From Monocercomonoides exilis PA203 (taxonomy: Eukaryota > Protista > Preaxostyla), in assembly GCA_001643675.2 (NCBI GenBank), contig LSRY02000001.1:868001-932000 (forward strand): a stretch of DNA of 64,000 nt, in the 5' to 3' direction. Positions within the stretch are counted from its first letter, which is position 1. Each line of letters starts with the position of its first letter. Under the pieces are notes generated by a model. It was not told where the DNA came from. It made no database searches and saw only the letters and a program-made list of their open reading frames with translations. Positions 1 through 64,000 of the stretch are shown in pieces. Position numbers and translations under genes: made by a program.

Positions 1-36
1 GAAAAATAGCACTATAATACTAAATATTTTTGATAT

Positions 37-276
37 GTCTGAATATTTTGTAAAGTTCTTTTTGTTTAATTTTCAAATTTAATAAAATTTTCAAATTTTC
101 ATCAGTTTTTTGTTCCCACGTTTTAAACTTCTATAAAATGAAAATAAAAACATTGTTGAGGTTTTGATATCCAATTAAGGAAAGTTTAATCCGTGGGAAC
201 AGAAATTTGATAGAAATATAACATTTTTTCTTTATTTGAAAAATAAACAAAAGGAACTTTTCAAAAAAATTCACCC
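37..276. mobile_element. Foldback MITE-like module C with ~95-bp imperfect TIRs and ATAT flanks
   Basis: 37-131 is an imperfect reverse complement of 180-276 (e.g. ttcccacg/cgtgggaa). ATAT lies at 33-36 and 277-280, and the right end is TTCACCC. Partial copies at 11610-11700, 32180-32280 and 54558-54605. Confidence 0.7.
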
Positions 277-370
277 ATATGGCTCTTTCTTTTCGAAAAG
301 TCGAAAAACTTTAATTGCGATCCCATGAAAGATCAAAAAATTATCCCAGAATAATTTTATTTTTTATAAA

Positions 371-1124
371 ATGACGTTTTCAGATTTGTCTGAAAGCAGA
401 AAGTCTCAACTGTGTAAAAGACTATTTGAATTTCTTCAACTTCATTTAAAGAATGAGGAAACATCTTTCATTCTTCACTTTTCATACCATTCAAGAAATG
501 GAAAAGAAATTCTTGAATTGCTTAACAATTAATTGAATGGTAATATCAATGTATTATTATTTAGTTTCATTTTTTTGTATTCTCTTCTTTTGATTAAATA
601 GTTAAAATGGAAAACATTCTAATTTACGCTGGTTCATTGAACGATATATTAGACAAAAAGAATAAAATACTCTTGTTACAAACATTTTTGAGATCATTTT
701 CTTCAACTGAACTAATAAAAGCTGGCTGGAATTGTGCAGCAAACAACATTTTACACGCCGAACGGATGTTGAAAAGGCACAATTTTGAAATAATTCTCGC
801 AAGCAAACCGAAAATTCCCAGTAGTAAAAAACGTTCGTTTTTTTTTTCTTTTCTCATTTAAAGCTATATGGAAACATCAGCATTGAGTTTATATGTCTTT
901 TATTTATGTGAATGGTGGTTAAGGAAGAACACAAGTGAAAGTTGCAAAGAACAAAACATTCAAGAAACAAGAATATTCAAAGATTTATCAGATGATGACT
1001 TTGAATTCTTAAACTCAAATCATCATTTTACAATAACTGATCAACAATCATCACATATTTTATTCAATTATGAAGAAATTCAAACTCTTTTAAATGCATT
1101 CTCTGTTTCAAAGTTTCAACCAAT

Positions 1125-1156
<32 letters not shown>

Positions 1157-3002
1157 AAATATTGTTTCGATAATATTCATTTGAACAAACATAATCGATT
1201 CTGCTCAGGACATTCCCTGATTTCATCTTCATCATTTCCTCCGCTTCAGCTAACTCGAGCAAGCACCCCATCAACGCCTCCTTCTTTTGCTTCTCCTTTT
1301 TCTTACGACAGGCATATAGATGAAATTATCAATGAACCTGTTTTGTCATCACACTTTTCAAGTTTTGTAATTGATGATTCGTCTTTTAATGATATATATT
1401 TAATGAATTCCAATGCTTGCATTTCCGAGTATCAGATAAGTTTGTGTTCTAAAATATTAAAACATAAATTAAATAAGTTTTTATATTTCCTGATTCATTC
1501 ATATAAATTGATTTTCAAAAAGAGAAATAGTTGTACAAGAAAACAGTAAATTATTTGAAAAATAAATGTGTACAAACAATTCTTTTAAGAATTCTGATGA
1601 AAGTCTCTGTAAATGGTTTTAAGGATATAAGAGGATATTCTTTGGTTCAAAAGATGAATTATTCAGAAGAAAGAAAAATGAAATTGATGTAAAAATTTGT
1701 AGATCATTATTCTTCAGATTGGTAGTTAACATTGAAAAGGCAAAAAGAAGAACAGATATGTGTTATTTGTGAGTTAGAATAGTATTTTTGGTAGGAAAAG
1801 AAAAAACAAAAATTTTAACAAAATCAGAATTACAATAAATGGAAACACTTAGAATTCATTACACTATTCAAAATTTTCATCGCAGGAAGTTTAATGAGAA
1901 AGTTGCGAATCTTCAAGAAAATGAGTTTTTGGCTTTATAAGATTTTAAACAAAATCGGACTTTTCCTATTAAACAAACTCAAGAAAGCAGAGATTATTAT
2001 ACAAAAAAAGAAATATCACACCTTTGCGTAGTCATTCATCATTTAAAGAAGAGTGGAAAATCGAAGATTTGCTTCCATTTCATCTATGAAGTTTTGTCGA
2101 AAAACAGCCGGTTTGCTATCGATTGCTTGAAGATTGCTCTTCAAAATTTGCAATCATTAATAAATAATCATTCACATCTGAAAGTGTGTGCAGACTGCCG
2201 CCCGCACTACAGAAACGGCTGCTTTCTTCATTTTTTGCTTCATCCGTTTTCAACCCTTCACAAAACATTTGAAACAACCTCGCTTTACTTTTTCGGAGAA
2301 GGTCACGGGAAAAGCGAGGTTGATGGGGAATTTGGAGTCCTTGCTAGAATCGCTCAAAGATCTTGCAAGGACATCTCCACACTCAAAGATTTGATAACTT
2401 TCTTTCAAAAAGCATGCCAAAAAATTGAAAGAAAGGATGATAAAAGATTGGAGAGATTCTTTATCGATAACTCTCCCCGAATCAAGCAAAAGACAAGCTT
2501 GAAGCTTGTTGTGAAGGACATAAAAACTTATTTGTGTTGGAGATCCACAAAAGCACAAATTGAAGAAACTCCTTTTTTCAATTCTTCCGTTAGTGGATGG
2601 AGAAAGATCTCATTTGAAAGCGTTTTTCATTTGAACAAAAAACAATCAACAAGCCGTCAATTCATTTGCGAAGAAGATGTTTTAACAGGGTCCTCAACAA
2701 TTTCTTTATCTGAAAGGAGATTAGAGAAGTTGAAAGTTAATGATAAAGAGAATGAAGAAGGCAAAATTATTTTTCCAAATCAGCTTTCAACTGAAAATAT
2801 TGATGATAGCGAAAATTACGATGAGACTGAAGATTCTGACATTGAGTCAATTCGCCGCAAAGTTCTCACTTACCAAATACAATTCAACGACAATGCAACA
2901 AAAGAAGTTATATCTATTGAAGAAGAGGAAGATGTGGATGAAGGTGTGATTCAGGAGGAAAAAGTGATGGGAAAGAAAAAATTGAAACGAATGAAGAAAT
3001 AA
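371..3002 (+). pseudogene. Sola-like (Sola2-type) DDD transposase pseudogene
   Basis: In one frame from 1851: RKFNEKVANLQENEFLAL*DFKQN...ESRDYYTKKEISHL...KVCADCRPHYRN...LYFFGEGHGKSEVDGEFG. This gives a D(FxxN)/D/HGKxxxD triad. A frameshifted TDMC/VICE Cys motif lies near 1750-1775, and an ATG at 371 reads MTFSDLSESRKSQL. Multiple stops and frameshifts. Confidence 0.65.
1126..1154. repeat. poly(A) tract
   Basis: Run of about 29 A. Confidence 0.9.
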
Positions 3003-4148
3003 AAAGGAGAAGAGGGAGACTGTGAAGAAGGTGAAGAGGAGGAAGAGCATTGACGTTTCATGGGAGAGGAAGAACAAAAACGTTGCTCCACTGCATATTA
3101 TGGGACAATGAGCATTCCAATGAGCTCCTCCAGGTTAGCTGGGAATGAGTTGCGCTTCGATACGTTCTGTTGATCGACTGTCTTGCAGAAGAGTCTCGAA
3201 GGCTGTGCATTCACACGCACTGCCAGCTTCTCCAGCACTGCTCTTATTGACAGCCGCTCATCCACACTTTAAATGAGCAAGTTCACTTCCCTCTAACGCC
3301 CGCACTCATATAAATCGCAGAAAGCGGCTTTTTGCTTTTCTGAGCTGGTTTTTGCGATGAAATTTTCTTGTGTGAATGATCAGCTGATACTTATTTGCTG
3401 CTTTCTTCCATTGATTTATCGTCTTTTATTCTCTGCCATCTTCTCCTCCTTCTCCTTCGGTCGAATTTGAGGCTGTTTTCGCTGAAGTCATCAATATCAA
3501 AGTGATGCACCCACATGTTCAGCTGATTGTCTTCCGTCTCTTACCATTCAAATGCTTTCAGCTCTTCCTCTTCTTCTTCTTCTTCTCCATTTCTTTTTTT
3601 TTGTCATTTCATCTTTATCTCATCTAGTTTGTTGATGGTCAACAAAATGTCTCCAGCCTCTAAAGAATCATAATCCAATGAATGCAGCTCTCTCTTCGTC
3701 AAATCCTGCTCATTTTTTTCTTTTTAACTGTTTGCTTCAGATTCATCTGCATTTTGATAGTCTTTCTCAACATTTCCATTGATGTTTTCTGCAATTTTCA
3801 TTTTTTCATTGCCATTATTTTCACTCCTATGCTTCCCATCTTCTCCCTCATCCTCCATCTGACCTATCATCTCCTAATCATTCTGTCTATGTCTATGCTT
3901 ATGTTCACTTTCATTCCCATCCCCATTCTCACTCTCATTATCATTGTTCTTCTTCTGCTATCTGCTTCTTCCCCTCTCATTGCACGTCGTATTCTGCTGT
4001 GTGCTCCCTTTGTGTAAATACTGCTGTAACAGAATGTCACCGCCTGGTGTGAGCACCGTGTTCTGTATCGACTCACTACAGCTGAGCTGCTGCTGCATTT
4101 TCCCATTGAAGCGGAAAAGAAGCAGCTGATGAAATAGTAGAATGGTGG

Positions 4149-4772
4149 ATGGATCAAGTGAAGCAAGAAGAAGAAGAAGAAGAAGAAGAAGAAGAAGCGA
4201 TCTTCGCTGAGAAAGAAAACGAAGAATTTAAGTCTCTTCTGGAGGCGATGCTTATTTCTGAGTTTGGAGCTGATGATGCTACTGTCTCAGATGCTATTTT
4301 GAATGCGATGGGAATAAATCCGACTACTGATCCTGGTTTAGCAGCAGCCATCGCCATCAGCTTGGAAGAGAAGATGGCAAACGGAGAGAAGAAGATGCAG
4401 CAGAAGGCGCAGGAGCTGAGGGAGGCGAGGAGGAGGAGCAGATTGAAGGAGCAGAGAAAGAAGAGGGAGGAGGAAAAAATGAATAGGAAAGCCGAGGAAG
4501 GCGATGGGAAAGGGAAGGAAGTTGATGCAGAGGCGGTGGACGAGAAGGAGAGAGAGAGGAAGAGGAAGAGAGAAGAAAAAGAAAAAGAGCGAAAAAGGCT
4601 AAGAAAAGTCGAGAGTCCGAGAATAGAAGGAGAGAAAAAAATTACAGCCTCTTCCGCCTTCAACTGGAACCACTTGCTATTCTGTTTTCTTTCTGCACGA
4701 TCCATATCTCCAAAAGAACCGAAAGGCAGGAGTCGAAAGCTTTTTAACCCACCGATTCAGTTTGGGAAGTGA
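4149..4772 (+). pseudogene. Fragment of a ubiquitin-interacting-motif (UIM) + charged coiled-coil protein
   Basis: GINPTTDPGLAAAIAISLEE at 4311-4370 fits the UIM pattern. The rest is E/K/R-rich, and the flanks have no coherent gene structure. Confidence 0.4.
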
Positions 4773-7479
4773 TTCTGTTCAATACCTCATCCGCTGTCTG
4801 AAGAGGAACAATGTAGTTGTTCTGCTGGAAGGCGGGAGAGATGAGTGTGAGGAGCTGATTACGAAGACAGAGACGCTGATATTTCCGTGAGCGGTGATTG
4901 AAAGTGAAGTGAGGTGCAGACAAAACACGTATTTCGATCGGAATGCTGAAGTGAGTTCAAATGCATTAACATGTTGGAATTCATCATCATCTTCATCATC
5001 TTCTTCTTCTTCCTCCACCTCTTCGCCACCTCCTCCTCTTCTTCATCATTGACAACGATGACGATCAGAGAGAGATTGATAAACTTCACAGTCCCACCCA
5101 ATCAAGTGCTCCACACGTATTTCGACAATTTCATAAAGAAAACCGAAACAACTTCCCAAACACCACAGCCATCAAAGGCAGAAAACAGCGAGCAGAACAA
5201 AAACCAGGCGAAGCTGAAGAAGCAGACCTTGTTTAAGAAGCTGTTCTTGCTATCTCTTTCGCTCTCTTCTCGTCTCATTCCTTTTCAACACATTCAAACT
5301 GTCCTCCGCTTCAGGTTCTGTCGCCCTTCGTTGCTATTTTCGGTACCTGTGAAAGGGCAAGGAAGTGATTCATCATCATCATCTTCTTCTTCCTCTTCGT
5401 CTTCGTCTTCTTCTTTTTCTTCTTTATTATTCGTGTCTTTGCCTTTCATCTGTCAATTTGACACACATCATATGCTTCTTTGTGAAAATCCATCTTTGAC
5501 TGTGTTGTGGAATAATAGCAGGAAAAATGTTTTGCTGATAGGATGATCATGATTCTTTTTTTTTTGATAGATAATCGAAGAGGAATAAGTCATTGAAATA
5601 TCATTTAAAGTTGAAGTTTCAATAAAAATTGAAAGATGCATAAAATAATCATCAAACTGAAAGAAATTGAAGAAGAAGAAGAAAAAGAAGAAGATGCAAA
5701 AGAAGAAGAAGAAGAAGAAGAAGAAAGCGAATGACTGTTCTTTATAACCGATAAAAGCAGATAATGATGTCACCACCGAAGCCGCAATGATAGACTTATT
5801 CAGTTGCTAGGCACGTTCTATCTTTAACCAGAAACCTCCCTTTCGTAACTCACTCTTCTCCCATCACTTGTTTCATGCTTATAGGCTGGTATCTGCACAT
5901 TCTTCAAAACAGAGCAAGAAGTTGACGATCAGTTTGAAGACGCATGTGAAAATAACACTTCGTTTCATGTTTCTTTGAAGAACGCAGATTGAGAAAAGCT
6001 GTTTTTAAAACATCTCTTTTGTAAGGCAGAGGCGGGCAATGTGCAGATGGAGGTGCATCGAAGAAGCCATAATCCGCAGATGGAAAAGTATGATGAGGCT
6101 TTTATGCTAATCACGACGTGCGACCAGCTTGGTTACACTGAGTAATAAAAGAAATCGTTATATCGAAAGTTGTGATATAAAAAAGTTTTCTATCTTCATC
6201 AACTCTGCCATGAAAGACACTCATTGACAAATGAATCACATTTCTTCCTTAGCATCTGTATTCCCTGCTTTTCCATCACAGAACCAATTGCCATCTCTTT
6301 TTTCTTTTTTTTCATGTAGCAACGTATTCAACGGCTCGTTCGCTCCGTATCAAATAATCTTCATGATCTATTTTTTTTTGTATTTTTGTTATAAATCTTG
6401 AAGAAACAGAAAGATAATGAATATTTATTAACAATTCGAAATAAACAAATATTATGAACAATAATCAGTAAAGTGAATCATTTTTTTTCACAGCATGCAT
6501 GTAACTGATGATTTTTTATGAAGATTACACAAATGATTTTGATAAATTCAACATTTTTTAAAAAATAAATTGCAATTCACATGGTTTCACCTTATTATCT
6601 AATTTAAAATAAAATTGTAACCAAAAATCTGTGTTCCGAATATACATGTAAAATAGTCAAAAAAACTACTGTTGTATCATGGATAGAAGAAAGTATGCAA
6701 AGTTCTCATAACATTTCCCTTTATCATTTATCATGAAAAATCTTATACTGGTTTTTACAAATAAAAGTCAAGATGTGAGAACTGTGTTATTTATATCGTT
6801 TGCTCAGCAATGAAGTGTAGTCTTTAAATAATATACTATTTAAAAAATGAAAGAAAATAATTGTTGGAAAATCTCTGATTTTTCAAAAATAATTTTTGAC
6901 ATGTAAGTTTATAAACGTTAATCGATCTGCATTTCGGAAAATTGTCCAGATGTATAAGAATAATAAAGATTTATGACTTTATATAAATATTTTCCTTTGT
7001 TTTTTATAATTTTCCAGAGATCAATTGAAATTCTTTTCTTTTTGAAGAAACAATGCAAGAAATGAACTCCTTTCATGCAATAATGGAGTTATCATTTGCA
7101 AATACAACTTAAAATGAACGAAATTCGAATATATCTCATTGCGATTCACTAACCCCAACACAAAGTGAGATGTTTGTCAGAATGAAGAATTTTACTCAAA
7201 ATTCGAAGTGAATAATATTTATACCAACATAAAGCTTTGATGTTTCTTCGTTTGCATTAATTAATACAATTTCCATTTTTCATTATTCACAAATAATTAT
7301 TGTTTTCTTTTGGACAAATTGTTGTTGTTCTCAAGAGGAAATTGTTGAACGACAAAGACTGAAAAGAAGAGAATGCAGTGCAAAAAATGTTTTGAAAAAA
7401 AGTTTGAAAAGCTCATTGTTATAAACCTTCAAGTTTGTTCGCATTTCATTATTAATTCACTTTTGATTTTGTTATATAA

Positions 7480-9530
7480 CAAATATCTTTTAACAGTTCA
7501 AGTATTCCTGCTGACTAATAATCGCGAAGCGTTCATTTTCCTCTTCCTCAGCTGGTATTTTAACATTTCTTCTTCTTCTTCTAATTCCAATAGTGTAATT
7601 GAAATTTCTTTCGAAGAATCACAGTATGCAGTGTCCTTGGATCCCAAAATTTCACCTGTGCATCTGTAATAAGACAAACAAAGAACAAAGTTCGATACAA
7701 AGTTATGTTTATGGAAAACAGTCACGGAACAGTCACGCATGATAAACAGCAGAACGAATAAAGTTGATTCAACGTATAATCAACTTTTTGATTTGATCAA
7801 AAAAGAAGCATCTACCTGTTGAATGACCAAAGTGACATCAAATCGAGTTCAAGAAACTCTTTTGCAGGAGAAGAGAGTTTCAACAAAACTAAAATAGTAA
7901 ACATATAACCAAAAAGGTTCATTGAGATCAACAATATTAATAAAATACTGAACATTTTTCAAATATCAGACAAAAAGAAGATAAAAGCAATCTTTTTTCT
8001 TCCGTCTTCGGAAGAGAAAAATGTTAACTAAATGAGAAAAAGATAGTGGAATTGAAGAAGATGGAGCAGCTTTCGAATACTGTATTCAACATGAACCATT
8101 CATTTGTGTGTTTCATCATTACCAGTTCAGATTCAATTTTTATAATCTTCTCCTTTCCCAAATTGACAAATCCCAGCAATTACATCCTTCTTCATCTCTG
8201 TAGAACTTTTTTGAACAAGCAAATCCGTTCATTCTCGAATACATTACAGAAACGGATCAATAGAATTAGCCAACTCTTCCTACGACTCTATACAAATTTG
8301 ATCTGCGCAGATCATATCAGAACAGGCTCGGTAACTTCCCTGTTCCATATTGAACTTTGCACTCATTGAATTCTTTTCAAGAACTACATAGCGGAATTGA
8401 TGGAGATCATCTGAAAGGCTTTGGAGAAATACATGTATGATGCTGAAGCTTCTGCTTCAAAAAGGCTGAAACGAACGAGCTGAGTGTGCAACAGAGTTGT
8501 TGTTTTTCCTCTTTCTGCAGGTTCATTGTGATATAATCTTGACACAGATGAAACAGACACCGAAGTTGATTTGCATAGATAACATTGCGGTGCTGATTAC
8601 AGCGATGTTTGTCAGAGAGGCATTGATGGCCTGAAGGTTGTGCTGATATTGCCAAACATGCAATGATGGACACAGAGAATCATGCGCATTTTGTTTGAAG
8701 AACAGGGTGGTGCTAATGAAATGGTACATGAATTGCCCTGCACTACCAGAAAGATGAGTACCGCACTGCGATGATTGAGCGACTAAGTTTATTTTGTTTT
8801 GAGCACATTTCGGTTCAGTCATATGTATCAACGATGTGTGCAGCTGAAAGAAATGGAAAAGAATTGATTGTGGTTGTTAAAGGTTCACTGATGCTGTTCT
8901 TCATATCCGTTGCACGGATGCTGGTAAAGAACTGAGAGAAGATTATATAGGTGATGGGAATTGCGCTGAATGCAGGCAAGAAATTGAGTGAAAAAGAAGA
9001 GCAGGAAAGAATGAAAAGAGAGCATGTATTGCTCAAACAGAATTATTCTGAAAACGAAGCATACAAGAAAACAACAATGAATAAGAAGCGCCGAAAAAAT
9101 GAAAAAGAGATAAGATAAAGGGAAAAGAAAGATGATGAGATGAATAAAAATTCAGTTCAAAATAAAAATGAAATTATGCAAAATACATTAAATTCATAGA
9201 AACGTGTTGATTGAAATGCATCGTACAGTTACACATATGCATAATGATCAAAAGTTTTCAAAATTCAGTCTGTTATACCAAGTTCCGTTTGGCAAACATC
9301 TCTATTCTTTGATGTTAAGGAGTAACATACTTCAATGAGAAAGCAAGTTTCCTCGTTTGAAGCTGCTGAAACAGAATCCAGGCAAAAGAACATCTTCCTG
9401 ATTGAGTCAAATAGGCATGAATTGCAAATCCTTCGTGCTTTGCTTCCACTGAAACAATCGATTCTGTTTGAAAAATACAATGTTGTTCATATCTTCGAGC
9501 AGGATTTTTTGTTTTGATTTTTGTACAAAA
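7480..9530 (-). pseudogene. Degenerate coding-like region, probably of the Cys/Ser-rich surface-protein family
   Basis: Higher-complexity sequence broken into short minus-strand ORFs (7498-7740, 8407-8673, 8523-8831, 8815-9036, 9265-9480). Confidence 0.3.
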
Positions 9531-10543
9531 AATATAGATACATTTATTCGAGCATCTTATATGTGCAGCTTTTATCTCCGCAGACTGTCACATAGATGTA
9601 GAAGTTGATTGAAACGAAAATGACTCCATAGATAGCTGATGAAGTGTGAAATATTATGGGGGATTATGAAGTGGCAAATGATGAACGGTGGAGCAGGAAA
9701 GCGCTTTTGAAGTTGAACAGAAAGCAGGAGCAGTTAAAAATACTTAGGAGGAAAAAGAAGAAGTGGAAGAAAGACGGATATTGCAGATGTGGAGGAGGAT
9801 GAAGCAGTGAAAGAAGAGTTGGTTCAAAATGTGGATATTGAAGATGGAAATTGGATGGTGGATACATCAAAAGCGGTAGAAGAAAAAAAAATTTTTTTTT
9901 TGAATAATTAATTTTATAAAAAAAAGGTATTTTGTCAAATTGTTTCAACACGAAATCTGCTTTGATGTTTATTTTTTTTAATTTGTTATCAAATCTTTAT
10001 TTTTTCTAAAATTAAGATACAATTCATTTTTATGCTTTCAAAAACAAAAGGAGCTAACTTTTCATGTCAGATAGGCGAAGTGAATGAAAATCATAAATAA
10101 ACAAGCATAACTGCATTGTCAAATTCTCAATCAGAAATATGTGAAGAAGAAACGATGGCATAAACAAAAATTGATAGCAAAAATGATTGATACTTCGAAA
10201 TAGATTTCAAATGAAAACACAGGCAAACAAAGCATAGAACAACTTTCTGAATAAAATGTTGAAAATTTTTTTATTCACCAATGGATTTTAATAACCACAT
10301 TCCATTAACTTTTCAGTCCCTTCTCCAAGCATCATCCCTATTTATCATATCACATCTTTCTCAATTACTCTTTTCTTTTGGTTCATCAATGATTCCTGCG
10401 ACTTTCATAACAAACATTCCTTCTACTTATCCTTTTCATCTTAATACGATGATTATTGTAGAAGTGATGAACATCTGCCATTCCCATTCACCAATTAATT
10501 ATCAGAATTCGAAGCTTCAATCAACAAAATGTCAAATATGAAT

Positions 10544-10620
10544 CATCATCATCATCATCATCATCATCAGAAGAAGAAGAAGAAGAAGAAGAAGAAGAAG
10601 AAGAAGAAGGAGAAGAAGAG

Positions 10621-10652
<32 letters not shown>

Positions 10653-10683
10653 AGAAGAAGAAGAAGAAGAAGAAGAAGAAGAG
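10544..10683. repeat. (CAT)n-(GAA)n compound microsatellite
   Basis: Directly visible tandem trinucleotide repeats. Confidence 0.95.
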
Positions 10684-11961
10684 TTTGAGTGAAGTGCAAT
10701 GCAGTTCACTATGCATTCTTCGAACAATTCAATGAAGATATAAAGATAAGCTTGACAATTGAGAGGATTGTCCATTTTGTTTAGCAAATGAAGTGCACCA
10801 CCAGAAACCCAGAATTGGATCTGAGCTGCCATCTTCACTCCTCCTATCAAGGAGTCAAAATGGATTTCATAAATAACAAATTAAATGAATCAGATTGAAT
10901 GATATATTATCCAGTACTAAAACAAACCTTTATCAAAAAAACGATTTTCTCATTAATTATTTATCGTTGGTTTTGAAGAAACAAAAGAACTATTTATTTG
11001 TTTTTGCCATTTGTTTAAAATAAATAATTCAAAATTGAAAAACACAATCAATTATATAACATACATGTTTGATCTGAATTAAATGCTAAAAATAAATTCA
11101 TTTTTGATACACGTTCTGTCATCAACAAAATTAATAATAATATTTGTTATTGCTAGTTATTAACTATTATCATTAAAATAAAATGTATCAACAAATGTAC
11201 ATTCAAATTATAAATTGGTAACATGAAAAATCATTAATCACAAGCGATCGTTTCGATCAAAATATGAATATTTGATGAATGAATTATTTCCCTTTAAATT
11301 TTATTTTCATGAAAGCTATTTTGGTTTGAGGAAAATAACAAAAATGAAGAAATGTGATTCGTTTGTGATAAATATATAAATGGCACTTTATCGTTTTTGG
11401 ATGAATTATTATTTATTTGATAAAAAACTATTACGGGAAGATCTCTGATTTCAAAAAAAGAAAGTGCTGAATTTGAAATTATTCTTGTGAAAAATTTTTT
11501 AATGAAAGAAGTTAAAACTATTCAGATTTAATTTTTATGCATGAAAGATATATTCTCAAACCGAAATTTGAAAAAGAGAAAATTAGGTTTCAAAAATAAT
11601 CACCCATATGTCTTTATTTTTTTGTAATGTTTTTTTTAATTAATTTTCAAATAAAAAAAACATATTTCGATCAAATTTCTTCCCACTCACCTAATTTTTC
11701 TTAAACATCTGCATCACCTTAAAAAAGGTGGGATCTCGTCAGTCTGTGCCCGGTACTTTTTTTTCCTTTAATAAAAACAAATTATTTTTTTTAAAAAATG
11801 CCTTGGAAAGGATAAAACACTTTCCAATAATTCAAAATTTTCAAAATAAAAATTTTATCACAATTAACAATCAATAAACTTTAATTATATATTTGTCTAT
11901 TTAAATATTATTTTTCACTTTGACAGAAGTCATATCATTATACGAAAATTTACATCAATAT

Positions 11962-12218
11962 GGGTGATAATTTTTGACATCATATTTTTATCTTTCAATA
12001 TTTTCGGTTCGAAAATTTGACTTCAATATCAACAAAAGAACAGTGAAAATTGGAAATGTCTGAAAAAAACATCTTCATCTTTATTTGAGTGAAAACATTT
12101 TTTTTTGACAGCGGTTGTGATAATTTTTTAATTTGAAAACAAAATCTCTTCCCAATGACAAATAAGCTTTGAAAAATTAACACACCGAAAAAAGTTATGA
12201 TATAAATAATTATCACCC
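11962..12218. mobile_element. MITE module D, 257 bp, ~25-bp TIRs, ATAT TSD
   Basis: ATAT|GGGTGATAATTTTTGACATCATA ... TATGATATAAATAATTATCACCC|ATAT. A full-length inverted homolog lies at 59812-60066. Confidence 0.85.
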
Positions 12219-12389
12219 ATATTACTTCATCCAATTATTCATCTTCTGCAAATACATTTCAAATACTTCTGAAAAATTCTTCTCTTCTTCTTCTTCCAAC
12301 AAAATTTTTGCATTTCTTTCATTTTTCTATTCTTCTCCTTCTCCTTCTCCTTCTTCATCTTCTTCTTTTTCTTTCACCTCCAGCATTTG

Positions 12390-15300
12390 AAAAATGTTGC
12401 ATGAAGTTTATCAAAAGAAATAGAAGAGTTGACAGCTGGGCCATCGAGGATTGAGCAATGTGCATCGGCTGCTCAACAAAGACTGCTATCGAGGAAGCAA
12501 CAGCAACATGTTTGCGTCAAATTAATCTTCTTTCTTTATTTCTTTTCTAACTCTTCCACGTCATATTTATTTTCTCCTTTTACATTTCTCTTTCTTTATA
12601 TATATATATCTTTTTTTTCTTTCTCTCTCTTTTCTTTATATGATTCCCATTTCTTTGTATTTGTGTCAATTCAGAACAAAGTGTATGCTAGTTTGTTTAT
12701 TCAAATCAGTTTCAATGCATAACACTTTTCTTTATAATTATTTGTTGATTTCTCTTCTCTAATATAATATTTTCTTTTATTATTTCATTTCTCTTCTCAA
12801 TCTACTCTTCTCTCTTCTTCTCTTCTCTTCCCTATCTTTTTCATCTCCTTTTCCTTTCACTTTTCCTTTTCCTCTTCCTCTCCTCTTTCTCCTTCTCCTT
12901 CTCCTTCTCCTCATCCGCAACTACACCCAGCGAATTCCCACTGCTCTTCGCTTTCTCCGCCTCTCTAACTCCACCTCTGCCCTGTTTCTGGTGTGAATTA
13001 CGTTCCTCCTCCGCCTCCTCTTCCTCAGCGTGAATTTTGTTCCTTCCGCGCCTTAACTGACAGACCATGGGCAGAGGAAAGAGGAGAGAGGGATAGGGAA
13101 AGGGAAGAAGTAGAAAGAAGAAGAGGAGGAGGAGGAGGAGAAGTGGAGGAGTTGAGTTTGGGAATGGAGATTTAGATAGAAATATATGTTTTGATGAAGA
13201 AAGAAGAGGAGAAGGATATGATGATGATGAGGAAGAGGAAAAAGAGGAAGATGAAGAAGAAAATGAAGATGATTTTATTTTGCTAAGTGAAATGGAAAAC
13301 AGAGAAAATTTCAGATTCATAAAAGAAGCAGAAGAAAAAGAAGATGGAGAAGAAGATGAAGAAGACAAATCTGCCTTAAAGCGGAAGAATAAGAATCTGA
13401 GACATTCTGTTGCTTTCAATATAACTGTTCATGAATCACCGTTTGTTTTAAATACTTTGCATTTGAAATTTTTGTTTCATTTTTCTTCTTTTTATTTGTC
13501 TCTCATCGATATCATCGTCATTTCTTTTCACTTTTTTTCATCTTTATTTATTTATTTATTGTTTTTATTATTATTATTGTAATAATTATTATTTTCATAT
13601 TCACCTTTCATTATTATTATTATTGACATCCAATATCTATTTCAGAACCTCCAAACATAACCAGAAGGAGAAGAGCTAGAAGCAGAAAGATGGTAGTGTG
13701 ACTGTGTCCAGCTAAAAGGGGCTGTTTGAAGTGGCAAAAAAGGCCAAAGTTTATTTCGCCTTTTCTTTCTCATCCTCAACAGAAGAAGGAAGAGAAGAAC
13801 GAGAAAGAGGAAAGGAAAGTGAAAGGGGAAGAGGAATAGGAAGAGAAGAATTATTAATCTTATTTCAAAGACCCAAACGAATCGTTGAAGAAGCTGAAGG
13901 AAAAGGATGCGAAAAGAAGAGTGTGTATGAGTGAAAATCCAGATGAGGGGGAGGAAGATGAAGATGATGATGATGATGAAGGAGAAGGAGAAGGAGAAGA
14001 AAGAGATGAAAGAGAGAAAAGGAAGGAAAGAGGAGAAATAAGCAGAAGTTATATAAAATTTACGAGAGAAAAGAAGATAAAGGAAAATAAAGAAATATAA
14101 GGAAATTCCAGCAGAAAAAAAAACATAAGATAAAATTTTAATTACTTTATCACACAAAGAGGAAACGAATGAAAATGCAGGAAAACAAATGAAAGTGGAT
14201 AGAATGGAAAGAGATTCATAAAGTTCGCCTCTTCTTTCTTCTTTTCTTTCTCCTTCTCTTTCTCCTTCTCTTTCTCCTTCTCTTTCTCATTTATTTTCTT
14301 CTTCTTCTCCTGCTCCTCCTCCTCCTCCTATTTTCTTCTTCTTCCTCTTCTTCTTCTTCTTCTTCAGAACAGAGTGCTGCTTCGCCTTCACTTTCAATTT
14401 TATCTTCTTCTTTATACTCTTCCACATCTTCATCTTCATCAACATTCACTTTTTATTCTTCTTCCCCTTCACTCACCTCAGACAACTCTCCTTCTTCCAC
14501 CTCACCTTCTGCCTCACCTTCAGCCTCTTCTCCTTCTCCTTCTTCTCCTATTCCATTGCAAACACCTCAATCACCTCAGTCATCTCAACCTATTCAATCT
14601 ATTCAATCATTTCATTCATAGCAATCATATCAATCATATCAATCGCCGCATAACCCTCACTCTTCCATTGCAAAAGCTGACTCCACAAGCAGTTTGCTGC
14701 TGAGAAGCAAAGAAACCGTTCAAAAACACTCCTCAAAGGAAACAAATAGAATGCTTCCTTTCTCTTGCAATCAGCTCCATTCATCCACATCATTCGCTTC
14801 TAATCAATCAATGTTCTTTTCTTCACCTTCAGCCGTGCCTGCAAAGTCATTCCATGGAAGAACGAAGAGCGTTGTGATTAATTTTGGTCCTTCTGTTTCT
14901 TCTTCTGCTGCTTCTTCTTCTTCACAATCTTCACATCCTTCTCAGCATTCCCAGACCCAATAAAGCACATACCAGCCTTCCTCTTTCAAGTCCTCCCTCC
15001 ACTTTGATGAACTGCAATCACATTCAACATCCTCTTTCCTTCGCTCTATCAACAATTATTCATCTTCATCCTCTTCTTCTTCATCCTCATCCTCATTTAA
15101 AAGTCGTTCACAATTCCGTGAAAGCCTTATGTTCTGCAGTCATCGCGTGCTCCAGCTGCCTCGTTTTGTTTGCGTCTGCTGTCAGACGAGGTGGAAGTGC
15201 TGAGAGGAGTGACATCGCTCCTCCGGTCGATGAAGGCTGCTCTTTCTTCGCTTTCTCTGCTTGGCGAAGACAGCAACAGTAACAGCAGCAGCAATGGAAG

Positions 15301-15960
15301 AAGCAGAAGTGATAGAAGTGATAGAAACAATAGAAGCAATAGAAGCAATAGAATCACAGATTATCCTCTTTTTGCAAATGAAGATGGAAACACAGCCAGA
15401 CTCGATTGTCTTCTGCCTTCTTCTGCTTCCTCAAAGCACTTGGCAATGCTTAAAAAGCGAGCACAGAAAGATTGCTTGTTTCATCGGGCAAAGCAGAAAA
15501 TCAGTCACATTTTCATTCTCATTCTCATTCACAATCACAATCACAAGCGCAAGCACAATCGCAGACACTGATGAAAACACAAACACAGACACAGAATCGC
15601 ACACAGTCAACGATATTCTCTCAGAAGAAGCGGGCAGAGTCGTTCACATCCTCAATGTTTCTGAGAGAAGTGTCCAGCTGCAGCATTCAGTTTCTGTGTA
15701 GAACTGTCCTTCGGTTTGACCCGTTTCTGCAGAATGTGATAGCATTGGTGGATGAGAAGCATGTGCCGTGTGCCACACAAATCACAAGCAATTCGCTTGT
15801 CCTCTAGAAAATCCAGTTGTCTTCTTCAGATGCAAACCTTTTGTCTTCATCAAGTTCATTTGCTTCTTCTTTAAACACAGATTCATATTGTTTTTTGAAG
15901 AGAATCTCAAAAACACAACACATAACAAAGCATTCAGTCAAACATTCAGAAACCGACATT
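12390..15960 (+). pseudogene. Fragmented, intron-containing low-complexity gene(s) of unknown product
   Basis: S/E/Q-rich short ORFs separated by stops, frameshifts and AT-rich GT..AG introns (e.g. gtttgttt at 13441 to ttcag near 13645). 9-bp tandem repeats at about 14565-14645 and 15310-15353. Confidence 0.3.
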
Positions 15961-16024
15961 GAAGACTCTCAGCTCAGCTATTCCAATCAAAAAGGTGGAG
16001 GCAGATCACATTCAGTTTCTTTGT

Positions 16025-16650
16025 TCAACAAAATGCAATAAACAGCAAATATTTCTTCTTCTTCTTCCTCAGAATCCTCGTCTCAGATCCACATCTCCCA
16101 CCCAAACCGTATCCGAGTTTTTTTTTCACCACTGCCCCAAGACCAACTTCCTGCACATAAATATTCTTCCCCCACCGCACCTCGTTCTTGCTGAACTCCA
16201 ATGGCTTCATCTCTACCTTCGTGCTCCCCGAGCTCTCCCCACATACATAAACTCTCATCACCCACAAAACTCAGAGCACAAGCACACTAAAGTTGTTCAT
16301 CTTGATGCTGCTTCACTGAATTGCTTCAGATACTTCTCAGCTCCAAGATCCGCTGACACAGTTCCGCCTTTCCTGCTTTCTGGAGCACTTATATTCAAAA
16401 GATTCATTTCCACAGACTTGCGTGTCATTTGCACCACCTCAATCACTGTCTCATAAAGCACACTCACTTCATTCTGCAGCACGACACAAGTATTCCTCCC
16501 CAGCAGCTCTAAGCCTGTGCCATGCACCAGTTGAAACTCTTCCGCGTCGCATGCATCTGCTTCCACGTCTGCATCCAGACTGTTAAGCACAACTTGACCA
16601 TCCTACACATCCAGCGCCCCGCCTCCCACCATAAACACATTCACTGCTCC
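16025..16650 (-). pseudogene. Fragment of beta-helix-type surface-protein family
   Basis: Minus-strand peptides VLYETVIEVVQMTRKSVEMNLLNISAPESRKGG and FSKNEVRWGKNIYVQEVGLGAVVKKKLGYG, interrupted by stops. Confidence 0.4.
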
Positions 16651-16924
16651 ATCTCCACACCGATCAGATTCTATTCTCCTCAAATCACATATTTCGCCTT
16701 TTCTTTTTGCTTCAACTCATTCAATATTCAGAAAATTAACTTCGATTTTCTGTCAAAACATAAAAACATTAAAACTCTGCACTATATTTCAGCTTTTTGC
16801 AAAGGTCAAGAGATATGGGAAAGAAAATTAATAAGTGACAAACAAAATGATAGATTCAACAAAATCAAAACTGTAAAAATTTATCACCATGAGAAATTAA
16901 AGACGAAGAAGAGCATTAAGTATT

Positions 16925-19400
16925 ATGTCTGAAATATTGTGGCTAGGATCTCCAATTATTCTTCGGGCTTATGAAAATATTCATTTACAGAATGATTCAC
17001 AGCAAAAAGACGTTGTTATGCTGAAAGCTATATTAGTAAATATTGAATGTGTTTTTCTGTTATAACTTAAATCTTGATAAAAATTGAAACCATATTCTTC
17101 GATGACTTCATCTTTCTCTTTTTTAAGTTATAATTCTTTAAAAAATTTCATGCATTGAGACTTTATTCTGTTGTGCCTTTCGTCCATCATATGATCCAAC
17201 AAAACTCTAAAGCCAGCCACAATCCTACCAAACCAATTGGAAAATGTGTTATCCCAAATATTTTACAAAGTTTGATTTTCTAAATCAACATTACATTCTT
17301 CGATTCTTCTGAAACGAGAAAAATTGCAAATGAAATCCACATCACTATCGCTTTCGTTTTCACTTTCGTTGTTTTCGTCATTATTCGTTGATTCTTTTTC
17401 ATTTCTTTAAATATCTTCTTCAGTTTGTGATTTTTTAGTTATGTCTGTTGACATACTTTCTGATACTTCATCATGCTGAGTTGTTTTTCTAGTCAGGTTG
17501 AAATTGATATGATCCATTTGATTGGTATTGTGTTGATATTCATCATCCTTTTCTTCTTCTTCTGCTTGAATCAATCCAAACAAATCTTGTTCATCAAAAT
17601 CCTCGATTTCGTATTGTTCTTCAAATTCTTCTGTTTTCTCTTGAGAATTCGAATCAAGAGTTGATATGAAATCATACAAACTTTACAGTTTTGAGTTTGA
17701 GAACTCAACATTCATAGCTTTTGTGCAATTTGTGGTTAGAGAAGTTGAAAAAGAAGATCCACCAGCACGTTTTCCATAATCTTCATCTTCTTTTTCAAAA
17801 TTTTCAAAAGCTATTTTCAACTTTTCAGTTGATAGAAATGAAAGGTTTGACAAATGTGTATCAAAAAAAGTTATGTTATAATGATTTCGTATTGGCTGAA
17901 ACGAAAAAGGATTCTGGAAAATAGGAAATGTGGTTAAAGAGGAAACATTTGAGGTGGAGGAAGATAAAGAGGGAGATAAAGACGAAGAGGAGTATGAAAA
18001 GGAGGATGAAGAGGAGGATGAAAAAGAAGATGAAGAATTTGATGAAGAAGAAGTACTTGATGAATTTTGATTAGACACATTAATCCAGATGAATTTTCCA
18101 CGCAATAATGGAATAGAGATTCGCTTGGTTTTTATGGCATCATTAAAAATTGTTTCTGAAACTTAATTAAATAATATTTTCGAGAAAAAAGATTTATATG
18201 AATAGTTTTATAATAATAATATATATTTTTTGTTTATATACAAACGTTCTCTCGGGCTATAAGTGAATTAGTTGGTTCGATGTTTATTTGATCCTGTTGG
18301 AGTTATTGCGTATGATGTTGCTATGAGTTGTCCAGAAAAATCACAAAGTGTGTAATTATATAACAGAATAACAATATCTGTCAATGCGTTATGCCATTCT
18401 CCATCAACGAAATACACATTTGTTGAAAAAGAATAAAACAAATTCATTGCTTGATTAACAACAGGAAAGGCATCTCCAAGTTTTGTCGATTCTTTTTCAA
18501 AAATCAGATGCATCAAATAAAGTGGATACAACAACAATTCAGCAGGTGCAATTTCAAATATTTCGTTGTCTGAAAGCATTTTGGTTTTGCTTATTATTGA
18601 TTGATTCTGCCTTTTAAAGATTCAAATATTATACAAACACAGCCATCTTGTAGCTATAAATGTTGTGCATCTTTTTTTCAAACTGTTTCTGAAATTTGAT
18701 AAATGTGCTTGCTGACTGAATTTAATAATCAATTCATTCATTTGCTTTAGTTTTGCATTTTCTGAAAAAGCGTGACTGACAACAAAATTGATTAAATGAT
18801 TGAGGCATCTAACAAAAATTGGCCTTGGATAATTATATGCACGTGATGAACCATACAATTCCGTCGAATCATTTGTCGATATTCTATTCAATGCCAAAAC
18901 TTGCGGTTTTAATCCATCCGAGCACCAAGCTCTAACGGAACATCCATAAGTGCTTAATTCTGTCATTATTTCTGTTCCAAAATTGAAATAATCGGATTCT
19001 GATCGTCAGCCTTTGTGCAACTTCCAAAAGATTGGTTTTGACGATTGATCCATTGTTGTAATGCCAATTGCAGTGTTGCTAACTCCCCAAACAACTCCTC
19101 TGTCAATGACCACTCCAAGGGGATTGTTTGAAATTGTTCACATCACTTTTTCTATTTTCTTTGTATTTGTTTTATGAAGCAGTCTACTCACATTTCTCTC
19201 TGTAAAGCGAGGGAAAATATCTTCTCTGCTCATGTGCGAATTCGCTTGTGATGACTTTATCAATGCCGTGAAAAAATCATTGAATTCATTTGTTGCAACT
19301 GATAGAAAAGAAATATTACTATGTGCAACGATATTGATAAAAGATTCTGCGAGCTCACATTTCAATGTTGTTTGAGAAGTTCCCTAGCTTTGTTTCCTTT
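16925..19400 (-). pseudogene. hAT-superfamily transposase pseudogene
   Basis: Motifs occur in the expected order: FINIVAHSNISFLSVATNEF (Hermes-like DNA-binding region), GVVID (D1), AWCSDG (D2), VRCLNH (CxxH), ATRW, LLYPLYLMHLIFEKESTKLGDAFPVV, and C-terminal SFCCESFCK*IFS*ARRIIGD (dimerisation domain ER.FS) near 16940-17030. Several stops. Confidence 0.85.
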
Positions 19401-19478
19401 CAAAAGAATTTGTTGATAAATTGGGTTTCAGAGAAAAAAACAGAGAGAAATGATTATTCGTAATCAAATCACATATAT

Positions 19479-19700
19479 GGGTGTTTTTTTTGATATCATA
19501 AAAAAAGATCAAAAAAATAAAAAAATAAAATCCATTGCGGTTTTTATTGATTAAAGAGTTTTTTTTCAGATTTATCACAAGTATTTAGCTTAAATTCCTG
19601 TTGCATATATTTGTTTTATTGTTATATACAAAATAACAAACCTTTTTTGCAAATATTGAGAAAAAGATTTTTTGATTAAGTTTCAAAAAATAATTGAAAA
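19479..19700. mobile_element. MITE-like module B
   Basis: ATAT|GGGTGTTTTTTTTGATATCATAAAAAAAGATCAAAAA... About 220 bp aligns by eye in inverted orientation with 59600-59807. Confidence 0.7.
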
Positions 19701-21169
19701 TCAATCTTTAAAAGGAAAATAGATATTTCAAGATATACTAAACAGTACTAATAAATAAAAATTAACACAGATAGATATTAAAATATGTAATTAGTTTATT
19801 TTAAAGATGATGCAATGGTTTTAATATTTATTGATCTAAAACATCATCGCCAAATTCCTGTTATAGCTGCGCAGTTCAACGACTTTAAAAAACGATGAAC
19901 GAAATGGAGGGGAAACAGCAATTGACGAACGAAATATGATCTTATTCGTCTTTTCTCAACAAATTCTTTATTTGAATTGATTTACCAACTTTCCTCCCCA
20001 TCCGCCGTCTATTTTTCTTCTGTTCTGCTCTGCTTCATCAAAATTCACCATCTGATAATGTTGCACATGTTGTCTTCTTTTATCTCCAACACTTTTCTCT
20101 CCATTCATCTCATGACATTCTTTAATAGCTTCATTCACGAAAAAATAACTTATAAAGCTTTTTCTGTGAATCCATTTTGTTCAATTTTTTTCTTTTTTCT
20201 TATTACAGCCAGCTCCCTCTTCTTCAACCACGTCTTCATCACCAGTTTCATCTTTAGCAACCTCCGTATATTCCACCTCATCTCCCTCACAAACACCTTC
20301 TACCTCAACTCCTTCAACAACTCCAGCTGTTCCATGAGCATCATCATCTTGACACACAGTTGTTAGCAAAGTTCCGTAGGCCACATGTTTTCCTTGACTT
20401 AAAGATCAGCCAGTTCCGTGTGGTTGAAGAGGTGAACGAAGTTAGATAAAAAGGAAGAAGAAGAAGATTCAATTTCATTGCAAATGTCTGAAAATCTCCT
20501 TCAAAATCTTATGTGCCACATCTTTTTCGCTTTCTTCTTTCTTCTTCATTTCTTCCTCGAAACTTTCATCTTTTCCTCTTTCTCCTTCTTTTCCTTCTCC
20601 TTCTCCTTCTCCATCTTTGTCTTTCTTCTTCTTCTTTCTCAATTCTTCTATCTCCTTTTTTTCTTTCTCCTTCATCCTCCTCACCTCCTCCTCCACTTCT
20701 TCTTCCCATTCCAACTCCTCAGCTGAATTTACACTGTTCCATATGTTTCCATCGCTTGAGAACGGAGATATTTCCCACCTGGTAGATCTTTCGGTTACAA
20801 ATGTGGATGTTGTGTTTGAGTCACCGGTAAAGTTGTTGTCTGATATGAAAGCCTACCTCACAAAGCTTCTTGTGGCGGGAGCAGTGCAGCAATCTTCTCT
20901 TCATTCAGCACATTCAATTTTCTTTGTCTGCCTAACTTTGTTTGTGGGGTGAAGAAGCGAAGAGAAGAAGGCGGCAGGAGATGATCAGTCATCTTCATCC
21001 TCTGTGCCTGCAGTTGACCCTTTGATTGCCTCGGATGTGGTTGGGTCATTCACATAAGTGGCAGCAATGGAAGAGATCGAGAGGCGTCTGCGGATTGTGG
21101 AGCCAGAGGCGGCTGGGGTGTATGAAAATCGCAAGAAGTCGTAACTGAGGGATATGATGTAGCGTGACA

Positions 21170-21600
21170 TAGCTGGTTGCATTGTGTGGATGTGTTGTGT
21201 GTGCATACGATGTGGCGCTTTCGGAGATGCTTTCGGTTTCACTGGCGGGGCAGCTTCCGTCGCTTGCAGCGTCGGTGAGCACGAAGTCTGGGAGCAAGCG
21301 GATCTCTGAGCAAATATTTGTGAATGCGTTCCCGTTGATCTACGATCTGTTTGACCCGTCGCTGCTGCCATCGGAGATCACCGCAGTCGAGGCATGTGGT
21401 GGTGAAGCTGTGCGACAAAGTGATGGGGTGAGGGGTTGAAGTGTGTGAAGTCGGGGAGATTGTGGAGAAGTGGCTGTCGGCGGCGGGGCTGAGGATGGAG
21501 GATGTAGTTCTGTCGCCAACAGCGATTGCGCTGGCGATACTTGAGGAGCAAGAAGAGGCAGAAGATGAGAAGGAAATAAAAGATGATGAGGAAGAAGTGG
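21170..21600. repeat. Dispersed GC-richer gene-family fragment, inverted homolog of 63540-64000
   Basis: Shared colinear blocks such as gatgctttc, cttccgtc, gaagtc.gg.agcaag, gtgaatg.gttccc, cccgtcgctgct, gatcac.gc.gtcgagg and gcgattg.gctgg. Confidence 0.7.
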
Positions 21601-22189
21601 AAGACAAAAAGAAGAAAACGAAGATGATGTATAGGCAAATGTGAATGTTGAAAGAAAATCGCGTTTGGATGATATATTGTTGATCCTTTCGTCGATTTCT
21701 GATTTCGGACAGAAAATCAAAAAAAAGAGTGGTCAGAATCGTGATATATTTATTTTTTGTTTCTGCTTCCTTCATCTTCTCTTTTGCTCCTCTTTCTTTC
21801 TGAGCCTTTCTAATGTCTTTGTCAAATCCATCTTCTTCTTTCTCTTCCTCCTCCTCCTCTTCTTCTTCTTTCTCATTATCGATGCATTTATCTTTCAGAC
21901 ACGACGATCCCTTTTCATCTTTATCACTAACAAACTCTTTTGCACTCCTCTTCTCATCTTTCTCCTCCTCCTTCTCTTCCTTCCTCTCCTTCTCACCACC
22001 CATCAAAATCCACTAACTAGCCACATACGCTGTTCAGTTCAGTGTCATCCTCTTCCGCTCAAACACATCCCTCACTGTTCACTCGCTCCTGATTGCAACA
22101 CACCTGCATTGCGCAATCTGCTCTTCTCAAGAATAATACAAGGGATAAGCAGTTAGAAAGAAGAAATAGAAGAATAAAGAGGGGAAGAA

Positions 22190-24960
22190 AACATGTTCAT
22201 AAAGAGGCAGAGCTTGGGCTTGATCTGTCAAGGGACTTTTGAGTGTGTGAAGAGGAATCTGTGGCAAGAGACGATGGAGTTAGTGGCTTTGGAGGAGCTC
22301 CAACAAGAATGGAAGGTGCAGGCAATTGTGTGTGTGGCAAGGGAGAAAAAACCGGACAATTTAGTAGGAGGCTGTGGTGCTTTGAGTGTGCAGCGGGCAG
22401 ATGAGAGTGTGAAGTTGAATAACCAAAATGTCTGATGCTGTTCACTTCTCAATCCCTCCTCTTCCTTTCTGATGCTGCCTGTGCAAGCCTTGTGTCGAAT
22501 GCATCAATTTGTGATGTGGAATACTCTCTATCTCATTTGTCTTCCACTTTTCTTAGGTTCTTCCCGTGATTCCCTTTCCTCTGCTCTTCGCTCAACTTGC
22601 TTTTGAATATCTCTTTTTTAGCCTATTCCATATGAACTGCAATTTTCGCTCTTCGCTCCTTGGAGGTATTATAAAGTGAATGGATTATTGCGATGTGCTG
22701 TCAGCTTTTGTGAATTTCTCATCCACTCATTTCAGTTCTTCTGAACAGCCTGCTCACGAATGTCGTTCGAAACGATAAAGTAGAGTGGGAAGTGTCGTTG
22801 CAGAAGAGAAGAGAGGTTCAAATTCACATCCAGCAAAACTGTCAAATGCATTGACAGTGATGATGATGTTGTTGAATGCAGCCTAACCAAATGAAATAGT
22901 TTTTTGCGTGAATTTTTTAGCCATTGATTGAAAATCTTACACACATTCGAATGTTGCTGATCTGATCCAATATGAAGTGAGAGGAAACATCAAAGAAGAA
23001 GAAGAAGGTGAAGAATGTGAAGAGGAAGAGAACAAAGAGGAAGAGAATGTAGTCTTCTCAAGAGACAGTTCAGGAAATGCATCAGAATGCAACGATGGCT
23101 GAGCTTCTCTTTTCAAATTGTGTTGAGTTCTTGCATGACTTCTCTCTCTGCCTGCACAGCTGCCTGTATGCATTCCATTCCTCTCGCAAAAACTGCCTTT
23201 TCTGGCGTATGCACAGCTATATGTATTTTTGAAGACATGTTTTATACTGTCACGCTCTATTCTGATCTCTCTCTCATTTGCAGCAACATTTGGCCAGATG
23301 AAAACAGGTTGCAAATGCTGCTGCTTGCACCATTCACTTTTACTTCCAATGCTCAATGATGTTGAGGCTGCTGCATCATCAGAAAAATGAGAATAATCAC
23401 AAGTCAACGAAGAAGAAGAAGAAACAACCTGTTAATTGTGAGATGCACCATAAAAATGTGTCGCATCAGAGGAAGAGGAAGATAACATTAATAATTCTTC
23501 TTCGCTTTCACTTTCTCTCTCCTACCTCTTTCTCTCCCCCTTTTTCATCTTATCTCCATCTTTATTTCCAACGCTTCTGTCTCTTCGATCTGTGAAACCC
23601 ACTCCTCACACAGCTACCTGCTTTCCACATGACACTTCGGTGAAGCCACTGCTGCCACTTCGTTCAAAAATGTCACCCAAACAGACAATGCAATACGATC
23701 ACATTTGCACTCCACTCCTTCAGCAGCTGCAATCGCACGCTCCACCTGCCTTGCTGTCTTCTGCTTCGTTACAACAATCTCTGGTGGGAAACTTTCCTCC
23801 TCATCTTCTTCTTCTTCAATTCCCCAAAATCCCCTTCTTATCTCTCTTTCTTTCAGAGCAAAGAATGACAGATTTCAAGGAGTGTCATTTCACCTGTTTT
23901 TTTTTCATACGAAAGCCTGAAAGCATTGATACGAAAGGCAGAGAAGAGAGTTGATACTCAATGCAGCGCTGAGCGAATCAACAGTTGAGGAGCCACCAAG
24001 AGGTGCCTGGAAGGATGATTCCGCCTCCTTATTTGAACGAGGCAATATTGAGTGCACTGGAGTTGGAGCAGATGAGGTTGCAGCTGGCGGTGAGGGAAAA
24101 TACACAAATGGAAAAGATATTGCTGGTGAGCTGGAAGCTGTTGGCATGCACACTCCAACAGAGCTTGTTGAGCGAGATGGCAGTGAAGATGAAATGCATC
24201 ATGCTGAAGAAGCTTATTGACTAATATAAAACAGAAAGTTGAAAATTACACTCTGAAACCTCCAATGACGAGATCCGTGGCGATGAGATGCTCAACAAAG
24301 TTGCTGATGTCATCTCCGAGCAGGAACACAGGCGAGGAGGCACTGAGGGAGGAGAGGTTGGCGTGGATGCTGAAAAGTGATGAAGGGGAGGAGGTTGACA
24401 TCGAGGTCGGGGTCTGTGGGAAGAGTGGGAGGCGATAGAGGGTGTGAAGAAGGGAAGGGGAAGCGGAGGTTGAGAATGAAGAGGGTGAGGTGAGGGCCGG
24501 CTGTGGCTTGCACGAATCCGCTGAGCTCGTTGAAGGTGCTGAGGTTTGCGCTGTGCATTTTCCAGTTGAAATGGGCTGCGTCTGCCACTACCAACACCAC
24601 CTACTCGGGGACAAACTGCCAGGCGGTATCTGCATCCCACAAGAACACCCAGCTGCTAAATCCATGGGCCTGTGCCTGGTCTCGCAGCCTCCTCTAGCCT
24701 AGCTGTGATCTTTACACATCCCCCGCCTCCGCTCCCCTTCTCCCCACCCACAACCATCCACCCGCTGCACTCCACCACGCTGCTGCTCCCAGTGCACTTG
24801 ATCTGTGAAAACATTGTGCTCGCAACTTCGCCCAGTGTTTCGAACTCGTACAGCACCTACCTCCAAGAGCTAATTGTTATCAGCCCGAAAAACATCCTCT
24901 CCGCCTTCGGAAGTCACCGTTGCATCCTCAATCAAAATTGAAACTGAACCAACCAGGGCT
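22190..24960. pseudogene. Mosaic of degenerate coding fragments
   Basis: GC-richer sequence with many short overlapping ORFs, a minus-strand intron-like segment near 24222-24250, and no intact frame. Confidence 0.3.
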
Positions 24961-25049
24961 GTTGAAGAATTCTAAGAAACTTTGTCACATATCTGTCTTG
25001 CTTTTAAAGTGATTTTGGAAGAGTAAGAAATAGCGCAGAATAACATAGG

Positions 25050-26051
25050 GTCAACTTTTTAATGGGACTTTTTTCTTTATTGGCACTTTTTTTGTTTTTG
25101 CATGCCAATCATTCAAAAAAGCTTGATGGACCTCAACATTTGGATGAGTGTGTTTATAACACAAATACATTAAATTACCGGTTTGTTTTTTAAATTTTGT
25201 TTATTTTTCGTAGAGATACAGCAATTTTTAATTTATTTTGAAGTGACTTTTTTCAGCCGAAGAAGCGTTTCACAAATTTTTGAAATATATTTTTAAAAAC
25301 TACTAGCATTATCCTTTTTATATTCAAAATCTTGAGTTTAACAACTTGTTTTTTCATCATTTTTTCACATTTCAATTTTTTATCAACATGCTAACACAAA
25401 TATGAAAATTTCTTTGTTATTAAAATGATGTGTTAAAAACAAAAATATGATATGAAAAATGCACACTCTAATAAAGAAGTGTGAAAAAGATTGAACATTA
25501 AATTTTACTATTTGCTTCAAACACATCAAAATTGAATAAGTTTGATCTCAGATCTTTTAATGTTGTGACCATTCACCTGTTTGAAGCAAATAGAAAATTT
25601 TAATGTTCTATCTTTTTCACACTTCTTTAGTAGAGTGTGTAATTTTCATATCATATTTTTATTTTTAACACTTCATTTTAATAACAAAGAAATTTTCAAA
25701 TTTGTGTTAGCATGTTGATAAAAAATTGAAATGTGAAAAAATGATGAAAAAACAAGTTGTTAAACTCAAGATTTTGAATATAAAAAGGATAATGCTAGTA
25801 GTTTTTAAAAATATATTTCAAAAATTTGTGAAACGCTTCTTCGGCTGAAAAAAGTCACTTCAAAATAAATTAAAAATTGCTGTATCTCTACGAAAAATAA
25901 ACAAAATTTAAAAAACAAACCGGTAATTTAATGTATTTGTGTTATAAACACACTCATCCAAATGTTGAGGTCCATCAAGCTTTTTTGAATGATTGGCATG
26001 CAAAAACAAAAAAAGTGCCAATAAAGAAAAAAGTCCCATTAAAAAGTTGAC
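25050..26051. repeat. 1-kb foldback palindrome: 474-bp arms, 54-bp spacer
   Basis: 25050-25523 is the reverse complement of 25578-26051. The outer 352 bp are identical; I count 9 mismatches in the inner 122 bp. Confidence 0.97.
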
Positions 26052-26364
26052 TTTATTCAAAAAAAAGTCGAATGGAATGTTCGCCAAGCAACTGATTCAA
26101 TGCCAAAAAGAAGAGCAGAGGATGAGAAAGATGAGGTCATGATAGTTTTGGGCTTTTAAAGTGAAAAAAGTGAAAATTTGTAAATTTCTTTTCATTTATA
26201 AAATAATTTTCTTTTTAATTTTTTAACGTTGTTTGATCAATCTATAAAAATAATTTCTATTTAGTATTATTTTCTTTTATGCAAAAATTCAAAGCAAACA
26301 GTTGTTTATCTGATGAATATCTTGTTATGCTATCATATTTTTCATCTGTGGTTTTGATAATTGT

Positions 26365-26749
26365 TCATTTTCAACAAATGTTTTAAGATCTTCAACAGCA
26401 AATTTTGAATTTCTTACCAATAACATCATAAAACAAATTTTTTACAAGAAATTGATAAATTACGTATTGTTATAATAGTTTTCATGTTTTACAAACCAGC
26501 GAACTTTTGTTTTTTTCTGTTAATCAAATTTTCGAAATTTTTTGAAAAGTTTTTTTAAGTTTTTTTCAAAATTTGTAATAAAAACAATTAAAATAAATTT
26601 AAAATCAATAAATAATAAATAATAATAATATATTTAACAATATTTTCGAATTATTATTTTGAAAAATTTACTTTTCAACCCCACCCTTAATGAAAATTTT
26701 TTATGATTAAACGTCAGAAAATATTTTGTGACATCAAAAAAAATCACCC
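26365..26749. mobile_element. MITE-like module A (~390 bp)
   Basis: Ends TGACATCAAAAAAAATCACCC|ATAT. A colinear inverted homolog lies at 54619-55000 (shared acgtc, ttatgat, accctt, cgaaaatattgtt, catgaaaac, ttgaagatc, tttgttgaaaa). Confidence 0.75.
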
Positions 26750-28036
26750 ATATGATGAAAAATCAAAGAGTAATCCTTCCGACCAGCTCCTCCACAAGCA
26801 ACATCATCTTTTTCACACGTACACTTAAAAAGTCTGTGCATATCCTTTTTTGCAATCCTGTCTTTATCCAAAGGAGTGAATGCAATTATAATTTTGTGAT
26901 TAACAATATCAAGAGAAGATTTGGGAATAATTAATTCTTCCTGCATAGGATGATAATAACCTATGTTAAAATTATATATTTGTTCCAAATAAATTTTTAG
27001 AATAATCGATAAAATTCAAACAATTTATGTACTCATCGGATTCTTTTTTTTAGTTTAATCCTCTCGCATCTGTGTGATTAGAACATTTTCTCGGTTTCTT
27101 TTTTCATCTCGAACTTTTTTGATCAAGAAGAATAAAAAAGTGTTATTGAAAATACAAAAATTAAAAATAAAAATAAAAATAATAACTGTTTACAAATCTT
27201 AACAGGGTTTTTTTTATGAAGAAAAAAACATTTGTGAGGCATCCATGAATAACAAATTAAGAAATTTTGCTAAATGCCTTATTGACATGTATTACGTCAA
27301 TGACCGGCAGTGACATGAGTGCCGTGGTATTTACACCATTAAAAAAAGATCACGACATATCCCATTGTTCATTAACTAATCGAAAATAACCAATTGAAAA
27401 TTATTAATAAAAAATAAAATAAATTCCAATGAAATAAAAAATAAATTGTGAATAAAATTCAATAATTGACTGTATTTTCTTTTTTGATGAAAAAAATATT
27501 TTTTTTTAATGATCGAAAAAATTTTTTTTTTATCCGGTCACGTCACGTCACTCCAAAAATGTTCACGTCAGAAGGCATGTGACGCAGATGTTTAATTTTT
27601 CTGTAAAAATACAGAACCTTAACGATGTTGTTGTTTCTATTCATTAGGCCTCTGCGACACGCATTTTTTGAGTGCAATTTGTCGGTCGAGAAATAATTCA
27701 TTTGTCGAAAAAATTGAAAAGATTGTTTTTTCCCTAATATTGCAATTCATGAATATATCTAACTTACCTCAACATCACTGCTTTTCTATTTTTTTTTTCT
27801 TTTTTTTAACCATTATAATAATATATTTTGTGTTTTGAAAACAAATGAGAAAATTGTGAAAAAACTGGAGAAGATATATGAAAGGAATCAAAAAGATTGT
27901 TGTTTTGTATTAAATACAATGATTTGGAATGGAAGTTTTTTAGATATCTTTGCTGCCGATGTAGATTTGATTAATAGTGATAGTTTCAACATTGTTAATT
28001 TAAATGCTCGAAGTAAAATAACTCATTCATAAGAAT

Positions 28037-28477
28037 TTATCTATTCTTCATCTTCATCTTCCATTTCACCAGTTCCTTTGCTTCCGCCCGCTTCAACACA
28101 GCCATCTTCCATTGACACTCAATTTCCATTACATACCACTTCATCACAGCATCTCGCATTACATTCCACAACTCCATCTTTCGCATCACAAATGCCTTAA
28201 CTTTTTCTTCCTCCTCCTTCTCTTCCTTTTCTTCTCCTTCCTTTTCTTCTCCTTCCTTTTCTTCTCCTTCCTTTTCTTCTCCTTCTTTCTCTCTCTCTCT
28301 TTCTCTCTTTCTTTTCTTTTCTAACACAATTCTCCCAACTCTCCTCTTCCTCCTCCACCTCTTCCTCAAATCTTCCTTCATTTGCATCTCAAACATTTCC
28401 TCAGTAAAATCTGAGGAAAATTGACTTTCGTATGCTTTCGATCGTTTTTGAGAAGAATTGTTTTTTATCTTAATCAT
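28037..28477 (-). pseudogene. Captured charged coiled-coil gene fragment inside the hAT element
   Basis: 146-aa K/R/E-rich ORF containing a 15-bp tandem repeat (ttttcttctccttcc) at about 28227-28290. Confidence 0.35.
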
Positions 28478-28974
28478 TTCTTTCGAAACAATAAAGAAAA
28501 TGCATATTTTTCTTTATCTTTTGATTTTAATTTTGTTATTATATTGTTTTCTGTGTGAATGAAAAAGAAGAAGAGAAAATATAAAAAGAAATTTCTTTAT
28601 GCATTTTTTTCTTTTTCTCGATTTTCGATTTTTTCTTCTTTTATTTCATCGTCATCATCTTTTTCCTCTTTTTCTTCCATTTGTTTCTCTTTTCCTCATA
28701 TTTGTGCTCTTTTCAAGAATCATCAACGTGTCGAAGTGCGTTTGTAAATTGCCGAAAAGACGATGTGAGAAGAGGCTTATTCGCTTTTTGCTGAAATAAC
28801 TGATCATACACTGAAACTTACGAATATTACCATTTTTATTTAAGTGTGACGAAATAAGTGTGTTGTTTTATAATATTTGATTTATTCGATTTTTTAAACA
28901 AAATTGCTATCATATGGTTTGCTGCGAGTGATATTTGTGCAAACAGATCTTATTGTTCAACGTTTGTTGTTTTT

Positions 28975-30970
28975 CTAATTTGCATTATTGTTCAAAAAAT
29001 AACTGTTTTTTTCTGTTTTTTCAACCAATCTTTTTCCAATGCAAGAATCAGAACTAACTTTCACATTAGTTCCGCACAAGATGCTCACAAAGCTCATCAA
29101 GGTTTTGCCTTCATATACGATCATCGACGAGCGGAATGCATCGTTGTCACAGGTTGGCGTCATATCGCCAGCGCATTGAGTGATTTTGAAGCAGATTATG
29201 AAGAAAGAATTTCTCGAGCAAAAGGACTTCATTGAAGTAAAGCTGATAGAATTTGATCCTTCGCGAAAGAAAAAGAAAGCAGAAGAGTCAAAAGGAGATG
29301 AAAGTGGAGCTGAGAACATTGAAGATTCAGAAGAGGACAGAAATCCAAAAGGAAAAAGTTACAAGTTTTCATCAAAAGTAAAGTGAAAAACCAAAAAGCT
29401 GGGGAAATGAAGACGAGCCAGTTGAAAGAGAAAAAACAGAGAAGAAAGAGAAGATGCCACGCAAAAGCAAAAAAAACACATCAAGTTCTGATTTTGGAGC
29501 GGACGTTGAATCTGATAAAATCAGTTCTGGAAGAATCAGAAGAAGAAGAAATGAGAGAGAAGTAGAGGATTATCGACGCATTCACAAAGGAAAAAATTCA
29601 GAAGCAGAAAACAGCAAAAGAAAATGCAAATAAGAAAGCAACTCAAAAGAAGAAGAAGAAGGGCGGGCAGATGAAAAGAACAAATTCACATTTGAAGCGA
29701 AAGAAATCGAAGAGGAAAAGAAGTTCTGATGAAGGAAGCGACGAAGATGACGATGAAGATGAAGAAGAAGAAGACGGTAATGAAGACGAAGAAGATGATG
29801 ATGGTGAGGATGAAAGCATTGATGACGACGATGAAGGAGAAGAAGACGAAGAAGACGATAAAGCAACTCTTAGAGAAGAGATTGAGAATGAAGATCTGTC
29901 AAAATCAAAATATGTTCCTTTTTTTGGTTCATCCTGGCTGGATCAGAGTTTCTAAGAGCGGAGCGACTTCTGCGAGCAGCCCAGCATCACAGAAAAGGTA
30001 CAGACGAAAGAAAGGAACCAAGATTTCAGCTTCTCCACTCTCTCTCTTTCTTTTTCCCTTCTGGTTATCGCACTCTTCGTGCAGTTGTGACACAGCGCCC
30101 ACTCTTCTTCGGAAATCGCCTGGCGAATCCGATTGAAGTTGTACCGCTGACACTGAAATTGGAGAATGTTTGTGTGAAGATGGATGCATCACTCGAAGAA
30201 CAGATCAGAACAAAAGTGAATTACATCAGACCGGCAGAGAATGGGATAGACAACGGTTTGTGCTTTTGAAGTGATTATGTTCAATGATTCATTCACATTG
30301 ACTTCTTATTTTTATTATTTTATTTTGTTTGTTTGTTTATAAATTTTATTTTTCTCCTCAGATGATCAGTCTGTCACCATCCTCTCCCGCACCCTCCATG
30401 TCTTCGTGCACAACACTCACAAAATGCTGTCTGAAAAGCCTCTTTCAATTCCTCTTGTGAAAGGCAAAGCTTCTTCGATGCAGCGCAAAGACGGCAAAAA
30501 GATGAACGTTGTCAATAACTTCCCTCCTTCTAAAGCCAAAAAAACATCTTTTGTTCGCTTTTGCTATCCGCACCCGTTTTTAACTTTGTGTTTTCTGGTT
30601 GAATTTGAGCTGCTCATTCCGATCCTTCTTCCGCGCCCGCCTGTTTCAGACGGCTCTTTTTGCTCTTCGATAGAAGGGAGATTTGAAAACGAGGCACCAA
30701 AAGTGATGATTCCTGACAAGGTGAAGAAGAAAGTGTGTGTCTGGTGGAAGGAATTCAGTCCGTTTGAGGCGAGTTCGGAGGGAGAGAGACTGCAGAGAGG
30801 AAGGAGACGAGGAAAATGGAGAAGAGAGATAGCGATGATGATGATGAGGATGAAAATCACGATGATGAAAGCGATAAAGAAGATGATGAAGACGATGATG
30901 ATGACGATAGTGAAGCATTTAGCAAGCCAAGTGAATGAAAACTTAAACGAAAGCTATCGACAAAAGCTCA
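28975..30970 (+). pseudogene. Captured, frameshifted intron-containing gene fragment inside the hAT element
   Basis: Successive + strand peptides (KEFLEQKDFIEVKLIEFD, acidic tracts, NPIEVVPLTLKLENVCVK, TLHVFVHNTHK). Intron GTTTGT near 30256 to CAG near 30361. Confidence 0.45.
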
Positions 30971-31863
30971 AACAAGAAAAGTTCTTTAACTTCATCGTCA
31001 TCTTTTCTTCTTCTTCTTCCATTCCTCCTTATCATCCTCCTTCACTACCTCATTTTACATCTTCTTCTTCTTCTTCCTCTTCTTATTCCACTTCTTCCTT
31101 CACTTCTCCTTCTTCTTCTTCCACTTTTCGCCTTCTCTCTTCTTTCAAACAATTTCTTGCCGATAAATAAGATATTTTTCATGACATCAGACTGGATAAT
31201 CGTTTCAGCAACCTTTTTTTCTTCTATCCTCTTCGGCTTCTCATGCAGCTCCATCCGCTCCTTCATCACCTTTGTTGTTTCCTAATATTCATGCCATCTC
31301 ACAAAAGCACTCCAACAGAGCGACATTTCATTCTCTGGATAATACGAAATTATCTGAACGTCGTTTAATTCACTTTATGTGTTTAGAAAATAATATTCCT
31401 TTACTTTGATATTATCACCGTTTCATGTCACAGTAAAAGAATTGCATCATAAGGTTTTGTGCAAATTTTAACTTTGAACAAAAGATTTTTGAAATTATTA
31501 GTAATAATAATAGTCTACAAATAACCACTTTATTATTTTATTGAATTCCCACAACAATCAAATGTATTTTTGAAACGATGATTAAATTTGTATAAAAATC
31601 AAAACCAAAAAGATAAAAGAGAATTGTTTAAAATACGCTAAACTCCATTTCATGTTGTTAATAATGATCAAAAAGTCTTGGCTGAACAATGCTGCATTTA
31701 AAAAAAAATTAACGAAATCATTGAACTTCAAAACAAGAAATCAATGCAAACATGATTCAAAAAATAAAAAAAAGTGAAATCTTAAAGTGAGTGATAGTCT
31801 TAAAATAAAAAAATAATAGACAATTGTTTGAAAATCATTTATTAACATTGATATCTAACAACT

Positions 31864-31927
31864 CGACTGATCTTTGTCAAACGACTGATCTTTGTCGTTC
31901 GACTGATCTCGACAAAGATCTGTCGAT
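31864..31927. repeat. Subterminal repeats of the hAT element
   Basis: CGACTGATCTTTGTC twice, CGACTGATCT, then inverted GACAAAGATC. Related TGTCGAG repeats at 32116-32160. Confidence 0.85.
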
Positions 31928-32899
31928 AACCCATTTTTATTATTCGAATTTCAGAAATAAAAAAGAAAAAATTATGATTATTCATTTCCTTATAAAATAA
32001 TTAATATTTATTGATAAAAAAACATTGAAAAAAATTTTATTTCGATTTTTTCTTGAAAAAATTAAATTTATATTTTAAATTTTTTAATAACCAAAAAATA
32101 TAAGCTCGATAAAATTGTCTGTCGAGTTGTCGAGTTGTTTTGAAAATGTCGGTCTGTCGCAGAGGCCTACTATTCATAGTGAAGTTTCGTGTATAGGAAC
32201 AGAAATTTGATCAAAACATGAAATTTTATTTCATATGTCAATTAACCAAAATGAACTTTTTAAAAATAATTAGTTATATTTTAATAAAATAAATACAAAC
32301 TCACCAATCACTTCTCGCTCATTTCACAATTGTTGAACAATGTGAGAATATTTTGGGGAGGTATTATTTTTGAGAAAATTTACAAAATGTCAAAATTTTT
32401 TTGAAAAGTGACATCAGATCAAAAATCTGACCCATAAAAGTTATTCTTTTATCATTCCGTTTCCATAATTCAAATGAAAAAAGGTAAGTTTTGCCATAGT
32501 GTTTGTTGGTTCATTGCAAACTTCTTTGTGAGAAAAAACAATTTGAAACAAAAAATAATATATCCTTTATTTTGATCAAAATTAATATTTTTGTTATTCA
32601 ATGAAAAAGGGTTTTTCATGATTAAACTGTTTTGCAATTGTTGATTCATGAAATTTTCATAGTATGTTTCGATTATTTTTTGAGAATGTTTTATCAATAA
32701 TAAGAATTCTTGTATTGTTTAAAATGGGAATTTTTCATTGCTCATAATGAACATAAATATTTCATAGAAGCTAATACAACTTGTTCAAGTCCAAATAAAC
32801 AAAATTATTGACAAAATTGATGGTTTGTGATTTGTTTGTTCTTTTATGTTAATAAAATTTTGGATTTATTTAAATTAACTATTTTGTTGCAATATTCCC

Positions 32900-34723
32900 A
32901 ATAATGCAAACGAAGCCTCCATTCAGCGCTGCCCTGTTATCTTTGCAACGTCTGCAAATGTCAGGATTGGGTGTCTCGACTTCCTCTTCGAACCATCTTT
33001 TTCGCACACGGGCAGTGCTGTTGTGTGCCACACCGATGGCCACATTTTTCTCTTCTTTGTTCATTTTGCTTCCTCTACCATTTTGTCGACCACAGAGCAA
33101 GCTGAACATCCAGCATTCCTCAACTACTCTTTGCTAGCCATCGAGAATGGCCACTTGATTGTCGATAACAGCTACGTCAAACGCCTCGCGTTCGCTCTCC
33201 CGCGTTTCTTTCTCTCCGCTGTCGACCGTATCTCCTTCGCAGAAATAAACTTTCAGCGCCTCCAGATGTCGGTTAGCGCCTTCGAGTTCCGCAAGTGCCA
33301 GAGCGCCTCGGCACACATCCTGGCAGCCGAGCATCAAGTGTTTTTGTAGGGCAGCATCCTCTGCCTCCCCTCCACAGCCGAAGAATATTTTGCCTTTTCC
33401 GGTTCATCTTTCCCAACTGAACAAACACAGGTGCCAGCGCATCCTTCGGCTCGTCTGTACTTTTTGTGTCTTCTCCATCTGAGTACATTTCCCCGAACAA
33501 TTGCAACTACATACAACGTGATCCATCCTCTGTCAGCGAATCAAAAGAACAGACACTCCAAGGAAGTTATGTGAGTGTAAGGAATGCACCCTAACTCTCG
33601 CTTATCGCGTGATTTATTGAGAGAGCTCACATAGAATGCTCTGCAATATAAACGGAGACAGCTGAGACAGCATCTCCTCTTTCATTTGTACAACACAATA
33701 GCAGCTATCAGCGATCTCACCGTGGCAAACGCATCAGATGAGCGTTGTCTGTCTCTGGAGGTGCTGTCCGCATCGAAGATGCAAAGTTTATGGGCAACGG
33801 CCCCTCTACCCGTAGCAGCCTTTCGGTCAGCAGCTATCCGTCAGCCCGCAGGAACATCGCCTACTCCGATGGGGCGTCGCTGATCGAAGAGAGTTTGAAA
33901 GAGGAAGACAATGCGAAAGACAACACCTCCCTGTGGATGCTGGACAGCAAATACACGCTTGCATGCATCCCCCGCCAGAGACAATCTCTCTTCTTTATCC
34001 CAACACTCCATTCTGCCTAAGAGGTAAAAAATGAAACAAAAAGCGAGTTCACAATCACATTCCAGTTGGAGTTTTTTATCCTGCAATTTGTCATTCCGGC
34101 TGTAAACAACCATCGAAACAGAGGTTTTGCTGAATCTGTTGGAGTTCGATGCGAAAGGGATTGTCTAGGAAAAAGAGTCCTTTGAGATAATGCGAGAGAG
34201 CATTTTTCGAGAGGCGTTAGCGGAGGCAAAGGCGTATGCGTGTCTGCTCTTTAGAAATGTTGATGCTCCCTCTGCCACTGAGTCTTTCATTCTGAAAAAC
34301 AGAAGTGCACCCAAGGCAAATGGAGATGGGAAACTTGTACAAGAAGGAAAAGAAGGGAAATCTTATTGGTTGTTGGTTGTGATTGTGCTTGTCGTGATGT
34401 TCTTGATTGTTCTCATCGTATCGATTGCTCTAGCCATTCGATGGAGAAAGCAAAAGAGAAGAACAGAAGAACTGGAAGAGATTGTGAATGACACAGTGAA
34501 GAAGGATCCGAAGTTGATTGAGATGGTGACGATGGAGATGTCACCCGAGGAGCAATGGAGAAGAGCAGAGAGAGAGGCGGAGAAGAAGAATGAAGAGAGG
34601 ATCAAGAAGAGAATATTTGATACGAATATGGAACATTCAGAGTCATCTGAGCATCTTCTTTCTGAGAGCGGATCGACTGAATACATCCTTGGAAAAGATT
34701 CAGACAAGATTCCAAAATGTTAA
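32900..34723 (+). pseudogene. Type I membrane surface-protein family pseudogene (beta-helix-like ectodomain, TM segment, conserved tail)
   Basis: 34190-34723 encodes TM WLLVVIVLVVMFLIVLIVSIALAI followed by RWRKQKRRTEELEEIVNDTVKKDPK...SESSEHLLSESGSTEYILG, a tail I recognise from an expanded Monocercomonoides family. Upstream frames are broken. Confidence 0.65.
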
Positions 34724-36559
34724 GCGAAAATACAGAAAGAAGAAGTTGAAGAATTAACTCTGAGCAAAGTTATCAGAAAAGTGGCTTCAAATCGTTTGCA
34801 TGAATATGAGTCATATAAAGACGAGAAGGAAATAAATGATATTTCGAGGATTCAATTTGGTCGAATTGATTATTTCTAGTATGCACTCTGTATCAAGCGG
34901 ACAATTATTATTGTCATCGTCACCAGATAATTCAGTCAGCTCCAATTCCCACTCTCGCAAATCAGCCTCAAAAACATCATATGCATCGATTCCACATTCA
35001 GAATCTGGCTTTTCCTTTTCCCTTCATCATCTCTCTCTTTCTTTCTCTTCTCCATCAACTCTTTCAGTTCTTCTTTCACATCATCAATGTCAAACAAAGA
35101 AAACGACATCCTGCCAACAACTTTATCTTTTTCGGAGAGTGCAACATTCAAACTGGAAAAGATGAGAACGAAAAAGAAAAAGAAAAAATGAATACAGAAG
35201 ATGAAATTGTACAGAAGCTCAAGCAAAATCCAGGCACAACGTCATAATTAAAAGATGTCAAACACCATATAGAAATGACAGAAGTTAGTGAAGAGAAAAT
35301 AATCCTCGAATTTCTCTGCAATCAGCTCGCATTCAGTCTTTTTCGGAGCATTTTTATGTGCATCTACCAATATGAAGCATAAAGTCGAAGCAATCGAGAA
35401 GCAGAAAGCAATGGAGTGAGTGATGTTGAATTAGCTGCTCAGCATGCTTTTATATCTCATTCACTCCACTTCGCAACCGCAAGCAATTCACTTTCAGGCA
35501 CTGCATCGGGCTTGTCGTTCTCACTCCAACTGCTGCTGGCTACCCTGCACTAATAGCTCCTCAATTATTACAGAAGGAGACAAGCGCACACTTTTCGAAA
35601 GTGGAACAATAAAAAGAGGTGTGCGAAGTTGGCGAGGAGGATAGAGGCGATGACATGGATGGAGTGGAAGATGAAGAATGAAAAAATGATAACTAACTTG
35701 AGCATGGTCTCAAGCTTTAACAAAAGCTGGAAAAGCCCTCTTGCATGCTGCAATGCACACAACATCAGCTGTGTTCAGTGTAGACACTGAAGAAAATGTC
35801 ATTCAATCTCACTTAACGTGATTTTGTTAACTCACTCTTCTGAAGTCATTGAAGATAAACCATCTAAACATCTTACATATAAAGAAGACCTTACAAAAAA
35901 AATTGCAGAATAAAAATAAAAGAGAAGACGAACATTTCGATAAACTTTCAGAAGCGCACTCCACAGAGGGAACAACCTGAAGGAAAATATACAAGACGAT
36001 TATCAGACTCTCGTCAAACACGCTTTAAGCACATTATGAAACTTCTTCTGCAAAATCCGTTTTTTTGTCTATCCCTTCATCTGCGACGTTTGCTGCTTCT
36101 TCGTCAAGAGATTCTTCTTCTTCTATATTTCTCACATTTTATTTGAAATCTGTTAAAAGAAGACAACGTATTCTAAGATTAATAAAATGTTTGTTTCGCT
36201 CGACAAGTTCATAAAAAGAAAACGAAGGCAATAATAAACAAAAAATGGAAGATGAAAGAGGGTAATGGACAGAGCGGAAGCAAGTGTCGAAGAAAAAGAA
36301 AGTGCATTTCAAAAGAAAATAGAGATAATTAGAATTAAAGAGATAGAAGAAAAGGAAAAAATGATAAAAAGACTTATTTGATGATTATAATATTGCCGAT
36401 GAAAATATGGTCGGAGAAATCTAAGGATCGATCAAGCCAAATGCAGACTCAAATGACAGCAACATGTTATTAATTGCCGTCACCATCTCACTCGAAACCT
36501 ATTTGTGCTGTGTTGAAAAAGCATATACATATGATGCATGACAAGATTTAGACTCCTCC

Positions 36560-37420
36560 TCCCTCCCTCTGTTGTGCCATCTCCTTGTGAAACTGCGTCA
36601 CTTGCTGCCCATCCTCCAGTGGCAGCCCAAAGCGGATCGCCCTTTCCACCTCGTTCTACACAACTGCAGCTCCACTAGCTCCACAACCAGCCGCACTATC
36701 CACAACAGCGCCAACTGCCCTTCTTTCATTTCCACCACCAACTTCTCAGCCTCCACTCGGCTTCAACCCTGCACCTACTCCTGTCCCTGCCCCCGCCGAC
36801 ACCCCAAAACAGCCCACACCCGGTTGTCCAGCACCGGTTTCAGCAGCACCAGGTGCAGGCTAACCGTCTTCACAACAGCGATATTCTCTGGCAGGAATAG
36901 AGGAGATCTTCAGTTGGCTGCATCACACATATTCAATAGCCACAGGCACAGCTCGAAGAATTTATCGAGCTGGCACACCTAATGCTCCGAAGCAAACGGT
37001 GGCAGACGGCACCTCGATAGATGGGATGCGCCTCAGAAGAATTGTTGCAACAGCGCATAAGGTATCTGGGATAGCACATACACAGAATAGACTCCAGCTC
37101 TGGATTCGTGACTCACCTGATATCGTAGACTAAGACGAAGACGAAGACGAAGAAGTCGATGGATTGACACTGCATATAGCATTATACAGCGCCTTCATCG
37201 CCTCCTTCCGCTTCGCTGCCTCTGCCTAGTAGTAGTTTAGCAGAAACCTCAGAGACACAGACGCATCGGCCTCCACCTTCTCCGACTGTATCCCCTCAAA
37301 CAACCAAAAAACATCTGATCTTTTTCTCCAACTCCATTTCAGGTACCATGTTGCAGTACAGGAAGAACGATACCATCAGGAAGTTCTTTCTCTCCTCCAT
37401 CAGCTTCTGCACCGCGTGCT
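36560..37420 (-). pseudogene. Degenerate gene-family fragment, direct-orientation homolog of 61790-62630
   Basis: Shared minus-strand peptides (S)EK.EADASV..RFL.N...AEAAK.KE.MK.LY, LRA.PVA.E and AL.WIVRL.VE.V.L. Stops are present. Confidence 0.65.
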
Positions 37421-37628
37421 TCTCCCACAGCCACATGTACACAAAGTCCCCAAACTCCTGCCTCAGCACCGCCGTCACCATCCACACAAGACTGCCCCCA
37501 CCCAGATCTGCTGAGTTCTTGTCTCCACATATCCACCACAGATCGTCAACAGCTTCCACACAAACAACGGCTGCAGCCCAGTATTAAGCGGTGTTAGCAG
37601 CCGCTGCATCGGCACAGACGACCGCTGC

Positions 37629-38445
37629 GTGAACAGCATCCAAAACACATGCACAGTTTCATACGTCATCTTCCCCAGCGATCCAGACACTGTGCTCATT
37701 GAAGCTGCACAGTCTCTTCAAACTCCGCCTTCATTTTCTTCTGCTCCTACACATTCAGCAGCGCTATCAGTATCTTCATTTCACTCATCCAAGGCGCCTT
37801 TCTCACCCTCCTTACCTCAACATTTGTTCCAACTCAAACACTCAATTTCAGCGTAGTTGACTCTAAAATCACCGTGAATGGTGCAGATACCACCACTATC
37901 GCCTCCACCGGTATTCCTCAACAATCATCTTCTTCTTCTTTTTCATTTCCTTCATCAACATCTTCTTCACCAGATCCTTCTGCCTCGTCTGCCCTCTTCC
38001 AACAAACACGGGGCTTCCTCACAGCCTCTTCCCTCGCCATCGCTCTCAACTCCTCAAATCCCATCCCCCCCATCCTCTTCCACCTCTCCGATAACTCCCC
38101 TTCCCTCAACCTCAACACAAACACCATCACCGGAACAACCCCATCTTCATCATCCATCACAACCCCTCTCTTCTTCCTCACTGCTGGCTCCCTCGCCCTC
38201 AACCACACAGCAATCACCAGTCTCGCCCTCAACAGCCAGAGCATCTTTTACCTCACCTTCCTCACAGCTCCCCTCACACTCAACTCCTCCAACATCACCC
38301 ACATCACCTCCACTGCCACCCCCGCCAGCTGTGTCCTCTCCTCTGCCACCTCCCCTGCCCTCTCCCTCTCCCTCGCCAACTGCACCATCACCAACATCAA
38401 GTCAGCTCCACAAAACTATCAGACTGCGACCAATGGTGGGTACAT
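37629..38445 (+). pseudogene. Fragment of Ser/Thr-rich beta-helix-type surface protein
   Basis: PLFFLTAGSLALNHTAITSLALNSQSIF...LSLSLANCTITNIKS...NGG. Strong C bias at codon third positions; truncated. Confidence 0.5.
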
Positions 38446-38799
38446 CTCATTCGCTTCATTAACATCTACAACATATAGTTTATTTGAAATCCTTTCTTTG
38501 TTTATTATATGTGAGCGAAATATAGCTAGTGCTTTAGAAACAGAGAATCTGGCAAATATCGAGAAAGAGAAATTCCAATGAAAACAGAAACAAAGGCAAA
38601 AACAAAGAATTGATCTTCTTTGAAAAAAAGTTGAAATAATAGTTTTGTGATGATGAATTAAGAAAGTGAAGAAAGAAATAATAAAGAAATAAAAGATGAT
38701 GCACAAGACAAAAGGAAAGAGAGCGCAAACAAGACAGAAAGAGAAAATGGATATTTTGAAACACTGAAATAACGACAATAGAAAGAATGAGTGAAAAGT

Positions 38800-38800
<1 letters not shown>

Positions 38801-38836
<36 letters not shown>
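38801..38836. repeat. poly(A) tract
   Basis: Run of about 35 A. Confidence 0.9.
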
Positions 38837-38841
<5 letters not shown>

Positions 38842-39081
38842 TACATTCTGCAACTTTAAAATTACTATACAATGTGAATTGAGAAACGCATTTTTTGTTA
38901 TGAAGCGCACATGAAACAAGTTAATGCTTCAGAATTTATAGAATATCGTTGTGTTCAATTTATTTTTAACACAAAAATTATAAGAATTATCTTCAAAGTG
39001 AATCATTCTTCACTTAATATTCAAAACAAATAACAATTTTTCATTATTTTAAAGTTGTTTATTTATCATTGATTAAATTTA

Positions 39082-41083
39082 GGGTTATAATTTTATCTTG
39101 ACATATTTTTTATTCAAGACCTTTTTTTTTTAATTAATCATTAACTTTTCCCACAATTTCATATTTGAAAAGAATTTTAAGTATATATGTGAATTCAATA
39201 GATAAAAAATAAATACATTTTGAAACAAACACAATTTCGCTGGGGGGAAGATGGGGGGGTTTAGCCCCTTCATCGAACTTCTGTGTGGAATTGGAGGGTT
39301 ACATGGGGCATAAAACCTTTAGTTTGTTAAAAATGTTATTTTTTGATTTTTTTCATTTCATTTCAATTCAAAAAATAAGGAATTATTATGATCTAGAAAA
39401 TATAATTAAAAAATGAAAATATCCACAGAAACAAAAATGAAAGAAGATCAGAAAAAATAACAGAGAGAAATGTCTTCATGCAACTTCAGGAATTATTACA
39501 GTCGGCTGGATCGAATGGCTCACATCGTTGTCGATGGCGTAGTTCGCATAACGGATGCCATTAATTCCAAGGAATTCAGCCGTACAGGAATCAAAAATGC
39601 TGTCAGAGCGCTGAGAAAAGGAAGGCTGGTTGAAAAAATTGGCAGACCTGCATCAGCAGTGGGAAAAAATGAACAAAGAGTATTAGACATTATTCACATT
39701 GAAGAAAAGTCTGGGACATGTTTAACTTTAAAAAAACAAGAGAATTGGTTTGTTTTTATTTTATTTGTATGTTTTAATCATTTGTTTTTCAGATAGAATA
39801 TGTTTTAAACGACAACGATTACGAAGACGCACCATTTACCGAAGTTTCAACGTCAGCCACGAATGGCTTTGTCAAGCGTCATCCGGAGCTGAAGACTGGA
39901 ACTCCGAAGAATTTGGTCATCAACAGACTTGCTGTTTCGTGCAGAAGAGTTTTAAAACCCTGGTATGAAACATTCGATGAGCTGCATGAAAAATACCATT
40001 TCAATCCAGCTTTAATAATAAACATCGACGAATCTTCAACTCGTGTTCCTACAGATTCAAAACAGCTTGTTGTGCACACAGCAGACACAAAAGCAGGTTT
40101 AACGAAAGAACCACCAAGAATGATTAATTCTACATTCGTGGCAACTGTTGCAACGGACGGAAATGCCTTTCCTTCTGTCATTTTGTAGCTAAGTGAAAAC
40201 CTGCTTGACAGACTAAAAAGATTGTTATCTCCAACGCTTGAAATATGGGCAAATTGTAGCGGCTGGATGGACAACGACAGCTTCATTATATTGACTTTCT
40301 CCATTCTTCTGCCTTCGATTATCGAAAGAAGAAAGCGCACATCACTTGAAAACAAACTTATTTCTCTCCTTCTTGATTCTCATGCATCTCGCACAGATCC
40401 ATCGATCTGGCGAGAATTCCAAAAACAACAAGTCGACGTTGGAGCCTTCGTGCCACACAGCACACGCTCGTGTCAACCTCTGGACAGAGGAGTATTTGCT
40501 GCGTTCAAATCTGAATTGACAAACAGATTTGAGGATCCATCTTCTTCTTCATCTTCCTCCAAACGAACTGCAATTGCAGACGCTCTGCCTCAAGCCATCC
40601 ACACTGTATTATCTCCTTCTGTAATTCAGAAAGCATTCGTCTGCAGTGGTGTTCTTCACAATTCTTCTGGGCCAGTTCTTATGAAACTGCCAGAATCTTC
40701 AATTTACCCTCTTCCATCCCGAAGAAACAGGTTCAACTTTTATGGAAAAGTGATAACCTACGAAAATCTTTTCGAGAAATGGGAAAATCATTTGAAAATA
40801 AATATTGAAAGGAAAAATGAAATGGATGAAAAGGAGAAAGATGAAGTGAAGACTGTTGTGGATGAAAAGAAAAAAATAAAAAGAAAACTTTCCCTTGTTT
40901 AAAACGATGATTCTGACGATGAAAAGACAGATCATGCATTAAATCGAGCTGAAGGAAAAAGGAAAGATATCAGAAGAATTAATTCAAATTTTGTTTTCTT
41001 TTTATAATGTTGTTTTTTGAATTTTATCTCTTCATTTTATTGGGTCAGAATAAAGAAAAAGGGTCAGGATAAAATAATAACTC
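39082..41083 (+). mobile_element. pogo/Fot-like (Tc1/mariner-related) DNA transposon, 2.0 kb, TA TSD
   Basis: Left end TA|GGGTTATAATTTTATCTTGAC; right end GGGTCAGGATAAAATAATAACTC|TA. The right TIR has an internal direct repeat GGGTCAG(A/G)ATAAA. The element encloses a DDE_1 transposase. Confidence 0.85.
39470..40902 (+). pseudogene. DD35D pogo-type transposase (HTH CENP-B + DDE_1), inactivated
   Basis: GRP, GFVKRHPELK, IINIDES (D1), ATDGNAFP, SGWMD, LLLDSHASR (D2) and QPLD (D3; 35 residues between D2 and D3). Intron about 39748-39792, a frameshift in the A-run near 39730 and an in-frame TAG at 40186. Confidence 0.9.
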
Positions 41084-42055
41084 TATACTTATTTTCATGC
41101 TTCCCTAAAATTATCAAGATTTCGTTAATATAACCGTCAAAAAAAGTTTGAATTTTCCTTTATTTCCACAATGTTTTAATAAGTGTTTTTTGTTTGTAAA
41201 ATTTTTCTATTCCCACAATTATGATTAACCAAATGATCTTTTCTAATTTGAATTAGGATAGAGATGTTAAATATTTCCCATTTTATTTGAATAAAGTCCA
41301 CTTTATTCAAATAAGCATGAGGTTGTTTAAAAAAAACCTCCATTAATTCAAATTTCCCAACTTAATCTGCATTGTATCTAATCTCACGCAGAAAATATTT
41401 TGTGCAAAACCATAAAGAAAAAATAATTTTCGTTAAAAATTTCAAAAAATTGAACAAAGCAATTTTAATAAATGAAGGTTGTGAAAACTCACAAAGATTG
41501 TCTTGAGCATTCCAAAATCCCAAAAGAAAAACTTTCAGAAATCCTATAAAAGATAATCCCAAATCAGGAAAAAAAAGTCGTTTGAAGTTAAATCTAGTTG
41601 TATCACTCGTTGAAAATGTTCGCGTTCAAAATAAAGGCAAAAAGAAAAACAGTAAATGTAACAGCAAATTAAACATGAGTTAATATTTGTCAAATTTAAA
41701 TGAAAATGCCAAAAGGTTATTTATTGTTGAGAAAGAGAAAGCAAATGAAAATGAAATTTGATTAATAAAACTTTTTTCAAATAAATCTCCAAGAAATTTC
41801 AAAAAAAAAAAATGTTAAAAATAATACAGAATTAAATTTCAAAAATATAGCAAATGAAAAAAAATAGATACTTTAGTGTTTAAGTTAGATGTCCTTTAAA
41901 GATAATAAGGAACGTTTTGAAAATTGTTCGCAGATTCAAAGAACTCAAAAAAAAAAAAAAATATTCAATTAGCTTAAAATAACAGTCGTGAATGTGAAGA
42001 ATATCTGCACAACATCTCATCATATGAATGTTGTTATTTTAATTCTGTCAGATAG

Positions 42056-45000
42056 TCAAGTCAAAGCAAGTACTGGCATAAAAGAAATTGAAGAATCATC
42101 CGAACAAAATGAACTTTCATCCGACAGCGTAGAATATGAATCCAAATCAGTATCATCCAGAGATGTATTTTTCCTATTCATTTCGTTGTTTGCATTATCC
42201 ATCGCCTCACTGTCTCTATTTGATGAGTTGTTTGATGGAGATGATTTAATACCGCTTTCTTTCCGACTATTCTGGAATGATTTAGTTGCAAGAGTTGGAA
42301 GTTGTTTAGGCAAATCGGAGTCAGGATCTTTAATAAACGACTTTGAAAAAGACGATGATAAAGTTGAAGTTGAAACATTTGTTTCACTAGAACGCAATAT
42401 ATTCTCAGAATTATTTTCCGAATCTTCTTCAAAGGAATCAAAAGAATATTCCTCTTCATTTCTTTGAGAGAAACTTTCGTCATTTTGTTTATCGAATGAC
42501 GAATATGGAATATTCGTTTCCTCGTTGAACGGTGATGGTGCCAGTTGATTTTCCATAAATAATTCCTCTCCAATGTTTGCCGTGTCCTGGTCGGTTGAGA
42601 GTTTAATAGTTGGTTCTTCGTTTTCAGCTGAATCGTTGTAAGAATGTTTATCTAATTCATTCATCTGTCCAATATTTGGTTCTTTTTCATGACTGTTCTC
42701 TTTATCTTGAATCTTGAAAGATGAATCATTTTCAGAACCATCAAACGATTCGGAATCTGAATTGAAAGTTTCCGTTTCTGAGGCTGATATCGACTCCACA
42801 CTTGGACTCATGTTACTCTTGGTTTGTTGCTCGGATGCAGAGTTTTGTTGGCAGGAAGAATCAACAGAATGATCTTCCTGCGAATCACAATTCCCGTTTA
42901 CCATCAATTTTTCATGTGAATTCTTTTCGAGTGAGGTATTGTCTATTAGATTGTTTTGCTGTTGAGGATGACTGACTTTTGTGGTGCTATTTTTGTTTTC
43001 ATTTAATAGATCTTTAACATTTTTATTGATTTCCTCCAATTTTTTCAAAATTTTCTCAATTTCTATCTTCATCTTGATTTCATTAATGTCTTCAACAATA
43101 GATTTGACTGAAATGTCTGCAAAATAGCACAAAACTCCGTCCGATTTGATTATCAAGGAATGTGAAATATTATCGGAATTTTCGGTGTCCTCTTCTTTAC
43201 TTCCTTCCTTTGTGAAAGAAATTTGTTTTGTGCTTTCTTTCTCATCGTCATCCTCGAAGCATTCAGATGCCTGGTCTGCTTTTGGATCGCAAATGGTCAG
43301 ATGCTGGTCAGCATCTTGTTTATTTCCCATTTGAATTCCTCCTGACGAATCAATATTCTTTTTCTTTTGAGACTCCAGTGAAATGTCAATTGAGCCCTCC
43401 TCGCGTTTATTGCCGTTTTGTGAATAGTTGTCACTTTCAGATTTATCTGATTTCTCAGTTGATCGATTGTTTTCTGCTGTCAAAATATCCTTTGGATTAT
43501 CGCTTTGATTATCCAACAAATAACCATTGTTTTCAGAATCATTTTTTCCGCTTGTTAATCCACCAGAACATTTGCATGTTGAATTAGCATCGCTAATTTC
43601 AGGTGAACATGCATCTGAAGCTTGATGAGCGTTGTTATCAGAATTTTCTGTATTGCCAGCAGAAGAATTTTCATTTCTTTTATTTTCAGCTGTTTCTGTC
43701 GCACTGTCTTGTTGCTCTTGCTTGTCTACCCCTCCTCCAGCATTTCCATCTTGTCCGGATACAGGAGATCCGTCTGTAACGTATTGCGAATTTTCTGCAG
43801 CATCAATGTTTGAACTTCCATTGGCATTTACTTGAACATCGTTGCTTGAATTGGCGTTGTTGTCCGTTGATTTTGTTCCTGTTTCGACGCTTTCTCCTTC
43901 TCCGCTGCATGAAATATCGTGGTTGTCAATATTATTGTTACTTTTATCAGCCACTTGATTATTCTTAACGTCATTCAAATTCTGATTTTTAAGATTCATA
44001 AACTTCTCATTGATGTTCATTTTGTCGAATTTCTCTAATTTATAACCTTCGACCAAATATAAAAGATCCTGTATTCGAACAAGTGCTAAATCACATTGAC
44101 AAAATTCCGGGCAAATAGAACGAATTCGCGCATCAGGCCGAATGTTGCAAGGAATATAGCGAAAAAGGTCATGAACATCTTCACTAATAATGTCGAATGT
44201 GCTTTCAGTGCATTCATCAAAATCACAACATGACTTCAAGTTTGACTGATCGTCAACGCTTTTCCCTTTTACAGACTCATCCTCAGCATAACAGTTTCCT
44301 CGTATATCCAAATTATTTCCTGTTTTAGCAATGAGTTCGTCGGTTCTTGCAGCTGATCCGTTCTCTGTTCCGTCCTTTGAGTTGCCTTGAGATTTTTTAT
44401 CACGTTCAGATGAACGTGAGCTGACAGTGCTTAAATGAGAGAAACTAATTTTAGATGAGTCGCTCCCATCGCACGAAGAAGAAGCGGTGCTTGACGATAC
44501 ACTCGCGTGTGTCGCAGTCATTGTTTGGGTGCTTGACGTGCTTTCTGTGTCAATTGAACTAACATCAGAGGATGCTTCACTTCCAGTTATTGAATCACAT
44601 TCAAATACATCATCATCACAATCGATATCTTTCCTAAGTGATGGTGGACTTGAAAGAGAACATGCTTTAGCTGAATTTGGAGCAGATTCGTTGAGTTGAA
44701 GTCGATGAGACAATTGGAAAGTCGTTTTGTCATTAACAAAATACGTTGAAGAAGGCATCGAATTAGCATAATTTTGTGTTTTCCATGAGTCATTGGAAGT
44801 GATGATTTGGAATGAATTACGCAATTCCGGGCTAATGAAGTCACTATGCGAAGAAGATGTCGGGGTTGATTCTGGAAAAATTGACTGTCTGTCTCCTAAT
44901 GGAGCGAAAGAGTGTGTCAACGTACAAGCTTGGAGATTTTGGTCACCTTTTGCTGGAACAGTACCAAAAGTCAATTGAAATGGCACATGACTACTCGCTG

Positions 45001-46859
45001 ATCCTGTTTGTGTTGTTATTCCAAGCACAGAATTTGAAGTGCTTGTTGCTCTTTCATGTTGAAGAACAAATTTTTGTGATGAAAGTTGTGTGCTTTGAAC
45101 TTTTGGTACAAAAGAAGGTGCTCCAGGATTCAACAGCTTCGTTCCCGATTTTAGAACTGGCCGAGCAGAAGAAGATAAATGCTCGGAGTGATGGTCAGAA
45201 CTGGATCCAATAACAGAGTAATGAGATGAGTTAGATATGCTGAATTGATTTGATTGATCTGGTTCTGGTGGACTGTTTTGAGTGCAAGACGGAAAAGAAG
45301 AGAAACACTTTTTCGTTCTAAGGTCCAGGCAGCGTGCTTTAATAGGCCGAAGACGCGGGATTCTCAGAGGTTCACTAAAATGCTCATTCGTGAAGATTAC
45401 GAAATAAAGCGGGAAGGATGCAAAACCATATTCAAAAACTTTTGAAAGCTTACTGGCGCACTTTAAAAAGAAGAAGAAGAAATATATATTAAAATATGTA
45501 TGTATGCATGCATAAAAAAATTAATAAATTGAAAGATATCCAAATAAGAAAAAGAAAGGATGATACGAATCGGTTTAAATCATGTCAGAAAGAAAGAAAA
45601 TTGAAAAGGCAGCAATAACATATAAAATCTTTGCATTTTTCAATTTCAAACCTTTTCTGCAAAATCTATTGAGTTTTGGCTTCCATCATCTGGAAACAAT
45701 ACGTATCCGTAATCCTGAATGCATCTGTCTTCAATTTGCAAATACACATCAGTCAACATCACCAGAAGATAACTGCAACCACTATCACTTTTCTTTGTTC
45801 CCTCACCTTCTACAGCCAAATCACTCTTTTGTTCATCTTCACTTTCTTTCTCGTTTGAATAAAGTTCAACATTCATTTCCTCTGCAACTGCCCTTTGAAT
45901 CGCACGAGCCTTTTTCAGTATTATTTGCTTCAAGTCATCAGATGTTATTTTGTAATAATCTAGCATTTCATGTGCTGGAGACTTAGCTCCGCTCACTTCC
46001 GTCTTAATTGATGATGTTGCCTTTAAGAAGACTTTCTGCTTTTCCTGGAGGGTTTTTCCATCAGTCATATCACCAATTTTTTCTGCTTCTGCTTCCATAT
46101 CTTTATTGATCTTTCTAACGACAAATGCGACTGACTTTTTACAAATGCAAACATTTGCCCAATGCAAAGTAACTTTTTCCACATTATCTTTCATAGACTG
46201 GGTAGGACCTTTGTGTGCGTCTTCAGCATTATTTCTGTTGGAATATTGCACAAAATAACATGTTTTAAAAGGTGATTTTGCAATTCCTGTAACTATTTTC
46301 AATTGAGTTCTAAAAGTTAGTCAGTACATCAAAAAAAAAAATAAAATAAAATAAAATAAAATAAAATAAAAAAGAAAAAGAAAGAAAAAGATAAAGATAA
46401 AGGTAAAGGTAAAGGTAAAGAATATGCATTTTATGAAAATTATTTTTAATATATTTTTGTATGAAATCAATATGTTGTTTTCCACACTCTAACAGTTTAT
46501 TAATATCCGGACAACCAGTGATATGAAAATCTCCTCGAAATGCTATCGTTTTATTTCTACAAGCTGGCTGTATATAAAATTCACCAATGTCTAATTTCTT
46601 AAAAAAAAAAAAAAATTTGAAATGTTAATCACGTTATCTTTGATAAAATGAATGTTTCTCAAACTACAGAAGAGTATTTGATAATCTCTTGAGCTTTTTC
46701 AACTTCTGAAAAATGAATAAAAGTGTATCCACTGTCTTTTTTGTTCTTTTTAGAATAACCTAACTCTATTCTTCCATAGCTTTCAAATGCTATTTGAAGT
46801 TGTTTTTGTTCAATGTTTGAAAAATTTCCAGTAAGTTTCACCTCTCCTAAATTGCGCAT
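42056..46859 (-). CDS. Multi-RRM RNA-binding protein with PAM2 motif and long S/N/D/E-rich tail (~1455 aa, 4 exons)
   Basis: Exons 46859-46665, 46597-46488, 46309-45652 and 45460-42056 join in frame via GT-AG introns. Branch-point-like TACTGACTAAC at 46326-46316. RNP1-like SGYTFIHF, TCYFVQY and DYGYVLF; KLLNPGAPSFVP at about 45139-45104. Confidence 0.75.
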
Positions 46860-47384
46860 AAAATTATTAAAACATTGGAAAAATTCTGATATGCTTTTAA
46901 TAACGAATATGCAAACTTAATTCTTCATCTTTTTCATCTTTTCGGATAAGAGATAAATTGAATCAAATCAATGTTTTTAATGACTAATCATGCGCAAACT
47001 GCAATTTTCACTCATTGTTGTAAATAAGGTTGTTTGTTTTACCAATGGTAAAACCTTGAGATTACTTGTCGATCAAGGGCCCATAGTATTATTGAAAATG
47101 AAAAGTTCAAGATTTTAATGGTTGAGAATATCTTCAAATTAATGGATTTTTATTCATTGACTTCAAATAATGACCAACAATCGATAATTTATTGCTGTAT
47201 TTATTTTTTTGGAAAAAAAAAACTATCAATTTATCCAATAATATTCTTTAAAGTTGTTCTTAAAGATGAAGCAATTTTTGCGAGAAAAATAGAAAAAACA
47301 TAAAAACAATGTGTTCAAAAACATTACTGTTTAAATAATATCTTTGAAACAAGAGAGGAGCATATTAAAAAGAAAAAAAGCATA

Positions 47385-50300
47385 TTAGAAGCTGGTTGTG
47401 CCTTCTGCAAGTTCCTCGTTTCCTTCTTCCTTCGTTCCAACATCTTCCACATCGTCCTTCTGCTCATCGTCAATCCACTCCACTTCGTCTTCGATGTCTT
47501 TGAAGTCGATTTCTCCGTGCTCTTCATGCGCAAACCGGCTAAGCAGACGCGCCTCTTCCTCTGCTGTCAGCTTCGGCAGATGTGTCTCAAATGGCAGGAA
47601 ATTCAGCTCTTCGCCATCAATTTTACTTCCAATTGCATCTTTCTCTTTGCCTTCTTCTTCTTCTTTTCCTTCTCCTCCTCTTTGCTCTCTCTCTTTGCTC
47701 AATGACATTTTGGTTTCTGCTGATGCATTTTGTGTGCTTTGTTCTTTGTTCACTGCATGTTCATCAGCAATTGCTGTGTCATAATCATCATCATCATCAT
47801 CATCAATGCCATCATCAATATCTTCATTGTTTTTATCATCATTACCATCATCATCGATATCTTCATCGTCTTCATCTTCATCTTCTTCATCATCTTCTTC
47901 TTCATTGCTGTCATCTTCTTCGTTTTCCTTTTCCTTTTCCTTTTCCTTTTCCTTTTCGTCTCCTTTCGTTTCCTTTGTTTTTTCAGTTTCTTCATCATCT
48001 CTATCTTCATCTTCATCATCGTCATCCAAACTGTCAATTTGAATCTCATCATCATCATCATCTTCTTCTTCTTCTTCTTCTGCTTCTGCTTCTGCTTCTG
48101 CTTCATTGTTATTGTCCAGTTGTGATGTGATGTTTTCCTCTTTCACCTCCTTCTCTTCTCCTTCTTCCCTCTTCTTCTCCTTCTTCTCCTTCTTCTTCTC
48201 TGCCATCGGTGTCTGCACAGCTGAATATAACAAAGCAGCCGAAGAGGAAGAAGCTAATGTTGGATTTCCTGCTGTCTGCATTGAATTTTGCAATGGAATT
48301 TGCATTTGTGTCTGTGTGTTGTGTGGAGGTGATGGCAAGAGTGATGTTCTGGTTGGATTCCGCTGAATAAACCGCTTCGACATCGCCTCTGCCGAGTTGT
48401 CTTCGTCTTCATCCAAATATTCAGCTTTGTCTATCTCTTCTTCTTCTTCTGGTTTGTCTTCTTTCTTCTCTTCTCCTTCTTTTTCTCCTTCTTTCTTTTC
48501 TTCTTCTTCTTTCTTCTTTTCTTCTTCTTCTTTCTTCTTTTCTTCTTCTTCTTCATTTAGTTCATGTGTCAACCTCCTCTTCTTCTCCACTTTCGGTGAT
48601 GAATCAATAACATTCCATTCATCTTTCTCTCTCTCTTCCTCTCCCTCTTCTTCTTCCCTTTCTTCTTTCTTCTGTCTCAGTTGCTTCTTCGTCTTCTTCT
48701 TCTTCTTCTTCTTCTCCATCTTCATTCTCTGCACAAGAGGCGACACTTCTGAAGGAAACACGAATCTTCTGCTGTTTTTGGATTCTCTTTCGCCCATTCT
48801 GTCATCTGACTGAGAAGATGAATGGACATCTCTATCAGAAGACAAGGAAGAGGAAGAAGAAGAGGAAGATGATGATGATGATGATGATGATGATGAATTA
48901 GAAGAAGAAGAAGAAGAATTCATTGAAGTGTCAGAAGAAGGCGTTGTTGGGCGTGGCGTGGCAGCAGAACGTAAAGTGGCAGCAGCAGGCGGAGGAAGAA
49001 TATGCGAAAATGGATTCATTTTGATGTCTTCATCTTCATTCTCATTTTCGTTCTCGTTCTCGTTCTCTTCTTCGTTTGCTTCTCCACTTAAGCTGTTCGA
49101 GTGTGGACGGCGCATAATGGCTGAGGTGAGGGTGAGGGGCAAGGAGTTGGACAAGGAATTGTCTGAAGATGAAGATGATGAAGAAGAATTTCTCACAGAA
49201 CCATCATTACCTTCTGTTTGTTCCTTAACTTGATTCTTCTTCTCATTCTTCTCTTTCATCTCCTTCTGCTCCTTCTGCTCCATCAGCATTGCCTGCTGCC
49301 TGATGAAGTGAGAGAAGAAACTGCCTTGTTCAGAAAGAGTTGAGAGGGAAGTAGCGCCACTCACAGCACTCATCAGAGAAGAGAGAGAGAGAGGAGGATG
49401 AGACAGCTGGGTGGACTGGGCTGATTGGATGGCAGAGGACAAGAAAGAGGAAGGAGAAGAGGAAGAGGAAGAAGAAGAGGGAAAAGAAGAAGAAGAAGAA
49501 AAGGAAGAAGGCAGCTCAGCTTTTGGGCATATGCCAAATGAGGCAGAATAAGGCTGGTGATGAACGAGAGCAATAGGCGCAACTGATTTGCTCTGTGACT
49601 TCAGCTGCATCGACTGACAGCGCCGCCTCTGCCGTTCATCTTCATTCATATGCTCTTCTTTGTCTTCTTCTTCCTCCTCCTCCTCCTCTTTTTCATCTTT
49701 TTCTTTCACTCCTTTCACTTCTTTCTCTTTCTCTCTCTGCTCCTGTTGCATTGCCTGCTTCCTCTTCACTTGCTCTTCTCTCTTCATCGACAGCTCCTTC
49801 AGCTCAAACATCGCTTCGTGAAGAGGTTTCGTAGAGTTCAAAATTGCTTCTTCAATCGGCATATCCAAAAACATTGCTTCTCTTTCTGCTTCATTTCCTG
49901 CTTCTCCTTCTTCTTCTTCTTTTCTCTTCCCTTCCCTCTTCCCTTCTCTTCTCTCTTTCTCTTTGGCTTCTGTCTCTTTCTTCCATTCTGCATAGAGCAG
50001 CTCTGCCTCTATCTGCACCCGCACCATCTCCTGTGAAGCATACTGGTCTGTTGAGATAGCTTCAGCTTCAGATGGAAGAGAAGAAGAAGGATAAGATGAA
50101 GAAGAAGAAGAAGATGATGATGATGATGATGATGACTGTAATGATGATGCTGCTGCTGATGAATATGGAACAAGATCCATCGGAAGCAAAGAAGACGAAG
50201 AAAAGCGAAGAGAAGACGTAGGTTGGTATTGAAGTGATCTGTTTTGCCCATTCGCCGCTCCTCTAACTTCCCTCCTCAGCGGGACATTACTTCCGTTCTC

Positions 50301-51701
50301 TGAGAAATTGTATTTCTCCGAATCGTTGCTTCGTTCCCTTTCCCTTTCTCGCTCTTTTTCTCTCTCATTTTTCCTCTCTGCAGTCAGCTCAGAATATGAT
50401 TTGTGTGTTGTCAGGAATTCTTCCTCGAATCCTTCATCCTGAATGAGGTTGTCGTCAATAATTGCCTCCCCAAACTCATCCAGCTCGTCTGAGTCGATGA
50501 TTCTCTTTCCATCTTCCTCTTCTTCCACCCTTCTCTTCTCCTCTTCTTCTTTGTCATCATCGTTTTCTTCAACTTCTCTTTCTCTTTCTCTTTCTTCTTT
50601 TCCTTTTCCTTCCTTTTCATCAGCTGCATCATCCACACCAGACATAAACTCCCCTCTGGCAGCACAGCCCGAGCGCAGCGACAGTTTCTGGATGGCTTTT
50701 TCAACATCCTCTTCTTCTGCCTGGCTCGCTGCATTGCCCGTCCACCGCCGCTGTTTGCTTGTGCTCTTTCGCGACGACCACCTCCCTCCGTCTTCATTCA
50801 CACTGATGATGTTCCGCTCGGGCGTCACATCCCGCCTCTCTCCTTCTTCTTTTTCTTCTTCTTTCCCTTGTTTCAAATTCCGTTCTTCAAACATCTCCTG
50901 TGGCAGAGGTGTTATCATTGCAGGCTTCAAATGAGTTGTTCGAGGTGCAATATGAAGAACGTTGGGAGAATGTGATAAACGATATGATGGAGCGGATAGC
51001 GTAGATATCACCATTTCTTCGCGATTCATTGGAGGCGTATGGGGAGGTGTTAATAAAGTTTGCTGGCCCTCATTATCAATTCGTTTAAAAATTTGATCCT
51101 GTTCATCATTACTAATTCGTAGACGCTTTCTTCCTTGAACGTCTGATTGTTCACTTGCTCCCGTGTTCCGTTTATCAATGTTCCTTTTACGACGTTCGTA
51201 TCCTATTTTGTCATCTGTTGACATATCGTCAAATTCTTGTTCAACAACAGTTGATGATGAATTGTCTGTTTCACTGCTGTTAAGGTCTTCTGATGAAGAA
51301 GATTCTTCTCTGCGTTATCAATTAACAAATATGTGAAATTCAAATAATTGAAATGAAAAAAAGTTTGAAAAGCAAACGATGAGCTGTCGCTTTCAGGGAG
51401 TTTACGGACTTTCCTGATTTGATATTTATGTTTTTCGTGCTCAGAAAAATGATGCTTTTCTTTCATCATTCGATTAAGCATCTGATCATAAAGTGAAGGA
51501 AAACTCTGAGGAATTAACTTAAATTTTTGAAGGTTTCAACATTTCAATGATAATGCATAAAAAAGAACGCGCTTAACATTATAGAAAAGCAAAAAGAACG
51601 GATAGACATACAGTAGGAGATGGTTCAGTTGCGCTTGAAGAATAAATCTCCTTTCCAATAAAAGGATTTGTAAATTTTACAGAATCCATCCCTGATGCCA
51701 T
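47385..51701 (-). CDS. Large low-complexity E/K/S/D-rich hypothetical protein (~1380 aa, 3 exons)
   Basis: Exons 51701-51612, 51505-51378 and 51309-47385 splice in frame (GT-AG) onto the 1279-aa ORF. NLS-like basic tracts and LLTPPHTPP are present. Confidence 0.75.
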
Positions 51702-52357
51702 TGCAGTGCTGCAATACATAATTATTAATAATCAATTAAAAATATGTTCTCTTTAACTGAAAAATCTCTGAAGCAAACCAAAGGCAAAATATTATTTATA
51801 ACTATGATCTGAAAACCTTATTTTATCGATCAAATAAATGTTCATTTAAGAAAAGCAGAACAGTACTCAATCAAAAATCGAGTTTTGTAATTGATTCCAC
51901 CTATTTATTGAGTTATTGAGTTGAATGATGAAAGTTTTTCTTTTGAAAAACTTTGATTATTCTTCAAAACATTTTTCACTTTTTTTTTTTTTTTTTCAAT
52001 TATGAAAAATAATAAGCTTTCATGATAGCACTCTCATTAATCATTGATGAATTATTCTTTCCAAAATTTTGTTTTATATGAGTTATTGAAAGTTATATTA
52101 TTGTTATCACCAAAATGAGTAACTTGTGAATGAGAAATAAAGTTTGTTTTGAAAATTTTATAGTTTTCAAGTTTAATAATTCTTTCAGAGTTTAAAAGAA
52201 CATTTAAAAACAAATCCATTTCATTGATATTCTTTTATTGGCTGTAAATAAATTTCAGAAAATTTTTTATCCATCAATCAAAATCTGTATCTCGCCAGTC
52301 GTTCTTTAGAAAAACAGAACCCTTCGAAGTTTAATAAGGAAAATGAAAACATGAAAT

Positions 52358-53740
52358 TCACAAAGAACTAAAGTAGTATGGGATATCTTCAAATAAATAT
52401 GAAATAAGCCTAAAGGAAATGAGAGCGTTACGAAAGCTGAAAAAGGTATCAACCAATCCTTCTTCCTCAATTCTTTCGAATACTTCTCTTTTGACAATCA
52501 TTCGCTTTTCTGCAGCATTTTCATTCTCCACATCCTCATTGAATTTGTTTGAAATCGAAGTAAAGAAACATAAACAGTTCAAAATTGGCATGTCTTCAAA
52601 GGTCAATTGGCTCAAGACCTTTATAACAACATCAACAGCACCCCCTCTCAACAAATCCTCAATTCGGAGACCTTCTTTATCAGCCATGGATGCAAATAGA
52701 TTAATGCATTGCTTGCTCAAGTCGCTGGAAGCATCTTTTGCTGCTCTGAACAGTTGCACAAGAGCTGCTATCAATCCAACACATTCAGCTTCCGAATAAT
52801 CGCAATAAGCAAAATACATCTGAAGCATATTACACCATTTCTTTATGATGATCATTTCTATCATTTCGTCAAATTTTTCTCCTTCTTTTCTCTCATTCGT
52901 ACGTTTAACCAACTCTTCCAATTCTTTTGCAGCTTCTCTCACAAAATGCAATTCACTTAAATAAATTTCAATCAATTCTTTTTTTGTTGGTGCCATTTCT
53001 ACAAAAATCTTGAAAGCGGAAAGAAATGAAGCTAGGGAAAGGTTTCGATGATGTTGATGAATTTTGATGATTTCTGTGATCTTGTACAGATCCAATTCGT
53101 TTTCGGCTTCCTATTCATCAATAAAAAAAGAAAAAATGGAAAAAATGTGTTTTATTGCACTCAAACTGTTAATATGTGCGAATTGCTTAAACCAAGTAAT
53201 GCAATTTCCACATCTTTTTTCATTTCCTCATTTTCTTCTTTCTTCAAAACAACATTCATAATGCAATGCAAACAAGCTTTTAGTGATTCTCTTGATATAT
53301 ATCTTTCAGACAGCAAAATGTGGCTCTCGCAAAGATCGAGCAAAAGTCTTTCATTCTTTTCTTCTTTTTTCTGATCTTCTTTATCAATCATCGACTCAAA
53401 TCTTACACGCAACACAGAATAATCATAATTCATATTTTCATTCCACTTCAGTTTTTTATTGAATCCGAGTTGTTTCAACAGTAGCAATGCATTTTCCACT
53501 GATAATCTCTTTTCTTCAATGTTTTTGTCGACTTCAAAATACACTTTGTCAATCAAGATTGATTCTAATTCCCGATAGTTCATTTTTTCTACTTGTTCAT
53601 TCATTTCACAAATTTTATTTTCTAATGCTTGGCCATTGCATTTTTCAAGTCGTTTTAAATACTCTGTTTAAAAGCAAATTTACAACCATAAAAGCAATAA
53701 CCAAAAAATTAAAAATTCTACCGAAAAATTTCGTTGTCAA
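52358..53740 (-). CDS. Lineage-specific helical (ARM/HEAT-like) multigene-family protein
   Basis: ORFs 53604-53167 and 53110-52358 join through a phase-0 GT-AG intron (53166-53111). Hallmarks SVENALLLLKQLG, KKEENEEMKKDVEIALLGLSN, EIIKIHQHHRNL and KREVFERIEEEG recall an expanded Monocercomonoides family. The 5' exons are uncertain. Confidence 0.7.
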
Positions 53741-54557
53741 CTGTGAAAATAAGTATTTTCAATTTCATTGAAATTAATAACAAATGCAAAAGGTTCGACG
53801 ATGTAATTCAAGGATTAATTTCATTGTATAGAGATTAATAAACCATGTGTTTAAAACCTGTGTTTTCTCCTCATTAAAATGCATTTTTATTCGTTTTCAA
53901 AATATTCAACTGTTTATAATTTAAAATGGGACGGTTATAAAAAAGATAATAAAAAATTCCTTCATCTTTTATTGATAATTTCTTGATAAATCCAAACAAT
54001 TCAAAAATTGTATTCATGAAGTGTTGACGAAAAATTATTCGCAATATCTTTATTATCATCAATAAGCATCAGTGCAATTAATTATTCGAATTTAATGAGT
54101 AATTTTCTTCAGAAATTATTGTTCAATTATTTTTTAATAAAATATATATTTGCGTCAAATTGGTAATTGGTTGATTGGTGAAAAGTGAAGAAAATACTGT
54201 ATTCAGTCAATATTTGTGAAAATGAAGTAAATTTGAACCTCCAAATTTATTTTTTGTCAATAAACATAAAATTTTTTGATTTTTCGAAATAAATCTTCAT
54301 CCTTGAAATAGGATAATTTTCAAGTGAATTCATCTCTTATTGTGAGATTATACATTTTTCAATCAAAAAAAATTATTCGCATTGAAAATAATTCTGATGA
54401 ACAGTCTTAAACAATAAAAGAATTCTGAAAGTGTGTTTATTGATTAATTCTTATGTGAAAAATATTTGAATTCAGCTTCTTGAAATGAGACAAATGTCTA
54501 AATTTTTTTGATAACTTCCTTTTGTAAAAATTTCCAAAAAAAATAATATTTTCATAT

Positions 54558-55000
54558 GGGTGATTTTTTTTGATAACTTTCTTTTGTTTAATTTTCAAAT
54601 AAAATAAATATATCATATGGGTGATTTTTTTTGATATCATAAAAGATTCCGACGTTTGATCATAAAATTTTTTCCTAAAGGGTCAGGTTGATAAGAAATA
54701 TTTTTTTAAAATAGTACGAAAATATTGTTTCATATATTTTTGTTATTAATTATTTGTTGATACAAATTTGTTTTCAGTTGTTTTTGTAACTTATTTTGAA
54801 AAAAGTGAAAAAAATTATTCGAAAATATCGAAACTGAAAAAAACAGAACAAAAAAATGTTCTCTTGTATTATAAACATGAAAACAATAAAAACAATATGC
54901 TATTAATTAATTTTCAGTACAAAAATAGTTTAATGATGTTGTTGCAAAGAAATTTAGAAATTGAAATTGAAGATCAAAAAACTTTTGTTGAAAACAAATA
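54558..55000. mobile_element. Truncated module C end (54558-54614) followed by module A (54619-55000)
   Basis: Two ATAT|GGGTGATTTTTTTTGATA starts 61 bp apart. The first continues like the reverse complement of 230-276; the second like the reverse complement of 26365-26749. Confidence 0.75.
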
Positions 55001-56419
55001 AATTTCAACAGTTTCAGCACCCTGTTCCCTTCCTCATGTTCAAAATTCATTTTTCTTCCACGAACACATTGATTTCTCGCTATTCTGCAAAAAAAATTTT
55101 TTTTTCCCTTTCTTTTCAAATCTAATCAGATTCGTAAGAAAATGTCAACTCAAATTTCCTTCCCAATCGCTTCATCATGCACACTTTTCATATGAATTCG
55201 CTCTCCCAACTCGATGGTCACCATGCACAACGAGATATAAAGCTTTCATTCATTTTCATTCATTTCCATTTCGCGCCCTGAAAACAACACAAAATCATCA
55301 ACAGGCAAATATTCATATTCAAATATATAAATAAAGACCAAACTGCCTTTCGATTGTATTTTGCCAAGCACACTCATTTCCACAGCTATCTTCATTCAAA
55401 ATAAATCAATCTCTTCATTTCAGTCTCAGAATGGTTGAATACAGCATGGAATGCATCTCCACAAAATACATTGTATATCTCACTGGAAGATCTTCTCAGC
55501 CCGTACACATTGTGGTGGATGTCCAGAGGGGTTTTTTCTGTTTCTGTCATGATCATCTCCTTTAATATTATTCTCAACCACCCAAATCAATATTTGATGT
55601 CTATCTCATCAACACATAGCACATGAAGGATATGGAGCAGAGAAGAGATGGAAGAGGATTATTTGTAACAGGGGGTGGGAGTTGAGTGGTTTTTTGAATG
55701 TTAATATTTCGAGAGGGGTTTTTGATTGATTGAAATTCTGAGACAAAGGGGTGGGGAAGAGTGGGTGGAGATTTGGAGAAGATAATATAGTAAATATATA
55801 GAGAAGTGGTTGGAGATGGTGAGGAAAATATTTGAGACTAATTGGAGAAATGGATTTTGAAAAAAGGAAAAGAGGGCAAAAGCGGGAAGGAAGAGGAAAA
55901 TTGAGAAATGTTGAAAGGCTTGAAAGAAGTGTATTTTTAATGAGAGAAGAAAGGAAGTGAGAAGATATTTTGGAAGAGACTGTGAAAGGTGAAGAAAATG
56001 AATGGATTGATATTTTCTGAGAATATTGAGGGATGAACGGAAGAGGGGAATGGAAAGGAATGAAAATTGAGAGTTATATTCATTTTCGATTTTTGAGGGG
56101 AAAGGAGGGGGAAATGCGAAAAGAAAATCAAATGACTCTGAGAAAATCTATCTTCATTGACTATTAACGGAACATCGACCAAAAATTTCGCTACAAGGAA
56201 GATTTGCTCCTTCTTAATTGAGCACAAAGTGATAATATTTTTGCCTATCAACAACATTTATATTACACATTACTTTATGAGTTTCATTTCGCAGCAATCG
56301 ATTTATCAACGCAAGATATATTCACCAACTTCAATCACTTCTTCTTTGATATTTCTTCTCACTTCATGCTGCATCACATTCAACTTTCAAATTCATATAT
56401 TCTGTTAAATCAGCAACTT

Positions 56420-58700
56420 GATTGCACACACAAATCGTTATTTCATTCAGTTTGCTTTTTTAACAGCAACATTATCTCTTCAAATGCCTTCTGTTGGATT
56501 TCTGGACGTGTATCAGAAATGTTTTCCTCTTCCGCAGAAACGCATTCCGCTCTGCTTTAGCACTCCGAACAGATTCCGTGTGATGACTGTGCTGAATGTG
56601 TGAATGGGTTTGAGAAGGGGATATGATCTATTTAGCGCATTACAATTATCTTCTCGGTTTATAACACTTCCAAGGAGCGAAGAGAGAGGATTGCATGCTC
56701 AAATGGAAGAGGAAAAGAAGGTGGATTTCAGAAACAAATTATGTGCGGATCAAATGAAACGGAGACAGCAGGAAGAGCCAAAGGCGAAGACGAAGACGAA
56801 GGGGAATGATGAGTTTTGCGCATAGTTAATTGTAGCTTTCGGTATAAGATTTGTTCAGTCTACAAAAGAAAAAGGGCGAAGGGGAAGAGAAATAAGCATC
56901 ATCAATGATTTTGCTTATTCTATTGCGCGCTCTCATCTGCTAAGCTGCATTCTCAAAGCAGCGCAGCCTCCTCAATATTTGCCACTCCTCATTTTTCCCT
57001 TTGCTTCATGCCCAATTATCTTCCACTTCTGTTCTGACTGGCACTTCCCCGAAGCCCATCACTTCTACGTCTTCCGCCACCGAATCCTTTTTCCTTACCC
57101 AGTTATCCATAGACATAATTAGCCCAAGCTCTATCTCTTTATTGAACATATCTTCTTCCCCTTCTCCTTCTTCTCCTCCTTCTCTTCCTTCTACCATTTC
57201 TTCCTTCTCGCTGGGTATCCCTCGAACGATTCTTGTGAAGTACAGCTGATCAATGCAAGTGTATTTACAAGCAGCAACATGAAAGCTACGGGGGATATAT
57301 TTGAGCCACAAAGCATCCTTCTGAACCACGCAACATGTACAGCAAGCGAGGGAATTCTGGTAGATATTGAGAAGGAAGAGAAAAAGGAAAAGAAGGATTT
57401 GGCAGATGCATTAAAAAGGCACAGAAAAAAGGTTACTCATAAAAGAAGAATATAGAAGCTGAAATGATGAAAAAGCATGTGAAGAGTCTCACCACACATC
57501 GCTTTGATTTTCTGCATGAAATCAAAAACCAATGATGGATTCAGCAGCATATTGTCGAACGTGATCACTTTCTCAACGTTTGCATCTGCATACAAATCAT
57601 CTTTATTCACTTCTTCTTCATTTCTCATTTCATCGCCATCATCACCATCACCTTCTTCTTCTTCTTCCTTTTCTCCTTCCCCAACCAACCTCCTATCCAT
57701 CACGCACAGCTTAGGGCGTTCGTTCAAAGTTAAGCAGCAGAATGTGATTAATCTATGTGTCAGTGTCCTTTGTATCGCTTTTCTGTCGATAGACGTTCAA
57801 CATTTGCTGGGCTGTGCGTTTCCTGTTGTGCAGTTAATGGTCTGCGGCTTCGACAACATCCACCAGCTGAGGTGACTAAACGCAATAACCCACATGGCGA
57901 ACCAGAATTGTATGGAAAATATGAATTTTTCAGAAAAATAAAATATATTTCATTAATTGTTTCATTTATTTTTGTGAATCTGTATTTTGCTTTTCAAATA
58001 TTTATCTTTATTTAAATTTTTTGTTCACCCTCAAATGATGAATAGTTATGATGGTGGAATAATATCTATGATTTTTCAATTGTCTTGCAAAGCAATAAAG
58101 ATTATTTCCTGAATGATGCTGTTGCAAAGCAATTGATCGGATTCATGAGGTTTGTCAGAAAATATTTATTGAGATTTTGTTCACAAGTTTTTCTTTCTTT
58201 CTTCTTTTTGATCAAATTCTTTTTCTTCTTCATTATTGCACCCACTTTTTCGCTCGTTCGTTTCATTATTCACAAATACACAAATATATTCACATTCAGT
58301 TTACGATGGTACCCTCTTGTCTCTTCTTCTCTTCGTGTGACCAACAAGTTCATCACCAACGTTGTCGAGTTCCACTTTGCATTTCTGCGCCACCGGATTC
58401 TCCAGCTCATCCACTGCCTGAAGAACGCATGCAGCTTCTCCACATCAGCAGAGGGCAGCGCAAAACAGCCACATCACAACATATTCCAGCGAGCACAGCA
58501 GAGCAGCCATATCTGAGTCACTGAGTGCGCTCCTCAATAACAAGAATGATTTTCTTCTATCAGAATTGTATTTGAAAGAGAGAGAAATCAATTCCTCAAC
58601 CATTTGCTCCTTCCCCTTCATTCCCTTCCTCTTCTTCTTCTTCCAAGCCGCAACATATTCCACAATCTCAACTCTTGTTCATATACAGCGCTCACAGAAC
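56420..58700 (-). pseudogene. Degenerate intron-containing gene of unknown function
   Basis: Protein-like minus-strand ORFs 58445-58663, 57437-57727 and 57006-57329, interrupted by stops and AT-rich introns. Confidence 0.3.
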
Positions 58701-59599
58701 AGAAAATTGAACAGAACTTGTCAAAAAAAAGGAGGAGTCGATGAAGCGCTGCCAAACGAATCTGAGAACGAACATGGGTGAGAGCAGCAGAAAGGGAAGG
58801 GAAAAGATAAAGTGTTCAGAACGTGTCAAACTCCATAAGGGAGGGAAGAACAGGGCATGCAATTGTTTAATTGCTTCTGATGCCGAGAGCCGAAGAAAGA
58901 GAAAGAGAAGATAGAAGGTTTGGAAGAAGAGCGGAAGGCCATCAATTTTGATCATCAAAGCGAGTAGCTTGTTTAGTGAAAGATATCGTTGCCATAGGGA
59001 GAGATGATAGCGATGATGGAGAGAGAGTGAAATGAGGAGGAAGCAAAAACGAAAGAAAAGAATGATCAAGAGAAAGAGGAAGATGATGAAAGAGGGAAAG
59101 AAATTACATGAACAAAAAACAAATGAGGGTAGAGGGGAATTCTATGATAATTTCGACACATGAGCTGCTAGAGCAAGAATTTTGGAAAAGTTCTCTGCAA
59201 ACTAAAGGAGTATTTTTAAATATGGAATGGAAATAAAGGAAACGATATTTTGTATTGAGAAATGAGCTTTAACTGAATTTGCATAAAGAATAAAAAGAGA
59301 AGTTTCGAGATTGAGTCAATTATTTTTATAAACTGCAGTTTCCTGAATAACACAATCTTCGTTTGCTGAATCTGTTGAGCTGATCAGCAAATTCGGAAAT
59401 TATTTGATGAGGTTGAAATAAGATTAATGGAAAGCACATTGCTTTTTCAACGGATAAATAAAAATTCACATATTTATTGCACTTTTTAAAGTTCTTTAAA
59501 AATTTTTCCCCCCTTTTATTAACTTTGTTTTACAGGTTAAGAATTGTTTATTTCTTTTTGATGTGTTTTGTTGGTAAAACTTTATTTGTTTTTGGATCA

Positions 59600-60300
59600 T
59601 TTTTATTTAACTTGATCAAAGAATTCTCTTTCATAAAAAAAAAACGTATGTCTTTTTTGGAGGAAAAAGTCAAACAAATATATATTACAGAAATAAAAGC
59701 TAACTTCCTGATTAAAAATTATTCAAACTCTTTGATCAATTAATACCACTATAGATTTTATTTTTTCGATTTTTGATCTTTTTTTATGATTTCTAAAAAA
59801 ATCACCCATATGGGTGATTATTTTTGAAATCATAACTGTTTTCGTGGTGATAATTTTTCAGTTATTGTTTGTCTCTATGAAGAAATTTTCCATTCAAATT
59901 AATATTTTTTCATTATTGTTTAAAAATCAGCTTCTTAGGATCAAATAAAGATAAAGGTGTCTTGAATAAGCCGTTTCAATTATCAGTGTTTTTTAATTGA
60001 TATTCAAAAGAAATTTTCGAGTCGAAAATTTTGATAGAAAAAATATGTTATCAAAAACAATCACACATATGGGATAAAATTTTTGCAACTATGAAAAAAA
60101 CTGAGATTTGTTCCAAACTTTTTCGACAATCTTTTCATAAAAAATCAACCGAAACAACACAAATAATTCCTGAAAAATTCAAAAATTGAGAGAAATATTT
60201 GTTTGAGTTGAATAAAACAAAATTCATAAAGCAAACAATATTATCCCATATGTGTGATTTTTAATGAGATCATAAAATCGTTGTATCGTTGATCTTTCAT
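59600..60300. mobile_element. Tandem array of at least four MITE-like modules joined by single shared ATAT
   Basis: Module B ...ATCACCC|ATAT(59808)|GGGTGAT module D ...ATCACAC|ATAT(60067)|GGGATAA module E ...TTATCCC|ATAT(60248)|GTGTGAT... Confidence 0.85.
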
Positions 60301-61789
60301 GAGTAATTTTTTTGTTGTTTTATAATTTTCATCTAAAAAAATATTTGTTAATCTGAAGAGGGATCCTTTTTGAATTAAATAACATGCAATCGATCGAATG
60401 TTTTTCAATAAAAGATTTATTGGAAAAAATGTTATGGCTAATTTGATTGTTCAGTTATCTTTTTTCCATGAAAGTTTATAGACCGGATAAGAAAAGGGAT
60501 AATGAACATTCTATGTGGGATAAAAGATATTATTTTCCTCAGAAACAAGGTCAGTGACGATTGGGAATTGATGATGGAATTTGACAAAGATGATTTTTGT
60601 GAAAAGCATCTTTGAAGGAAATTCATTTTCCAAAATAACAAATGAAAAAATTAATGGATGCATTTTTCTTTAGTTCTCATTTTTAACGAGGATGTTTCCA
60701 TCTGTGGATTTCTCAGAGCTCAAGAATCTGATAAATTATATAAATTGCCATTTGTTTGTTTTTCTGAGGAGAACATCAGAAGAGGCTGGATGACGAGAGA
60801 CAACCATCAGACGTGAATTGCATATTTTTTTGTATTCAATTGGTACAGGGGAAGAAAATGAATAAAATTGAAAAGCATTTGCATGAAAGCGAAAAGGAAT
60901 GAAAACAATTGGGCAGCATTTGGAAAGAAAATAATTCGAGATATTTTTTTACTGAAAAAAATTGTAGACAACATCTTAAGCAGGACATTAATGTTTGAAT
61001 AAAGGATTATGGAAAATTGAGCCTGAGAAATAATGGAAAAGGAGATTGACAGCTACTGTGATAAAGCAATCTTCTGCTTTTGCGATAGGGAGGGTGTATG
61101 TGTTCTTTTGAGGAATTTTTATAATAAATGCTTTTCTTATTTTTATTCTAAATTTTGTATCTTTTTTCTCATTCCAAATAACAGTTTTTATTTCTTCGAG
61201 TGTCATTCGCAGGGACTATCCATTTCAAGCAACATTTTACGAATTATGTGGTTTCTTCTCAGTCTTCTCCTTCTTCTCATTCTTCGCTATCTTGGCAATA
61301 GTCTGCTTCACATGCATTGAATGTCGAGAATTAGCCTCATTTTGAACATCAAAGCAGCGGTGCTTCTGTTCCAACGCAACAAGAAGAAAACAGACAAATT
61401 CCTCTATTATCATCTTCTTCCTCATCTTCCTCATCTTGTTCTTCTTCTTCTCTCAAAAATGCATATTGTTCTATTATGCATATAAAAAAATCCACATGTT
61501 TTCAAGATTAGTGAAATGTTTGTTCATTTCAAGAAATTCTTTAAAAGAAAACGTGGGCAATAAGTTAAAGATGATTTAAATGAAACAAGAAGAAAAAGAA
61601 AAAGGTTTCGAAGAAGAAGACAACGCGGATGATGATTTGGGCTGCGAAATCGAAGGATCGATCACACACAATGCACACTCAAAGGATAGCAGCATGTTGT
61701 TGATCGTTAGCTCTTTCTCGCTCGGGACCTGCTTGTGCTGTGCTGAAGAAGAAACAGCAGCAGAAGATAAAGGCAAGTCATCGCCTCCT

Positions 61790-62739
61790 TCGTCCTCCCT
61801 CTGCCACGCAATCTCATCGTGGAAATGCACCACACCTTTCCCGTATCAGAGCAGCATCCCAAAGCAGTTCGCCACTTCCACCTCATTCCTCCTCAGCTAC
61901 AGCCCCACAAACTCCACCAGCAGCCGCACAATCCAGAACAGCGCCCACCGCCTTCTTTCTTCTCCACCGCCGACTATACAGCCTCCACACGCAGCTTCAG
62001 CCCTGCACCTCCCGACACTTCCGATAGCACCCGCACGCAGTCGTACAGCTCCGGCTTCAGCAGCTCCAAGTGCAGGCTCACAGTCTTCGCAGCTGCTCAA
62101 TTCTCAGACGCTGTCAGAGGCGCCTGCCGGTCGGACAAATCGCACACCTTCAGCAGCCACGGGAATCGCGCGAAGATGTTGTTGGGCTGGCAGGACATCA
62201 GTGCCTATGCGAGAGATGGTTCGCCACAACACGATAGCCGGTACGCATCCTGGAAGATCCTCAGCGACAGTGCCTTTGGAGTCTGCGGATAGCACACACA
62301 GAAGAGATTCCAGTTCTCCAAACACAATTCCTCTGAAAGCTACCTCTGATGGTAAAAATGAAGAAGTCCATGCATTTCCAGAACATTTGACATCATACAG
62401 TACCTTCATCTCCTCCTTCAGCTTCGCTGCCTCTGCGCGGCAGTTGTTTGGCAGAAACCGCCGAAACACAGATGCATCTGCCTCTCCCTTCTCCGACTTC
62501 ATCCTCTCAAATTCACAAAAAAATATCTTGATCTTCTTCTCAGAAGCCCTTTCAAACAACGTGTTGGAGCACTTCCGGAACATTCGGAACGATTCTATCA
62601 GGAAGTTTTCGCTCTCTTCCGTCGGCTGCTGATGCAGAACACCCTTCAAGCAGTAGTGTGTCACAATGCATGAAGAACAACAGTTCATCTTTAGTGAACA
62701 ATTCATGAACAAACTTTCCAAACATCTGTTCCTCTGCAA
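61790..62739 (-). pseudogene. Degenerate gene-family fragment homologous to 36560-37420
   Basis: Colinear nucleotide similarity and shared peptides (MKSEKGEADASVFRRFLPNNCRAEAAKLKEEMKVLY). Stops are present. Confidence 0.65.
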
Positions 62740-63539
62740 AATCCTTCAGGATCAGCTAAACCCAGTGAATCATCGCCTTCTTCACAGCTTCACTCTTCTT
62801 CTGATTCTCAATCACCTCCTTGAACAGCGCCTTCTGCTTTCTTGTTATCTGTGCGTGCACTTTCAGCAGCTTTATCAGAATCTTCGTTTCCTTCTTTATC
62901 TGGTTCGTCTTCTGCTTCTCAGTTGTATCCACTCATCCTCCATGACCATCGCAAACGTTTTCTGCTCCACCCCTGCTTGCTTCTCCCACAACACTCACTC
63001 CGCTTCCCACTTTCATATCAACCCACTTCCAGCTCGGGTTTGTGTCGAACATCACAGCGCTGCAATCTCCTATTATCACTGAAAACTTCTCCTGGAATTT
63101 TTCAAACAGATGCGACTGAAGAATCAACGAAATTAAAAACAGAACAGTCACTTCTTGCACAGAGAAACCAACGAAGAAGATATGAAAAACTTAACCCCCA
63201 ATCCACAAGTTTCCACTTGCCATCCACACTCACAACCTCGCCCTGTTGCATCATGCGTTTCTTTTCATTAAAAAACCCCACAACACTCAGTTCAACCTTC
63301 TCATTGTCGTAACAGGCTGACATGCATCTCCTTCACCTCTTCATTGCACTTCTCGCTCAGCTGAAGAATCTTCCAATCACTCATCTGGATGAGATTGCCA
63401 TTCTCCTGTTCTCCTCCATTAGCCATTTGTCAGCTTCAATAGCCGCTTGTCATTTCAAATATATTTCGTCTACATGTTGAACTCCGTAATCTTCTTATCC
63501 GTCTCCTGTTTCACCACTTAATGGTTTTTTTTAACTTTT

Positions 63540-64000
63540 CTTCTTCTCCTCCTCCTCACTCTTATCCTTCTTCTTCCACTTCTTCTGCTTCTTCTGCTCC
63601 TTCTCTCTCCTCCATTACAACCAGCACAATCGCTTCCATCACATGAACGACATCCTCCGTCTTCAACATTTCCGCCTCCACCACCATCTCCCCAACTTTT
63701 CCAGCACTTTTCACACTGCAAACACTCTCCACATCACTTCCTCTTACACCTTATTCATCACCACAACTCTCCTCGACAGCTGTGATCGCGACATCAGCCA
63801 CGCTGTCGCAGACAAAAGCAGCGACGGGCTCAACAGATTTGAAGATCGATGGGAACACATTCACACTTGCACAACAAAGACATTCTTGCTTCCCGACTTC
63901 ATCAACAGACATTCATCAATTGACGGAAGCGGAGCAACCAGCGTAATAGAAAGCATCACAGAAAGCACCATATCAGAAGTGCACACAATGCCCCCAAACA
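63540..64000. repeat. Inverted homolog of 21170-21600, running off the window end
   Basis: Colinear blocks as listed for 21170-21600. Confidence 0.7.

Follow-up and report, generated by a model that had tools for sequence, protein, structure and literature searches.

Sola2-type transposons joined end to end at single ATAT targets in the oxymonad Monocercomonoides exilis

Introduction

How different transposable units come to stand end to end with only one ATAT in each junction is the question raised by positions 59600-60300 of a 64,000-nucleotide stretch of the Monocercomonoides exilis PA203 genome (contig LSRY02000001.1, positions 868,001 to 932,000), which is called the window throughout. 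A preliminary description made from the letters of the sequence had interpreted this array as the product of a self-targeting, site-specific MITE system, probably driven by a Sola transposase, which inserts into the target-site duplications of earlier copies and builds integron-like arrays. It had suggested scanning the genome for terminus-to-terminus junctions and comparing the use of terminus-adjacent ATAT with that of random ATAT, and it had named a fixed module order or junctions at chance level as findings that would speak against the proposal. Approximately 35% of the M. exilis assembly have been reported as unclassified repeats (PMC8767320).

Organization of the array and its surroundings

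Reading the sequence of the region, we recognized three junctions in which two element ends flank one ATAT (59808-59811, 60067-60070 and 60247-60250), in agreement with the earlier view of different units following each other with a single ATAT per junction. The first of them, ATCACCC-ATAT-GGGTGAT at 59801-59818, lies within a 52-bp palindrome (59784-59835) with 26-nt arms that are 92% complementary, which matches the imperfect palindrome of about 50 bp described before. The second and third read AATCACAC-ATAT-GGGATAA (60059-60077) and TTATCCC-ATAT-GTGTGATT (60240-60258), and excising 60071-60250 restores AATCACAC-ATAT-GTGTGATT, so that the palindrome is indeed rebuilt by removing unit E, as had been claimed. 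A genome search with 59560-60340 as query resolved the stretch into independent repeats, and the region is laid out as follows:

54558-54614, forward strand: 57-bp remnant opening with a GGGTGAT terminus, same end family as 270-276, preceded by ATAT at 54554-54557
54615-54618, no strand: ATAT, left target-site duplication of the 5.2-kb element
54619-59807, forward strand: 5.2-kb non-autonomous Sola2-type element with both 26-bp terminal repeats and no transposase
59808-59811, no strand: ATAT common to D (left end) and the 5.2-kb element (right end), forming the core of the 52-bp palindrome
59812-60066, forward strand: D, 255-bp miniature element
60067-60070, no strand: ATAT common to D and E
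60071-60246, forward strand: E, 176-bp miniature element with GGGATAA termini
60247-60250, no strand: ATAT common to E and F
60251-60312, forward strand: F, diverged left-type terminus (GTGTGATT... ATCATAAAA ... TTGATC)

The size of D is as described before, whereas E measures 176 bp instead of 177 bp. What had been regarded as a small module "B" (59600-59807) represents the last ~230 bp of the 5.2-kb element at 54619-59807. The copies of B match leftward to 58408 and then continue among themselves past that point, and the 5.2-kb element shows an internal deletion of ~650 bp at about 58408-58420 relative to 6.1-kb copies. Complete non-autonomous copies have a size of ~6.1 kb, carry GGGTGATTTTTTTTGATATCATAAAA at both ends and are flanked by duplications matching on both sides, namely ATAT (L031), AATT (L032), ATGT (L036) and ATGT (L038). 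More than 30 open frames, taken from the 5-6-kb copies and their flanks, were scanned against Pfam without any transposase being detected. A serine-rich low-complexity frame is kept in the 5-6-kb elements (L045:532-3453 on the reverse strand; about 57546-57908 in the window); it is open over 973 aa in one copy, shows no family match and has at least 118 matching places in the genome. As a candidate for the enzyme of these copies it was ruled out, being low-complexity sequence. An unrelated transposon family is represented in the same repeat island as one Sola2-type element by a frame of 425 aa with a DDE_1 (pogo/Tigger-type) domain (5e-13; L038:866-2143, reverse strand), ~1.7 kb upstream of that element.

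The 57-bp remnant is located immediately outside the left end of the 5.2-kb element. Such short direct duplicates of a terminus plus ATAT were observed just outside full elements at 54554-54618, L031:3792-3817 and C6:994424/994448, with spacings of 57, 22 and 24 bp, and are possibly remnants of elements that were nearly all deleted after insertion in the duplication. A further observation concerns the old palindrome between D and F, both arms of which (60059-60066 and 60251-60258) carry a mirror-image change from CCC to CAC on D and from GGG to GTG on F. The palindrome could have templated a correction, or F may simply have a variant terminus of its own.

All termini listed in the preliminary description (276, 11605, 11962, 12218, 19479, 26749, 54558, 54619, 59807, 60066 and 60247) were found to be present. 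Apart from the region listed above, they belong to the following features of the window:

270-276, forward strand: right-type terminus TTCACCC followed by ATAT; end family also found at 54558
11599-11605, forward strand: right-type terminus ATCACCC followed by ATAT; unassigned short element with a degenerate other end
11962-12218, reverse strand: solitary miniature element of the D family with ATAT on both sides and no terminus adjoining
19479-26749, reverse strand: second large non-autonomous copy, 7.3 kb, more diverged, with ATAT at 19475-19478 and 26750-26753

Allowing up to one mismatch, ATCACNCATAT occurs 23 times in the window, compared to 4.3 occurrences expected from shuffled sequences, and ATAT directly follows all exact ATCACCC termini of the window with an A/T-rich terminal repeat upstream. 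The second large copy is older than that at 54619-59807, and identical 46-base stretches are present in inverted orientation at 25162 and 25939 within it. A degenerate terminus-like arm (19453-19474, ...AAATCACAT, then ATAT) faces its end at 19479 and forms another, older end-to-end junction.

Target-site specificity

At other loci, 28 of the 29 right-end flanks of the large element conform to ANNT, 13 of them being ATAT. Exact termini of the form ANNT-GGGTGATT were counted 2277 times in the genome, compared to 82 times for the control. Among the first 100 termini listed, the tetramer was ATAT in 54 cases and AAAT or ATTT in 29, and many pairs of termini at a distance of 235-300 bp exhibited matching non-palindromic duplications (AAAT, AAGT, AATT). 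This shows that the target-site duplications are 4 bp long and follow the pattern ANNT, ATAT being strongly preferred. Judging from how often each tetramer occurs in 324 kb of sequence, the use of ATAT exceeds that of the average position 68-fold, and the duplicated target averages a 40-fold preference. There is also a mild preference for C at position -5 just outside of the duplication, which is found in 23% of the termini.

Miniature elements D and E and relic F

The left terminal repeat of D is identical to that of the autonomous element (see below) at 22 of 26 positions. Its right end shows CAC in place of CCC, while other D copies end in CCC. The D copies are 67-88% alike and have solitary relatives with duplications of their own, e.g., that at 11962-12218 of the window. 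At least 40 full-length copies of E occur elsewhere as solitary elements with 83-89% identity and their own ANNT duplications, and the tetramers preceding exact left ends of E are ATAT, AATT, ATTT, ATCT or AAAT. Only 18 of 27 positions in the terminal repeat of E agree with the autonomous repeat, suggesting that the mobilizing enzyme may be that of another (sister) Sola2 lineage. D and E are MITEs, i.e., short, non-coding, multi-copy units with ANNT duplications, although the partner of E may differ. The modules recur with other neighbors elsewhere in the genome, as had been noted before, and the miniature units carry no genes. The assignment to a MITE system applies insofar as the units represent copies of transposons bounded by terminal inverted repeats and do not form one fixed composite, but does not extend to B, which is not a miniature element. 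In our own alignment, F resembles the left end of the large element at ~65%, and searching the available sequence for its right end or further copies yielded only low-complexity matches. F is probably a truncated relic.

Autonomous elements and their putative Sola2 transposase

Autonomous copies of ~19 kb carry the 26-bp inverted repeats GGGTGATTTTTTTTGATATCATAAAA and encode a protein of 1035 aa. A complete copy of 19.1 kb (C12:264881-284003) has a B-type and a left-type end, is flanked by ATTT on both sides and contains the transposase gene (L048:7627 to L049:806) with an interrupted frame. An intact frame is found in the copies on C80 (1035 aa; L041:1080-4187, corresponding to C80:599679-602786) and C44, as assigned by their right ends, and that on C80 is located 11-14 kb from a right end. 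Relatives on C15, C44 and C80 have the right 4 kb in common and continue for more than 20 kb. The interval C7:1458077/1470851, which shows AATT at both ends, was rejected as an autonomous copy of 12.8 kb, because only its left 3 kb are family-like and no transposase is present. When comparing the copies on C15 (L035+L040) and C80 (L037+L041), we observed that an 8.5-kb transposase segment (oriented about 4489-12955) is present in opposite orientations. This segment is flanked by inverted repeats of ~520 bp, and the two copies are otherwise collinear and 94-97% identical, suggesting that recombination between these repeats has inverted the segment.

The 1035-aa protein contains a ubiquitin C-terminal hydrolase domain (PF00443, E 6e-12, aa 244-522) with Cys and His boxes, while its C-terminal region yielded no Pfam match; Sola2 has no Pfam model (PMC5751038). 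A word-based homology search of the protein retrieved only uncharacterized MONOS_ entries of M. exilis, and M. exilis has four near-identical proteins (92-96% identity), all annotated merely as uncharacterized. An exhaustive HMMER search with the C-terminal domain resulted in 666 homologues, and an alignment of 33 homologues revealed the invariant residues D66-C68-C71-H104, D132, D214, H218, H250-G-K and D256, corresponding to the motifs RTDxCxxC and HGKxxCD with two further invariant D residues. A relation to DUF7869/ISAzo13-like proteins, which came up in a feature search, was discarded, as Pfam confirmed it for only one of the 33 members at 6e-4. In a BLASTP comparison, the domain aligned with PPL_04538 of Heterostelium album (Polysphondylium pallidum PN500) with an E value of 2e-23 and 28% identity over 250 aa, spanning the CxxC motif and the acidic residues. 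PPL_04538 agrees with the Sola2_PPa-1 transposase of supplement 3 of PMC3627910 over the stretches compared by eye. The AT-rich 4-bp ANNT duplications and the predicted Sola2-homologous transposase in a 19-kb element with the same termini support an affiliation of the elements with Sola2, which narrows the earlier suggestion of a Sola-driven system to Sola2 specifically. The hydrolase domain was absent from the 32 other homologues scanned.

A second, diverged relic of a Sola2 transposase was observed in the window itself at 1629-3002 on the forward strand (tblastn, 32% identity and 8e-33 to aa 623-885). Within this relic, the second D and the motif EGHGKSEVD are retained in an open frame at 2094-3002, while the upstream part is broken.

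Origin of the array

We consider it likely that the region is a nest of one Sola2-type transposon group, which arose by ordinary reuse of the duplicated ATAT. Each insertion would leave a copy of the preferred target on both sides, flush with the terminal C of the element, and a later element with the same or a related transposase may then reuse that ATAT, leading to an end-ATAT-end structure with one ATAT. Later copies occupying the 4-bp duplications of earlier ones is also what the preliminary description had proposed, and this part of it is upheld. In the array, D and F would have come to lie end to end before the younger E entered their common ATAT, and the 5.2-kb element and D would have come to have the ATAT at 59808 in common. 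E appears as the youngest insertion, since it interrupts the D|F junction and its family is the least diverged (83-89% vs. 67-88% for D), while the sequence does not reveal which of D and F, or which of D and the 5.2-kb element, arrived first, because all duplications are ATAT. Insertions would gather in gene-poor AT-rich islands, making pile-ups likelier, and special recognition of resident termini would be needless. Among the observations that stand against such simple reuse, only 30 of the 50 junctions listed (up to two mismatches) contain ATAT, compared to ~90% predicted by a model based on tetramers only, and four elements in a row are expected only ~0.1 times in the genome according to a rough estimate. 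The shortfall of ATAT may stem from the decay of old duplications to ACAT or ATGT.

The self-targeting postulated before would mean that resident termini or the end-ATAT-end palindrome steer incoming elements to the adjoining duplication, creating arrays beyond target preference, which we regard as unlikely. Junctions of the form ATCACCC-ANNT-GGGTGAT with up to two mismatches, five of them exact, were indeed found at 64 sites in the genome scan and at none in the control. Exact facing termini 0-30 bp apart occur at 19 sites, of which five show a spacing of 4 and 14 are distributed over spacings 5-30. Compared to a uniform expectation of 0.015 pairs per spacing value, spacing 4 is overrepresented 342-fold, and terminus-adjacent ATAT is used 11-34 times more than random ATAT. 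The window adds three perfect junctions as well as two others, degenerate at 19475 and direct at 54615; non-ATAT junctions are more common than the tetramer-only model predicts, and a partner terminus accompanies ~3 of the 29 right ends of the large element, in loci chosen in a way that favors this. However, insertions at spacings 5-30 are also enriched 13-37-fold over the uniform expectation (the range depending on whether probable chance 7-mers are dropped or not), which argues for a regional and not a terminus-specific effect. Relative to the neighboring spacings, the spike at spacing 4 amounts to 9-26-fold, whereas the preference for ATAT alone predicts ~40-fold; the spike is therefore no larger than expected from plain target preference. 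The residual 11-34-fold excess matches the general clustering and is attributed to it, based on a small count of 14 pairs, some of which are chance 7-mers. Such clustering fits the report that repeats gather in regions of low coding density in the M. exilis chromosomes, which are 62.6% coding (PMC8767320). Moreover, only 32 of the 2277 exact termini (1.4%), representing 27 distinct sites, exhibit CCC just past the duplication, and exact left ends of E follow C-N-C in 2 of 36 cases, one being that of this window, which leaves 1 of 35 elsewhere and no clear preference of E for termini. On balance, and on the basis of small counts, the data lean against self-targeting. If true, it would parallel, in a eukaryote, the inverted-repeat targeting known of some bacterial insertion sequences, and heterologous arrays of related and unrelated miniatures would outgrow target preference and regional clustering.

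If the array were one long composite repeat or a segmental duplication, its module order would be fixed and the junctions copied as a block. The end of B joined via ATAT to D in the same orientation is indeed found again at C1:1326k (L012), at C6 (L003) D also neighbors large-element ends, and at L025 (C15) the right end of a large element is inside a D copy and not at its terminus. On the other hand, the flanks are unrelated at 26 of the 29 right ends of the large element, D and E are found alone with their own duplications, the D copy at C6 is inverted and separated by ATATAT, and no other locus shows the order B-D-E-F. This reading is largely refuted and very improbable. We also considered an assembly artefact, in which the long-read assembler would have fused different repeat copies at common terminal repeats. 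The k-mer depth of the terminal repeat around 59747-59900 is enormous, and no unique short-read contig among those listed bridges the transition from B to D (59807-59812), but short-read contigs span D|E (59821-60117) and E|F (60140-60276) with no differences, and the same 18-base junction is present in exact form at four other loci. The junction check used public read runs of one sample, yielding short contigs in which the terminal repeat is collapsed, and revealed no empty-site allele in this sample; an artefact nevertheless appears highly unlikely to us. Finally, the palindromic junctions and the heterologous units placed end to end resemble an integron-like cassette array with the palindromes as sites of a site-specific recombinase, yet this likeness is limited to the superficial picture. 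Inverted terminal repeats are present on each individual unit, and solitary sites show a 4-bp ANNT duplication that varies, as is characteristic of DDE-type integration. Cassette genes are missing from the units, and neither an integrase nor attC-type single-strand sites are involved. The enzyme would be a Sola2-type transposase instead of a tyrosine or serine recombinase. The integron-like character claimed before is hardly credible on these grounds.

Comparison with known systems and implications

The reuse of a duplicated target, as proposed here, relies on properties known from other transposons. The Sola superfamily was reportedly defined by Bao et al. in 2009. Sola2 elements of Dictyostelium fasciculatum (DFa-1/2/3) and Polysphondylium pallidum (PPa-1/4/5) have an AWWT target with ATAT, AAAT and ATTT duplications (PMC3627910). 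They correspond to the M. exilis elements in the AT-rich 4-bp target duplications, in forming families with common termini and different insides, and in a transposase with the motifs RTDxCxxC, DFKE(N), a second D and HGKxxCD. Their terminal inverted repeats are shorter (12-22 bp vs. 26 bp in M. exilis), as are their autonomous elements (10-15 kb vs. ~19 kb; PMC3627910). The M. exilis elements further differ by their oxymonad host (Metamonada), the hydrolase domain located N-terminally on the transposase, the great abundance of miniature derivatives, with 2277 exact termini, and in that no Fanzor gene was noticed in them.

Micron, a miniature element of rice, inserts in (TA)n microsatellites and exhibits a similarly strong preference for an AT-dinucleotide-repeat target that favors repeated hits, whereas the target in M. 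exilis is a single ANNT tetramer. Parallels are also represented by the transposon tandems of the P element, hobo, R1 and bacterial IS dimers, where an insertion keeps its target and further hits become possible, mostly at best-matching sites (McGurk and Barbash 2018, PMC5932611). These tandems likewise contain exactly one copy of the duplication per junction, their junctions favor preferred-target sites and the target is preserved; M. exilis corresponds to such multimers in the single ATAT at 59808, 60067 and 60247 and in the spike at spacing 4 across the genome. Differences are that the neighbors in M. exilis are of different families (the 5.2-kb element, two miniatures and a relic), that up to four elements are chained, and that every junction is palindromic, because the termini are inverted repeats. 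The array is a case of multiple insertion at a duplicated preferred target, i.e., of a known mechanism and not of a new one.

As far as the searched literature shows, this is the first characterized Sola2 family with miniature derivatives in an oxymonad. A high-copy group, which comprises autonomous copies of 19 kb, derivatives of 5-6 kb and at least 2277 exact termini, is hereby assigned to Sola2, and its ends and target rule help to annotate the genome of the amitochondriate model M. exilis. The predicted fusion of a hydrolase with a Sola2 transposase represents a testable oddity. In addition, TTCCCCC-ATAT-GGGTGAT junctions were observed at C1:2322500-2322776 and C8:12607, which indicate a further family with GGGGGAA termini that follows the same target rule.
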